A stretch of DNA of 64,000 nucleotides. Source: Obrimoposthia wandeli. Lineage: Eukaryota. Location of the stretch: contig CDROCS010003621.1 of NCBI GenBank assembly GCA_977020255.1, forward strand, positions 434,001 to 498,000, in the 5' to 3' direction. Positions 1 through 64,000 of this stretch are shown here, in pieces; positions within the stretch are counted from its first letter, which is position 1; the number at the start of each line of letters is the position of its first letter. The notes beneath the pieces were generated by a model that saw nothing but the letters and a program-made list of their open reading frames with translations, was not told the origin of the DNA and searched no databases. The position numbers and the translations under genes are program-made.

Positions 1-1078
1 GGCGTGAGCTCACCGAACAATTGAAGTTTCCTAATCCACCAATGACCTTCTCCGAAGCAGTTCAGGGGTTTAATGAAGGGACCCTAGCCACTAACATGAA
101 AGATACGGGACTTTGGACGCGGCTGTTCCACGCGGCCAAGAAATTCCAGAATGAGCTAAATATCAAACTAGAACTGATTGAGAAGGACCAAGCACTCAAT
201 CTTTTCATAACCAGCGACCATGGAGGCAGTTTTCTCATGCAGTTCAAGACCTACAAGGCCACAAGTAAGGCGATGCATAACATTGTGCAACTCAGCCAGA
301 GTCACAAGGTTCTCGAAGACAAGCTAGCGAGTCCAATATATAAGAACGCCACATCAGACACAGACATTAACCGGGCCATCATGAAGGGCCGTCTGACGTA
401 CCGAGGGTGGTTCTTCATCCACCGCGCAAGGTGCGGGCGAATGAAGGTACGAGGCCCCAGGACTGATATGATCGCCCCATGCAGGAAGGGATGCTAGGAG
501 CGAGAGTCGATGAGCCATGCAATCGTTGGTTGTAAGCTCATAGCAAAACTACGAATTCAAAGACACGACATGATCTGCCGGGAAACTGCAAGGGTCATGG
601 AACTAAAATATCCAGGACAGGTAACTCAAGAGCTGACCCACTTATGTGTAGACGATAACGGAAACAGCTGCAGACCACGACCAGACATAACGATCGAGAC
701 TGACTATAAGGTGATGCTGATAGAGATCAAGATCCCGTTTGACTCTGACATGTCATTTGATCTGAGGCTCACCGAAACTATGTCCAAATACGCGGAGCTC
801 GTTGAAATGCTAAAGACCCGCCACCCAGAAAACTCGTGCAACTCTACGCGCTAAGGATCGGGACCCTCGGCTTCTGGCCTGAAATCAATAACCGGATCTT
901 TGCAAATGCTGGTTTTAAAGCAAAGGAGATCAAGGATATCAAGATCCGACTAACCCTGAAAACCATCGAACATACAGCGGCCTCGTGGGCTAAATTCTCG
1001 AGTCATACAACTGGGATCCTGGATAAGTTGTCAGCCGAGGAGCTGGAGAAGATTGAGACCTGGACCTACGTAAAATAA
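1..1078 (+). mobile_element. 3' part of an REL-endonuclease (R2/NeSL-like) non-LTR retrotransposon ORF, disrupted
   Basis: ORFs 21-497, 510-854 and 836-1078 join through one in-frame TAG and one frameshift. They give FFIHRAR, the CCHC knuckle CRKGC.ERESMSHAIVGC, RHD, RPDI...LIEIKIPFD (PD-(D/E)xK), KY and GTLGFW motifs, ending IETWTYVK*. Confidence 0.88.
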
Positions 1079-1275
1079 AAAAAACAAAAAAAAAACAACA
1101 ACAACAAGCAAACAACAACCAACAACCAACAACCAACAAAAAAACAACCAACAACCAACAACCACCAAACACCAAACACCAACCAACAACCACCAAACAC
1201 CAACCACCAACCACCAAACACCAACCAACAACCACCAAACACCAAACACCAATCAACAACCAACAACCAACAAAC
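1076..1275. repeat. Low-complexity tract of almost only A and C (AAC/CAAC/CACCAA)
   Basis: About 200 nt nearly devoid of G and T, directly after the retrotransposon stop codon. Confidence 0.9.
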
Positions 1276-1279
1276 AACA

Positions 1280-1960
1280 GCAGATTCGTGTGCCGAAAAT
1301 GAGCCTTTTGATCCAACAAAAAAAAAAAAAATTGTTTATTAATATCTGAATAAAAATAATAAGATCTGAAAACTTCGACATGGTCAGGAAGAGAAATAAT
1401 GAAGCGCAGGTAAACAACGGGAGTAATTATAACCTCCTGCAGGGTGCCCAAGACGATATTTTTGGGTTACTGCGAAACTATGATGTCAACGAGGAGTGCG
1501 CAAAGATACTGTCTGGTATTATCGACAAATTTGTAATGGCAAAGAACAACATTAGTCTAGAGGAAGCAGCAGACTCGTATGCCGAAAAGAGACCTTTTAT
1601 CAACAATCGAACAGATTTGTTGGGAGACTTGAATAGTGGTGGTCAGAGTTCGAAACTTCGACATGGACAGGAGGAGAAATCGTACCCGAAAAGGTGGCCC
1701 CGCTACAATCGAGACTGCCGAGGGGCCCAAAACTGTACCCGGCTATGACGTAAGAGTACTGAAAAAGTACGCGGACCTACTCAAAGTTCCAATGACGAAA
1801 CCGAGACCCCAAGCAGTTACTGTTACTGCTACTGAGGACCAGCAGCATATTGAGACATGGACCTACGTAAAGTAGAAGAGGCCCCTATGGGGCCTTTGAG
1901 AAATTGATTGCGTTCACATTAATAAATGTTTGATAAATGTTTGATAAATAAATAAATAAT
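1280..1960 (+). mobile_element. Second, internally deleted copy or relative of the REL element with 3' UTR
   Basis: ORF 1636-1875 ends in the same IETWTYVK* (attgagacatggacctacgtaaa vs attgagacctggacctacgtaaa). It is followed by a hairpin, AATAAA and a (TAAA)n tail. Confidence 0.55.
1879..1895 (+). other. Perfect 7-bp GC hairpin in putative retrotransposon 3' UTR
   Basis: aggcccc-tat-ggggcct, 4 nt after the stop codon. Confidence 0.7.
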
Positions 1961-3409
1961 TTAAGGTCAAGGTTATTTGAAGGTCATTATGTACTATAGT
2001 ACGTCTATTTTCAGCTAATTTTTGTTTAAATGCATCAATTTTGATTAGCGCATATTCAAATTTCGGCTAATTTAGGGTGATTTCAGTCGATTTCTGAAGG
2101 TCATTCTCAATTAAGGTTATAATTTTTAAAAATTACATAGGTCTTTAAAGTCAAGGTCATGACCTATTATTTAAAACAGTTATTTGGTTTTAATGCATGA
2201 ATTTTGATGCGCGCAAAATCAAAGTTCAAAACTTAAGCGCAAAAACATATTTTCTGAGAAATATTTTGTAAAACATATTTAAAGAAATTTCAACTACTTT
2301 TATTTGAGAGTAGAAAAAGTTTTATAAATTGTTAAACTGATTTTTTTTTTCTAAAACCTATTTTGTGTAATTGTATCTACTTTTATTTGTGAGTAGAAAA
2401 TGTTTTTTGTAATCTTAAGGTATTTATTACACATAAGTTGCAAAAGTACATTTTTTATTTTTTTTTAGCCTATGAGTTAATTAAAACCAATATTGAGAGA
2501 TAAAGAGAGATAGTAAAGAATAAAACAAATATTTAAAAAAAATTAAATATACCTTTCTTATCCTACATTCTCATCATGATCCATCATAAGATCTTCGTCA
2601 TCTCTTCACAATATCATCATCTTCATTATCATAATCCTTCATCTCATTAATGCAATCCCTCATCCTCATGTTGTCTTCATCATAATCCAGCATCTAATAT
2701 TCATCACATCAATGCAATCCTTCATTGCAATCATTCATACTCATCTTATATTCATCATCATCCTCATATAAAAATACTTATTACAAACTTTCCTGGAATC
2801 TGAAATCACATCATTATTAAAATAAATTACTCATCATATTAAATTTTCAAATTTTATTTTGATTATTTTAAAAATTAATTATTTAAAACAAAATTAATTA
2901 TTTTTAAATTAAAATTAATTATATATTTAAACGGGATCTTTTTATTAGTTACCTCAATTACTAATATAAATAATATAATTGGAAATATTTATTAAATTAT
3001 TAATTATAATAGTCAATACATTTTAAAATATACAGAGAAATATACTGTGTATATTGGAATAATTTATCTTTTATCTATATCTATTAGTATTTTAAAACGA
3101 ACTATAGGAATAATAAATTCCATTAAAGGTTTTTAAAAATGAAATTCAAAATAAAAGACAAATAGCGCAAAACAATTAAATTCCTTAAAATCACAATTAT
3201 GAAGGAATCAAGCAAAACTATAAAAATTCTTACATTCACAAACATACAAGTAATATTTCAAACATTCCTACATTCAAAGACATAAAATTGATATTTCATA
3301 CATTCTTACATTGACAAGCATTCGCTTAACATACAAGTAATATCTCAAACATTCTTACATTCACAGGCATTCACGATTATTGATAAATAGTCATCTAAAA
3401 GAGGTCCGT

Positions 3410-4030
3410 ATAAATACAATGACCATAAGCCACACTCTGATTCTTCCCAATTCAGTTCCGCTTATTATCAATATTACTGAGCGCGTTTTTGGAGGATATT
3501 ATTGTAAACAGCTGATGATTTATTGATTGAATACTCTGCTGCTGCACACGTTAGCTTACCCCCGTCTCATATACTTAGCGATAATTCACGTGTTTTATGC
3601 AAATCTGATTCAAGCTCACCCCTTTTGCTCTCATGGATTCGGAGTCATTTGTATCAATCATGCTATATGACTTAGGACATAGAAATATGCATTCCTTAAA
3701 TACTCCCACACTCTCATCCTTAAATTTCCCTATAGCAGTGTTCGCCAAGGTGTAAAGGGGAAGTTGTTGCGGAAACTTTGAAGTATCAAGGAGAAGTTCT
3801 TCTAACATAGCCGGTAATAACTCGTTGGGAACATCAACATTTCTACATTTTAAGAAGAAAATATCGGTATCCCCAGCAAGTATTCGGATATCGCAATCAA
3901 ATTGTCTTCTATACTTTTCTAACTCTACATATTGCAACTTATACATGCGTAACTTACTGAGGTCTAAAACAGCCTGCCTATATAGCTAGGCCGATTCAAG
4001 AAGATGACTTCTTTATTTAACAATACAGCT
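3410..4030 (-). pseudogene. Polinton pPolB C-terminal relic
   Basis: LNRPSYIG..VLDLSKLRMYKLQYVELEKYR...AGDTD...IGKFKDES...CPKSYS...MRAKGV...AYGH; colinear with the pPolB C-terminus at 34600-35218. Confidence 0.9.
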
Positions 4031-4047
4031 ATTAAATCATCATCTAT

Positions 4048-4251
4048 TTACATCGATTTTCTAAATTGAGCTTTGATGTTCTTAAACTTTTTACTGGTTA
4101 AACCTGCTTCTCCATCTCTTTCTGATGCAATATATCTTATCAAACTAAATATAAAGTATTTATTATTTTGGAGTAACTTACAAATAAAATGAGTTTTCCC
4201 GCTACCACTAAGCCCTAATATTTGAAAAACTGAATTATTTCTAAAGTCCAT
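4048..4251 (-). pseudogene. Polinton A32-like packaging ATPase N-terminal relic
   Basis: NNSVFQILGLSGSGKTHFICKLLQ Walker A, near-identical to NNAVFQIVGPSGSGKTHFVCKLLQ at 39920-40003. Confidence 0.85.
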
Positions 4252-5269
4252 ATTAAAAATATTAGAGTGTTGGAATAATGTTTATAGGACAAAAACAGTT
4301 ACTTAAAATATTTTATTAAACACACATTAAACACTATAAACAATAAAAAATTGTCTCCCAGGATATGCTCTTCTTCTGCTAAACGTTCCCTTGTTTCCTT
4401 TGACTGTGGCCCAGGATGAGACGTCCAACAGCCTTGTTATGAATTACTCTTCTTACATACTCGTTGAGAGTAGATCCGTTGCTTCGATGAGTCTCAAAGC
4501 ATCTTTTTCTATAAGATTTTTGGAGATGAAAGTATCCACTGATTTGTCAACATCTTGTTTGAAATAATTGTGAGTAGACATAATAATGAAGTAAGAATAA
4601 AAAATTGATATGTTTATATAATAAACAGCTAAAATTTGATTGGATACTGATTAACCAAGACAATGAGTCACAAAGAAACTAACTAACAAAGACTTTGACT
4701 CATAAATAAAAAAATAAATATTACACATCTTTAAGATAATGACTAAAAATAGGCATTTGATTAAACATAGTTTCCCTAGGAGCAGCAATATTACGTTTAG
4801 TTTTAACAAAATTGGAAGCAACAGAATCGCCTATTAAAAGAGATACAATGCAATAACAATGCAAACAACATGTAAATTACCATAATGACCACATATTAAA
4901 ACCTTGCCACCATTTTTGATAGTTTCTTTAATTATATTATTAGTATGTTTATAATATTTCATTATTATTTCTTCTTATTTTGAGTTTACAAAGATAAAAG
5001 TAAACTTCAATTTTTTTATAAAACATTTTATCAGTAGGTGGATGTTTCCAGTTTAATCCACTTCCCCCTAGGAGGCAAGAGGGTACCTCTGTCTTTAAGT
5101 AAACAGGAATCCATATTGACCCCATCACTATTAACTTGTCGTAGATTAGATTTTAGATGATAATTTTGTATGAATAAATGACTTGTTAGAAAGATAAAAA
5201 TATGTGGTTCAGATTCATATATTTTTAAGCAACAATTAATTTCAATATATTTAACAAAAAATCAAATAT

Positions 5270-5420
5270 AAAACAATATATTAGCTTCACTCAAAGTCCA
5301 AAGAGGTTGTACTTTTTCATCGGTATCAGTATGTTCAGTATCTTCATCTAAATTTGGAGCAATCAAATAACCTAGGTCATCAATAAAAGACAGACTGGGA
5401 TCATTTTAAATCTTAAAAAA
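5270..5420 (-). pseudogene. Relic of the Polinton right-end ORF (homolog of 41660-42064)
   Basis: Reverse complement reads DPSLSFIDDLGYLIAPNLDE...VQPLWTLSEAN vs DPSLDFKDDLGYLIAPILDE...MQPLWTLSEAN. Confidence 0.85.
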
Positions 5421-5489
5421 ATTTCCTTCACTCTACTTTATGTTCAACTAAAAGTAACAAATCGAGATAGTACTAATTTAGCAAAAAAT

Positions 5490-5929
5490 ACAGATGTAGC
5501 ACCTGTTAATTACTTCTTTAATTATTTATTTTATTATGCCATTGCTACTCTTAATAATGTTAAAATTGAAGGTGGAAATTCTTTATATGCTCATAAAGCT
5601 TTGATTGGAAGTATATTAAAGTATAGTACAGATTTCGAAGGTAACGCTTAAACCCTAGCTTATACCCAATATATTATTCGAAATTAGGTAAAACTAAATA
5701 AAAATAAAAACAATGGTATTTCTGTCATTAGGTTTAAAATCAGATGTCCGTTCTTCATATTTTTTTGCAAACATACTTTGATATAAACAAATGTCAACTA
5801 CCAGAAGATGGAAATTTACGAATAGAAATTAAATATAATGCAGCTTTAACAAATACTAATACAGTGATTATTTATGGAGTATTTGATTGGGAAATACAAA
5901 TCAACAAAAACAAAACATTCATATTGTAG
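5490..5929 (+). pseudogene. Polinton major capsid protein fragments (middle piece and C-terminus)
   Basis: AIATLNNVKIEGGNSLYAHKALIG matches the MCP near 36000. GNLRIEIKYNAALTNTNTVIIYGVFDWEIQINKNK is a typical Polinton MCP C-terminus. Confidence 0.85.
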
Positions 5930-5967
5930 AATGAAGTTAAAAAATTAAAATAATACATATTAATATA

Positions 5968-6153
5968 AATAACAGGTCTGTGATGCCCTTAGATGTCCGG
6001 GGTCGCACGTGCGCTACGATTGCTGTATCAGCGAGTATTCGATCCTAGCTAGAAATGGCCGAGTAACCTGCTAAAAACTACCGTATCAGGAATTTGAGAT
6101 TGCAATTTTTCCACATGAACGAGGAATCCCTAGAAGTGGCAAGTCATTAGCTT
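5968..6153 (+). pseudogene. Degenerate 18S rRNA fragment (3' half)
   Basis: aataacaggtctgtgatgcccttagatgtccgggg...gattgcaattttt...catgaacgaggaat.cctag.ag are universal 18S segments; only about 185 nt, with substitutions. Confidence 0.9.
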
Positions 6154-7599
6154 TTAGCTCTCAGCCTCTCTTCAATTACCAGTACTGGTTCCTGCATTAA
6201 AAAAAATCTAACATTTTAAAAATATATAAAAATTGTATGTATGTGGCTCTTCGGGTCACCGCGGGGCTTCATATGTCCCTCTCCGGCATTTGAGTAATCT
6301 GTGAGTACACATGAGATTTTCAGTTTTAAGAGGTCTTAAATGGGGTTAATTAGTATTTTATGGTGGTGGGTGGGATTTGAAAACACTTTTATACATTACT
6401 TTATATAATTTAAAAAGTACTATATAGGGATTTAGTGGTAGTGGTATGGTACAGTCGGTACACTTGCGGACAAATCGGGGAATTTCAGAAACTAAATGGT
6501 AAGACAAGAATCATGGGGACCCGCTTAAAATCGCTCTTGATGAAATTCAAGTTTCCTATGCGCCTTATCTTCGAATTTCAGTTCACCACTTTGACCACTG
6601 TACCATCCACCGCCAGAAAACTGCTCTTGTGCAGTTGAAAGGTATATATAGGTCTCAGGACATGTATATATTTTTATACACCCACATGAACGAAATTTCA
6701 CTCCACACACATTCACGGTTTAAATGACAGTGGTAACCCCCAGGGGAATGGATTAGACCGGACACATCCACCTACTGACCTTTATTATGATCCTATGTTT
6801 CTTAATTTTTTTCTTTTTGATGTTAAAAATTTCTGTATTTTTTTATTATTTCCCATCACAATATATATTTGGCCAACCTATAAATATTAGTCATTAATAA
6901 ATTTAATTTAATTTGTTTGTCCATTTCTAGACCTTAACAAAACCAATGTTTGGTCACAGGAGGCCTATGTAGAACGTTGGAAATGGATTATAGAGTAAAC
7001 GTTTGGGTTTGATCAGGTGAAAAAATGAAAGAAGATAATACTAATTGTCATGTTCTTTCAAAACAGAAAAGTATTTTCATATTATGGTATCATATTATAC
7101 TATAATATCATTTTCATATTATAGTCACGTGATTTTATTGATTCACATGACCTCCAATGAACTTCAAAAGAGAAGATTTTTAAATCTTTTAGTTTATTTT
7201 AGAAAAAAGGACTGTATACTCCAGATAAACAGTTAAGATAAGTACAGATAAATATTTTAGGACAATTACAAAACTTTGAGAGATGACACAGTCAACTTAC
7301 TGACATGTCTAAACTGGATCAATGCATTTTGGTAGGGTAACTTTAATGTCAATGATACTGAAAGATCTGGAGTGTGCTCCATTATGATGTTGGTAGTGAA
7401 ATTTAAGACTTTAAGCGAAAATAGGCACGCCACAAGTAGGTAATTGTCAGCAGAGCTACATGTCAATCACAACACTGTATAAAGGCATAAAACAATCGAT
7501 TGTGAAGAGTTGTTAAAAGAGCTGAACAGCAATCCTATTTTGAGTCAGTTAATTTCTGTTTATTACTTTTCATGAAGAGGTTATCAGAAAGCATGAAGA

Positions 7600-8060
7600 G
7601 GATCTGGAGATGAACCAGAAAGGGTTCTCAAGCGAATAAGAATGATAAAAAGAAAACATTATGGGACGCAAAAGCTGTAGTTCTCTCAGAAACTCTTCCG
7701 GCTAACAAAAGTATTACTGTTGAATATCATCGTCAATTATTTGATCTTCTCAAGAAAATAAGAAGAACTACTAACAGTGGTTATTAAAATTTCACTTTCT
7801 TCAAGACAACGCCAGGCCACATACAACAGCTGTTACATAAGTAAATATATCTGACTTGAGATTTGCACAGCTTCCTCATCATCTGTATTCTCCTGACTTG
7901 TCCATAAGCGACCTTTATCGGTTAAAACCCTTGAAAAATGCTTTAATAGTCAAAGTCCTCAACAATGTGAATGAATGCACTTAGACGACGAAGATTTGGG
8001 TGGATGCTAAATGAGCTGTGTTTTTGCAAAGGACACGTCTTCCTAACAGATGGGAAAATG
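7600..8060 (+). pseudogene. Degenerate mariner transposase fragment
   Basis: WDAKAVV, LLQDNARPHT and PHHLYSPDL..SD remnants with stops and frameshifts. Confidence 0.75.
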
Positions 8061-8329
8061 CATTGATTAATTAGGAAACTTATTTTCTTCTTTGAAAGAG
8101 CATGATAATGAATAATTTTCTTTAAGTATATGTTTATGATGTTTATATTTTTTAAGGCAAAACCTTATGAGTCAAAACTTTACCAAATGTTAACGGCAAT
8201 GGTATTAAATTGATATGAAATTAAATATGGATTTGTGGGCGACATAACCTTTATATTATATAAATTCTGTAAGATAAATTGAATCATAGGAAATTACTGA
8301 TACTCAATATCATTTGAATTAGGATATTC

Positions 8330-8640
8330 CACAGTTGATTGGTTATTTATAGACGATAATGCACGTCCACATAGGAGTAATATAACAAAATATTAAAAAC
8401 GTCAAATGGAACTATATACAAAACTCTGGCCTCAAAGTTCTCTCTGTCTGAACTCAATTGAAAACATTTGATTTTTTAAAAAAATCAAATATGAAGAAAA
8501 ATCAAATCTAATGCAATTTGGAAAGTTTAAGAAAGTATGTAATATAAAGTTGGGCACAAGTATCGCAAGTAATTATCGACAGCATGACAAATAGAGTGAA
8601 AACAATTATAGGGAATGAGGGAAATTATTGAACATTAGAA
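8330..8640 (+). pseudogene. Degenerate Tc1-like transposase fragment
   Basis: FIDDNARPHR ... WP..S..LNSIENI remnants. Confidence 0.65.
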
Positions 8641-10259
8641 GTATCATCAGATGCCAGATATCCCGGACAGTCTCGCATGAAACTTGTTTGTAGCACAGCA
8701 ATGTAATCCAATTTGAATTTTTGTGATTTTTAATGATTTTAAATACATCGCAATAATTTTATTTATTACAAAAACAATAGGCATATTTGGGTAACAAAAC
8801 ATTAAAAAGGCAAATAATGTAAGAATTAATACCAAAAAAAATCAATACTATGCAAATAATATTATCATATTGAAAATATAACTTTTAAATAATTGCTTAC
8901 GTATTAATATATTTTATATGTATAAACTCAACGTAAAAACGGCCGGTAGAGTGTTCCGCATTATAATTTTAAAAATCTGGTAACCATGAGTGTCATGCAT
9001 ATATTTTTCTAAATATTTATTTGTTTTGAATTAATTAATGATCTACTCATTAGAATTTTTGATTGTATTTTTATGCTCATTGCTGAACATCAAATTACTA
9101 ATTAATTTTCGAAGTAAAAATTATAATTTTTTGCCGAAAATGGCGGAAATTTTCAAAAATTTTCTCTTTTTTTGGTAGAACTAAAAAATAAATTTTTCAA
9201 TAAATTTCCTAAATTACTCTAAATAATATTATTTTATGTGTATTTCATTTTGTTTTAAAACATTTATGCATTCTGAAAAGTATATTTGAAATGCAACAAC
9301 AAAAAATTATTGGATTACAATTTTACAACGAAATCTCGACTTGATAGCTACATTTATTGATTCTAAATATCATAAATATTCAATGCCAATTAAAAATTCA
9401 TTCATTTGAATAACAAGATTATTTTGCGAAAATTCTGTGTCAAATTCTTTGAAATAACATTTATATAGTTTTTGAAAGAGTTGTAAAATGTCAGAAATTT
9501 TTCTCACAAGGAAACGTACTTTAGGTGTCATAAAAATTAGGAGTTCACAATTTGTATAAAAATTATGAAATGAATTCTACATATAAAAGTAATTTCATTA
9601 TCTGCTAGTTTTCAGTATATAAAAAGTTATCGAAAGAAACATTTATGTGATAAATTTATAAATGTGTTTAAATATATTAAATTATAGAAACACTAACGTG
9701 ATTATATGAATAAATATCAAATAAAAATTAATTTAATGAAATATTAAATTGTTATTGTTTAAAATAAAACCTTACCAAATTCTTATTGGATTTTAAAATT
9801 CGCAACACTATTTTAACTAGTGCGCTTAAATTTTTGGATTTAAATTATTTCATTAAACCAACTCATAAAATTTATTTTATAAAAATTTAATACATATAAC
9901 TTTTTTATTATAAATAAATAGCAGCTAAAACTACATTTTTAATATTGCAATATATTATGTTTATCATTTACTAAAATTTCACTGAGTTCTTTTTATGACC
10001 GTGCGAAACGTTTCCTTGTCAGTATATAATTTATAAGAATTATTGCACTTTTCTAAAAAATAGTTTAATGAAGATATAATATTTACATTTAAAACCACTA
10101 TGTACGCAATCTATTGTTGATTTTAATACAATTTAACATTATACACAATATTTATATTTAAAAAATATTATCAAAACATCATTGTCAAATTATCCTGAAA
10201 GGTAAAGTCCATATTATGTTTGCGAATATACACAAAAAACAATTTTTATAGCAATTTCT

Positions 10260-10700
10260 CAAGATGGAATCCATTGAGTTCAATGTACAGACGAAGACGT
10301 TGTATGAAGGACTGGTAAGTTCGCTCGATAACTTTGAAGTTAATGCTTCACAATAAGTGAATGAGCTTTACTCTCAGTTCTTTTGATATCAATATTGTTA
10401 GATCTGGGCTTTTATCCGGGACCATGCAATTGAATCACACCATCCAATATAACAACCAGGTAGATGCATATTCATTTCATGGAGTCCCATCTATTTGACA
10501 AAATGTATTCCAAGTTCCCTTGTGAATTAGCACAGGTATGACATATATTAATAAGATATTATTGTACCATTCTTTGTTTACTGTTTCTTCAATTGGAGAG
10601 GCTATGGATGCGTAAGGATTTTCTGCGAAGGTAGCAATACGTTTCAGGTTTTTGTTTCATAGGAAATCCTCAATTCACTATGATATTCTACTGGTTTATG
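10260..10700 (-). pseudogene. Degenerate Tc1/mariner-superfamily transposase C-terminal fragment
   Basis: SPDLTILDI and LRLYIELNGFHLE remnants on the minus strand. Confidence 0.45.
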
Positions 10701-10917
10701 CAGAAGCAATGACAAAGATAATAAAAATGACGGTTTCTTGTAATCGTTAAATAGTATAGAGTGTCGCCCTAGTCCCATAAGAAGTTTAGCTAGCATCATA
10801 GTTTGTGTATGAGTAAATTATACCTGTGTTTAAAAATAAATTTAGTTTTTTTATAAATAGCGTGAATTAAAATCTGGAATTGATCACTCCTTTCAAGCGC
10901 CGAGAACTAACCAGTAA

Positions 10918-11260
10918 GACGCTAATCAAAGCCCTGATACAGTCAGATGGTTGTCATTGACACTGATTGAGTCCGGCTTAGTTTTTGCCGATTTCTGGTC
11001 TTGGTTTGGAAAAAAAATCAAATTTTGCCTAACTGGCTTATTCAATCAGTTCTACACAACACAACAATAATTTTAAGGACTGTCACCTTATCCTGAACAC
11101 ACTCTTCACACAGCACAAGAAACCTTCAGAGATTAGAAAAATATCTTCACATTAAAACAGGTAGGCCACATCATCTGTAAGCCCTATCGCTACAGAGCTC
11201 ACGTTGGGGGTCTCTACAGGAGGATTCTAAGTTTCAATAGAAAACACCAATACAATTGTA
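10918..11260 (-). repeat. Dispersed repeat copy 1 (LTR-like family), inverted relative to copies at 15240-15420 and 20020-21245
   Basis: Shared blocks ccccaacgtgag.tct, tggcctac, tctgaaggttt, aataagccagttaggc, ggactcaatcagtgtc and ttagcgtc. Confidence 0.75.
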
Positions 11261-11367
11261 TCTGTAAACAATAAAAAGAGGTAATGTGAAAATTTCATCG
11301 TTAGGTCATTTATAGATAAATGGGACCATTCACGTTTCACAAGCCCTTTGAAAATAGTCAAAATATT

Positions 11368-12311
11368 TTAATCTAAATTCACCCAAAATGTATAAAATTG
11401 GTTAATACAGAGATCGATACATATGTTAGGATTAGGTTTTAACTTGGTTCCTGCCAATGCTATTGATTCTCTTGACAAAACTATTCCAGGATAGTTTGTA
11501 GTACTAACAGTCATTCCGCATCGCGCTTTATTTCTCTTTTTAATAAATATCAATTCTTCTTCTGTTGATGTTGCCATTAACAGTGTAGGTGTCGGCGTCG
11601 TAGGAATTGGTCCTGTTGTGTTATGAAATCCTTCTCCACCTTTATTATACAGGAACCCTTTTATTTTATTAAATTTAATTTCTTTCAAAAATACTAATGA
11701 GCATTGTTTTGGATCCGCGTGATACACAATTGTGGATTCACCTGTATGACAAGATGTATCTGTCAATCTACATTCAGGATACTTCATCATTCGTTTTGTA
11801 TTTTTATCAAAATTGGCGGTCCATGTTTTTAATTCGATCTGGTAAGTTACGTCCATTACTAAGGCTGTTACTTTGGTACCACGCTCGTTTTTTGTTCCTC
11901 CGTCACAAGATCCATCAGCCCATCGTCGTCCTACTCTCGTGACTGTTTCGTATCGTCTCACACCAATTTTTACGTCGGGTGTGTAATTCTTATCTATTTC
12001 TATGTTTCCTGTTCAAAATGCGTCTTCGCAATCTCTCGGAAAGACCTTGTGTGGTTTGTGGTAGGTGTGATTTCCGACATAAAACTTCTATGACCACAGT
12101 AAAATTTGTGATAACTTGAATGAACTGAACATTCCTTCACTTGTACCTGTATTTTATCAACATCCTGATACACGAAATAGTTTTCAACACATTTAATTTC
12201 TAATTTTGATGGTTGTGATTCTGGACAGTCTTCGCTGTCAAGCAGTGAATACTTTTGTCCCATCTGTAGTACGCTACAGTCGTATGCTACTAACGCTGAT
12301 GCCTGTTGCAT
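11368..12311 (-). pseudogene. Env-like class III fusion glycoprotein (chuvirus/Jingchuvirales G-like), frameshifted and C-terminally truncated
   Basis: LVAYDC...YSLLDSEDC...VQVKEC...FYCGHRSFMSEI...YQIELKTWTANFD...CRLTDTSC...DPKQC cysteine pattern. Confidence 0.72.
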
Positions 12312-14398
12312 TCAACGTCTCTTTAGCTTTACTAATTATCTTTTTCACATTTTCCATACTCTTAGCATTTCTTGCTGCTTCTATGTGATCGGTCATAGGT
12401 TGTGCGTTACACGTTTTCTCGATTGGTGTCTCATGCGCTACTAGTATTCGGTTCATTAAATCATTCATCTCTTTTCTCGAGTGCAGATATTCCCCTTGTT
12501 TCGACAACGTAGATGAATTCGCCATCTTTGTATGCGGTGAATCTTTAATTATTCCTAACATTCTTTCAAATTTACTATCGCTATCTTCAAAATCTATTTC
12601 GCGTCGAAGTTCGGTCTCGCGATTCCTATCGCTGTCATCATTTACGTAACTAAAATTTCCTTTCGATTTTGGTGAATTCTCACGACTATTTGTCTTGTCA
12701 ACATTATTGTTATTATATCTTCCGGAACTATTATATCTCTCAGCTCCTTGCTGTCCTACGTAATTATTGTATCTCTCAGCTCCTTGCTGTCTGTCTGCAT
12801 AATTATTGTATCTGCCTGGTGACTGTTGTCTATCCGTATACTGATTATTCGGTATCCATTGCGGCGGAGTATACCCACCACCTCTATTCCATGGCGGGGT
12901 GAATTATATCCTCTATAATTATTTCCAAAATTATTATTTCCGAAATTATTATTTCCAAATCTGTTAGTTCCGAATTCTTTACTTCTCGTACAATCTCTCG
13001 AGTAGTGACCCATTTGTTTACACGTATAAAACATTATTCTCCCTCGAATATCTATCTTATTTTTTTCATCTTCGAACTGTACTCGACGACTATTCTGTCT
13101 ATTGTCATAGCGTCCTCTAAAATCATTTCTTTGGAAATTTGATTCTAAACCGCTTCCTCGATTATAGAATCTTCCGTCACTACTTCCTGCATTATTTCCA
13201 AATCGATAGTCATTTCGCTCTCCTCTGTTTGCGTTATAATTCCTATCGTCTCCTCTCCACGGTTGGCGATTTCCTGAATTATCTCTACTAAATCTATTTC
13301 TGGAATCATCTCTGTTTCTGTTCCACGAATCATTACTACTTCGACCTCTCGAATCGTCTCGATTCCTGTTCCAAGGCTCGCTATTATTTCTACCTCTCGA
13401 ATCATCTCGATTCCTACTTCAGAAATTATCTCTGTTTCCGTTACTGGATTCATCTCCTTTTTCGAACTTATTTTGTCCATAATTTCGATTCTGAAAATTA
13501 CTCGGTTCTGTCTTATTCACAAATACCTTTGTCTTATCGTCATCACCTGCGGCCATTGCGTAAATTGCCAATGCTGCGTTATTTTTTATATTTTTCTCAA
13601 TTTCTCTCGCCTTTCGCACGGCGTTATCAAAATCATTTGTATCCGATACTGCCATAACACTTTAATGTCTTTTTTCAGTCCTCCTCTGAATATATCTAAC
13701 AAAACTTCTGCCATTTCATTTTGGTTCCGTTCATCTTCCGCTGCTTGTGCTTCTGAGGCTACAGGTTCACCTGCAAAATTTCTCACTATTCTTCTTGGGT
13801 GTGCTCGTGCGCCCAAGGTTCTCAAAACATACGCGTATTCATTCACGCTTTCGTCATGTTTCTGTTTCCGTTCTCTCATGATTCGCTTATTCACTTTTGC
13901 CAAGTCTCCCAATACCAATTTTACAATAAAAGCACTTTCCAACGTTTCCCAATTTAAACGTTCTGCTTCTGTCAAATGTTTATACACTTCAAGTGCCAAT
14001 CCGGTCAAATGTGCCTGTACGCGGACACATTTTTCTCTATCGTTCCATCCTTGAACATCTGCGCAACTCGAATATTCTGCGAGGAAGTCACAAATACTTT
14101 CCTCATCTCCTTTAAACTTTGTAATCTGCAATGATCCCGAAAAGTTGGGTCTCAACGTCGCATTCAAGGCTTGTGCCAACTGTTCTGCATTCATTCCACC
14201 TACATTATTTCCTGGGTTATTACCTGGTTGGGCTCCTGCTTGAGCGATATTTTCAGCTATATTCTCAGCTATTTCTTCAATATTGTCCAATTGAACTTCC
14301 TCAACCTCTACTGGATCGGCAATTTCAATTTCTTCTGGGTTTTGAACTTCAATAACTTCAATTTCTTCTTGGTTTATTTCACCAAACAAATCAGTCAA
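12274..14398 (-). pseudogene. gag: Ty3/Gypsy gag (capsid, N/R-rich repeats, degenerate CCHC knuckle), frameshifted
   Basis: ITKFKGDEESICDFL...WNDREKC...LTGLALEVY...W..LESAF...RKQKHDESVNEY..L...F.GGL; knuckle (F)YTCKQMGHYSRDC near 13030. Confidence 0.88.
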
Positions 14399-14744
14399 AT
14401 CAAAACTGTCGGTTGAAACTGCTGATTGATTAACGTCTCTTTCTGATACGTTTTCTTCGATTCGGGCTTCTTCTATTACTTATTTTATCAGTTTGAGGAA
14501 CCTTTTCAATTCGGCTAAAACTATTATTATTTATCTCTTCCTGTGGAATCTGACTTTGTCTTCTAGTATTAAACGCGGGTCCCTTTTATTATTCGTTGTT
14601 TTATTAATTATATATTCGTTTACGATATCAATTTACTTATTACTTTTTATCTTATTTCACAATTCTTATTTTACGATTTCTGATATCAATTTATTTAATT
14701 CGAGGACTTTGTCGATTCGACTTAACCTATTCAATTTATTTACT

Positions 14745-15085
14745 TCGAGGAACAATTCACTCGATTCACAATTTTATCCAAATTACTTAATTCGAGGAAC
14801 AATTCCACTCGATTCACAAATTTATCCAAATTACTTAATTTGAGGAACAGATCTACTCGATTTTCAAACTTTATCAAATTACTTAATTCGAGGAACAAAT
14901 CTACTCGATTTTACGAACTTTATCAAATTACTTAATTCGAGGAACAAATCTACTCGATTTTACAAACTTTATCAAATTACTTAATTCGAGGAACAAATCT
15001 ACTCGATTTTACAAACTTTATCAAATTACTTAATTTGAGGAACAAATCTACTCGATTCAACACTTATTCAATTACTTCGAGGAAT
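14745..15085. repeat. Tandem array, 49-bp unit, about 7 copies
   Basis: acttaattcgaggaacaaatctactcgattttacaaactttatcaaatt recurs at 14881 and 14930, among others. Confidence 0.9.
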
Positions 15086-15810
15086 ATATCAACTCGATCT
15101 CAAAACTTATTCAAATTCTCTTATCTCAATTTGCTGATATCTTCTTCTTCTGGAACTTATTCTCAATTTGCTTTCTTATTCTACGTGAAGTCGCTGTGTC
15201 CGACGAGCTATCCTCACTCGGGCGTATCAATTTAATATGCTGGGGTTTCTATATGAAACTGTTTTTCTAATATAGAACCTCTGAATGGAGGGCCCCAACG
15301 TGAGTTCTATAGAAGCAGGACTTGCAGATGTTTGTGGCCTACTTAATGTTATGCTTGCCTGTCTCTAAGTTTTTCTGAAGGTTTGTTGTTTCTAAATTTG
15401 AAGGTCTATAACAACGCTGTCTAGTTGTAGGAAATCTTTTATTACTAAACACACTAAGTTAACACTTCTAATTACGTTCTAAAATTGACAAACTATTCCT
15501 AAGACTTTCACAAAGTCTCTGCACAAGTGAGGATGAACCACGTATCGATTTTATTTTAGGGTTGATTTTAATGAGATTTCTAAATCAAACTCTTTTATCT
15601 CAATCTGATTCTCTAAATCAAATCCCTTAATTAAAACGGACAACTTTCTTTTTCTTAGGAACTATAACAAAACCAAAAACTTGCTCTAATTTATAGAGAC
15701 TTTTAGCAAATTATAAATTGCAACAGAATCAAAACTTGCTCTAATTTGCTCTACTTTTAGTAATTTATAAATTGTACGAAATCAAAAACTTGCTCTAATT
15801 TGTAGAGACT

Positions 15811-16080
15811 TTCAGTATAAATTCTTATAATTTATCAACGCAATTTATCTTCAAAATTGATTAAAAAACACAACTCTTTCTTTTTCTTTCAGTATAAATT
15901 CTTATAATTTATCAACGCAATTTATCTTCAAACTTTATTAAAAAACACAACTTTTTTCAGTATAAATTCTTATAATTTATCAACGCAATTTATCTTCAAA
16001 ATTGATTAAAAAACACAACTTTTTTCTTTTACTTTCAGTATAAATTTTTATAATTTATCAACGCAATTAATCGTCAAAAT
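15811..16080. repeat. Tandem array, 68-78-bp unit, 4 copies
   Basis: ttcagtataaattcttataatttatcaacgcaatt starts at 15811, 15888, 15956 and 16034. Confidence 0.9.
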
Positions 16081-19000
16081 TCTTCTCACCTCTGTATGAT
16101 CCGTTTGAGTTCCAGTTACTGTCCGATCTTGGCTTATCCGTTCGTTCTCCTTCCTGTCTTTTCAGTCCGGTCCGATTAGTTGGCTACGATCTGCTCTACC
16201 TCCGAATTGTCCGTTGGTACTTCCTCGAGCTGTCCGTTAATATTTGTTCGCGCTCCTTCCCGTCTGAAGGTCGAAATAATAGCTGTGTTTCTGAAGTCTG
16301 ATTACCTTTTCAGTCCTGTCCGATTAGTTGGCTCTACTTCTGATTTATCTTCTCAGTTTATTCCCGATTTATCTGGCCGTTCCTTAATCGATTTTTCGAC
16401 TTCAATTAGTTTTTTCTTTCTGGGCGTCAGTCAATAACAATTCCTTTTATATCTTCAACTTACACAGTGGCTGGATGCACTCAGTTTCTTCGTGTGCTTC
16501 CCCGGCTGTCGCTAAGTGGTTTCTCGACTCCTAAATAAATAAGTAACTTGCACTTAATTTAAGTGCTCTTACTTTCGTTGTTGACTTCCGGCTGTCGGTT
16601 CGTTCTGAGACTGGCTATCGGTGACTAAAAATCGATTGCGCTAATGGCGCTAATGCACTTGTCTGAGTGCTCTGGTTTTCTCAATTCCGTTTTTCTTCTT
16701 AATTGGCCTTCTTTCTTTCTTAATTCTTCTTTTTAATCAACTTTTCTTCTTAATTTAACTCTTGTTTTTTTGGGGCCTTTTGGTTAAGTTTAAAATCCCT
16801 TATATACAGCACACGCTTACACATGACCTTCGTGGTCCTAATATTTTTCAACTGATTTTATTTTTATAATTTTAATTTTATAATTAATTTTATCTTAATT
16901 ATAACCTTGCTTTCAAGGATTTTTATTTTAGTATAAAAATGATTAATTATTTTAAATTAGTCAAAACCTAATCCTAACACATACAACTAAAAGTGAAACC
17001 TCGAAACATAACTCACTTTTCATAATTACATTGAAAATGCTCTTAATTTGAAGCAGAATTCGTTGTCCTATTATGTTTTTCATTTTCTAAACTGAAAACA
17101 AACACATAAACATGAGAAAAATTGTTCGTTTCATATTGACATTTAGTGCATAACCCATTGAAGTGCTTAAAATATATTTAAATAATTATAGAATCGTAAA
17201 AGCTAAAAATAATTTTTATTTTGAACTAGTTCCATCAATTCTACTACCATCCTTTATTTTATTTTGCTTTTCATCTTTACCCTATCAGATAGATATAAAA
17301 AAAAATTATATACAATTTATATGTAAATTCATATAAAAATAATGAAAACTACTTGTTGGACTTATGAAAATTCATTGTCGTTTTTTTGCATTGATTCGGT
17401 CTGCTAAACAAAACCACCAAAAAGAAGTATTATAAATTTATTTTTATCTATAAACATTTAATATATATAAAATAAATTCATTAAATATCCACGCTTTATA
17501 GTAACCATTTTGAACCTATGGTACTAAACCTTTTTTTCGTAACTCCATAAACTACTAATTTAAAAATTATTTTTAACATTATTTCTCTCCATAATTATTC
17601 ACTATTTCTTTTTTATATTGATCAATTTTGGTTTCTTTCTTGCATTTTTTGATTTTACGTTCATATAATTCTTTACACCCATTTGTTTTACTTATTTTAG
17701 ATAATTCCATCATCATAGTGCAATATTTTTCATTACTGTATGCTTCAATCTGAACGGTTTCTGAATAAACTTCGCTCTCCAATCGAGACTTATTTGTAAA
17801 GTTTACGGAATTTATTTAAAAGTTTTTTCTAAGAAATCGATTAGTATAAAGTTTTTAACATGTTACCATTGCTAATCGATGCAAATATCTCCAGTCTTAA
17901 TGATGCAGGTAGCCATTAACAGTCGTTGCTCAATATTTTTGCTTTCTATTTGGAGAGCAGGTGATGAAGATTAAAACTGTTTATAATGAAAATGTTGAGG
18001 CAGTTAAGACTATGATGGAGACTGAATATAGAGTGACCATTTTTAACATATTTTAGATGAAATATTTGACAACAAAATTAAATAACCGAGACTCAAAGTA
18101 ATATCAATTAATTGGGCCCATCTCGTAAAATTGAGTTTTGGATGGATATATTTATGAACATATAGAGAAGCAATCACGTAATACTCATTTTCAATAAGCT
18201 ACATCAGTAAGAATAATCACATTTAGCAATGGCAAAGTGGAACTGCGGACTGATTAATCATACACAATCCCTATGATAATCATTAGCATAAAAATGAAAG
18301 CGTCAATAATTCTGTATAAAAATGAACATTTTCAATTAATTAGATTTTCTGTTTCATTGCTTTGAAATGAATATTGAAATTCCTTTCATTTTCTAATTAG
18401 ACATATATTATGCATGCTTTATTATTTTATGTACAAATAGCGTGAACAATGAAATACAATGTTATTTTCTAATATTTAGAGAAGAAGAAAAACTAAATAC
18501 CCAAGTTGATGATATAAAGACTGAAAAATTATATAATTATAAATTTATAAATTTATGTTTAAAAATTAATTAATATTAATTGTAAATGGCAAAATAGTTA
18601 AAAAATTACCAAACAAAAACATTAATCCTTAAACATAAAATAGAATAAATTGTCTTGCAATTTTATGCCAAAATTCTTATGAAATAGATAATCACTTACT
18701 GAGAATTAATACTAGTAGTAACACTTTTTGAATTATTTCTACACAATATTTATTATACAGTGAATAACACAAACCGAAAAATCCAAAGTAATCCACAAAA
18801 TTTAGTATACAAGCACAATAATATTCTTTACATCGCTATATTAATAAATTTACGATTTATTACTCAAAGAACTTCCTGTTTTCTATTATTCTTCGCAATA
18901 TTTTCTGAAAAATAAATTCTTCAACTGCTTCTTGAACTTTTCAACATTGTTTCAACAGTTTCTTATATTCATCGATAGATTGTTGTAAATATTCAGAGTA

Positions 19001-20076
19001 CAAATTTCAAATATTCCATTAATCAGTTTGTTATTTGAGAATTTCTTAACCAATCTGCCGTCATCATCGTTACTCCTAAGATGCATATACATGCTGATAG
19101 CACCAGGCTCTAGAAGGTCATATAAATACTAAGGCTTTTGTGAGATTTTTTTTGTTGATAAACAGTGTGATATTGAATTCCATCCTGGCATTGATCGGCA
19201 ACCAATGAAACTTCATTAAATGTTCACTTGTATTAGGATTTTTCTTTAATTTTAATATAATTCTGACGGCTTTGTTTATTTTTTTGCAAGTGATTTACTT
19301 GATAAGCTGAAATATTAAAAAGTAACGATTTTTAAAATTCAAGTCTTGATGTAAAAAACGCATGCATTAGCTTTATGGTTATCTCAGATGTAAGGTATTT
19401 TCTTATTAGAATATCTATTTGATATCTGTTATATGTTTTTTTACTATTAATTTGACTAAGCATTGGAATATTTTCATCGAAAAAGCAATAAATGTTCTTT
19501 ATTTTACTTTTTAAATTAATATTATTTTCATTGACATGTAGCCTCAGTTTTATTTTTATTCATTTCCAATTGTCTTGATTTCATCCTTATATTTTAATGA
19601 TAATGAATATTATATTTTTTTAAATAATCACTGTATTTGACGAAGTATAAATGTCCAATAGGATTAGATCAAGAATCGAACACTGAGGAACACCTCAATC
19701 ATGCAACTACGATTTGTTTGCAAAGGCGTAAATGTACTAATTAAAAAATGTATTAATTAAACTTAATAATCGTATTTCTTTGCAATTTAAACTCATACGT
19801 TGAAAACACTTAAGTGAAACTTAAGCTTTTGCATATCGATCAAGAATAAAATTAAGCAATTACCTCCTCAATTCGAGGTCTTTGCATAGAACCAAAATTG
19901 CCTCAAAATTAAAATAAAACAACTTTAGTTTTTTCGAATTTAATTCAAAGAATAATAAATTTATATAAAGCCCAGATTTTGAGACTTACATAAATGTTGG
20001 CGTTTTCTTTCAAATCTAGAATTTTCAAACGGAGGCCTCCAATATGAGTTCTGTAGCGATAAAGCTAACATATGTA

Positions 20077-21013
20077 CATGGTGTGATCCAAAATGTCACG
20101 GACTAATTAAGAAAGAATGAAAGAATTTAAAAAAATTATATATATTTTTATTCAATAAATGAACCGTTAACATCAACAATTTTATTCAAACGATTAAGAA
20201 GTTCCAGGAAGGCTTTTGAAAGAAAAGCTTTGTCTTGAGAGTTAAAAAAGGTGATAACTGCTCTTTGATCTCTTCAGAATCACTAAATTTAATACCTCTA
20301 AGAATCTTTTTCATCCGCTGGAATACATAAAAGTCGCTAGGAGCGATATATGGGCTATATGGAGGATGTGGTAGTAATTCAAATTTACAGTTGACTATTG
20401 TTTCTAAAATTTTCTTATCCACATGCAATAACCACAAAGGAATTTTTTTTCTTGTACACTTTCGAGCTTCCTTTAAGATCTTACAATAATATTCAGCATT
20501 AATTGTAACGGCTTCTCAAATAAATCTAATTTTAAAACTCTTTTATTATTCCAAAAAACATAAAGCCTCAATTGTCGTCTTTGAGAACTTCCCGTCTTTA
20601 ACTGTTTGGGCGCTGGTTAATCCTTCTTTTTCCATTTCGCCGATTGCCTGTTTCTTACTTTGTAACTTCAGAGTAATCTTGTTTGACATCTTCATTTCCA
20701 TGCTTAAATTTAGCAATCCAATAATATATTTTTGTTCTTTTAGGGCACGCATCTTTATATACATGCTATAAATCTTGAAATATTTCTTCATTCGAACAAT
20801 TCTTTAATATTAAAAACCTACCGATCTATACTCAATTTTCTTTATTTTCATTAAAATTTAACTTATATGCCTAAAATTAAGATTATAATCAACAAATTAA
20901 AAAATAAAAGTACTTTTAGCTACATTCAATAAACCTTCTATTTACACGATAAAAATTATCACAATCGATTGTTTCTTTCTTAATTAGTCTGGGACACTTT
21001 GGATCACACCATG
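20077..21013 (-). mobile_element. Internally deleted mariner element with TIRs and TA TSD
   Basis: TA|catggtgtgatccaaa ... tttggatcacaccatg|TA; minus-strand LLPHPPYSPYIAPSDFYVF at 20186-20437. Inserted into dispersed repeat copy 3. Confidence 0.9.
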
Positions 21014-24000
21014 TATATGGCCTAACTGTCCTAGTTTCTGAAGGTTTTTATATTGTGTTTAGAGTTGCAAAAATTCCCTAAAACTATTGTTGTGTGGTGT
21101 GGTGGTGAATCAATAAGCCAGTTAGGCTGAATTTAATTTTAATTCAAAAATAGTCTGGCAAAGCCAAGACCAGAAAAAAGGCAAAATTAAGCTGGACTCA
21201 ATCAGTGTCGTCGAATATGTCAGGAGTTAGGTTAGCGTCTCACTGATTAATCCTAGTTACGTCGACCTATCTGAATTCGTGGATGGTTCCTTTACAAGTT
21301 TTATGCTAAGGCTTTGCGTTTAATTTAACGATTTATTACTATGGCAACGCAGACACTAATTCTTTTCAGAGGATTTCTAGAAATAATTACTAATTCTCTA
21401 CCGGAGAATCAATAAAACAATTATGAATTCTTTACTGGAGAATCCAAAAAGGAAACAGTTACTAATTCTCGAATGAATAATTTACAAGCAAACTAACGGC
21501 GACATTCTATATGTTCGCAACCAAATCTTTATTTGACAAATACATTGGTTAACTTGTAGATAATTCTATCAAATACTCAATTATCAACTTTATAGATAAT
21601 TTCAAAGGTTTGTCACTTTACAATTCAATATATTTCCAAGAGATTTTAACTTTATATTATATGTTATTTTCCACTATTAGTTCTGGAAGATGTGGTCCAA
21701 TTGATTGGTCTCTCTTTGTTCTCTAATCCACAGTCCTCTGATACGCAGTCCACTAATCTACAGTCCTCTGATACGCAGTTCTCTAATACGCTATCCTCTG
21801 ATACCCTGTAACAATCTCCAACGAATATCTTGGTTCTAATGGATAGTTTGGCTGGTTTCGTTATAAATTATTGGGGCTCGCGCAATAAATCGATTGCCTT
21901 ATAAACTTGGTTGATCGGCGATAATTTCTCGAGGCCGGATGTTAGGCACACTGTGGTGCAACCGTTAGACGAATAATTCACAATTATGTGAAACTGACGA
22001 GATCGGATGTTTATCTGTCCTCGCTCGCTTCAGCCAGATGATTGGTGACTTCCTTTCACTGATTGTCGTCGCAGTATTCCAATTCTGCAGAAACTGCTAA
22101 TTAACTCGGCTTTTATAATAATTACCCCATTGCGGATGTCGACGACGCCAGATATCGCGTCGTCATTGTGCAGCCTCGTATTAAATCGGTGACTTCCTGG
22201 CACTGATTTTCATCGATAATTTCGATGTAGATTATCAATAAGTGAATTTGTCACTTATTGATTAATTTTCACCATGCAAACCCGGCAGCCCCTTGAGTTT
22301 TCGCTCCAATCTGTCACGGCACTTTTTTACATTTTACTTAGTTTTCTTCTCATGCTTTAATAAATTATTTACTTTAATTTAACTATTTTATAACATTAAA
22401 TTTCGAAGGTTATTTACTTTGTCTAAATTTTTTTTTTATTATTTAAAATTCATTCTCCCTAATTTTAACATAAATATAATTACCAGTGACGCACTTTAAC
22501 GGAATAAAAATCGTCATAATCGAGGTAAAACACCTAATGAGTGTGGTTTGGCGTTTTAAACACCTAATCCAAATGAATATTTCCGTTGTAAAATACCGAC
22601 ATAAAATCAATAGTATAAGAATAAAGTTAATAATAATGCATAGTAAAACTGACCATTGAAATTAGCATCTGTCATCAGTCAATGATGCTATAAAAACTGA
22701 TGTATTATCTACTATAGTAGGCATACAGTCACACACCCACAAGGCAGAAAAAGGTGTTTGTCATGTTTTCTATAGTGTGTTATAAAAATTGAATAGTTCC
22801 GTGAAAAATCAATTGTCTTTAGTTTTAATAAAAAATCATGAAGCAAATCAAAAATATAGCCCCTATCGGTGAAAGGATGATTCAGTTTACGAACTATTCA
22901 GAGCTGTTATTTTTTTTAACTTTTAAAAAGAAGTGAATGAATGGGTCAGTTCAAAACGAGCTCACAACGAATCAATGAATGACGAAGTTTGTGGGTATGA
23001 TACAATCTTCAATCCAGGAGTCCGAATTCCGGGACTTCAGAAATCAATATCACCATATAAAACGATTTGTTCATCAATGTTTAGATGAATATGACATTTT
23101 TGGCGACTGAGTGTGATTTTTTAATACAATTTAAATAAATGTCTTACCTTTTCTTGTGTGTTTAATGTAAAATCCAATCTATGTCTAAGATATACAAAAA
23201 ATACAGCAGAGTACATACTTACTGAGTCCATTTTAATTAGGTGTAGTACTCATTACTCATCATAATATTTCTCATCATCACTGGTATGTTTAGTTTAAAC
23301 CCTGTTTATTATTAGATATTTGTATTTTTAATAATTTGCTTTATTAAATTTTGCCTATCATGGAATTATTTTAACGAAGCATCTCTGAATTTATATAATA
23401 ATCAAATAAACAAAAAATATTTATAAAATATCATTTTTATCATTCATGTCTCCTAAATACATGTAAAAACTGGCATTTTTTCAACTAAAGGATCACAATA
23501 ATTTGGTTTAAATAATTTTAAATAGTCTAAATGTCAAATGAAATGGGTTTTGAGGGAAATATTTTCTACAATAATGTATGTAGGTTAGATATAAAAATAA
23601 TTTACTCAATTTTTTATCTATGTTAAACTAGATTAATAATATATTAATATTTTTGCATTATTATGAAGTTGAAATTTATGTTACAAACATTATTTTTATT
23701 TAATAAATTTTTTAACTTTTGAAATATTTTGTTTCATGTTAATCTCAAAATTACCTTTTAAAGCAACTTTATTAAACATATAATTTTAAATATAGAAAAA
23801 TTTAAATCAAAACATATAAAGTTTAGATTCGTTGTCAATTTAATATTATTTACCTATAAAATTAAAATGAATACGATTGAAGAATACCGCTTTTACACCT
23901 ATAAATATAAGTGCCTTATCCTTATTTAATAATAGTGAAATTTGTTATGAAAAAGGTTTTCGATATTTTAATCTTAACAAATAAATGATTTACAACTATC

Positions 24001-27000
24001 TTTAGCAAAATAACATATTTTATAACTAAACTACATATTTGTTTTTATGTAAAATTATTTAAATTTTTAAATAAAAGCTAATAATAATAGTTGGTTATTA
24101 AAATATTTATTGTACATAAATTTATGACTAACATACTAATTAGCCTTATTAGAAACCACCAGTCTTCCTACAATTTAGTACCAAACAGTTTTTTTGGAAT
24201 ATTATCCCATACACATTCATCCACAACATAAAATTCAATTGTACACTAAATACATATCAACGATTTTCTGAAACCATTTTGGTTAATTGAACTGTCAAAA
24301 TCAAAATTTTGAGAAACAAAGAAAAATTTCTGAAATTCTGAATTCAAACAGGGAGTTTTTATTACAAAAAGGTCCAGAATCATTTATTACAAATAACCTT
24401 TTTGCATATCTTCATTTATTAGATGATTCGTTATAAAATTAACATATTTTCCATTATATAATTTTTTATAAAAAAATTGAAATTTGATATAAACCCCAAG
24501 CACAAACCTTTAGTGAAAACCTTCTTTTCAGAAAATAAATTTCTGCACATTTCATCGTGTCAATAATAGTTATATCTAATCGGCCATTCTAAGCAAAACA
24601 TAATTTCATCTCAATAACTGGGGTCTTTAAAAGTATCTTCTTTGCGAAATATAACCTTGATTGTTTGTGAACTTTATTTTAACTTAGGAAATTATCTTAG
24701 AAACGTCTACTCATTTAGAATATATTGTTTAATTTCTTATTTTCTCAAAGAAAAAACAATTATTATTTAAGCCTTGAGTAAACAACATCATCGCAATAGC
24801 TGAGGTATTTCAATATCGTATAATCAAACATTATCTTCAGCTATTGACGGAATGTTTTGAAGTTTCTGTTTTCATTTTTTAGATTGAATGAAGTATGCCG
24901 GCTCAGAATTAGTATCCATAGTTTGATTGAGACTAATTATATTAATTATAACAATAAATACGGAATTTTACACTGCAAACTGGGCAAACATAACTCGGGT
25001 TACCAATTTTTCAAAGTACTGAGTAACGTTTTCTAGCAGGCATTGGATATTTTTAAAGATTTAATAAAATTAGTTGGTTTTTGTTTATCATGTTCCTTTT
25101 CTTGTCTAAAGTTTATGTCTTAATTTTCCACTGTTTGGGATTCATTTTTCAAACTTTCGCTGACTTCTTATTGTATTATTACAAGTTTATCACATGTATT
25201 GTATGATTTCTATTGGATTGGCATCTAAATGATTAAACATAGTAAAACATACAAATTTCTATATAGATTTTAATAAAAAAATATTTAAACATGTGGGATT
25301 ATCTAAGAGCTCCAATATTCTTATAAATCATGTATATACTTAAATGAGTATAATGAGCTTATAAAAACGTAGCAAAGTAACTACAATATTATTAGGATAA
25401 ATAAATTTAAATACTTATTCATTTAATTATAATTTAAATAATGAATTTTAATTAAAAATTATAAAATTAAAATTTCTCAATCAGATTTATGTTTTGGAAA
25501 ATTGCCATTTTACCAATTTCTTATTGTGTATGTTTAGTTGATGACCAGTCTTTTATAAAAGATTCAATTAAGTATGTTAGTGTAATATTCAATTAATACT
25601 TAAGTAAAAACTCCATTAAAACTAAATAATATAATCAAAAGGTGCCAACAACATTAGGTAAGTGTAATAAATATAGTTAAAAATTGCGTTTAACTAATTT
25701 GTGTCCGAACTTGAGAAATTCAAAGTCGTTAATTTGAATAAATAAAGAATTTTACGAATTATTCTAAAAGTACAAAATTTAAAGTCAATCTTAAATTCGT
25801 TAAATTTAAAATTGAATCTGTTAGTGCTATTTTTTATTTTACAATTCTTTCTAAAAGTTAATTGAATAATTTTTTAATAAAGAAAAAAATTGTTGTAATT
25901 TTGATTTAACAAAATGTAGATTTGAAACTACACATTTCATAATCTGAAAGAAATGTGGTGTTACGGTTAAGCAATGTAGAATTTTAAAAAAAGTTTAGCT
26001 TAATACTATTTTAAATAATAATAACTTCACTTCTGCATATAACTAAACAATTTCATAGCTAATAATTTGAATAGTCGAATCTCCTAAAAGTCGTAAGTCA
26101 TTTATTTATAATGTCTAAGACATCTAGTTTCTTTGTGAGAAAGTAAAGTATATAAATATAAAGGTATGGACAGTCCTCACTCCAAATCCATTTAGATAAA
26201 CAGTCGTAAGTGGGAGTTACAACAATAGAGATGTTTCTGTAGTTATAATTATACTCATTTTACTGGTATATTTTACTTTGTAACACTTGGCATTATAATT
26301 ATGGAAGCTTGTACTTCTACAGACCAAGAAGTTGAAATATATGTGATGCCACCCAGAGCTCATCTGACTGAAGAGTACATAGAATATGATGACAACAACA
26401 TTTCAACAAGGACTAACGGAGTATTAAAAGAAAAAAGGATAATTTACTACCAAAAAAAACGAAAACAAACCATGGACACTCCATTTAATTGTAAGAAAGG
26501 TTGACTAATTCTGAAAACGTTTTCAAGACCATGCACTTTCTAGAGATTCAAATGTTAAAAGGATTTTTCAGAAGTGAGGTGGAAAAAATATTTCTCTACT
26601 TCTGAGAATATGGAAATTTGACAAGGCAGTGACAGTACATTGCCAATTCAGTTCATATTCATTTTAAAAAATCGGACAAGCACAACATCTGACAATTCAA
26701 GAAGAACTGACACTCAAAAGCGTCATGTAAAAAATGAACAAGGTTTGGAAGTGCAGTTTTGTAAAACTTTCTTCCTTAATACATTGTCAGTATATATCAG
26801 TAACTACTGCTCTGGAAAAGAAGATGGAGAATGGTGTGGTAGGAAAAGATCTTTGAGGAAATAAAGATTCGAAAGAAGATTGTGAAAGAATAGGAAAGAC
26901 GCAACTGTACGTGAGGTTTTTTTCCTAGACCACCATTGCATTAGTGTAGAGAATCAAGTAACTTACACTATTTACCGTCTGATTTCAATGTAACGACTAA

Positions 27001-27119
27001 TGTATGAGTTGTTTAAAATAAAAGGTGTCATACTCAACTTATTCGACACAGTTTCAGAAGATGAACGTTTCATTTCATCGTCTGAAAGAAGACAGGTACG
27101 AAGTATGTGAATGACACAG

Positions 27120-27680
27120 AGTAGGTGGATGTGTCCGGTCTAATCCACACCCCCCTCCCCCCCTTGTCCTTTAAAACCGTGCATGTGTGTGGAGTGAAAT
27201 TTCGTGTAGGTGTGTGGAGTGAAATTTCACTCCACACACATGCACGGTTTTAAAGGACAAGGGGGGGGTACCCCCCTAACATTTTTTCGCGCCTTTCGGC
27301 GCGAAGGGCTCGGGACCGACATTGGTCACAGATATACGGATATCTCGTTCTCATATAGGTCACAGACTAGCTTGGCGATGTACGGATGTCTCGCTCTCAC
27401 ACCACACCACACCACTCCACACCACACCACGCCACGCCACACCACACCACACCACACCACACCACACCACACCACGCCACACCACACCACCGAAACACTC
27501 CACCCTCCGCCCGCCCCTTCGGGCGGGCTCTATTCTCACGAAAATAACTACAAAACATGCGCTACAGTATCACTTTACCTCTCACAACTACAAATGTAAA
27601 CGACCCGTGTCATACCCTAACATATACCACCCGCCCCTTCGGGGCGGGCTTCATTTTTGATCTACAGGCACAAAAAACAT
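27120..27680 (+). repeat. Left TIR (internal palindrome, 46-bp repeats, CACCA microsatellite, GC hairpins)
   Basis: Reverse complement of 42134-42816, with few substitutions. Confidence 0.95.
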
Positions 27681-27770
27681 TACAAAAATTATTTGAATAA
27701 GAGGCTCTCATTGGACAATAAAAGAGGGTTAGTACGATGTTTGTGTATATAAATTTTTCATAAATCAACA

Positions 27771-29120
27771 ATGCCATTCTACAACAACGTTGACCTAGAC
27801 GAAGAGACGGATGTTCAACTCTATGGGGATCTCTCTCCAGTGCAGCAGCGAACGCCACCACCCTCGCAATACATTGACTTAGATAGTCAAGAGTCATCGG
27901 TGGTGAGCGAAGGAGAAGCAGCAGCAAGAGCGAACCTGTTGGAAGCCTTATTGGCCAGCTCAACTCCAAGAGAAGAACCAATGAACGTGAGAGGTGGGGT
28001 ACAGAGATCCCAATATATCGATCTGACTAGTCAGGATTCGATAGAGAATTGGGAAGACTGTACTCCCAGACAAAACACAAAACCCAAGCGTCCGGCAACT
28101 TCAGCAGTAGCAGCAGGGAGATCCAATCTCTTCGATAATTTTGAGGCGGCAATCAAATGCCCCTGGAAATTGATCCCGCTGTCTCAACCGGAGAAAGTCC
28201 TCGCACCAGACTCAGACGAGGAGCTGTTCACCAATGATGTACCTTCGGATTGGGAGGAGGACTTGACTCCATTCATCGACGAATGGATACAGCCAAGTAT
28301 CGGAGCCCCTGAAGCCAACGAGTCGATGGTAGCAGAATTGGACGAGGACGAGTGGCACCTGTTCACCGACGATTGGGATGGTCTCACTCCCTCTGCTACT
28401 CCGAAAGCAGATAATACAATGCCTGAACCATTCAAAAGGCCAAAATCTCCTGTTAGGAGAATAAAACCGACGAATGAGGTTAGACATCATTTATTTTAAA
28501 TGTTTTTTAATTTCATTTTCAGAAACTTCAACTGGATATGGCACCGTCAGTGACCATGGTGGAGAGGCTAATTGAACCGCAGTACTTGGCGAGTCAATGC
28601 AGCCAGGAGCTGCCAAGGAGTCAGCTCCGATACCTAGCGTCTCCAGATAATTTTAAGGTAAATTATTTAGATATTTAATTTAATAATTCACATAGATGGA
28701 GAACATTCACGAAGAGGCGACGTCTATTCAACCGGTGGATAGGAAGCAAGCGGCAGTTAAGAAACCGCAACGCCATCGGGTCAAAACCCTCACGCGGAAG
28801 AAGGCCAAGTTGGTGAAACAGGCTAACCTGCCCATCATTGAGGTAAATTATTTATATGTTTAAATTTTATTAATATTTTGCAGGAACCCGTCCAGATATT
28901 TAAGGAGACTTGGGGAGAAGTTACTCCTTTCTCGCGGAAACGGACGAAGAGGGCAGAGGTGAAGAAGACGAGGCGCTCGAGAAAATGTAAAACCTCAATT
29001 GTTCATTATTCTGAGACGGTGATTGGCCAGCAGGAGTCCGCCCTCAAGTCAACGACGCCTGCAGGAGACTGCTTCTCCTCGTCCAACAACCAGCCAGAAC
29101 TTGAAGAGGGCCTGGGATGA
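27771..29120 (+). CDS. Spliced 408-aa acidic/basic low-complexity protein; join(27771-28478,28523-28657,28696-28842,28884-29120)
   Basis: Three phase-0 GT-AG AT-rich introns (44, 38, 41 nt). Exons of 708, 135, 147 and 237 nt are all open in one frame. Confidence 0.8.
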
Positions 29121-29505
29121 CGCTGGATTGGATGAATTCCTGGCGGAACTGGATTCACCGGCAATGCTTCCAGATTCGCGTGGGCAACATGATGCCGTCT
29201 CACGCCAGCTTCAGCGTGAGAAGGAGGAGAAACAGAAGAAAGCTCCACGGAAGAGGACTTCTACGTCGGAACCATCAACATCGGCTGCACCTCCTCCCAA
29301 AACGTTGCGGCAACTTTTGCCAAAACCTGAGGGAAGGACAATTGCTACAAAGCAACCGGTGAAGCTGAAAAAGAAACCGGGCCGGCCAAAGAAGAAGGAA
29401 CCAGTACCGCTTTCTCCTATAATACTTAGTCGGAGGGATTACGACCCGAATGATCCCAATGATGACTTCGTAAAGATGTTTAAAAATATAATTTATAAAC
29501 ATTAG
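29023..29505 (+). CDS. Basic Pro/Lys-rich ORF with AT-hook-like KKPGRPKKK; either the frameshifted true C-terminus of the previous gene or a separate ORF from ATG 29164
   Basis: GC-rich open frame overlapping exon 4 of the preceding gene. Confidence 0.55.
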   Translation: MASRSPPSSQRRLQETASPRPTTSQNLKRAWDDAGLDEFLAELDSPAMLPDSRGQHDAVSRQLQREKEEKQKKAPRKRTSTSEPSTSAAPPPKTLRQLLPKPEGRTIATKQPVKLKKKPGRPKKKEPVPLSPIILSRRDYDPNDPNDDFVKMFKNIIYKH

Positions 29506-29699
29506 TTTCATATGTTTTCTTCTTAATATTTATTTTTTTAAATGTAGAAATACTATCTTTAAGTTTATTTGCAATGATAAGTTATAGATTTATTAAACAC
29601 TCATTTGATAAATAAAAATATATCATTTAATTGGATTAAAAAATATCTTTAATTTATATATATAGGTTCAAATTTATTAACCTTTTCATAATTAAAAAA

Positions 29700-30029
29700 A
29701 TGGAATTCATTAATATGAAGAGTCTGGTGACGACGATTGAAGCAAACATCAGAATAAATGAGAAGAAAGGGGACTTAAGAAAGAGGGTTCTCAATCAAAA
29801 TTTGTATACTGCTGTCGCGACCGAGTGGAATCATCGGGTGGAGATACAGGATAGGAGGCTAGCAGAACGCCGTCGAATCGTGGAGTGGAATAAGAAGATC
29901 GAATTGGAAAAAAGGAAGGTGGATGAAAAAAGAAGAGAAGAGATGGAGGATGTTCGGCGAGCAGCAAGAAAGAGAATCCTCCAGATTAAACCGGAAGAGG
30001 GTCCTTCCACAAAAAAATTAATTTTATAG
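29700..30029 (+). CDS. 109-aa charged coiled-coil protein with LRKRVLNQN (SERTA-like) motif
   Basis: ATG ORF preceded by ATTGG and TATA; SERTA resemblance is weak. Confidence 0.6.
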   Translation: MEFINMKSLVTTIEANIRINEKKGDLRKRVLNQNLYTAVATEWNHRVEIQDRRLAERRRIVEWNKKIELEKRKVDEKRREEMEDVRRAARKRILQIKPEEGPSTKKLIL

Positions 30030-30153
30030 ATTATTATTTTGTCTTCATTGATTATGTTATAAATTGTCTAAATACTACCTCGTCATTTTAATAAATTTTT
30101 GATTAATAGTTTTTCGTTATAAACAACGGGATTTGCTACAGATTTGGGTAATT

Positions 30154-30641
30154 ATGCAGGAATATATCATAGATTTTGAGGCTTTCATTAACAAAATGGG
30201 GATTATATTATAAAAGAATTATGTATTATGGATGTATGCGACGTTTTTCATCCTTTGCATTTCATATTTCATATAGATATCCCATTTAAAAGTTTTTATT
30301 ATAAGAAAAAATTTACTAATTTATATCTAACTAAATATTTCCATTTATTAAAATGGAAAGAAGGACATAAGGCTTTTTGTGAAATATGTATTTTCGATAC
30401 TATTAAATTTAATTTTGAAATTGAAAATGGAATTTTTTATGTTTTAGATGACATGGATGGCAAAAAATATATGACTTTAAAAAAATATTTTCTTAAATTG
30501 AGGTTGAATACTTTAAATATTTCACGTGATCATCTATTAAAAATTCCACGAAATATTTGCTGTCCATATCGTAATCATGGTGACCATTGCGCATATAAAA
30601 AATGTTTAAGTCTTTCTTATTATTACTTGACATGTAGATAA
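30154..30641 (+). pseudogene. Small DEDD/DnaQ-like nuclease-fold protein with C-terminal Cys/His cluster (1-nt frameshift near 30195)
   Basis: MQEYIIDFEAF..(N)GDYIIKELCIMD...H...W..G...CCPYRNHGDHCAYKKC. Confidence 0.55.
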
Positions 30642-30841
30642 ACAATTCTTCTAATTCATAAATTTCATTCAATTACAATTAAATCTTTTGATTGGAGGAA
30701 TAAAAAAATATTTTTTTCGACCATTTAACAGATAAACAAACCTTCTCAATTTTTTAATCCAATAGGAAAAGAGCATGTGTGCATAAATTTTAGTATATAA
30801 GCAAACACTTTCTTCATTTAAATCCCCGACAATTTGAAATA

Positions 30842-33800
30842 ATGCCTATGGTAAGAATTTATTTTTATTATTTCCTTATTAATATTTATTATTTCAGATT
30901 ACTTGTAACCTATTCCCTGCGTATTGTGGTGCTTCGGCTCCACATGGAGGAGAGACCTGCATGGAGACAATGTCTGCATACTACCGGACAAAGTCTCGCG
31001 GGCTTCACTTCTTTGTCTGCCCCTTCTGCAGAACAATGGAAAAGAAGGAGTTTCGAGACTTCTTCAGTGAACATCGAGCTCATCTATCGTGTTTCACGGC
31101 CAACAACAAGAAGAGGGATATCATGCAATTGGTGCGCGATTCACAGGTCGCTCCACCTCCAATTCCAGTTGCAGTCGATCAACCCTTTTACGGTCCTGCG
31201 ATTGGTCTCCCGGCTCCTGATTCTGACCCATCCACTCAAATGTCTAACAATGAGTGGATGAATGACATATCCCAGTCAGATTTCGAGATAGAGCAGTGGA
31301 GCGATAACTCATGGTTGGAGACCATCGAGGAATCCGATTTTGTCGAGATGTCGGACGATAGCTGGATGGATTTCGTCAATGAAGAGGACTTCATTCCAGC
31401 TCAACTTGGATTGCCTTCATTAGGTATTTTTTATTATTATTTTTAAATTATATATTTTATTTTTATTATATATTTTTTATTTTTTGTTTTTTATACAGGA
31501 AGTACCATGATACAGCCGTCATCCGATAGGACAGCTATGCCTCCCCCATCTCGAGTGCCTACATCGATGTTAGCACGCCTTAGAGGTAATTTTTAAAAAT
31601 ATATTTATTTTTTAATATATTTATTTCAGCAGCACTAACCTCTACAACAGCCGCTTCTTCATCGGCAAGGTCAGCTTCAAATGCAGCCTCTACATCTGCG
31701 GCAGCATCTATTCCAGCAGCATCGTCTACACCAGCTGCGATTGCCTCAACATCGGCAGCATGTCCAATGGCAGCACCTTCAACCTCAGCTGCGATTGTGT
31801 CAACTATTAATATAAATAGTTGTCTTCCCGTTCAATTAGGGGGAGGTTTGTCAGCGACAAACGGAAGAAAGAGGCGAGGCCAATTTCTTAATAAGGTCCC
31901 ACCCAAAAAACGTAGAGAAAACGGTGCTACTATAGAGTATCACCTAAATAATAAATATGTTATAGTTAAGGTGCCATTAGGAAATGAAATTTTATTAAAC
32001 GTAGGTGTAGATTCAAATATTGAAAATCTTTTAAAATCAGAAGTGACTAAATTAGGACAGGCTAAGGTTCAATTTTGCGCAACAGTGCAGTTTAAAAATG
32101 TCAATGAGGAAACTAAAACTTGGGTAATTTCACATAAAGCAACTGTTTTTTATGATAATTTTGTAACTGAAATTGGAAGAAACCTGGATGAAAAAATTGC
32201 TAATTATAGCGAGTTAAGTAGTGGATGGACTCTAGTTAGAATTCACGATGTTAGCTTTGTTCTAACAAAGTTCACTGACATGATATATCTTTCGGGAGTT
32301 CATACATTCCTTCACCTAGATCTCTTCAACTTTCACGTTCCATTGTTAACGTACAAAACAGTGATAACCTTTGCTTTCTGTATAGCGTGTTGGCCATCCT
32401 CAAAAGGGATGTAATTACTGAGCATAGAGAGCGTGTCAGTAAATATATCCCTTTTTAAATGAATTGCAGTATCATGGAATAGATTTTCCTGTTAAATTAA
32501 CTGCGATATCAAGATTTGAACATCTTAATAACTTGAGTATTAATGTATTCAAATATAATACTGATATCCCAGTTAATGTAACAGATGAAGAAATTTTTAA
32601 AAATCCTTTTGTAGATGTAATTTATAGGAGCAAAAATGAGGGGACTCAGGTCAACTTAATTTTGCTCGAACAGAATAATAAATTCCATTATGCTGCAATT
32701 CCCAGTTTAGATCGTCTTCTAAATTTAGATAATGGAGCCTTACCGGTTAGGATAAGGTGTAAGTGGTGTCATAGATGTTTGCATGGGTTCCGATCTGAGC
32801 TCTCTTACAGCAAACATCTGACATTATGTTCACTGAATCCTGATGACAATACGCTATATAGCATGCCTAAGGATAAGGATTTAAAATTCAGGGATTGGGC
32901 AAAATGCATACCCGTGGAATTCAGGGTGTATGCAGATTTTGAGTCAATTTTAGCATTGCACGACCAGTATGAGAGTATTCACCTAACGGCTTCGGCAGGA
33001 CTACTATTCTTAGGCCCCAATATTACCCAGTATCATAAATTTTTCGGTCCAAATTGTATTTTAGATTTTATGTTAAAATTAGAAGAATTAGGAACAACAA
33101 TTGTCAAACTGTGGTATGATCTCAATGCCCATCAAGCAATGATCATGACAGGCATAGACTGGGTTAATTTTAATTCTTGTAGATTATGTTATTTGTGTGG
33201 AACCCAGTCTAAGTTAGTCAGAGATCACGATCATGTTACGGGGCGATACTTGGGAGCGGCGTGCAACCTCTGTAACCTTGGCCGTCGTCTCCCTAAAAAA
33301 CCACGCATTCCCATCGTGTTTCATAACCTCAAAGGATATGATTTGCATCATATACTTAAATACGCGTTGGGTACATTAAGCTCTTGGGAAATTTCATGTA
33401 TACCTCAAACTTCAGAGAAATATTTATCTTTAACTGCATATACTGAATTCTGCAGTTTAAGATTCATAGATTCTCTGCAGTTTTTGAGCGGGTCTTTAAA
33501 AAATTTAACGGCATCTTTAAATGCATGGCCAATTACACAGTCAGTGTTCCCAGCTTCGGTTAACGATAAGGGGATTTTTCCGTATAAATTTGCGAAAACT
33601 TTCGCAGATTTAGAAAAATACAACTAAATCCCACCCATAACTGAATTTGAGGGTGTAAGTCTTCAAGACTATAATGAGGCCCGTACATTTTGGGTGAATA
33701 ATTGTCGAAATCTTTTAGAATATATGCTTTATTATATGAAGTTAGACATTTATCTTTTAGCTGATGTTTTTGAGTCCTTTCGTGTAAAGTCTTTAGCAGA

Positions 33801-35218
33801 AGATGGGCTAGATCCCATGCATTTCTTTAGTTTACCTGGTCTTTCATGGGCAACAGCAATAAAAACTCTTAAAATTAATATCGAGTTACTGCAAGATCCG
33901 CGATGTATCAAATGTATGATTATGGTATACGCAGTTGAATGACTTTTGTCAACAAACATCATGTTGTCAAAAATCAATCCACGGAGATTCTGTACCTCGA
34001 TATTAATAATTTGTATGGGTGGGCGCTTACTCAACCTCTACCTCATGCCAACTTTAAGTGGGTTTATGATGTGGATCAGTTGAATAAGTTGATGACAGAT
34101 TTGGCTACTGTTGATACAGTTTCATCCGACGTCGGCTATTTGGTTGAGGTGGACATAAAAATCCCTCCCAATGTGCATGATAAATTAGATGATCTTCCAG
34201 TAGCGCCTGTTCATCAATGCCCACCTAATTCAAAGGTTAAGAAATTATTGTTAACCCATGAAGACAAGTTGAATTATGTTGTGCATTGGCGGCTTCTTCA
34301 ATTCTACTTAAAGTTGGGAGCGAAAGTTACTCGAATTCATCGTACTATAAGCTTCAGTCAATACTTTGTGTTTAAAGACTATATTGAGAAGAATTCAAGA
34401 AAACGTAATTTGGCCACTAGCAAATTCGATCGAGATTTTTACAAGTTAAAAAGTAATAGTCTCTTTGGAAAAACTGTAGAGGACTTGCGGAAACGTATTT
34501 GTCTACGGTTTTGCAATGATGAGCGTAAACTAATAACATATACTAGCAAGTACAACTTCAAGCGTAGTTTTACAATTGCAGATGACTTGGTAGCAGTGTT
34601 ATTAGGAAAACAGAGTATTTGTCTCGATCGACCGAGTTATATAGGTCAAACGGTTTTAGACATTTCTAAACTCAGAATGTATGAGCTTCAATACATAGAA
34701 TTGGAGAAATACCGACAAGAATTTAATTATGAGATTAAAATCACAGCTGGGACACTGACTCTTTCTTTTTAGAATGTAGGAATGTTAGTTTAAATAATCA
34801 ATTATTACCAGCAATGTTTAGGGACAACTTACTAGATACCCATAAATATCCCGCTAACCATCCTCTACACTCTATGAGTTTAAAGGACATTATCGGGAAA
34901 TTTAAGGATGAAAGCGAGGGACAGGTTTCGTATGATGATTGTATTTTCCTACGCCCTAAATGCTACAGTTTACATGCATCTAATAATACATGTTCAATGA
35001 GAGCAAAGAGTGTGGGAAGAAACAATCTTACACATGAGGCCTACCGGAAAGTTTATGATACTGGGTGTATTGAAAGCGTTGAGCAAACTAGATTTATTTC
35101 AAGAGCCCATCAACTGTATTCCCATAAATCAACAAAGATCGCTTTGAGTAGTAATGACGACAAGCGCTTTTGGGTAGAAAAGAACGCTAGCCTGGCTTAT
35201 GGACACTTCAGAATTTAA
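30842..35218 (+). pseudogene. pPolB: Protein-primed DNA polymerase B with spliced N-terminal extension; join(30842-30850,30898-31423,31499-31585,31630-...35218); several frameshifts and one in-frame stop
   Basis: SGW..., NVQNSDNLCF, ExoI VYADFES, endonuclease-VII-like CYLC...DHDHVTGRYLGAACNLCN, ExoII FHNLKGYD, KGIFPY, ExoIII LDIYLLADVFE, PolA LDINNLYG, PolB KLKSNSLFGK, PolC AG(DTDS) and PKCY. Confidence 0.95.
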
Positions 35219-35492
35219 ACGGTTTTCATTTTTTGATTTTTTTAGTTTAGTTTTTAAAAATTTAGATCCTTATGGCACTTAGACTCTAACTTATTTGTTA
35301 TTTCAATACTTTTTTAGGATGGACCTTATTTATTATGCCTTATCTTTGCTGACATATCTCATTGTGATGTTGTGATTAATAAATGTATTAAAAAAAATTG
35401 TCTTATGTCTTTTATTATTTTACCCTTATATTTTTAGAAATTTAAAAAATAATTCAAAATAAAACATTTAAATTTTTTATTTTTATAACACA

Positions 35493-36340
35493 CTAATTGT
35501 TTTGCAACGATAACCATAAAATACATAAAAATTGAAAAGAAATTAAAATGAATTTCGGTAATCTTACATCACCAAATATTTGATCCTTATTAAAAGCTTG
35601 TGTACCCGTACCTAAAGAGTAGGTTATAAGTTTAGTTTCTCTAATAGGATAACAAGCATTGTTTTTTTCCATTCCTATATTATGTCCCATTAAAACTGAT
35701 TGCTCGGTTTTAACTCTTCGGACATACAATTTTGCATCCAAAATATCAAGTCTAGGTTTTAGAATGTCCGTGCTTATCAAAGAAAAATTCCATTTATTAC
35801 GTTTCAAACGAAGATGTACATTAACACCGGGAATTAAATATTTCGGTTGTTCAAAGAAATTCAATCTCAAAGACCCACACATTTCGTAAGCTTTAGAACC
35901 TGCAATCCATTCTTTGCGAGTTGCATCAGTTTTATCATAACCAATGGTTGCCAAATTAGTATTTTGAGTATCAGTACTATAATTCAAAAGACTTTCAATC
36001 AAAGCTTTATGAGCATAGGAAGAATTTCCACCTTCAATTTTGACATTATTAAGAGTAACAATGGCATCACTAAATAAAGAATTAAATAGATAATTTATAA
36101 GTGTTACATCGGCATTTTCATCTAAATTAGTACCATCCCGATTTAATACTTTTATTTGAACATAAAGCAAAGTATCATTCAAATCTAAATACTCGCTATT
36201 GGAACCATTAATATTAAATCGGTTAAAGTGGTTCCTGAAACTGAGTTAACAAGGAATATTTCTTCAAAGGAAGCATTATCTACAACTACTTGTGGAAGCG
36301 GTTTATCAAAAATACATAATTCAGTTTTGGCGCAACTCAT
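35493..36340 (-). pseudogene. Major capsid protein (double jelly-roll), frameshift near 36215, C-terminus missing
   Basis: ATG at 36340 overlaps the upstream TGA; MSCAKTELCIFDKP...YLDLNDTLLYVQ...LFNSLFSD...KYLIPGV..L.L.R...YPIRETK; ends prematurely after LPKFILIS. Confidence 0.9.
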
Positions 36341-36714
36341 TTTGCAAATATTGTTCCTTCAACTTTCTTACGTTTGTTTATATTAATTTTTAGCTTCTTT
36401 TTACTTTTAAATCCACTACCTCCTTGGCTTTTATTTGATTTACGTTTTCTAATCAAATTAGCAACTTCAGGTAAAACATTATCAAGTTCATCAAGCGCAT
36501 GCTTCTTAAAAGTTGGTATTAGTTTATTGTCATTAGATGAAAGGTAATCCTTTCCTAATTTTGATATAAATCGCCCGAGTCTCTTTAAAAGAGGAAAGGC
36601 AAATCTACCTAATGTTCTAAGCCAGCCAGATCCGTATTGTTTACCAACAAAATATGGTAATTCTCCACCTTGTTGGCTTTGACTATAAGCTTCAATTATT
36701 GCTGGATTCGCCAT
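36337..36714 (-). CDS. Conserved Polinton virion-associated protein (QQGG/QYGSG motifs, amphipathic helix, basic tail)
   Basis: QQGGELPYFVGKQYGSGWLRTLGRFAFPLLK; lies between the minor and major capsid genes. Confidence 0.75.
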   Translation of the reverse strand: MANPAIIEAYSQSQQGGELPYFVGKQYGSGWLRTLGRFAFPLLKRLGRFISKLGKDYLSSNDNKLIPTFKKHALDELDNVLPEVANLIRKRKSNKSQGGSGFKSKKKLKININKRKKVEGTIFAK

Positions 36715-37749
36715 TTTGTTTTCTTAAATGTATTGTTAAACTTGTCTTGGCCCCGTACGTGAAATCTATTAGTTGTCCGGAATCATCTCTAATATTTACT
36801 TCAATATTGTTTATAGAAAAGAGAGAAACTGGAAGATATATTGGTTGATCTATACACATACCGACAGTGTCCCCATCTCTAGTTTCATTTTTAGATATCC
36901 ATATTGTTCTCAAAAGTGGAACTCGCTGTCCTCCTACAAGCGTTGGTCCTATTAAATTAGTATAAATATATAAATGATTAACAGCATTTAAAAGTTTTGC
37001 CTTATTTTTAGCTTTAATGGTTTTTATTGTATGGGTTTCAAAGGTATTTCTGTTTAAACCAAGGTTTTTAGCGAGTTTATCATCAAATGAAACTCGTTTT
37101 ATATTGCTCTTTACTGTAAACGTTAATTTACCATTTAATGTTTCACATTTATCCAAATATTCACTACATTCCTTCTGTATTAATTTACAGAAATTCACTT
37201 CACTATCTATTTTATAATCTTTTGAAAACGTTTTCAGTTCCACTACAGTCTTTGGTCTCGTTTCAAGTAACAACACTTTTGCTACTCTACCAGGAACATT
37301 TCTAACCGAATTAGATGAGATAATATCCCGTTTATTACGAGCTACTGTTTGTTCACTATCAAAACTGAATTGAAGAGCTTCTTTTTTAGATTCAAAATTA
37401 ATTTTAATAACTTGAAGAAATTTTAATCGATTTTTAAATCTGACTTTGTTATTTTCAAATATTACTTTCACTTCTTTATCTATACAATTGTAATAGAATT
37501 GTCCTTTACTATCAAACCCGATCACAACTTCAGTTGTTTTTTCATGATCAACTTCTTTTGTAAACGAAATATGTGAGTTTTTTTGATAGTAATTGGAGAA
37601 TAATAAAAAGAAAATTCTGTTAAAGCCGCTTCCCATTCTCCTTGGAGATTTATAGAATTTTCCCAATCGATAATAAAGCTACTAGCGTCATTATCTGGTT
37701 GAGTCTTCGGACATCCGTTACTTGGTAAAACCATATAGATAGAATTCAT
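36692..37749 (-). pseudogene. Minor capsid (penton-like) protein, one frameshift near 37600
   Basis: N-terminal YMVLPSN...P.N..SSF...L.GEWEAALTEF; C-terminal LYIYTNLI...VGGQRVPLLRTI...YLPV...IEVNIRDDSG..IDF...LTIHLR. Confidence 0.88.
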
Positions 37750-38827
37750 ATTATATTATATGCTGATATCCAAGTTGGGTTTGAATAACCATGCCATTTA
37801 ACAAAGTATTGTTTATGTTTACCTGTACCCTTAGATTTTAATATTTTTTGAATACGGAAAACGCTAGGTTTATTTGATATTACTTGTAGTTCTTGCTCGT
37901 AAAATTTACCGTGAACGATATTATTGTCAGCATCTTTAATAGTATACATTATTGGATTACTCTTTTGATCAATTTTACTTATACAAAATATTTCATCGCT
38001 CCAATTCTGATCAAAGTTTTTAATAAATGGAGTAGAGCTAATTTTCGAAATTCGAACATATTCGTTTTTCTTATATTTAGCTTTTTTAATTTTATCTTTT
38101 TTATTCCTGTTCATCCAAATGTCCATAGAGTTTTTATTAGTAACATCAACAGGTCTCATTCCCTTGAGACCTCTATGTTCAGAGAGATTATATGCATGTA
38201 TTATTTTAGGTAAAACTTGGATCCATTTTTTATTTCCTTCTTTTGTGAAATACTTTTTATTCGATCTCTTAGAGTACGATTAAATCTTTCTACTACTGCT
38301 GCTTTGTATTGTGAAAACACAGAGTAATGATTTATATTATTTTGTTTAAATAATGATTGAACTTGCTTATTATAAAATTCTTTTCCTAAATCAGTTTGCA
38401 CATTTTGTGGAATGTCCTCTTTTAATATTTCTTTAATGGCTTCAAGCATAGCTATCGAAGACTTTGCTTTAACTGGAATTGCACGAGAAAACCTGCTAAA
38501 TACATCAATACATGTTAAAATATATCGATATCCCTTATTAATGGAAGAATATGGGATCATCTCCATCAAATCCATTTGCCATAAATTATTAGGACCGCTG
38601 GTTTTGTAAGCTCTAGTTGGAAACCTTCTTCTCATCAGCTTGTTCAGACTGTAGGCTAACTGATCGCTCAGCCATTTCTGCGTTTTCTTGTAATTTTGTT
38701 TTGTTCTTTTTGTTAATTTTGAAACTCCTGTGTAGCCAATTGGATCTTTTGGATTGAACCATATCTTATCCATTACAACAATTTGAATAGAAAGAAAATT
38801 TAAGTTTAGGTAAAGAAGGGCTAGCAC
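37746..38827 (-). pseudogene. Retroviral-like (rve) integrase with C-terminal chromodomain, frameshift near 38200
   Basis: WQMDL, CIDVFSRF, VQTDLGKEF, VERFNRTL (DDE); KQYFVKWHGYS..TWI chromodomain. Likely start ATG at 38773. Confidence 0.95.
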
Positions 38828-38859
38828 CCATATCTTTAGCTGATTTTAGAAATAATTGT

Positions 38860-39189
38860 TTATGAACGTGTCGCAGCTATAATACTACTGATAATTGAAG
38901 CAACAACTGGAATAACAGCCCCTATGAAACCACCATTCTGTTTAAGAATAATATTTCGTTTCCTTTTTTTACTTTTTACATTAGCAATATCTAGAAGAGT
39001 TTTTCTATATTTCTTTAATATATTTTTCCGATTTCCAACTTTTACTCGACCCAAAACTATATTATATAAAACTTCCAATAAATCATCTACAACAAAGGAT
39101 GGGAATGCTTTAAGAATAATCATTCTCTTATTAGAAGAGGCTTTGACTAAAGCTTTAAAATAGGGCATGCTTCTTTGTATTTTCTTCAT
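38860..39189 (-). CDS. Conserved Polinton protein with QNGGF site and hydrophobic/amphipathic C-terminal tail
   Basis: ...EVLYNIVLG...KQNGGFIGAVIPVVASIISSII. Confidence 0.75.
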   Translation of the reverse strand: MKKIQRSMPYFKALVKASSNKRMIILKAFPSFVVDDLLEVLYNIVLGRVKVGNRKNILKKYRKTLLDIANVKSKKRKRNIILKQNGGFIGAVIPVVASIISSIIAATRS

Positions 39190-39220
39190 TTTAATAAAAA
39201 GGGTTTAATTTAAATATTGT

Positions 39221-39361
39221 TTATATTCGAAGCCATTTAAGTTTTTTTTTATTTTTCACTACAGATTTGATTAATTTTTTCACTTCTTTTTTCTTAATGA
39301 TTCTTTTTTTTGATTTCTTAGATTTTACTTTACGTTTTACTATCAACTTTGTAAAAGGCAT
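39221..39361 (-). CDS. 46-aa lysine-rich microprotein (putative DNA-condensing core protein)
   Basis: MPFTKLIVKRKVKSKKSKKRIIKKKEVKKLIKSVVKNKKKLKWLRI*; starts 8 nt after the ATPase stop; below the ORF-track cutoff. Confidence 0.6.
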   Translation of the reverse strand: MPFTKLIVKRKVKSKKSKKRIIKKKEVKKLIKSVVKNKKKLKWLRI

Positions 39362-39368
39362 TGCGAAT

Positions 39369-40003
39369 TTATTTTTTATAATTGTTCTCTATTTGTTTAT
39401 AAACAGTTACTCCCTTAGAATTAAATATGTCTGTTAAAACACGTAAATCATCTGGGCAAGCTTGTGTAAAGTCAATAAATATATACCCATGTGCTTGTTT
39501 AGCAGCATCATGGAATGAATCAACTAGAAAGTTCTTATTTTGAGGAAATGCCTGTCTGGCCACAAAATCAACAACTGTTTGATCTCTAGGATTTTTAAAT
39601 AAAACTAAGTAATGTACATTAAGATTTCTTGTTCTATGGTGACCTCCTTGGTGAAACAGATTTTGAGTGATAAATATAACTGTAACTTCACGATGTCTTG
39701 CAATCTTTGTAAATAAATTATTAAAGTCCGATTCCTTGTTAGCCTCCTCATACAAATCATCAATTATTATTACATCTTCTTTTTTCAATCTTTCACACCA
39801 ATTTGCATCAAATCCTTCAATAAATTTTATACCCTTCAACTTGCAAACTTCTGTTTTGGTTAACCCGCTTTCCCTCCTCCACCATGATGCCAATATATTT
39901 TTGAAACTAGATTTGTTCATTGCAACAATTTACAGACGAAATGTGTCTTTCCACTTCCACTTGGGCCAACTATTTGAAATACAGCATTATTATTTAGCTC
40001 CAT
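39369..40003 (-). pseudogene. A32/FtsK-like packaging ATPase, frameshift near 39920
   Basis: MELNNNAVFQIVGPSGSGKT (Walker A), VIIIDDL (Walker B), ARHREVTVIFITQNLF, NVHYLVLFKNPRD. Confidence 0.95.
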
Positions 40004-40040
40004 TGCATATACTCTTTCATTTTTAATATTGTTTATATTA

Positions 40041-40843
40041 TCATTGAAGTTTCCTTATTGAAATGTACAATGTTAGAGCTATTGTAGATGAAATACAAAA
40101 ATTAATTAATGAATATTTGGCTATAATTTTATTTATTTGTGTACGATTTCTAAATTCTCGAATAACGTGTGATCTAACCAATATTTCAATGTTATCTCTT
40201 GTTATATCATTATTTTTTAATTCTGATAAAATTTCTTTACCCCTAATTTTTCCAGAAAATATTTCATCGGCAAGCCGATCCACTTCATTGTCTCTATTTA
40301 TAGTATTATTCATTTGAAACAATAAGTTTAAACGGGTTTGTTTATAGAAAAAAGATAACAAGATGTAATAAGATATATTTTCTAAAATCAAATCAACTAT
40401 GTCTGGATAATCAAAATTTTTCAATCCCAATATCATAACTTTACCACTGGAAAATATATTTACACATAGCGGTTTAAACTTCAAATAACTGAGAGCAGGA
40501 AAAATTTCTGGTTCAAACATGCATTCTTCTTTCATTTTCTCTGCAGTTTTAAAAAGATTTATCTGTTTCCCGAGATTAGCCGAAATCGTGATTGATTGTA
40601 TTGCAGTGATTTGAATTCCAAATGGTAAATTGAACCTAAGCATTGGTATTTTGCATTCCATAACACGACAATTTCCTAAAGAATTCAATATGAAAATAAA
40701 ATAAAAAACTAACCTGTAGGAAAAATAACAACTGTGAAATTGTCAAACTTTTCTACATATTGTCTCGGCTTCCATTCATTGAATGGTAAGTACGAAACAT
40801 CATCTTCTGTTCTACCTTTATAATTTATATTTACGAGTTTCAT
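40041..40843 (-). CDS. TATA-binding-protein-like protein; complement join(40041-40675,40714-40843); C-terminal extension with hydrophobic tail
   Basis: After removing a 38-nt GT-AG intron: MKLVNINYKG...TVVIFPTGNCRVM...IQSITISANLGKQINL...MFEPEIFPALSY...VNIFSSGKVMILGLK, i.e. two TBP repeats. Confidence 0.85.
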
Positions 40844-40859
40844 TAGACTGAAATTGTAT

Positions 40860-41030
40860 TCTGTAAAATTTTCTTTTTATATGTCTGAACCTGCTTTTTT
40901 ATTGCACGTTTCTTGTAATTATCTTGCAAACCTATTATAATTGGATGATATATTTAGTCCAATCAAATTCAATGCTTTTGTTATATTAACCAATGAGATT
41001 CATGTTTTTGTTAGAAATTAGTATAAAAGA
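40860..41030. promoter_or_regulatory. Divergent CCAAT/TATA promoter region between the TBP-like gene and the right-end genes
   Basis: Minus TATAAAA at 40875-40881; plus TATAAAA at 41022-41028; CCAAT/ATTGG at 40940, 40959 and 40990. Confidence 0.5.
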
Positions 41031-41059
41031 ATGCATCATTGGAGGACAAATCACAGTAA

Positions 41060-41536
41060 ATGCATTCATATCAAAGACAATTATCAACAATGGACGATAG
41101 CCAACGGGTATTAAGCGATGACGAAGAAATGTTTGAAGAATCGGATAAGGATATGTATGAAGAAGTGAAACAATATTTCAAATACAAAGTCAGATTCTTG
41201 AAGAAGGCTCAACTGATTGCTTTAGTAAATCCTGTGACAATTGAAAGAAGAAAGTTCAGCTACTATCTATCAGGTATTCAAAAACCTGATTTTCAATATC
41301 TTAAACAGAAAATAGAAAAGGCAGTTCCGAATTTTACTTTCAATAAGAACGAATTTTATATCCGAGGAGCCGATGAAGCATTTCTAGATGACTATGGAAG
41401 ATATGTTGATATTGATGCGTTTCCGAAAAAGAAGCAATGGACTGTAACAATTCGACTTTATGGTTACAAGAAAGATGAAATGGGAACAAAGTTGCCTATG
41501 TGGAAAATTGAACGTGCTCATATTCCTATGTTTTAA
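41060..41536 (+). CDS. 158-aa hypothetical protein, paralog A
   Basis: Intact ATG ORF; aligns with 41660-42064. Confidence 0.8.
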   Translation: MHSYQRQLSTMDDSQRVLSDDEEMFEESDKDMYEEVKQYFKYKVRFLKKAQLIALVNPVTIERRKFSYYLSGIQKPDFQYLKQKIEKAVPNFTFNKNEFYIRGADEAFLDDYGRYVDIDAFPKKKQWTVTIRLYGYKKDEMGTKLPMWKIERAHIPMF

Positions 41537-41659
41537 CTTTTTGCGTGTAATAAATTGTAATCGGTTTTACTATGTTTCTTTCATTTAATAATCAGTTTTA
41601 TTTGTATCTTATGTGTATTTTTTATAAACATTGTTTTTAATCAGTTTCCTTATTTTAAA

Positions 41660-42064
41660 ATGGATAAAAGATATGTAGCAAATTTTTATTATCCAGAAAG
41701 AATTTCAAAAGGAAAACTGTGTAATATATTAAAGAGGCATCAAATTATACGAGTTATGAATCCTGTGAAAATATCAAAAGTGGAGAAAAAATATCTCATC
41801 GAAATTTTAACAACAACTGATTTTGATCAACTGAAAAATATTTTGGGATTTTACATTCCTGATTATGTATATGAAGGAAATTGTTTCGAGCTTGAAACTG
41901 ATCCCAGTCTGGATTTTAAAGATGATCTAGGATATTTGATTGCTCCAATTCTAGATGAAGAACTATGGAATATCTCAATACGTCTGAATGGATATTTTGC
42001 TGATGACGGGACAATGCAGCCTCTCTGGACTTTGAGTGAAGCCAATATGTTGTTTTATGTTTAA
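41660..42064 (+). CDS. 134-aa hypothetical protein, paralog B
   Basis: Intact ATG ORF; homolog also in the relic at 5270-5420. Confidence 0.8.
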   Translation: MDKRYVANFYYPERISKGKLCNILKRHQIIRVMNPVKISKVEKKYLIEILTTTDFDQLKNILGFYIPDYVYEGNCFELETDPSLDFKDDLGYLIAPILDEELWNISIRLNGYFADDGTMQPLWTLSEANMLFYV

Positions 42065-42133
42065 TAAATATTTTGAAAAATAATTTTGTCTCGTATTTTG
42101 TTTTTGCTCCTCTAAATTATATAGATCTGACCG

Positions 42134-42816
42134 ATGTTTTTCGTGCCTGTAGATTAAGAATGAAGCCCGCCCCGAAGGGGCGGGCAGAGNNNNNNNNNNN
42201 NNNNNNNNNNNNNNNNNNNNNNNNNNNNNNNNNNNNNNNNNNNNNNNNNNNNNNNNNNNNNNNNNNNNNNNNNNNNNNNNNNNNNNNNNNNNNNNNNNNN
42301 NNNNNNNNNNNNNNNNNNNNNNNNNNNNNNNNNNNNNNNNNNNNNNNNNNNNNNNNNNNNNNNNNNNNNNNNNNNNNNNNNNNNNNNNNNNNNNNNNNNN
42401 NNNNNNNNNNNNNNNNNNNNNNNNNNNNNNNNNNNNNNNNNNNNNNNNNNNNNNNNNNNNNNNNNNNNNNNNNNNNNNNNNNNNNNNNNNNNNNNNNNNN
42501 NNNNNGTACATCGCCAAGCTAGTCTGTGACCTATATGAGAGCGAGATATCCGTACATCGGCAAGCTAGTCTGTGACCTATATGAGAACGATATATCCGTA
42601 CATCTGTGACCAATGTCGGTCCCGAGCCCTTCGCGCCGACAGGCGCGAAAAATGTGTAGGGGGGTACCCTCCCCCGTTGTCCTTTAAAACCGTGCATGTG
42701 TGTGGAGTGAAATTTCACTCCACACACCTACACGAAATTTCACTCCACACACATGCACGGTTTTAAAGGACAAGGGGGGAGGGGGATGTGGATTAGACCG
42801 GACACATCCACCTACT
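42134..42816 (-). repeat. Right TIR (contains assembly gap 42190-42505)
   Basis: Inverted copy of the left TIR; the gap falls where the CACCA microsatellite is expected. Confidence 0.95.
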
Positions 42817-44660
42817 ACACAGTAATAGGAAATTAAGAAAGAAACAGCTGGTGTCTATCGAGCAGGTGCAGAAAACGTACAATATGTGAGAAACAATTGC
42901 AAAACAGTAGATACAAAAGAAGCACAGAAGATGCCCTAAAAACACCAAAGTCAAATGTGTCCCTATTTTTCTATTCATCAAATTTGTCAACAGACAACTT
43001 TACAGTAATTTACGCTACAGATAATGAAAGTCACTACTTTGTCTCAGATGAAACTATTGCTCGGAGATGGCCGGCGAAAATTAGAAGTATTCTACTTATT
43101 TTGTTAGACCAACAGGATGATTTACAGAAGGTCACCATTAATTTATTTAGTGATTTCTTTGGAAGTCCAAATCGGGTTTCAGGGTAATTCTAATGGGTTT
43201 TTGAATTTTGAAGCCAATAGCATCAGAGACATTAATCATTTATTTTTCGAATCAGGTCACCATCAAAGTGAGAATGACAATCTACATGCTGTGATCGAGA
43301 ATGCAGCAAAATTGTTGAAATATTTACTTCCCTACAGTTGTTAAGCAGATTTTTAGTGCTTCAAAAAATAAGGTAGTTGAATTGAACTAAATAAAATCCC
43401 AAGACATCATTAGAAAAAAACGAAGAGACAAGTCAGAATCTTCAAAGTACAGATAATGAATTATATAATTGATTGTGTCTTAGCTAGTGAGTCACGTTTG
43501 GTTAAACACTGAGAACAAGATGCCGAAATGAAGAGAGTCAAGAAAATGGATTTGAACTAACTGTACAAAGATCGGATTATGATTTCAAAAGCTAATAAGA
43601 AAATCTTGAGACACTTTGCAAAGCTGACAATACCCAGAAACTACTCAAAAGGTTACAAAGAATTGTTGGAACATGTGAAAGTTGAAGATAATGTGGACTA
43701 AGTAGTACTAAAATTATGTACATAATCTAATTTATCATGTACATCGCAGTATATCCAACTTAACTTTTCCTTAATTATTGTAATAATAATAATGTCAGTA
43801 TATAGATATGTAGGTTTTGGTACAGTAATCCCATATAAAATGCAGAGTTCCCACCATTTTTAATGGTTTATATTGTTCCAGCTTTTCAGGTTTCCACAAT
43901 TGTACACTGTTCATTTTTGCACACTGTTTCTTATTTATGTTGAGTCAGTAGTCACCTGAGGCTTAATTAACTCTTAATTAAGTATCCATTTTGTTTTTTT
44001 GAGCAATTAACTTTCTATATTGTCCCCTTTTTTATTTATTTTAACTGTAATTTAAACTTTCAGGGTCACAAAATGTCCTTGGCCCAGACTATAAATAAAG
44101 CCAATTAAATTGAAATATATGTGATTTTAATTCGTCCGATTCTGGACCTCAACATGTCTGATAATCCAATTTTCAAATTCGAAATTATTTTTTGAAAAAT
44201 CAAAATATGAAATATAAATCAATCCTTACTTTCGCCTTTATGATACATCCACACACATGGAATTGATACCAAAGAAAGTGTATGCTCAATACACGCTTAA
44301 ATACACTTCAAACATTCAATCAGATGAACATTATGACGCAATAATGTTCCAAAGATACAAACTAATCCTATAGAAATTCCTTAGAATAAAAAAGGATAAA
44401 TAATGGGTGAAAATAATGCACATACAGACATGGGAACTTGAAAAGCTGGAAAATTAGAAGCAATGGAATTCGTGAGGACTATGCATACCTGGTGGAGTTC
44501 CCGATCAATCTACCAATTTAAGTTCATATTTTCCTTAAAAAACACGTTTAGACATTTTTCTATCTTTCAATTTTTATGTTTGTATTTATAATCATTTATA
44601 TATATATATATATGTTATATCTACATTTGGTATTTAAATTAAAATGATTTGTTTTAAGTT

Positions 44661-44851
44661 AACTGAAGGAATATCAAACCTTAACATTTTGTTTTCTCAA
44701 AAATTTCTTTTTGAAGTTGGCAATTCATATTATTAGCGAGGATATAATGTTTAAAAACTGAAGGAATATCAAACCTTAAAATTTTGTTTTCTCAAAAATT
44801 TCTTTTTGAAGTTGGCAATTCATATTATTAGCGAGGATATAATGTTTAAAA
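44661..44851. repeat. Tandem duplication, 95-bp unit x2
   Basis: aactgaaggaatatcaaacc starts at 44661 and 44756. Confidence 0.9.
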
Positions 44852-47800
44852 TGTTGTCAACAGATTAAATATAATTTTATTTGATATTCATACATGACAT
44901 AGATAGATAAAGCTTTTATTAATATAAAGCTATGGTTACATAGCAATTCATTATAGTTATTTACATATCTAGAACTTTTCGCCATTAAATTACTACATAA
45001 CCAAGTTAAACATAGTTTATTCTACCACCCGACAGGTGAGGGTGTTAGTATCGTATAATTATGTTTATAATGTAATTAATACGTGAATTCTACAGTGTTG
45101 TGTATTCAACTTTATACCATATTGACTAGAACTGCAAGAAATAATAAAATTAAATAAAAAGTATAATTTATATAACTTTATATAATCAATTTTATAATGA
45201 ATTTATTTTCAACATTTATGGCTAACGATGCAAGAGGAAATAGCTCCCGCAGAAGAAACAACCGATATTGTTAAATAAGGAACGCTTACGAAATGAAAGC
45301 ATTCATTTAAAGCTGTAAATCATCATATATTTACTGCAAATAGATTGACAGATTTCCGCATCGGTGAGACAATCTGAGAAATGAGTTGATTAGCAGTATA
45401 CTATATTCGAATACTTTTCAAGTGGTGTAGGATCTCAAAATTGCTACGGATACTGCTACAAAGATTATATACATTAAAAAACTGCACAAACGTTATTCTG
45501 AATATTTAGATATGACAATAATTCCGTTTAATGTGGGGATTTATACTTCATCATGGATTTTAAATTATATCCAATATAATAATATTCTAATATGGCACAA
45601 TGCGGATTAGGAAATAGAATATTAATATATGTCTCATCGACAATTTTCTTCTCCTCGACAACCTATTAGATTAAGATTTTTTACTGATAAATTAATAGTT
45701 ATATAAAAGATTTATTATACCCAAATATAAGTTCAATTTGAAATCACTTTACATCAAGGACAAATGATCGATCCTCCAGACCGGGACACATGTGTAATAA
45801 ATTTGACCATCCGTGTTGGGATTGAAGGGTCGGGGAACGCACACCCGTACTCCATCGGCTCGAGAGATTGACCAAATCCTACTGCTAACTGCTGTTGACT
45901 ACAAACCACTACAAATGTATCCTCCACGCTATGAGATAAAGCATTTCTGTTATATGGTGAGACAACTTGTCAGTGTGTATGTAAAGAACGCGCGCACTCG
46001 AGGATGAATTATAATATGTGAGTGCGTGTTGCTTATGTATTCGAAGCTTAATACATTTGCGTTACTTTGTGTGAGTAATCGTCTACAGCTTATTATAGTA
46101 ACTGTCTGGTATATTTTCTCTTAAACACCAATCGCAGATGAAATTGATTTCTTACTTCTATGACCTAATACTCTTGTTCTGCATCACCATTCTCTTAACT
46201 CTCTCTCGTGATGTTTCTAAATAATGTTCACCCCGCTTAACTCGATGTAGAAGAGATCTATGAAAGAAAATTGAGTTAACCAATAATCGAGTTTAGCGGG
46301 AATTCTATATGTATAGTAAAATAAGAGACAACACGACTTATTGATATCTTTCGTCTTTTGCTTTAATATTTGTCGGTTTCTTTAAACACTTTTTGTTTAC
46401 ATCGAATGAAACCGTTATAGGAGAGCTTCATCTATTTGTGTATATTTAATTTTTTGTTAAAGAATTATGAATCGAAGATGAATTCAATGTTTAACAAATA
46501 ATCGTTTTTGGATTTTATTAAGAAATTACTAAGTTTTTAAATTTAAAAACAAATTGAAATTGAAAAATTGAAGCAAAAGTATTAAATTATCGAATTTAGT
46601 GATTAAAGAATTTAATAATCATTAACATAACGATATATCAAGTTAGACGATATCGAGTTATTCCATTTTTTCTTTAAATAATAAAAGTATAACTCAATCT
46701 CAACAAGTTCCTAAAATTAGCTTGAGAACCGAAATATCGAATTAATCCGAGAATACAACGTGATACATCGCATTCGATACCTCCACTTGAATACTTCATA
46801 ATTTGCTTAAATTGGCCAAATGCACAATACCACCGGCCTATTCACTTTAAATTACTATAACGGATGTCAGGTTGCGTACTTTGTGTAACATAATTTCTGA
46901 ATTTAGTCCTAATCAGGGGCAAATTTTGTCTATGCGCCTGCATTACAAACATGTATATTATACAAAATTTTCTTAAGTGAATCTTTAAAGTAGAAAGCAG
47001 AAAATTTTGTCCGCTAAACAGTACCATTACCAAAATTATCTTAACTACTGATTTCCTATGTGAAAATTGTAGCAGAGATTAAACGTACTCTACTGACACA
47101 ACTAAATATTTCCGTACAGAATAATCAACGACCTCCTAAATATTCACATAAACATTTATTCTAACTTTTAATCGTTTTGTTTCGGTTTTCAGTAATAGAT
47201 GAAATAAACATTTTACAGCATTTTTAAATTTAGATTCGATCAATTTATTCCTTAATGTTCCCCAATTATATTACATTTATGGAATTTTTAATGTAATTCA
47301 TTTCACATTTTACAAAAACATATAGATTAAATTGAAAACTAATTTCAAATATATAAGTGTCTAAATAACTTATAAAAGCATAAAAACCTTTACGGAAAAT
47401 GATTATAGTTTATAAAACATTATTAATACAAAATTTAAATTAATACATGTTACAAAGAATTTTTTTTAAACAAATTTTATTTAATTATTTAATGATAATA
47501 AAATTTTCATACTTTTTTCAACTGCTTAATTTTTTAACACAACAATCTATAGTTTATCTATTGATTAAAATATATATTAAAAACACACCGACTAATTTTT
47601 TTTATTTTTACAATTACTATTATTCAATAAAACATTAAAAAGTCCCGCGAAAGAAGCATACAACTTTTAAAATGCATAAATCCCTAAATTATTCCATTTC
47701 CCCTTTACAGTTTTTTTAGCTCAGCAATATTACCATGTTTTCGTTTTTGTCGATAGATTTGCCGATATTTTCAAAAATCTGGGAGTTTACAGGCTAACGC

Positions 47801-48437
47801 TAAACTATTTACATTATTATTTGTATGGATTTTCACATTATCTTGGTGAAGGTTATTTTTATTTTTTCCAAAATATATGAAGAAAGACCTCTGTTAAAAA
47901 ATTCATACATTTTATACTTAATTTTCTATTAAACAAATGCAAAAGCACCTAAACATGAGTATGACATATTCCATTACAATAATTTTTCCAGTAACTATTT
48001 TTTCATAATATCTCTTTTAAGATAAGTCATTTTGCTTTTTAAAATAATTACTATTAATAAAGAAATATCATGACCAATTGTAAACAACTACCAGAAAATG
48101 AAAGGGACAAAATTGAAGCGACAAGAGGAATGAAACTAAATCGAATTTAGACAGTTATTTGTAATTATTTAAACGATAAACAGGTTATGGCTCAAAATTC
48201 AAAAGAAATCAACATAAAGAGACCAGAGACAATTACAAAGAGCTGCAAGCAATTCCTGCAAAGTACTTCGAAGTTGATGGAAGAATTAAATTTGAAAGTA
48301 TAAAGGTCAACCAAGTTTCTAAGATTAATTTAAAAAAAAAAATTTATTAGACTGGAATATCTTATCACAGGAAGCTTTACATCTCTAAAAACAAAAGACA
48401 AATAAAGTATTAAAAAATGAGCATACTTCAGAGATAA

Positions 48438-48774
48438 TGATTAGTTTAATTGATATTTGTTTACTAAATAAAAACATTAAAATCATGTTGAATAACTGTA
48501 CTTATTGTTCTTAGTAACAACGCCAACTCATAATATCATAAATGTATTTGCATAAACTAAATTCAGGATCAACAACAAATCATTAAAAAATCCCTAAACC
48601 ATTGATTAGTTTAATTGATATTTGTTTACTAAATAAAAACATTAAAATCATGTTGAATAACTGTACTTATTGTTCTTAGTAACAACGCCAACTCATAATA
48701 TCATAAATGTATTTGCATAAACTAAATTCAGGATCAACAACAAATCATTAAAAAATCCCTAAACCATTGATTAG
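48438..48774. repeat. Tandem duplication, 165-bp unit x2
   Basis: tgattagtttaattgatatttg starts at 48438 and 48603. Confidence 0.9.
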
Positions 48775-50992
48775 GCATTAATAATGTTAATTAAAATTAT
48801 TGCAAAGATACACACATACACACCGTCATATCATCACATTATTACTATTATTACCACAATTCACAAGGAAAAATTGTTTATTTCCCCACTTATGTCTAAT
48901 AAAGCACAAATCAGACTTATTAAAATCACTGAGTGTTGGTAAAAATAAAATCTTCTTGAATCTACGGGTAGATTGTTAAAAGTTTTTCTTAACTCTACAC
49001 GTCCATTTATGTTCATTCAGAATCTGATTCTGTTTACTAAAAGCCAATGGAAGTTCCTTGGATAATAATATACTTCAACATCGCCGAAACAGCAAAAATT
49101 ACTGCTATAAACTGCACTGAATCAAAATTCACTAACAATCAAAATCAAAGTTCAGCTTTTTAACACAAACTACAACATAACTGTAATTCACAAAATGTGT
49201 GGCTATTATATAGCTTACACACAATAATACGCTTTTGAAAGTGTAACAATTCAAATGGGTCTGAATTGGCAAAAATTCAAATATAATTTAAAATTTATTA
49301 ATTGCTAATTAAGCAAGCTGCTTAGTCAGCATTTGGTCATCAACAATGAGCTTTTTAAAATTTAAGATATTTAAAATTTAATGATAATCTAATTGACCCA
49401 ATATCTCCTTGCATTGCCATGTGGCAACTCCAAAATAATCTTTTTAAATTATATTTTTTTTAAATAAACATTTATTTTTTAGGTCATATGTCATTTTATT
49501 TAGGTAGATAACGCCTGAATCGTTCATTTTATAAGTAGGAATTTTTAAAATGTTCTTATTATCAATAACCATTCCCAGCAAAAATTATAAAGATCCGAAA
49601 AAAAAATTTAATCTAGGAGATAAAGGGTTAATTAGTAATTCAGATAGTTTCATGTTATTTATTCAAATTCTTCAAACTTTTAATTTTAAATTGCGGTATA
49701 ATTTATAAAGTTAATAAAATTTGAGATTATTCATGATTAAAATATTTTATAATCTTTATTACTTGAATCATTTCATCAGAAAAAACTTGTTAAAAAAATA
49801 TGATATAATTATTATAACTTTTTTTAATTTCGTTCTACATTAATTTTTAATATTTATAAAACATTTTATTTAATAATAATTAAATGGACAGTTTGTATTC
49901 TTAACTTCTACATTAATTTTCTGATTAATGAAATATTTGCATTATGAATAAGTGTACAATTTAATTATCTATCATATAATATTTAAAAAGTTGTTTTTTT
50001 ATCATTTTAACCTCAGGAATGTTCCACTGTAAAAAATTTTCATTGTTCATATATTTCAATTTGTAGATTTTATTTTTAATTTTAAATAAGATCAATTTTA
50101 AAGATCATTCAAAATAAGGCTCTATATAATATACAATGATAGGAAATGTTTCACATAATCATTCCAACATAGATTAAGAAAAGAAATTTGTAAAATAAAG
50201 TTAAATAAACAAAATATATTTTTATTTTAAGTGACCTTATTCAAATGAACTATACTGAAGTTAATTAAATACAAACTCATTTATTTTTTTTGTTATTCTA
50301 TCAAAATGGTTTTTATGGCAGCTCAGTGAAATAGGTATATAAATTTTGAAAATGGTAATGGGTTATTTAATAAATGAAATATTCTAATAGGAATAAATTG
50401 TAGCATTATAGTAAACTTTTTACTTGAATTTTGACAAATAAATTTAAAATTATTAAATGTTAAGATTTGTTACTTTGTGCAGTACATAATAAATGCCATC
50501 AAAATTAAATTATTAATAAAATTAATTATGATCTCAAAGATAATTATCTCATTCTTCAAAAATGAACTAATGGAATATAAAAGTGTGGACTTAAATCGTT
50601 AGTAATATGTCTTAGTTACATATCAAAACTGTCAGTTTGAGGCTTAAAGTCTCTAAGTGTGATAGGGGAGTTAATAGGTTTTTTTCATCAAGCCATAATT
50701 CAGCATATATCTGAATCTAATTTTTTATGAAATGCATCCAAATAATTTTAAAGAAATTCTGAGTGTTTAAAACGTTCTATAATCCTTCTGAAACCGCACT
50801 TATGTCAAGGTAATCAACTGGTATTGATAATTTCACTATACACTAATAGATCGGCGTCATCGAAGAATGAATTGGAGTGAACAGAGTATGTAAATCTATT
50901 GCGGTGAAGGTGACATAGTATGAAAATATTATCTACAAAGAGAGAGAGAGCAGTGAGAGGTCAGAGAGTAGTCACCGAGGTCACGACGAAGG

Positions 50993-53900
50993 TCACACGA
51001 AGGTCAGCATGACCCTGACGTCGGTGGCTGGGTCACTGGAGTTCTTGGAGGAGGACTGTTGTTTATGCTCGATCCTAGCTCGGCGACTGGCTCGGTATTC
51101 CCGCCAGCGACTTGCATTGTTGTCTGCCGTGGCCGCGTTCTCACTATCGCTCGAGTCTTCTGCGGCGGGCTGGCGTGTTCGGGACTGGTCTGAGGGTCTG
51201 GTGGGTCCTGATGACGAAGAAGAGGAGGCTGCCGGGGGTGGGGGACCCAAACCTGGTGTGCCCTGGGCCACTCTGCATTGAAAATAGAGGGTGCTAATAA
51301 CAAAGCACAACGACTTAAGGCCTAAGAAAGAAATGTTTAATAAATCTATATCAAAGGTTGATTACACACAATTTAAAATTATAATTTAAAGAAAAATCTT
51401 TCAAAAACTCTTTTATTTGATGCAAAACTTATTTTAAAAATTCATTTTTTAACAAATAATAAAACGAAAGGTAAATTTCAACGAACAGGCAAACAATCAA
51501 CCCTGAAACTCATCAATTTGGATAGATAGTGACCACTGTCAATTGAAGTTTAGCCACCCCTTTTAGTCAATTGAATATATTCATTTGTATACTTATTTTT
51601 ACAACATTTTTCTGCACTCGAAATTTTCAGGCTGGGTAAAATGCACTGCCTCTTACTTTGCGGACTCCACCACTAATTTCATCTTTTGCAATACATATAA
51701 AAACGAGAGAGTAAATCGTTAAATTTAATTATGAAACAAATTCCTAAACGTATTGTTAACATATATTTTAAATTACAGTGATGCAATATTGACTTTTATT
51801 CGGAAATGCAGATCATTTACTATTCCATCGTATATAATAAAATAAAAGGCTTTCTACAGATAACCTCTAATATGTAAATTCTAGAAATATCTATTCTTTG
51901 CATGCAAGTATTGGGCACTGAAAATCAATAACCATCGATATTGTCAAGTGAAGAAGGATTATGTGCGTTTTTGGCCATTGAACAAATATATTCACGGATA
52001 CAAATAAAAGTCAAATTTTTTTAAAGTAAATAATTATTTTAAATTAGGCTTTTATCAAAATATAAATAAAAGTGTATCAAACACAATTTGATTTTATTGT
52101 TAAAATTACACCCTTTAACTGATGAATATTCGTATTATAGATTTTTCCTGCTTTGATAATCTTATAATATCAGTATTTTATGTGGTAGAGTTTAAATAAG
52201 CAGAATGATTAAAATCATAAGTTCTATCATTTTACAGAATTCTTGAACCGTCTTGATATCTTTGTTACATATGATTAATTTTATAGAATCATGAGTGTTC
52301 TGACGTGAGGTAGGATATTTAGGAAAAATATGTGTAATATATAATAATATTTTATTTGTAATTGTTTTAGAATTTGTTCAAAATAGTGGCTGGTGGCGGC
52401 AAAAGAAAAGATTTGAAGTGTAAAATTTTGAATTGATAAAAGGAGCTAGCGACAATTGGTTTTTGAGATTATTGAGGATTGGACCAGTGTTTGTAAAATC
52501 GTTTTTTTGAATGAAATTTGAAAAGTTGTAATTTGATTGAAATCCAAAAACAATGAGTATATGAACAATTTTATATGTTGGGTGGTGAAACAGTATACAC
52601 AATTAATTTTTTTAAATTTAAAGCTAATGAACGAGCTCTATTTATTAAAGCTATTTGACAAGTGATTACCAAAATTATTTCAAACTTTATTTATGTCAAA
52701 AATAAATAGTTTGAATAATCAGACCATATAATTTGTTTTTAAATCTTATTATTTGTTGCATTCTTTTTACTTATTTAGGGTGCTGTTATTTATGGAACTT
52801 GTATAACATATCAAATAGTTTCTAACTTTATAAAATGAAAAGCAAATGTTGGAATCTGTGGCACACAGTCTTCTAAGGTCATTTATTTGACAGGCCTTTA
52901 AGAGTGTTTTACGTTAGTAATGCTTTTCGGTTAGTTGACTTAGGGAATTATGAATAATAAATCAAACATTTTATCGAACTAAAATATTTGATTGTTACAT
53001 TTAGTTATTTTTTAGAAAATTTGGTTCACTTTTCATGAAGTTGCTGGAATTAATAAAAGAATGCAACGACAAGGAGAGTAAATTTATTTCCAACGTTGAT
53101 GAAATGCTCTGAATGAGATTATATATGTTTGAACTTAACAGATCTTCAGGATAGATGGTGTTTCCGTGGAGAGAAGACGCTAAGGAAAAGAAATTGACTC
53201 AAAGAGTCACGACTCACATGTCAAGAAGAACTTGTCTTTAATCATTGTACCGTTGTGATAGAACGAACTACCTCAGGGAAGCATGCGCCTGGAGATTATA
53301 AAAGTCATCATCACCAATTGGAGCCCCCTGAAACATTGTGGATATAGATGCTCGCTGTTTCTTCCGGCGAAAGAACTAAGTTGGACGCCAACTGCCAAAT
53401 AAATGAGTATTCGAGGGCATGTCGTGAAACAAAAGAATGTTTAATGTGCGCCAGATAGAACAGTCTCCACATGATTGAATACAAGCTAAAGCTGCATTTT
53501 ACCTGGGACTACTACTGTATGCCCTTGTTGTATATATCTTTGGAATATGATCCAAATAAAATCATTTGACAGTAAATCATAGCACGACTTTCGTAGACCC
53601 AGAAACATCAGCAGACACACAAATAATCGAAAGCACATCGGAAAGGCATAATGAAGAATACGTTCATGTTTGACAATCGTTGTCACATACGGTAAAAAAA
53701 TAAAAGATAACGCATTTTTGAACAAATTCAAACCGACGTATTTGATTTTTGTGAGTATTTTGTAAATAAATGATTTTTATTTTTTATTATGGGATGAAAA
53801 GATATATGGGGTGAATTAACCGAAAAGATCCGTACATTCAATCAATAGCATATCTATGAAGGCTCCAATGGGAAAATGTTAATTATGACATTGCTTTGAA

Positions 53901-56900
53901 GGATTCTCACCTCACTGGCCTCTTGACGAGGTACTTAGATCCGTCTGATCGCTTCTTCATGACCCACTGCATGGAGCAGCCAGCTGTGGTGGCAGCAGTT
54001 GTAGCAGCAGAAGCAGCTGAGGATGAAGCTCGTCTGTTCGGCTCAGGTGCAGTCTGTGGAGGCTGCAGCCTCAGCACGGGGTTACGTGTCGGCTCCGAGG
54101 CTGGTGGCGGCGGCAACAGGGTCATGGTGAGAGGCGGTTGTTGTTGTTGGGGGGCTGGCTGACCTCGAGGCGGCAACCGGGTGCCCATACGTGGGGTGGG
54201 TTTGTTCGTGTTGATGCTTGGCTGACTGGCCACTGCCGCTTGTTGTTGCTGCTTGAAGGCTCGCGCACGCTCAAGCTGCAGACATTGCACACGCAGTCGC
54301 TCCAGCTGCTCGTCAATACTGCCCAGGTCCAGTTCAATGAAGTCGTCTCCGCTCGGTTGACCTCCACGGGAGGACAATGCTGCAGCCGCCACTTGTACCG
54401 AGCCAGAACCACAGTCGCTGCTATCCTCGGTACGCACATGGTCCTCGGCCGTCCTGCCCATCCCGGAGTCCGCGTCTAAAGGCCGCACTGACTGCAGCAC
54501 AGAAAAATTTCCTTCACTCTCACGCTCATCACCGACACAACGAGCTACATACGTTTTCACACTCAGCAGACGCCAAACAGTGGATAACTGCTGGGCAAGC
54601 CAATTAAATATAGATTTCTTGCAAAAGAATCAACGAATTTCGTTCAAATTTATTTTAGTGACAAATGTGTTACTAGAAATTTTTAATCATTATATTTTTG
54701 TAAACAGGAACGTCTTGATGTGTCTTCTGAATTCTTCAATATTATTACAATTTCATACGGCTAATGGCGAACTCTTGTAAGCCTTGCATGCATACACTTA
54801 AAAATAGAGCCTTCTTTCTACAATTTAGAACTTTAAATTGTCAGTCTTCTATTATTATCATTTCTTAAATTAATCAAACTTGAAATTTCGATTTCAAGGA
54901 ATTTACACAAAAATAGAGGTGACTTTAAAACTAAACAATTTGAATCAATAAATGTACATTTTTCTCTACTATACATACATGTAAAAAGTTAGAATAATTA
55001 AAATTATCATTGTTGTCAGGTCCAATTTATGATTTGTTATATTTTGTGTATAAAAACAGAAGGTGTGTTTCATTGTTAAATTATGTGACCTTTATTCATT
55101 TCCGTGCCAATTGACCTTGAAATATTATTTAAGCTAATTATTCTGTAAATCACATGAATAAAAAGTCATAATATAATACATTTATGCCCATTTGGGAATA
55201 CTCTAGCTCTTTATTATTAAGATCATAGTATACTTTATTAAGGTCATTCATTTGTCCGTTGTATTTTACTTTGGAAAATTATTTGAGTTGGGATTGAAGT
55301 TATTGCAGAACGGTTAATCCGTTACCTGATTCTATTGTCTGAATAGATGAGCCTCATTGTTCACTCGATCCTAGAATGTCCTTCATCCTACACATTTGTC
55401 TGGAATCATTATTATTCAAAAAAGTCAAACAATTGTTGGATTAATCTCATTATAACTTGAACAGTTTCATTGATCTATTCACTTCAGCATGATTTCAATT
55501 CACGGAAGGTTAATAGACGGGGCAAAGTTAGTGAATACAATCTTAATTTATCGGCTTCAGAAGGTATTGAATCAGCTCTTCCTTTGTGTTGAATCAATTC
55601 GTTTTTTATTTCAATTTTCAATAGCTACTCAGTACACATATGACTGTTCATTCATCATTATCTTGGATTGATCTTCGTTGGGTCTCTTCCACATTCTCTC
55701 GTGGCAACAGACTTCGCCATTTCCGGATAAGCGGATGAGCAGAGACAATGGAGTGGCGGTTATTAGGCTCAATTAGGTCTGCCTACTGCCAAGTTTCCCA
55801 GAAACTTCTCCATACATTAAAACTTTGAATAAACAAAATGCTAACTAAGAATTGTGAATGGGAATATGCTATTTTCAATTTTAATTAAATTTTCACTTTT
55901 TAATGTTTTTCGCCAAGAGTGACAGAGGTGCTAATTTTAGGCAGAAGGGCTCGTGTGTACCTCCAGAACGTCGTAGCAGTCATGTAGGTCATCCGGGCCG
56001 GCTGCAGTAGTGTAAGGGTCGTGCTGTAGGCTATGGTGGGGAGCAGCGATGTCTGCAGCCATCAGCTGGAGCTGGCTGCTGGCAGAGCGGGCTAGAAGTA
56101 GGGTGATGCACTCGGAGCCTGAGGCAGCACTAAAGAGAGCCATCACTTGGTCGCGGGAAAAAACGTCTTGATGGTCGATCTGCAGCACCTGGTCACCGAG
56201 CCGTAGACCGGGGGTTTGTGCAGCTGGGGACCCAGATTCGATCTAGAGAGTGAGTGTCAGAGTGAATGACGTGATAAGAGTGAGAGTGAGAGTAAGTAAT
56301 TGAGTAAAAGAGTGAATGAGTAAGTGCATATGTGATTAAATGTGTGAGTAGATAAGTGAGTTAGTGAAAGAGTAGGTAGGTGTGGGAGAGATTGAGTGAC
56401 AATTAGTTTGTTTATGCATGAGTTACAAATTGGGAAAGTAAGTGTAAAAGTGAAAAGGTGAATGAGTGAAAGTGAGTGAGAGGGAGTAAAAGAGGTCAAA
56501 ACGGGACTGTACCTCGCCAACAAAGACATCAGACAACCGCGAATCAGCGTTACTGACGCAGTAGAAGAGAGTGAGTCCGAGTTTGTTTCCACGGCGCCGG
56601 GAAATGACGACTTCCTCGCACACGAAGCCGAGCGACTGCTCCCAGGCCAGGTCCACCATGTCTGGCGGACCCACTGAGTGTTGCTGCTGCAGCTGGTGGT
56701 GGTCGCTTATAGGCGGGGATGGGCTGCTGGTGGTCGAGGAGACGAGGTAGTCGTACTGCTGCGACTGGGGACAACTATACGGATCGTCGTAGTCACAGGA
56801 TGACGTGCCACCCATGTGCTGCTGCTGACTTAGTGGTGGAGGTGGCAACATTGCGGTGACGTAATGGTCAGGCTCCATAGGGCCACAGCGTGTGCTCAGG

Positions 56901-56944
56901 AAGTGCAGCCGCTCCGCCAGAAACTGTAGCTGAGCCGCCTTCTT
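50993..56944 (-). CDS. PDZRN3/4-like: Host PDZ-domain protein of the PDZRN3/PDZRN4/PDZD4 family (partial); exons 56513-56944, 55961-56242, 53911-54491, 50993-51272
   Basis: PDZ domain KLGLTLFY...VFVGE|IESGSPAA..GLRLGDQVLQID; DSGMGRT..E.SS; QWVMKKRSDGSKYLVKRPVR; C-terminal LTFV*. GT-AG junction phases are consistent (0, 0, 2). Upstream exons were not identified. Confidence 0.85.
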
Positions 56945-57849
56945 CTGTGAGTGTGTACATCGATAACTCTTACTCTGATTCGCAATTTCATTTGGAGCAG
57001 AAATCAAACATAAGGGGTATTTCGAAAACTTACATATTGACAGAACTAACAATGTCGGAAAAATGTTTATTAGACTTTGAAGTAATTTTAAAGTAATTAT
57101 CATAAAATTCATTTCAACATTCTTTAGAATTGGTAAAACAAATTATATTTACAAATTTTAATAAAAATTCAAATCTGTTTAATCTATGGCTATATAAGTA
57201 TTTATAGTTTATTTATAAAGAGATATAGGTAACTTTAATTACATCTCAAAAAATTGAATAATATTATAACAATCAGATGATGCCAGGATTTTCAAATCTA
57301 ACATTATTTAGATGAGAACTATTTTATTACCACAATTGATAATTCGAAATTTTATTTTACAAAAATGCATACAGTCGCGTGTTTTTGGCCTAAAGGAATT
57401 TACTTTCAAAACCATTGATTTTGATGTAGGTTAACACCTGTGAACTAGACTACTTTATTTATATAAAAATGGGAACTGAAGAAAAACACACACACACAGC
57501 TGCAAATGTGCGTAATAGTGCATGTAGTGCATCAACTTCGAACGAAACTTTCCCGAGAAATGTGCATTGACCTAAAATTTTCGAAATACAGAGACACAGG
57601 ATGTGAAATGGACATAGTCGCTGACATTTGTTTAATTTATCTGTTTTATTCTCACTTAATATCCATCATTATTTCAATTTAATGAAGACCGTAAACTTAA
57701 CAACCTACGAGAACTAGAAGGCAGTAGTTATCTCAGAAAATTTAATACACATACAAAATTATCTTAGATTTGGATACAGAATATTTATTAATGGGATATT
57801 TATTTTAAAATAGTTAATTATTTAGTCTACAAAAGAAAAGCATATTAAC

Positions 57850-58450
57850 GATATTTCCCCAATTACTATTATAACTCGTTGAACCAAAAAATCCAAGTTA
57901 ATTTTTTTTACAACGATATAAAATTATTTCAGAAATAATTTAGAAGGTCTTTAGATATATGCAATGCCGAAGATCGACAAACTGGATTTTATATCTTTAA
58001 AAAATCTAATGCTTCAATCTTTGATATAAAACTCAATCAAATTTATTCAATTACGTTAGACAGTGGCAGAAACATGATTAAAGATGCTGATACGACGCAG
58101 AATTATATGAAAATGAGCTACCGATATCATTTTTTGAAGAAACCGATATACTATCTACTCTGCATACAAATATGATACAAATATGATACAAATAAAGTGT
58201 TGCCAGGATTTATTGATAGATGCCGAAAAAGATGTAAGAAATTAAGAACTCCAATTATATCAAATAAAGCTAAAAGTTTAATTTATAAAAAACTATTCTT
58301 CACTATGGAACTCGACTTATAATATGCTTGACAGTTGTTAGAAATACCGAATTGACAATGAACTTTTGAGAATTTGGGCCAGTTAACATTCTGACTAAAG
58401 CTGAAAAATGAACAAATGAATTTAGGAAATTTTTATGGACTTATATACAA
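57850..58450 (+). pseudogene. Degenerate hAT (Ac-like) transposase fragment
   Basis: DSGRNMIK and LWNSTYNMLD remnants. Confidence 0.5.
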
Positions 58451-60970
58451 TTTAAATGCTGACCTGTATTCAAATTTTAAAGGCTGGTTTCATCAACGGA
58501 GCCAAAAAGCAGATATTTATCACAATAAGTATTTTGCAACATAATCAACGATAGAGGAAGGGAATATTGCCAGTCACACACCGAACACTAGTTCTTCCAA
58601 CAATGGTGAAAAAGACATATTGGAACAGTTTCTGAAAGGCAAATACAATTATTAACGTAGCTTTCACAGAATGATGACAGACATAGCACAGATAATGTAG
58701 GAACATCAGTAAAATTAATTTAATATCTATGAAAAATAGTCGAGAATGTCAAAGACCAAAGCGTAATCTAGTTTTGGGTGTAGCGTAAATTTGACATACC
58801 GTTACTTTAACAAGTTTCTCCAGTTATTCTAGCTTTGAGAAAATTCTATTGATCACTTTTAATATCGCCCATTTTTCTTTTAAGAAATGTTAATAAATTT
58901 TATATCTCAAATGTTATTATAGTACACAGTATTTAATTTAATTACTTTTAAAATGTTGTACATAATTTTGGTAATAATTAAGCATTTCACAATATTGAGA
59001 ATTTTGGCTATGTTTACATTTTTTTTTGTGCAATATATTTTTTGTTGGAGCAATCTTCGAGGATGTACTTGAAAAACACTTCTAACACACTTTAACTCAA
59101 ACACTCCGGTTAATACTCTAAATTTGTTCTAGATCTGTAACAAAATTAAATAGCGAACTAACACTCAATCAATAGGACCTTGAAACGACAATTTTATTGG
59201 CAAATAAAACCTTTCAGATGCTATTGACGAAGTAACAGATTTCATTGTGCTGTGCAGTTCATAAACAGTGATTAAGATGAGTCGCTAAAGTAATCGATTA
59301 ATGCACATCGAGCGAAAGTCACAATATATGTGAACATTTGTGACTGATACAAAAGTTGAAGACCTGAAAAGAGTATGACTCGTTCAAGCATCTTGAAAAC
59401 TTACAACTACTTTACAGAAAATATTTTAACTCATACTAATAAAAATATTTTTCAAATAAATCAATTAAAACGTTATAAAAGCATTAAATAAAATCATATT
59501 TAATTACAAATGTGTTGAAATAATTAATTGACAATTTAAAAACATATTATTACAGTTGTACTAATTATTAAAATGTAAAATTGTTTTCTAACTCTTTGTG
59601 TAAATGTTTGTTTGACTGAATCCATATTTACTAATTTTCTAAGTTATAATTCAAAATCTATTTCAAACTGAAAAGAAAAACTATAATTATGCATAAAGTT
59701 TTAAGTAGTGCTGAATTGAACTGAGTATGTTACTCTTTTCGTACAAATATTGATAATTTTGTCTGAATTTCAATATCAAATAAAACATGGTGTTACACTT
59801 ATTTACATGGTAAGCTCACAGCAATTGGTGCTTAAAAATGTTTCTGTTGATGTTTTTTTTTCAGAAAACTCCTCATAGTTAATAATATGTAAAATGTTTT
59901 CACTACTTTTAAAACCGAAAGAGTAGGTTAACAGAAAATACTATTAAATAATAACAAAATAATACGCCTATAGATAAATTTCAATACAACATTTTTTAGT
60001 GCAATGCAAATTATACGCGTGCGTTGGATGGAGAGAAATTTTATCGTTTACCAGGGTTCTAATTAATTAATTTAAATATTACTCCGGTTATATAAAATAT
60101 AATCTAAAACTTTAATATTTTAACATTAAAAAAATAAGTAATTATTAGTAAGACAACTTATGAATATATTATATGAATAAATTGTTTACAATTTGTTATT
60201 TCGAATTACTTTATAAGTATCACTAAAATGAAACTGTATTTTAAATCATTCCATTATTTATAATCGAAAGAGGTTTATATTACCTACTATAGAGAGTAAT
60301 GTAGGTAGATTATAATTATTTATTTATATAAATTCTACTTGAAATAAAAAGTCAAATAATAGTCAAATAATTATTTTTAATTATTTTGAACTTTATGGTA
60401 CTCAACAATTATTAACTGTTACTAAACCGTCAACGTTAATTTAGATATTCAAAAATAATAATAATGTTATTCTTCCTTAAAACTAAGTAAAATTGATAGT
60501 TTTTTAAAATTTGAGAATATGATAAAAATAAATTTATTAAGCGCAATTGTCTTTCCCATATTGTAAAATACAATTGTATAGAAATGAATAAATATAAATT
60601 GAAAAATCTGTAAAATTTTTAACTTTATATGTTAAAGTTGTATAATTTTCATTTAAAAGTATGAAATAAAAGTAATAAAAAGTAATGCCAATTAATTTTT
60701 TCAAGAAAGTTTGCTTTGCATTAAAGTTCAAAGCTTAGTTACAGCAAATATTAACTGTAAGAATGCACTTTGAACTCATTTTAATTATTTTGGTATGTAT
60801 TGAATAAAAAGTGACAGTACAGATAAAATTCATCAAATCAAAGTCATTAAAAATATAAGTTTAAAAAAGTATTCTCTAGCCTTCTCACAATAGCTAATAT
60901 ATTTTCGTTAAAACTTCGATTCAAAAACTCACATTCAGTCCAGTATAAGCCAACCAATAATTGTTTATAC

Positions 60971-63469
60971 CAGGGGTGTGCAACAGGCGGCCCGCGGGCC
61001 ACAACCCATCCCGCGAAGCCATTTAGTGCGGCCCTCGCGTGCCAGATTAAATTAAAAAGTTTGGCAGATTTTATAAAATTTATTATAAATATAATAATAA
61101 AAAATAATAATCAGAATGAATATAGACTTACAAGATATTTTTAATTTATACACTTTCTTTAAAATTGCGCCAACACTAAAACAAAAAATGATCTACACAT
61201 TTTTGGCCTAGCATGTATGGGTGAGTCATTTGTTTAACTAATAGCATGTGCTAAAAGTACATAGACAATCATGCTATCTTTTGTTATGCACACATATACA
61301 CATAAAAACAAAGCGTCCTTTTAAATAAGGACGCTGTCTATGTGCAGACCAACACGCACTCACTTTTTCAACAGTACCTTACGGCTTATACAGACCATAG
61401 TACAGGAGATTGAAGGTAAATGGATTATTATTTTCTTTTGAAATGATAGCATATTTTGTTACTGTTAATTTTTTGTGTGCTTATTTCAGGATGAGTAAAA
61501 TGTGGGCAGCTAAGAAACGAAAAATTGATGACGAAGGAAGGGTATTTAACAGTGATTGGTGTACAAAATATCTTGTTGCCCCACATAACGAAGGTGTTGT
61601 CTGCCTCGTCTGTCAAGTTACAATTGCAGTCATGAAGGAATATAATGTTAAACGTCATTACACAACGAAGCACTCCTCCCAGTTTGATAAAATTGTTGGT
61701 CAGGCAAGAGTGGACAAAATTGAACATTTAAAAAAATCATTTGAAAAACAACAAGGTATTTTTACCACTTACAAGAATAACTCAGAACTGGTGACAAAAC
61801 TGAGTTTTAAGCTTTGTGAATGTTTGGCAGAAAAGGGAAAGTCTTTCAGTGATGGAGAATTTATTAAAGATTGTTTAACAATATTCACAGAATATGCATG
61901 CCCAGAGAAAAAATACTTGGTGGATCAAACTAGTCTTTCCCGCTTTACTGTCTCACGCAGGACAAATGATCTTTCAGATAATATCAAAGAAACATTGAAA
62001 GAGAAATTGAAATCATGTGAAGCTTTCAGTCTGGATTTAGATGAGAGTACTGACATCAGTGACACAGCCCAACTTGCCATTTTCATCAGAGCTGTTACTC
62101 CTGCCTTCGATATTGTTGAAGAGTTTTTAGATATGGCAAGCCTTTCTTCAACAACTACAGGACAGGATATTTGTGAACAGGTGCTTAAAGTAGTGGAAAA
62201 GTTTGAACTGAATCCTGCTAAATTGTGTGGTGTTACAACAGATGGTGCTCCTTCCATGACAGGGGGGATAAATGGATTCACCAAAAAATTTATAAATGCA
62301 GTTGGAGCGCAAGACTTAATTGTAAGCCACTGCATTATTCACCAAGAGAACTTGTGCACCAAAGTTTTGGATTTTGCAGAAGTCATGAGAAATGTTGTCA
62401 AGTGTGTAAATTACATTCGAGCACGAGGATTAAATCATCGGCAATTTAAAGCTTTTCTAGATGAGCTGAACTGTGACTATCCTGATGTTGTGTACTTCTC
62501 TGCTGTACGTTGGCTCAGTAGGGCTGCCACTTTGATGAGGTTCTGGAATCTGCGACAGGAGATCAAGTTCTTCATGGAGAGTAAAAATCAGAATGTGGCC
62601 TTCTTAAGCGATGAGAACTGGTTGAATGACTTAGCATTCCTCACAGACATTACACAGCATCTGTCTGATCTGAACTTAAAACTACAAGGGAAAGGTCAGC
62701 TTGTGAATAAGCTGTTTGAGCATATTTGTGCTTTTGAGAATAAATTGGAAATTTTCCAGGCTCAGTTGAGTAGAGCCACATTGACCCATTTCACATGTCT
62801 CGCAACCAGAAAACTGGAATTTCCTGATCTGGATTGTACTAACTATGAAGCGAGTGTACAAAAGCTGCGTGCTGAGTTTACAAACAGATTTTCAGATTTC
62901 AGACAAAATGAAATTAAACTCAAATTGTTTGCTCAACCTTTTGATTTGGTAGTGGAAGACAGCCCTGACGATTGCCAAATGGAACTTATTGAACTGCAGG
63001 CTGACATGGATACCAAGAGGAAATATTCTGAGAATAGTTTGGTAGACTTTTACAAAATCTATATGTGTGAAAAGTTTCCCAATTTGTCAAATCATGCAAA
63101 AAGAATGACCTCCCTCTTTGGTAGCACATACTGCTGTGAGCAATTCTTCTCTAAAATGAAGCTCACTAAACACAGGTTTAGAAGTCAGCTGACTGATGAA
63201 CATTTGATCAGTCAGTTAAGGGTGGCTACTACTTCTGTTAAAGCTGACATTGACAAAATATGCCAGGGATCCAAATTTCAAGTGTCTCACTAAAATGGTA
63301 TGTCATAATATTGTACTAGTATGTTAAATAAATGTATGTGATCATGTTTAATATATTGTGAGAATTTTTGGATTTATTGTCATGAAAAACCTAAATTTTC
63401 AGTGTGGCCCGCTTGATGTCTAGACGTTTTATTATATGGCCCACCGACCAAAAATGTTGCACACGCCTG
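60971..63469 (+). mobile_element. Apparently intact hAT (Buster/SPIN/GTF2IRD2-type) transposon, 2499 bp
   Basis: gtttatac|caggggtgtgcaac ... gttgcacacgcctg|gtttatac: 14-bp TIR (13/14 match) and 8-bp TSD. Confidence 0.97.
61491..63293 (+). CDS. hAT transposase, about 600 aa, uninterrupted
   Basis: KKRKID..GRVF, BED-like CLVC...H...H, LDESTD, TTDGAPSM, CIIHQENLC, VRWLS, TYCCEQFFS. ATG 61491 follows a ttatttcag acceptor. Confidence 0.95.
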   Translation: MSKMWAAKKRKIDDEGRVFNSDWCTKYLVAPHNEGVVCLVCQVTIAVMKEYNVKRHYTTKHSSQFDKIVGQARVDKIEHLKKSFEKQQGIFTTYKNNSELVTKLSFKLCECLAEKGKSFSDGEFIKDCLTIFTEYACPEKKYLVDQTSLSRFTVSRRTNDLSDNIKETLKEKLKSCEAFSLDLDESTDISDTAQLAIFIRAVTPAFDIVEEFLDMASLSSTTTGQDICEQVLKVVEKFELNPAKLCGVTTDGAPSMTGGINGFTKKFINAVGAQDLIVSHCIIHQENLCTKVLDFAEVMRNVVKCVNYIRARGLNHRQFKAFLDELNCDYPDVVYFSAVRWLSRAATLMRFWNLRQEIKFFMESKNQNVAFLSDENWLNDLAFLTDITQHLSDLNLKLQGKGQLVNKLFEHICAFENKLEIFQAQLSRATLTHFTCLATRKLEFPDLDCTNYEASVQKLRAEFTNRFSDFRQNEIKLKLFAQPFDLVVEDSPDDCQMELIELQADMDTKRKYSENSLVDFYKIYMCEKFPNLSNHAKRMTSLFGSTYCCEQFFSKMKLTKHRFRSQLTDEHLISQLRVATTSVKADIDKICQGSKFQVSH

Positions 63470-64000
63470 GTTTATACCTTAAGTTTAAATAATTTGCTTC
63501 CGGAATAGTGATGTTTGCGTTATAAACCATTTCAAATAAAAATTATTTTAAACTTAATTAAATTCAATTTTGGATAAAATTAACTAATTCGAACAGTGAT
63601 AAATAATTGTAGTGAACATTAAAAATGTTCCCAACGCAATTATTTGAATTTATGAGCGACCCAGAGTGCGCTGTATAGCGCCAGAATGGTACAAAAAGCT
63701 ACCCCAGCGACGAGGGTTGACCATAAAGCGACAGTTTTAGGGCAATATCGAATAGAACGGAGACAGTAAACTCAGTAATTTATTGCTAATTAAGCGGTCG
63801 GCTGATCGAGTGAACTAGAGCTGCTGCTGGTGTCGGCGAGGATTGAGTGTCAGGCTTGTTTGATCGGTGTCACAATGTCATCCGAGCCGCACGGCAAATA
63901 TTTGACTGGCAGGAATGCGCACGTGTGTGTGTGTGCGGGAGCAGGAGATCATCGTTCCGGGCTGGCAAGCCGATTAATTGTGTCATCAATAATACTCCAC

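Follow-up and report, generated by a model that had tools for sequence, protein, structure and literature searches.

We analysed a window of 64 kb from Obrimoposthia wandeli (64,000 nucleotides of contig CDROCS010003621.1, numbered here from its first letter), in which a candidate insertion unit on the minus strand comprises a putative LTR, a leader, a gag gene and the first ~45% of an env gene (Table 1). The initial annotation had placed gag and env at 11368–14398. Both genes do lie there on the minus strand, but homology to env ends near 11445, and the 5′ part of the unit, which extends to 16979, had been missed.

Table 1. Features of the insertion unit and of one adjacent relic, in window coordinates.
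Feature	Position	Strand	Basis and remarks
Whole insertion unit, TG..CA ends	11424..16979	-	5,556 bp; terminal inverted arms and flanking duplication
Target-site duplication CATA, right copy, 4 bp	16980..16983	.	directly outside right arm
5′ terminal arm, 21 bp, presumed start of 5′ LTR (U3)	16959..16979	-	20/21 identical to other arm
Putative 5′ LTR, ~1.68 kb, ends in CA	15301..16979	-	position, and motif common to two neighbouring relics
PBS-like motif, TGG start, 3 nt after CA	15286..15297	-	motif present at 3 places in window
Leader, 49-bp tandem repeats	14684..15117	-	repeat analysis
gag capsid region, first in-frame Met 14194	13419..14479	-	Pfam, tblastn; frame switch near 13660, stop 13419-21
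gag R/N/D-rich linker with defective zinc knuckle at 13031	12905..13418	-	Pfam, motif
gag tail/spacer frame, low-complexity then ordinary sequence	12274..12903	-	ORF reading
gB/chuvirus-type env, N-terminal ~290 codons	11445..12311	-	stop 12013-15 and frame switch near 12070; central helix and transmembrane part not reached
3′ terminal arm, inverted copy of unit's first 21 bp	11424..11444	-	begins where env homology stops
Target-site duplication CATA, left copy, 4 bp	11420..11423	.	directly outside left arm
Older LTR-like relic, PBS-like motif at 11205, opposite orientation	10419..11216	+	target, outside unit; unit ~200 bp downstream

Broken gag and env genes

In a Pfam scan of 29 ORFs, gag matched Retrotrans_gag at E 0.002, which is below the cut-off, and the knuckle-like motif at 13031 matched zf-CCHC at E 3.9e-5. 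A capsid-like region (14170–13796) aligned by tblastn with two relatives from the env search described below (P0012, 4e-19; P0007, 4e-11). The Gypsy-like gag and its knuckle motif, both claimed in the initial annotation, are thus present, but the knuckle is defective and lacks its first cysteine. Similarly, the tail that had been described as ~700 bp of low-complexity sequence exists as a reading frame, but low complexity is limited to its first ~100 codons. The spacing from knuckle to env is 248 codons, which compares with a span of 233–625 in five relatives, and a Bcl-2-like domain was not detected in this gag-env spacer.

The env gene begins with LVAYDC, as had been noted, and matches the Pfam family PF24664 (Monjiviricetes_fusion) in two pieces, with E 1.6e-9 over positions 18–95 and E 6.3e-5 over positions 129–286 of 653. 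The fragment therefore covers only positions 18–286 of the family, and the last ~25 codons of the env ORF consist of the terminal arm and flanking DNA. A weak tblastn extension that would have continued env to 11134 was dropped, as the profile match reaches no further than 11335 and most alignments end by ~11440. All 13 relatives with at least 30 residues ahead of the env start motif carry a hydrophobic helix there (peak 2.15–3.68), whereas no hydrophobic signal helix precedes the window env in any frame (at most 0.35).

The predicted structure of the window env fragment (mean pLDDT 84) matched the fold of five chu-like or mivirus glycoproteins in BFVD using Foldseek, at E 0.001 or better and 12–16% identity, the best chu-like virus glycoprotein reaching E 6.5e-6. 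The same fold comparison against the PDB gave nothing significant for the fragment (best Z 3.2; rabies G 3.0; HCMV gB 2.8). For the near-complete env of relative P0009, however, herpes gB was matched at E 7e-14 with a TM-score of 0.29, and structural alignment gave Z 10.1 with an rmsd of 9.3 over 389 aligned residues. These models place the env family among the class III fusogens and support the same predicted fold for the window fragment, in agreement with the chuvirus-type class III fusogen that had been proposed. A PDB sequence search with the env piece gave no match, one with the env family profile gave proteases and unrelated weak rows only, and word-index homologue searches with the env and gag pieces gave no match.

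The reading frame is broken six times, by frame switches near 13660, 12905, 12310 and 12070 and by in-frame stops at 13419–21 and 12013–15. The overlap of the gag tail frame with the env frame at 12274–12311, which the initial annotation had reported, was confirmed, and it is best read as a lesion because the signal helix is missing. Programmed frameshifting is not supported, since no slippery heptamer occurs at the gag-env junction or at the 12905 switch and the only two heptamers identified are some 70 and 35 bases away from the remaining two frame switches. To search for pol, we scanned the window in six frames with a profile built from five relatives. The only match was the integrase of a Polinton at 38.2–38.6 kb, which upholds the earlier reading that protease, RT, RNase H and retro-integrase of the family are absent, here throughout the 64 kb.

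LTR retrotransposition needs a 3′ LTR and a purine tract. Neither was found for the unit, which for that reason could not retrotranspose. We conclude that the unit is a dead relic that is unable to make Env or to retrotranspose.

Relatives of env and their gene order

A phmmer search of 1.84 billion representatives with the env ORF of 214 residues returned 43 matches (best E 6e-27). The nearest sequence relatives are retroelement polyproteins, with 38–39% identity to the window env for the top three and 35–39% for the best relatives overall. In intact relatives a single ORF runs from gag through a spacer and a signal-anchored class III env to protease, RT, RNase H and integrase. Among the 18 longest relatives (at least 447 residues), Pfam identified PF24664 in 17, a knuckle ahead of env in three, and protease or pol domains in 10, always C-terminal of env. 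Using our own profiles for gag, env and pol on all 43 relatives, we found pol after env in nine, pol before env in none and a CCHC motif before env in five; these counts are partly circular, since part of this set of relatives went into building the profiles, which does not apply to the Pfam scan. Env reaches position 560 of the 640-position profile in 12 relatives, 10 of which run in frame into protease and two of which stop at the membrane segment. The RT motif Y[IL]DD occurs in five relatives, and the four that reach integrase have the order PR-RT-RH-IN with no Pao-specific Pfam family listed at E 0.01. Assignment to a Ty3/gypsy-type pol is read from these relatives, as the window copy has no pol and hence no RT of its own to classify.

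P0007 and P0012 match both the window gag (14170–13796) and the window env, in colinear order. Together with the single pair of ends that the two genes share, this bears out the earlier assumption that gag and env belong to one element. In an env tree of 24 rows without an outgroup, the window env sits on a long branch and is unplaced among rows of the gag-env-pol type.

Several relatives carry additional domains. Bcl-2-like segments between gag and env were aligned in P0001, P0007, P0009 and P0026, with Pfam support in P0009 only (E 0.00096); ubiquitin-like and exonuclease-like stretches were seen by eye between gag and env in relatives among P0001, P0007, P0009, P0026, P0003, P0008 and P0018; and several env relatives bear repeated protease domains after env.

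Because relatives are ordered gag-env-pol and the window spacing falls within their range, the adjoining gag and env appear, on comparison of sequences, to stand in their native order, with pol belonging downstream. Pol would be absent because the copy ends inside env and, judging from the relatives, pol lay beyond that point. The description of the unit as a pol-deleted copy therefore needs qualification: pol has been lost, but the gag-env junction is no scar of its removal, as env is native between gag and pol. More generally, gag next to env without pol need not mean a deletion or a satellite.

Elements of this kind have been described. In the planarian Gypsy elements Burro and GYPSM1, env lies in frame between gag and pol and matches fusion glycoproteins of arthropod and fish mononegaviruses, according to the portion of Arkhipova and Yushenova (2019; PMC6431247) drawn on here. 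Bcl-2 and ubiquitin-like cargo are known for Burro. The window shares with these elements a mononegavirus-type fusion env placed after gag, but it is far smaller, with a short 248-codon spacer, one knuckle and no Bcl-2-like or other cargo domain detected. The text of Chary and Hayashi (PMC13524379) used here reports that F-type and gB-type env are equally abundant and widespread in Ty3/gypsy, that 114 gypsy elements carry the chuvirus-like glycoprotein of BEL/Pao, and that the GAG-ENV-POL order occurs in Nematoda, Bryozoa and Platyhelminthes. An earlier study (PMC10084718), which in the part cited found no clear capture by Gypsy in its arthropod set, is superseded by this work. The statement in the initial annotation that Gypsy env is usually F-like is thus outdated, and an independent new env capture by a Gypsy lineage, as inferred there, is contradicted by the prior publication of both the gag-env order and the env type (PMC6431247, PMC13524379, as far as their cited portions go).

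The closest published elements are Smed_errantivirus_1-6, Platyhelminthes GAG-ENV-POL elements of gB type (C1a) in the cited part of PMC13524379. As in the window, gag directly precedes a gB-type env, and inspection by eye of the rows presented there revealed env motifs and cysteine spacing in common. In the rows of supplement 2 that we compared by eye, every occurrence of TGES (3/3) and TNYP (1/1) falls in a Schmidtea C1a row, and both motifs are present in the window env. The first stretch of relative P0039 is closely similar to Smed_errantivirus_1, also by eye against the sequence given in that source. The window copy differs from these six elements in that it is broken, stops inside env, has inverted arms, belongs to a divergent family, and has neither continuous gag, env and pol ORFs nor an LTR pair. 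We therefore file it by descent in the GAG-ENV-POL gB-type Ty3/gypsy lineage and not as an intact errantivirus. The Anakin BEL/Pao elements with a chuvirus glycoprotein (Dezordi et al., 2020; PMC7642597, in the part cited) share the fusogen class and Pfam family of the window env, but they belong to another superfamily. The window gives no Pao-type gag match, and its relatives have a Gypsy-type pol; Pao-type gag and protease domains of Pfam were absent from the window pieces at E 0.1 and from the 18 relatives at E 0.01. The mosquito BEL env rows that PMC13524379 displays in the part compared are without the motifs common to the planarian set and the window.

Taken together, we consider it very probable that the unit descends from a Ty3/gypsy LTR retroelement of GAG-ENV-POL order, of the type of planarian Smed_errantivirus and Burro, and is now a defective, dead copy, which adds one divergent, decayed family to the published lineage. 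Its parent element would have encoded a single polyprotein that proteolysis would separate into Gag, Env and Pol, and the Env would be expected to trimerise and fuse particles into other cells.

Ends of the unit and its origin

Both arms of the unit begin with TG, and their outer 17 bases are an exact inverted repeat (11424–11440 pairing with 16963–16979), which extends to 20/21 identity. The other six such inverted pairs in the window all lie within Polinton hairpins. As a control for chance, 60 simulated AT-rich windows yielded 98 exact inverted 17-mers, three of them with a 4-bp duplication. Exact inverted 17-mers are therefore common, and the case for the ends rests on the duplication and on position: the arm lies at the break in env and at the edge of a purine-skewed span. 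The element strand is purine-rich in most 300-bp windows of 11424–16979, and the skew flips below ~11300. The 3′ arm reads on in the env frame. In the window, the gag-env junction and ends occur once, no second copy of the arm was found, and there is no internal copy of the CA arm within five mismatches. TG..CA ends with duplications of 4–6 bp are the norm for LTR elements (PMC12440569, in the part cited), and the termini of the unit with their 4-bp duplication agree with this pattern for Ty3/gypsy; a TIR element may be their source instead. A likeness of the unit's start to a TG-start near 10396 was rejected as not significant, since 3672 of 7576 TG 30-mers score equally high, and an Rfam scan of 9000–23000 gave 0 matches.

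The boundary of the putative 5′ LTR and the PBS-like motif were placed from a shared motif rather than from an LTR pair. This motif, in which CA is followed after 3 nt by TGG (15301/15297), is common to relics at ~10419–11216 (+) and 21813–20032 (−), with 72% identity over 102 nt and a score of 51, compared with a maximum of 30 in 300 shuffles. The PBS-like copy at 20043 shows by eye two mismatches to a tRNA-Thr 12-mer in the cited part of supplement 1 of PMC13524379. The putative LTR also holds a TATA-like box at 16806 and 77-bp tandem repeats at ~15670–16100. With three related LTR ends lying within 11 kb, the lineage seems to have accumulated locally.

The unit may have been inserted as one piece by a Gypsy-type integrase or a transposase, to judge from its TG..CA ends and 4-bp duplication. 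For its structure we favour, at an even chance, an origin as a defective cDNA whose 3′ end came from a template switch from env to the element's own 5′ end. The product of such a switch would be a short DNA carrying one LTR end twice, both copies integrase-ready, which would account for the clean duplication and for a junction that retains no more than the terminal bases; after integration the unit would have decayed.

The foremost alternative, which we regard as unlikely though worth weighing, is that a retroelement of the same gag-env-pol ancestry was nested in a non-autonomous Ginger2-like TIR element and that a later deletion took pol, the 3′ LTR, what remained of env and most of the left half of the TIR element. 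Ginger2 elements (Bao et al., 2010; PMC2836005, in the part cited) have TGTNR termini, a 4-bp duplication, an RTATAY target and TIRs of about 50–180 bp. Like Ginger2/Tdd elements, the unit has TGTNR termini, inverted ends and a 4-bp AT-rich duplication; its target agrees with RTATAY at 5/6 positions, the 150 bp just inside the right arm have a GC content of 17%, and a further TG-start lies near 16822. However, the arms measure 21 bp, the unit contains retroelement cargo and no integrase or transposase, whereas Ginger2/Tdd elements have a Gypsy-like transposase, the window holds no second arm copy, and the deletion would need to stop within the last 21 bp.

Rather unlikely, in our judgement, is an ordinary full-length insertion with LTRs ending in a long inverted repeat, followed by two deletions, one that removed everything from the 3′ half of env up to the final 21 bp of the 3′ LTR, the other the end of the 5′ LTR. 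The type of termini and duplication is that of LTR elements in general (PMC12440569, as above), and the copy has suffered another small loss at the gag-env junction. Yet two independent precise events would be needed, the LTR-end/PBS-like motif at 15301/15297 is a different one, and an internal CA arm within five mismatches is missing even though the two arms are 20/21 identical. What probability these three readings leave falls to ends produced by chance or by other causes.

It is improbable that the unit represents a Gypsy derivative with two inverted U3 ends, an LTR turned TIR, that was copied in this form by a Gypsy integrase or a Ginger-type transposase. This reading is based on the proposal, made in the cited part of PMC2836005, that Ginger TIRs derive from two LTRs in opposite orientation. 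If true, the unit would capture, in a natural example, the conversion of LTR to TIR from which Ginger DNA transposons have been proposed to arise, and inverted ends with a clean duplication, if recurrent, would show how an LTR element gains TIR ends.

We consider it very unlikely that the unit is a pol-less gag-env satellite that spread by the pol of a helper, a suggestion of the initial annotation that is unsupported. In its favour, integration did take place and left a clean duplication, whether pol was already missing from the piece or was lost afterwards. Against this reading, it has no 3′ LTR or purine tract, its env is without signal helix, C-terminal half and membrane anchor, and the six frame breaks add to the damage. 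Among the 12 relatives with near-complete env, moreover, none clearly finishes env without pol. A narrow word search of the literature for pol-less gag-env satellites returned nothing relevant.

The least probable reading, that gag and env are unrelated neighbours or that a Gypsy gag lies beside an env from a chuvirus EVE or from BEL/Pao (Anakin), draws on the PF24664 and Foldseek links to chu-like viruses and on the frequent flanking of chu-like EVEs by Gypsy pieces (PMC10084718, in the part cited), but it is largely refuted by the colinearity of both genes with single polyproteins, their one shared pair of ends, the lack of a Pao gag domain in the Pfam results for the window pieces, and an identity of 35–39% to the top retroelement envs against 12–16% to the five best viral glycoproteins, values obtained by different methods.

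The missing pol of the preferred GAG-ENV-POL copy is an ordinary loss, and its inverted-repeat ends alone are unusual. What is new here is these ends with their target duplication, whereas the gag-env order and the gB-type env were already known. A narrow word search of literature listings for insertions with inverted LTR ends found nothing relevant.

Other elements in the window

The relics at 10419–11216 (+) and 20032–21813 (−) are related, ~0.8-kb, LTR-like sequences with PBS-like motifs and without coding remains. They resemble each other further upstream of the shared motif as well (0/200 shuffles), and no likeness of either to the 5′ region of the unit was found beyond that motif. When the two flanks were tested for continuity against the leader of the third relic, the result was not above shuffles. 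Inserted in an LTR-like relic is a mariner-like relic (20072–21018), flanked by TA and with inverted ends. Its broken frame contains an HPPYSP motif, which we take to be mariner-type.

A decayed Polinton/Maverick of 15.7 kb occupies 27120–42816, with hairpin-holding TIRs of ~280 bp at 96% identity. It encodes pPolB, an integrase with a chromodomain, an A32-like ATPase and a TBP-like domain (40044–40742, E 1.7e-11); TBP is also named in a figure legend of an adintovirus paper (PMC8502044, in the part cited). An N run at 42190–42505 lies inside its right end, and scattered pieces of the same Polinton family occur at 3575–4041, 5033–5633 and 6679–6776, mostly in the opposite orientation. The exact tandem duplications at 44661–44851 and 48438–48774 may be assembly artefacts.

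GC-rich exons of a probable host gene lie at 50993–56878 (−). Database searches with these exons gave no match, and the gene presumably resembles PDZRN3/4 or Slip1. The end of a non-LTR element falls within 1–1750, followed by short related repeats, and we assume that a pattern at 3–854 represents a restriction-like endonuclease. Near the other edge of the window, an open 630-codon frame at 61401–63293 (+) encodes a hAT transposase with a Spin-doc zinc finger.

Follow-up and report, generated by a model that had tools for sequence, protein, structure and literature searches.

A predicted spliced leader with an uncatalogued Cys/His domain at the 5' end of a Polinton polymerase gene in Obrimoposthia wandeli

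The window analyzed here is a stretch of 64,000 nt from the genome of Obrimoposthia wandeli (contig CDROCS010003621.1, positions 434,001 to 498,000). It harbors a Polinton/Maverick element of 15.7 kb with TIRs at 27120 and 42816. The ends of the element read AGTAGG and not (AGT)2, and ACACAG is found on both flanks. The gene encoding the polymerase pPolB is preceded by a leader of short exons and AT-rich introns, predicted from the sequence, which leads in frame into a terminal-protein (TP) domain. The features discussed below are the following, with positions counted from the first nucleotide of the window; family A denotes the window copy together with its sister copies.

27120..42816, no strand assigned: Polinton/Maverick element with TIRs, the 6-bp TSD ACACAG and Pfam matches for pPolB and rve
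30794..30801, plus strand: TATA box, 57 nt before the first donor, presumably a promoter element
30842..30850, plus strand: coding part of predicted exon 1 (Met-Pro-Met; ATG CCT ATG), both ATGs kept, codon 2 variable between copies
30851..30897, plus strand: predicted intron 1 (GT..AG; 47 nt, phase 0, GC 0.13), GT kept in 112/116 and AG in 111/116 copies
30898..31423, plus strand: predicted exon 2 (GC 0.48)
30904..31110, plus strand: uncatalogued Cys/His domain with C3, C10, H16 and C21, then CPxC-x14-HxxH-LxxF and a basic helix
31246..31392, plus strand: three acidic Trp repeats, W-[ML]-x-x-[IV]-x-[QE]-[SE]-D-F, seen in family A only
31424..31498, plus strand: predicted intron 2 (GT..AG; 75 nt, phase 1, GC 0.05), seen in family A only
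31499..31585, plus strand: predicted exon 3 (87 nt, GC 0.53)
31586..31629, plus strand: predicted intron 3 (GT..AG; 44 nt, phase 1, GC 0.07), seen in family A only
31630..31832, plus strand: Ala/Ser/Thr/Pro linker, length-variable in multiples of three, containing the poorly conserved ATG 31767
31833..31847, plus strand: QLGGG, candidate site for a viral protease, kept in family A and not in most other families
31866..31916, plus strand: two basic clusters (RKRR, PPKKRR), which by their motifs we take to be a possible nuclear localization signal
31920..32288, plus strand: predicted terminal-protein (D1) domain, from a fold model and an invariant Ser-x-Trp
32289..35218, plus strand: remainder of pPolB, broken into several pieces in the window copy: vOTU-like region, HNH/EndoVII insert, exonuclease and polymerase

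Within the element, the polymerase (PF03175, in two pieces in the window copy), the EndoVII/HNH insert in it, the rve integrase (PF00665, E 3e-13) and a TBP-like protein scored above the respective Pfam cut-offs. The ATPase ORF matched PF04665 weakly and below the cut-off (E 0.014), and the Pfam match of a pX-like ORF was weak as well. The capsid ORFs had no Pfam match above the cut-off; they are presumed to be such from their motifs and position. Most of the protease gene is missing in the window copy. A protease-like ORF is present in all six sister copies that span this place, where PF00770 reached only E 0.02-0.03, which is below the cut-off. The pPolB frame is broken near 32.3 kb and at three further places downstream, so that the window copy is unable to make the full pPolB protein, and the DNLCF and FHY motifs of the vOTU-like region, recognized by eye, lie in separate broken pieces. 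The window copy of the element is dead. The genome comprises 1.35 Gb and contains very many copies of the element; a first look returned 3,190 candidates with the DNA of the region and 21,839 with the protein, figures which are not copy numbers. Four sequencing runs of an unlabelled kind covered TIRs and introns evenly and behaved as DNA from one sample. None of the predicted junctions is among the joints listed from these runs for the left part of the locus, which speaks neither for nor against splicing.

The initial annotation had placed three GT..AG introns of 47, 75, and 44 nt behind a 9-nt exon and had deduced an in-frame gain of 253 aa for pPolB. The positions and the introns proved right throughout. 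When the element was scanned blindly for AT-rich GT..AG segments between GC-richer flanks, ten candidates were obtained over both strands, and the three leader introns were among them with identical ends. The GC content of the first three exons amounts to 0.44-0.53. The joined frame is open over 759 nt (253 codons) upstream of ATG 31767 and continues into the terminal-protein domain, which bears out the deduced gain. As to the first exon, 9 nt is correct for its coding part; the whole exon is probably longer and includes about 20 nt of 5' UTR, since 57 nt separate the TATA box from the donor. On its upstream side the frame of exon 2 runs into a stop within intron 1, and there is no Met among its first 21 residues; the residues C3, C10, H16, and C21 of the Cys/His domain are therefore translatable only after splicing. 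Two other coding arrangements were considered and rejected: with ATG 30961 as the sole start these four conserved ligands would be lost, and a 139-aa ORF reading through intron 1 (30842-31261) had a pN/pS of 2.6 in that frame, that is, no purifying selection. Neither AATAAA nor ATTAAA occurs between 30701 and 31949 of the window copy.

The prediction was checked on sister copies. Of 122 family-A copies fetched, 117 were compared with the window, and five were left out because too little of them aligned. The splice dinucleotides of the three introns are kept in 107-112 of 111-116 copies, i.e., in about 95% or more; for the splice sites of introns 2 and 3 the figures are 107-110 of 111-113. By itself this conservation is weak evidence, because the copies are 85-99% alike. 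We then considered the length variants, counting a class as shared when it was present in three or more copies. All eight exon classes (+90, +93; +6; and in the linker -42, +6, +12, +60, +72) are multiples of three and thus preserve the frame, as against two of the 14 intron classes (Fisher p 1.4e-4, for classes which are not fully independent as the copies are related). The start codons point in the same direction: ATG 30842 is kept in 110/116 copies and the ATG at codon 3 in 111/116, compared with only 39/105 for ATG 31767.

Synonymous changes are enriched among the shared substitutions, relative to singletons, in the Cys/His domain (27:32 vs. 18:73, p 0.001), in the acidic repeats (21:34 vs. 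19:98, p 0.003) and in exon 3 (13:19 vs. 8:40, p 0.02). Among the 117 family-A copies no significant excess was found for the linker (p 0.49), and that of the TP domain was only marginal and not significant (p 0.07). The pN/pS of the Cys/His domain is 0.21 for shared substitutions and 1.04 for singletons, a degree of conservation which is inflated because many of the loci were fetched by their likeness to that domain. On these grounds the leader of pPolB is very probably spliced, and we regard this prediction from sequence as a strong one.

The Cys/His domain at the start of exon 2 is larger than had been assumed. The initial annotation had noted a putative zinc finger of the form CPFC-x13-HRAHLSC; the Cys/His motif is indeed present, but its spacing is x14 and it forms only the second half of a domain with four further conserved ligands, C3, C10, H16, and C21, upstream of CPFC-x14-HRAH. 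A search of exon 2 against 1.84 billion representatives yielded 27 homologues, all of them matching within the first 112 residues or fewer, and the ten homologue clusters looked up were unnamed ENA proteins. Seven residues (C41, P42, C44, F55, H59, H62, and L63) do not vary in an alignment of 18 members, and C21 and F66 hardly do; most full-length members also retain C3, C10, and H16. Eight candidate ligands make two zinc sites likely; the domain probably binds zinc. Twelve of the 27 homologues match in two or three stretches, and two of 13 scanned homologues carry classical C2H2 fingers in addition. In the homologues P0004 and P0014 the same ORF continues into a domain like the TP of the window, and P0028 is a single-ORF pPolB of 1,286 aa with the Cys/His domain at its start.

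No searched library names this domain. No Pfam family matches it in the window, and the classical C2H2 family PF00096 matches none of the 18 aligned members; from the classical finger the domain differs by its HxxH spacing and the four extra upstream ligands. The sequence search of the PDB gave only Dph3/Kti11, at E 0.05 or worse, the ESM Atlas only unnamed or weak C2H2-like clusters at 0.87-0.90 and no usable match, and neither the word-index protein searches nor viral contigs and phage records contained a match. One metagenome locus was dropped as a chance match in bacterial-looking DNA (L209). The AlphaFold model of the domain consists of a helix, a hairpin, the CPxC knuckle and two helices, with a mean pLDDT of 72 and weak values of about 50 over residues 1-20. 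A fold search with this model in the PDB, the BFVD and the VIA-align set found nothing at E <= 0.001 (best Z 3.1), which is no proof of a new fold. As to the function, binding of DNA is favored, with RNA or protein as alternatives, for four reasons: the domain has a fixed position ahead of the TP, to which a flexible linker ties it; it occurs in tandem arrays; it is found together with C2H2 fingers; and HxxH is followed by a basic helix.

Other Polinton families of the same genome were reached by searches with a divergent remnant and with the outside homologues. Their identity to the window is 25-37% for the Cys/His domain and 30-36% for the TP. Of 80 loci examined, 70 hold the Cys/His domain, and in 41 of these it is preceded by an AT-rich intron of phase 0 that has an in-frame ATG shortly ahead of its donor. 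These 41 comprise 12 loci of family A, 18 with the ATG directly before GT (families B and C) and 11 with ATG AAT AAC (family D). A further 11 loci, family E, have no ATG before the intron and a start downstream of it. In the remaining 18 of the 70 loci our automatic rule found no first intron, and seven of these show one by eye; in an alignment of eight family-B copies, seven of them from among these 18, donor and acceptor are present in 8/8 and the ATG in 5/8. The coding bases before the first intron thus number nine in families A and D, where it follows codon 3 (the second ATG in A, Asn in D), three in B and C, and none in E, in which the intron lies in the 5' UTR. Its length is 38-65 nt in nearly all loci, and a TATA-like box is located 48-58 nt upstream of the donor in families A-D. 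In families B-E the domain runs through an Ala/Ser/Thr/Pro/Val linker into the TP in one open frame with no further introns. The first intron is thus old, since distant families have it too; neither introns 2 and 3 nor the acidic repeats were encountered outside family A, to which they appear to be specific.

The Trp/acidic repeats noted in the leader are present, three of them in the window copy and four in many sisters; they are absent from all 39 open linkers of other families. The acidic tile has 39 aa, a net charge of -15 and eight W/F/Y/L residues. Acidic activation domains typically have such a composition, as do motifs binding RPA70N or TBP. By analogy with activation domains the repeats may recruit a host factor, at a probability that we put somewhat below even.

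The proposal that the leader is cleavable at QLGGG fared less well than that of its fusion to the TP and pPolB. The fusion itself and its predicted splicing are backed by the 117 copies and by intron-free fusions elsewhere. For cleavage speak the Q and L of QLGGG, which are kept in 106/107 family-A copies (the glycines in 91-100 of 106), the occurrence of Q-x-G-G or Q-x-G-x-G in two further products of the element, both small and basic, and the protease-like ORF in 6/6 sisters; against it speaks the complete absence of the GG cleavage pattern elsewhere, as none of the 39 open linkers from other families has it. LVGG was seen by eye in family B; locus L136 has QVGFG, P0013 QIGG and P0014 QSGAG. 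Cleavage at QLGGG is therefore possible and not general across families; that the protease of the element cuts off the leader there seems to us a conceivable step, though a rather doubtful one.

The model of 31920-32288 reached a pLDDT of 81. In VIA-align its top six rows are Y-family polymerase chains (best Z 8.1, rmsd 2.7, 95 aligned), and its best match in the BFVD is an adintovirus protein (TM 0.76, E 8e-6), which fits a D1 terminal-protein domain with a little-finger/PAD fold. An invariant Ser-x-Trp is situated between the last helix and the last strand, and the accessible text of PMC11071308 places the linking residue at that position of D1; the Ser of Ser-x-Trp is likely the linking serine. 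In the sister families and in P0028 the Cys/His domain, the TP and pPolB follow each other in one open frame.

According to the available parts of both sources, the element shares TIRs, a 6-bp TSD, PF03175 and the rve integrase with the Polintons/Mavericks of the TP(D1)-vOTU(D2)-exo-pol type (PMC11071308) and with the Alpha adintovirus PolB (PMC8502044). The little-finger/PAD fold of D1 is common to these systems, with Ser-Gly at the linking position. The accessible text of PMC11071308 describes two globular N-terminal domains only on pPolB; relative to these two accounts, the pPolB of the window has an extra domain and a long linker before D1 and predicted spliceosomal introns in a core gene. 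With vertebrate and nematode Mavericks the core gene set and two convergent gene modules are held in common. Intact vertebrate Mavericks are reported without introns (PMC8097293), and in nematodes core genes are reported to be intronless and cargo genes to have introns (bioRxiv 10.1101/2022.07.12.499685), as far as the available portions of these two papers go. By contrast, predicted mini-introns are found here in the polymerase gene (three), in the TBP-like gene (one) and in an accessory gene at 27771 (three, joining in phase 0). A 38-nt AT-rich intron of the same type is present in the RPA70 gene of the host. The N-terminal domain of host RPA70 and the TBP-like protein of the element are each split by introns.

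The adenovirus pTP and Pol receive their first three residues from a tiny upstream exon. The initial annotation had accordingly seen an adenovirus-like expression strategy in the leader, and in its strongest form this would mean that the tiny first exon is the E2B arrangement itself, inherited from a common ancestor, with one ATG exon serving several frames. The likeness consists in a start codon on a very short coding exon ahead of a protein-priming replication gene, and it is supported by families A and D, which have exactly three codons before the intron, and by the homology of the adenoviral TP to the Polinton D1, as given in the accessible text of PMC11071308. However, adenovirus has pTP and Pol as separate genes and mRNAs, to which shared 5' exons are spliced (PMC11304566, available part), whereas TP and Pol form one fused gene here, with an intron of about 45 nt in front. 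The first intron has 38-65 nt in nearly all loci with no second acceptor or gene apparent, only one codon precedes it in B and C and none in E, and the same type of mini-intron is present in two other genes of the element and in a host gene. Phase-0 introns directly after the start codon are moreover common in eukaryotes (Nielsen and Wernersson, PMC1626468, accessible text), a position which the intron resembles, though here it follows codon 3 in A and D and lies in the 5' UTR in E. Deep inheritance is further disfavored because the core genes of vertebrate and nematode Mavericks are reported intronless. We therefore hold common descent to be very improbable and did not retain the proposed strategy: the analogy is weak, since TP and polymerase are already fused in one gene and the intron is short, close to the start and of host type; host-style introns would explain the pattern more simply, and the first intron is probably an ordinary one, convergent with the adenovirus leader exon and not derived from it. 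For exon 1, only the adjacent acceptor is visible in the sequence.

Two further readings concern the leader as such. The zinc domain and the acidic repeats could form a separate small activator gene that ends in the second AT-rich segment, with pPolB starting at or near ATG 31767. If intron 2 were read through, translation would indeed end at the stop codon 31444-31446 and leave a compact protein of zinc domain and acidic repeats, and the homologues P0018 and P0029 have no TP in the same ORF as the domain. Against this, ATG 31767 is the poorly kept start mentioned above, exon 3 and the linker upstream of it keep the frame in all shared variants, and the splice sites of introns 2 and 3 are as well conserved as reported. 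Other families fuse the domain directly to the TP, and a search aimed at zinc-plus-acidic genes standing alone brought up nothing but leaders of family A; of the 45 further loci picked by the zinc domain, 41 have a TP behind it within the locus. A separate gene is thus improbable; a short zinc-plus-acidic isoform made by intron retention beside the fusion is possible. A reading in which nothing is spliced and the AT-rich segments arose by chance insertion or through the decay of a dead copy would suit a window copy broken in several places. Of the 111-116 copies, however, about 95% or more have the segments with their ends intact, and counterparts of intron 1 exist in families at about 30% protein identity, which leaves hardly any room for this reading.

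We thus consider it likely that the locus contains the spliced 5' end of a Polinton pPolB gene, from which three mini-introns would be removed so that the Cys/His domain, the repeats and the linker are put before the TP. With high probability, the RNA polymerase II of the host would start just past the TATA box and the spliceosome would take out the introns. The Cys/His domain before the TP would most likely bind the element's own DNA; it may, although we lean slightly against it, anchor the TP-polymerase at the element's TIRs or promoters. The ancestral core of these Polintons would consist of zinc domain, low-complexity linker, and TP, to which family A would later have added the acidic repeats and two more introns within the linker. 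A wider proposal is speculative and, taken as a whole, unlikely: widespread animal Polintons would have a third N-terminal pPolB module, a two-site zinc domain recognizing their own ends or promoters, which in family A would be coupled to an acidic activator and released by the protease. The precursor would then combine an origin-binding factor with an E1A-like switch, and splicing of the first intron would act as a gate for replication.

The leader of this Polinton polymerase is real and very probably spliced, and the conserved domain in it is uncatalogued. A literature search found no description of spliceosomal introns or of this domain in a Polinton pPolB; supplements, RepBase and subscription papers could hold such leaders. 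Annotation treats the core genes of Polintons as ORFs free of introns, and in hosts with mini-introns it would overlook where pPolB truly begins. The part missed by such annotation holds a conserved domain nameless in the libraries searched, which may bear on how the TP-polymerase finds the origin and how the element is switched on. Spliceosomal-type introns inside the element are also a feature of the introner-bearing Polinton-like elements of dinoflagellates (PMC11957031, accessible text). Those introns are mostly recent introner insertions acquired after integration, whereas the first intron described here is common to distant, once-active families. In family A, introns 2 and 3 would represent intron gain inside a viral-type core gene, beside an older intron kept across families.

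The Polinton located at window positions 27120-42816 carries a gene for a protein related to the TATA-binding protein (TBP), and further genes of this and of other mobile elements were annotated in the window, as follows:

3575-3946, minus strand, pPolB remnant of a second Polinton family (family B), from sequence
27771-29505, plus strand, first accessory gene of the Polinton, with three predicted phase-0 mini-introns
30192-30641, plus strand, Cys/His-containing ORF directly 5' of pPolB, from sequence
40041-40905, minus strand, TBP-like gene of the Polinton (PF00352, E 2e-11)
61443-63293, plus strand, intact ORF of 616 aa, from sequence

The TBP-like gene contains a predicted 38-nt intron (40676-40713), and the family-D locus L161 encodes a homolog with 47% identity to its protein. 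In PMC8502044, one figure legend includes the label TBP. Since the TBP-like gene resides in the same Polinton as conserved predicted TATA promoters, the findings suggest that the element may direct its own transcription. In family A, to which the Polinton belongs, and in family B, a TTCATT motif follows the TATA box after 20-22 nt (window 30794-30819; upstream regions of loci L073-L090), a spacing shorter than the usual distance between TATA box and initiator. In the other families the TATA box is kept but the TTCATT motif is not.

The mini-introns predicted in the first accessory gene are located at 28479-28522, 28658-28695 and 28843-28883. Its product has acidic Trp-rich segments of its own followed by basic stretches, and the frame of the last exon is disrupted in the window copy. 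The Cys/His-containing ORF had no Pfam match; family B keeps a counterpart at the same place with 31-39% identity.

Among the family-A copies L164-L208, which were chosen by the zinc domain itself, this domain is mostly 80-97% identical to the window copy (30898-31110) versus mostly 92-100% for the terminal-protein domain (31920-32288), and the changes in the zinc domain concentrate in its hairpin. Its higher divergence in this sample could stem either from exchange between mosaic copies or from a faster rate of evolution.

Five or more Polinton families are present in the genome in very high copy number, and in some of them pPolB is still open over roughly 1,250 aa. For the family-B pPolB remnant, 1,812 first-look candidates were obtained genome-wide. 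At 5033-6776 lies a short Polinton derivative that has lost internal sequence; its ends read AGTAGG, and it contains pieces resembling the capsid and right-end genes. The 616-aa ORF presumably resembles a hAT-family transposase. Just inside both terminal repeats of the window Polinton lie near-perfect hairpins with arms of 47-50 nt (27157-27267 and 42667-42783).

Follow-up and report, generated by a model that had tools for sequence, protein, structure and literature searches.

A conserved, intron-bearing Polinton gene for a predicted minimal TATA-binding protein in Obrimoposthia wandeli

The window analysed here, a 64,000-nucleotide stretch of Obrimoposthia wandeli DNA (GenBank assembly GCA_977020255.1, contig CDROCS010003621.1, positions 434,001 to 498,000 of the forward strand), contains a 15.7-kb Polinton/Maverick insertion at 27120..42816. 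The element is delimited by terminal inverted repeats (TIRs) that start with AGTAG at 27120 and end with CTACT at 42816, and by a 6-bp target-site duplication (TSD), ACACAG, at 27114-27119 and 42817-42822. Apart from these ends, it carries the protein-primed DNA polymerase B (pPolB) and the retroviral-type integrase that define Polintons, both as fragmented genes: the polymerase at 31767..35218 on the plus strand (DNA_pol_B_2 match) and the integrase, with a chromodomain and in two pieces, at 37746..38773 on the minus strand (rve and Chromo matches). Further minus-strand genes are a packaging ATPase (39369..40003), whose frame is broken in the window copy and which shows a visible Walker A motif and a weak Pox_A32 match (E 0.013), and a basic core-protein-like ORF (38860..39189) with a weak Adeno_PX match (E 0.014). 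A putative minor capsid gene, a 125-aa ORF and a putative major capsid gene occupy 35493..37749 on the same strand; this region was without a family match, and its capsid labels follow from gene order.

The window copy is degraded, with several genes in pieces. The end of the major capsid gene and the protease are present in sister families and missing here; in particular, an adenovirus-type protease was found in families B, C and D and not in the window copy, which we read as a deletion in this copy. Two paralogous ORFs on the plus strand (41060..42064), common neighbours of the gene for TATA-binding protein (TBP) in relatives, are predicted OB-fold single-stranded DNA-binding proteins, as judged from the predicted fold of a relative that resembles T7 gp2.5 and ASFV CP312R (Z 7.1, rmsd 3.0 Å, 104 residues; a modest match) as well as giant-virus proteins. 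Many of their metagenome relatives are apparently intron-bearing. A conserved gene at about 30154-30641 (plus strand) combines a Cys/His-rich end with an N-terminal IDF(E/Q)(A/G)F motif suggestive of a DEDD-type nuclease; it had no Pfam match, its ORF at 30228 had no usable Atlas match, and its homologue lies immediately upstream of the TBP gene in many metagenome loci.

The TBP-like gene, hereafter mini-TBP, lies on the minus strand. Its first exon (40714..40843, 130 nt, ATG at 40843) encodes a reduced repeat 1 with the equivalents of N69, N71 and F116. A 38-nt, phase 1 GT-AG intron (40676..40713), placed by comparison with other families, separates it from exon 2 (40341..40675), which encodes the end of repeat 1 and a complete repeat 2. 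Exon 2 matches PF00352 at 44.5 bits, above the Pfam cut-off of 22.9, together with 35 PDB TBP sequences, while exon 1 alone gave no significant Pfam match; the intron explains why ORF-based annotation catches just half the gene. A product of exon 2 only was rejected, because exon 1 is conserved and carries invariant residues. The original prediction of a Polinton-encoded, intron-containing TBP-like gene is borne out by this location inside a TIR- and TSD-bounded element with pPolB and integrase.

The exon junction was tested by comparison among element copies, not by RNA. The genome contains at least four Polinton families with a TBP gene, with at least 150 matches in each of four protein searches, and in the one sampled element from each of families B, C and D it is located upstream of the genes for ATPase, integrase and the capsid module. 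Family B, which has at least 150 matches in the genome, is intronless: its 144-aa protein, about 52% identical to the window exons, runs uninterrupted in one frame across the junction site. A GT-AG intron at this codon is present in 62 of the 66 distinct loci examined, belonging to families A (that of the window), C and D and to one metagenome locus (L103), and was not found in the remaining four (L041, L049, L060 and L163). These introns are 35-42 nt long, and their AT-rich bodies align at just 63-68% between families. The GT-AG ends, and a frame restored with respect to intronless homologues, are those of a spliceosomal intron. A chance AT-rich insertion is very improbable given the same-site introns in three families and one metagenome element; with the collinear intronless family and the unrelated intron bodies elsewhere, the predicted 38-nt intron is taken to be real. 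One of the four exceptions, L163 (G000:C549:174511-174741), represents a further TBP-bearing Polinton family with about 79% DNA identity to family C, in which the donor site is at the same position and the acceptor is altered.

At the site of the mini-TBP intron, all host TBP-family exons examined are continuous, and the introns seen in host TBP-family genes are short as well. In a 44-row tree rooted on the longer Polinton TBPs, six intron-bearing rows are nested in an intronless clade and two changes are needed, while a single intron origin is not rejected (AU p 0.247). The comparison suggests that the intron was gained within the element lineage. As the searches favour intronless genes, the proportion of intron-bearing relatives is probably underestimated; 13 of 150 listed representatives begin at a Met directly after the junction, which could reflect more intron-bearing genes or truncated gene calls, and these were excluded from the counts. 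Four further short, AT-rich GT-AG intron candidates lie in plus-strand genes of the left arm (28658-28695, 30851-30897, about 31423-31497 and 31586-31629), and removal of the second brings an upstream ATG in frame with ORF 30961. For the structural module, the same scan returned no short GT-AG candidates on the coding strand.

The fold of the TBP stops at about 40341, and the rest of the span originally assigned to the gene, 40313 to 40041 on the minus strand, is probably a separate gene. It forms a 90-aa ORF (40041..40313) without a family match, with its own ATG and a promoter-type box at -33, which in the window copy is fused in frame to TBP. Among 29 near-identical loci, picked by likeness to the window, reading continues through to 40041 in 14, stops after 122 codons of exon 2 in nine and stops elsewhere in six. 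The originally proposed span of 40041..40843 thus holds for TBP to about 40341 and not beyond.

Structure prediction was performed on a natural intronless family-B relative, L044 (144 aa; 63.8 bits against PF00352, cut-off 22.9), and not on the window's own spliced product. The AlphaFold2 model, built with 33 homologues, reached a pLDDT of 94.5 and is closest to human, yeast and archaeal TBP (Z 13.6, rmsd 2.4 Å, 144 residues). A two-repeat TBP saddle of about 145 aa is therefore predicted with high confidence, in line with the fold first proposed, and the proposed shortening of repeat 1 corresponds in the model to the absence of both repeat-1 helices.

Yeast residue numbers were assigned by motif, and most of the DNA-contact numbers match Table 1 of PMC12529657. 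The IFPTG, IFPAL and IFSSG motifs, equivalent to the intercalating F116, F190 and F207, are each invariant in 40 of 40 family members, whereas the F99 column is not conserved (Y 13, H 8 and K 5 of 40; Lys/Pro in the other register), so that both the three retained phenylalanines and the lost fourth, first noted in a single copy, extend to the family. The acidic TFIIB stirrup is kept (E186 in 39/40, E188 in 40/40). On the DNA face, polar residues replace hydrophobic ones at V71 (N, 39/40), V122 (R, 39/40), V161 (T, 38/40), I194 (R, 37/40) and L205 (N, 40/40), and N159 is replaced by Ser in 39/40. The window's family carries Ser at 194, where 37 of the 40 members carry Arg, and immediately after the junction, at a column that hardly varies, the window copy also departs from the majority of copies.

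Cellular TBP/TRF proteins (PF00352; 1YTB, 1CDW/5FUR, 1MP9) share with mini-TBP the two-lobed saddle, N69, F116, F190, P191, F207 and E186/E188. In contrast to them, mini-TBP is the product of a mobile element, groups in a clade of its own, spans only about 145 aa, has no repeat-1 helices, does not conserve F99 and has a polar DNA face; it thus departs from the canonical set of four intercalating phenylalanines and two helices per repeat.

A protein search gave 43 matches among 50 database candidates, the best 27 of which are 48-61% identical and mostly 145-155 aa long, and a profile search gave 62 clusters at E up to 1e-30. Among 74 metagenome loci, 30 are at least 3 kb long; a Polinton core gene is present in 22 of these 30, and a core or shared element gene in 26. 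The homologues are located in Polintons rather than at host loci, which goes against the host capture named as a refutation in the original prediction, and in a quick tree the minimal TBPs form a single clade (42 rows, SH-aLRT 99) separate from host TBPs. Polinton-like loci also carry TBPs of 163-171 aa, which keep the repeat-1 helix regions, and of 169-188 aa, with two full repeats. In viral contigs, a single-protein query retrieved no relative, an alignment query retrieved one distant two-repeat TBP, and no Polinton loci were found when sought as a TBP-less control. The dN/dS ratio is 0.11-0.45 in nine metagenome pairs and, for exon 1 between families, 0.14-0.31 with synonymous sites close to saturation; genomic copies that are nearly identical look neutral, exon 2 giving a dN/dS of 1.36 against L054. 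The mini-TBP clade is Polinton-borne, widespread and under purifying selection, and does not stem from a recently captured host pseudogene. Loci L124-L134 are Polinton-like elements with a full two-repeat TBP and with RTAAGA boxes ahead of their structural genes, and in L127, L129 and L131 a PC4-like gene lies upstream of it.

These comparisons confirm, at the level of sequence, a real, conserved and intron-bearing Polinton gene for a minimal TBP. The intron is common to families about 50% identical in protein and sets the gene apart from published Maverick genes. Vertebrate Mavericks have TIRs, a 6-bp TSD, pPolB, integrase, ATPase and a capsid module like the window element, with eight intronless ORFs and "no introns observed" (Barreat and Katzourakis 2021, PMC8097293); unlike them, the window element includes a gene for TBP and as many as five short introns, four of which are candidates. 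The accessible main text of that article contains neither "TBP" nor "TATA". Introner insertions reported in dinoflagellate Polinton-like elements, as far as described in the accessible text, are a different case (PMC11957031). A Polinton TBP is not wholly unreported, in that the label "TBP" is given to a gene in a figure legend by Starrett et al. (2021), for MELD viruses whose PolB is adintovirus-like (PMC8502044). That label belongs to the section on non-animal datasets, the accessible text gives no size, intron, residues, promoter or function for it, and "TBP" does not occur in the supplement; what it has in common with mini-TBP is a TBP-like gene carried by Polinton-related elements. In the open literature at title and abstract level, we found no description of a Polinton mini-TBP, its intron or its box, which subscription papers, Repbase or bioRxiv supplements may mention. 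Among other viral proteins, the TBP-like proteins of Nucleocytoviricota and mirusviruses share the fold (BFVD matches), yet they are larger and only 10-20% identical to mini-TBP. An RNA polymerase of their own is encoded by many such viruses.

The promoter regions of the window element fall into two types. A canonical TATA box lies 38 nt upstream of the TBP start codon (40874..40881, minus strand) and is inferred to be an early-type promoter. By contrast, the motif YATAAACA occurs on the minus strand before the 90-aa ORF (40339..40346), the packaging ATPase (40030..40037), the basic core-protein-like ORF (39218..39225), the integrase (38857..38864), the putative minor capsid gene (37810..37817), the conserved 125-aa ORF (36808..36815) and the putative major capsid gene (36375..36382), such that seven of the eight minus-strand sites in the element precede seven consecutive genes. 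Across related elements, counted in the 130 nt upstream of start codons after filtering at <70% identity, YATAAACA precedes 49 of 56 structural-module genes and none of 39 TBP genes, with 5.3% of random windows containing it; these upstream regions come from related elements and a few studies, and the Fisher p of 8e-20 overstates their independence. Gene by gene, the box precedes the major capsid gene in 10/10, the 125-aa ORF in 10/10, the core-like gene in 11/11, the integrase in 9/13, the minor capsid gene in 8/11 and the ATPase in the single region counted (1/1). The canonical TATAWAWR shows the opposite preference, occurring at 19/39 TBP genes versus 5/56 structural genes, while CCAAT is not enriched before TBP genes (14/39 versus 15/56, p 0.37). 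Fifteen divergent or partial loci (L118 and L122-L135) were left out of this count, and four of them were analysed apart for a second motif, RTAAGA.

In those four elements, which have a full-length TBP, RTAAGA precedes 17 of 26 genes (TBP and PC4 excluded; background 9.7%) and YATAAACA precedes none of the 26, whereas in the mini-TBP clade RTAAGA is near background (8/66). This pairing of TBP clade with box is an association between two clades of related elements, both TBP-bearing. YATAAACA is strand-specific and often lies 33-42 nt before the ATG, a TATA-like position, although the distance varies between families. Some boxes lie within coding sequence or overlap stop codons, and those in coding sequence use ATA and AAC, which in these loci account for just 38% of the codons for Ile and 26% of those for Asn. 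A role as poly(A) signal was rejected, because the box is often situated ahead of the upstream stop codon and is missing after the last gene. The distribution of the boxes suggests an early-to-late switch like that of herpesviruses.

The closest functional parallel is KSHV ORF24, a viral TBP fold whose polar DNA face reads a non-canonical late box, TATTWAA, and which acts with host Pol II, as described in the accessible text of PMC12529657; it is a precedent for the function proposed here for mini-TBP. The same source gives ORF24 as a 752-aa protein with all four phenylalanines, without the TFIIB acidic residues and requiring five other viral activators, whereas mini-TBP is no more than a saddle, retains the stirrup and has one Phe fewer. 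More generally, herpesvirus TBPs (ORF24/BcRF1/UL87) are large multidomain proteins with a Pol II-binding N-terminal domain, unlike the 144-aa mini-TBP; the dedicated non-canonical box before structural genes is found in both, with a different motif, and is an analogy.

We consider it fairly probable that mini-TBP is the element's own late-gene promoter factor, acting with host Pol II. Host TBP and Pol II would transcribe mini-TBP early from its canonical TATA box, the host spliceosome would remove the short intron, and the protein would then bind YATAAACA before the packaging, core, integrase and capsid genes. TBP and TFIIB are a textbook interaction pair and, since the stirrup is kept, recruitment of host TFIIB, and with it Pol II, through the invariant E186/E188 would be the simplest route. 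Loss of the repeat-1 helices would remove surfaces that TFIIA and TBP regulators use. At the box, the C-terminal repeat, which is intact (F190, P191, F207), would grip the 5' end; the polar face (N71, R122, S159, T161, R194 and N205), from which F99 has been lost, would tolerate a non-canonical C in position 7. This orientation is derived from the insertion of Phe pairs into the TATA box at steps 1/2 and 7/8 (PMC1935006, accessible text) and from the preference of P191 for T at box position 1 (PMC12529657), which would place the intact repeat 2 towards the 5' end and the remodelled repeat 1 towards C7.

Several observations count against this late-factor model. Crystals have been obtained of cellular TBP bound to a box whose position 7 is C (PDB 1QN3; accessible text of PMC8643651), and host TBP may therefore read YATAAACA unaided. 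Moreover, just 19 of the 39 TBP genes have a canonical TATA box, the window copy is degraded, its family carries Ser194, and near-identical copies look neutral.

The original prediction had named a basal transcription factor or a TBP decoy as alternatives, and the basal factor fits better, given a stirrup that does not vary and a box dedicated to the structural genes. As a decoy or repressor, the protein would bind host TFIIB or TATA boxes and damp host or early transcription, leaving the element boxes to host TBP. We regard this as unlikely: an invariant stirrup combined with lost repeat-1 surfaces is what a competitor could have, and the C7 box can be bound by cellular TBP, but the polar replacements that are fixed on the DNA face indicate a new specificity, the two TBP clades have different boxes, and the TBP gene itself is without the box.

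There is a small chance that a host protein, for instance one of the forkhead type, recognises the box and that mini-TBP has an unrelated role. YATAAACA contains ATAAACA, which resembles a forkhead-type core, and the motif is also present in the flanking host DNA (12 sites over 41 kb, compared with 12 over the 15.7 kb of the element); its strand specificity, its frequent TATA-like placement and the pairing of a different TBP with a different box speak against such a reading. It is similarly improbable that mini-TBP is an architectural, DNA-bending protein for replication or packaging rather than transcription; its commonest neighbours, an SSB-like OB-fold gene or, in the full-length clade, PC4, would suit that role, yet the boxes mark gene starts and replication offers no obvious purpose for an acidic TFIIB stirrup that is invariant. 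Finally, an artefact or one-off capture, in which a chance AT-rich intron arose in a captured host pseudogene, agrees with the degraded state of the window copy and is otherwise largely refuted, and very improbable, given the recurrence of the splice site in other families, the collinear intronless relatives, purifying selection on both exons between families, the uninterrupted host exons and the distance of the clade from host TBPs.

Extending the late-factor model, Polintons, which lack an RNA polymerase, may, as a tentative proposal, time the expression of their capsid genes by a self-encoded early-to-late switch made of a minimal TBP and a private box, working through host TFIIB and Pol II without other viral factors. 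The early-gene product would have been reduced by way of the visible 172-aa two-repeat, 165-aa and 145-aa forms, different clades would pair their own TBP with their own box (YATAAACA or RTAAGA), and introns, being restricted to early genes, would impose a further step that depends on splicing. As a predicted natural minimal TBP with changed specificity, mini-TBP would be useful for basic transcription work.

The host genome itself (loci L031/L032 at G000:C238:871798-874002, L033/L036 and L034/L035) has two canonical-type TBP genes arranged head to head and further divergent TBP-family genes, as well as several TFIIB/Brf-type genes, with TFIIB split over separate exons. A 16.7-kb derivative of family D (G000:C1312:218497-235161; L160-L162) has inverted arms of about 5 kb, each with SSB-like and TBP genes, and no pPolB was detected in it; other contigs likewise hold paired TBP genes at a spacing of about 8.2 kb. 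In family D, a dual-specificity phosphatase ORF (L161:1178-1897; PF00782, 49.5 bits) lies between the TBP gene and the ATPase. Elsewhere in the window, 5033-6776 is a Polinton derivative of 1.75 kb, bounded by TIRs and containing fragments of capsid and SSB genes, close to a separate pPolB fragment at 3419-4074. By inspection, a 616-aa ORF at 61443-63293 (plus strand) resembles a hAT-type transposase, and an ORF at 13586-14194 (minus strand) is Gag-like and of retroelement type.
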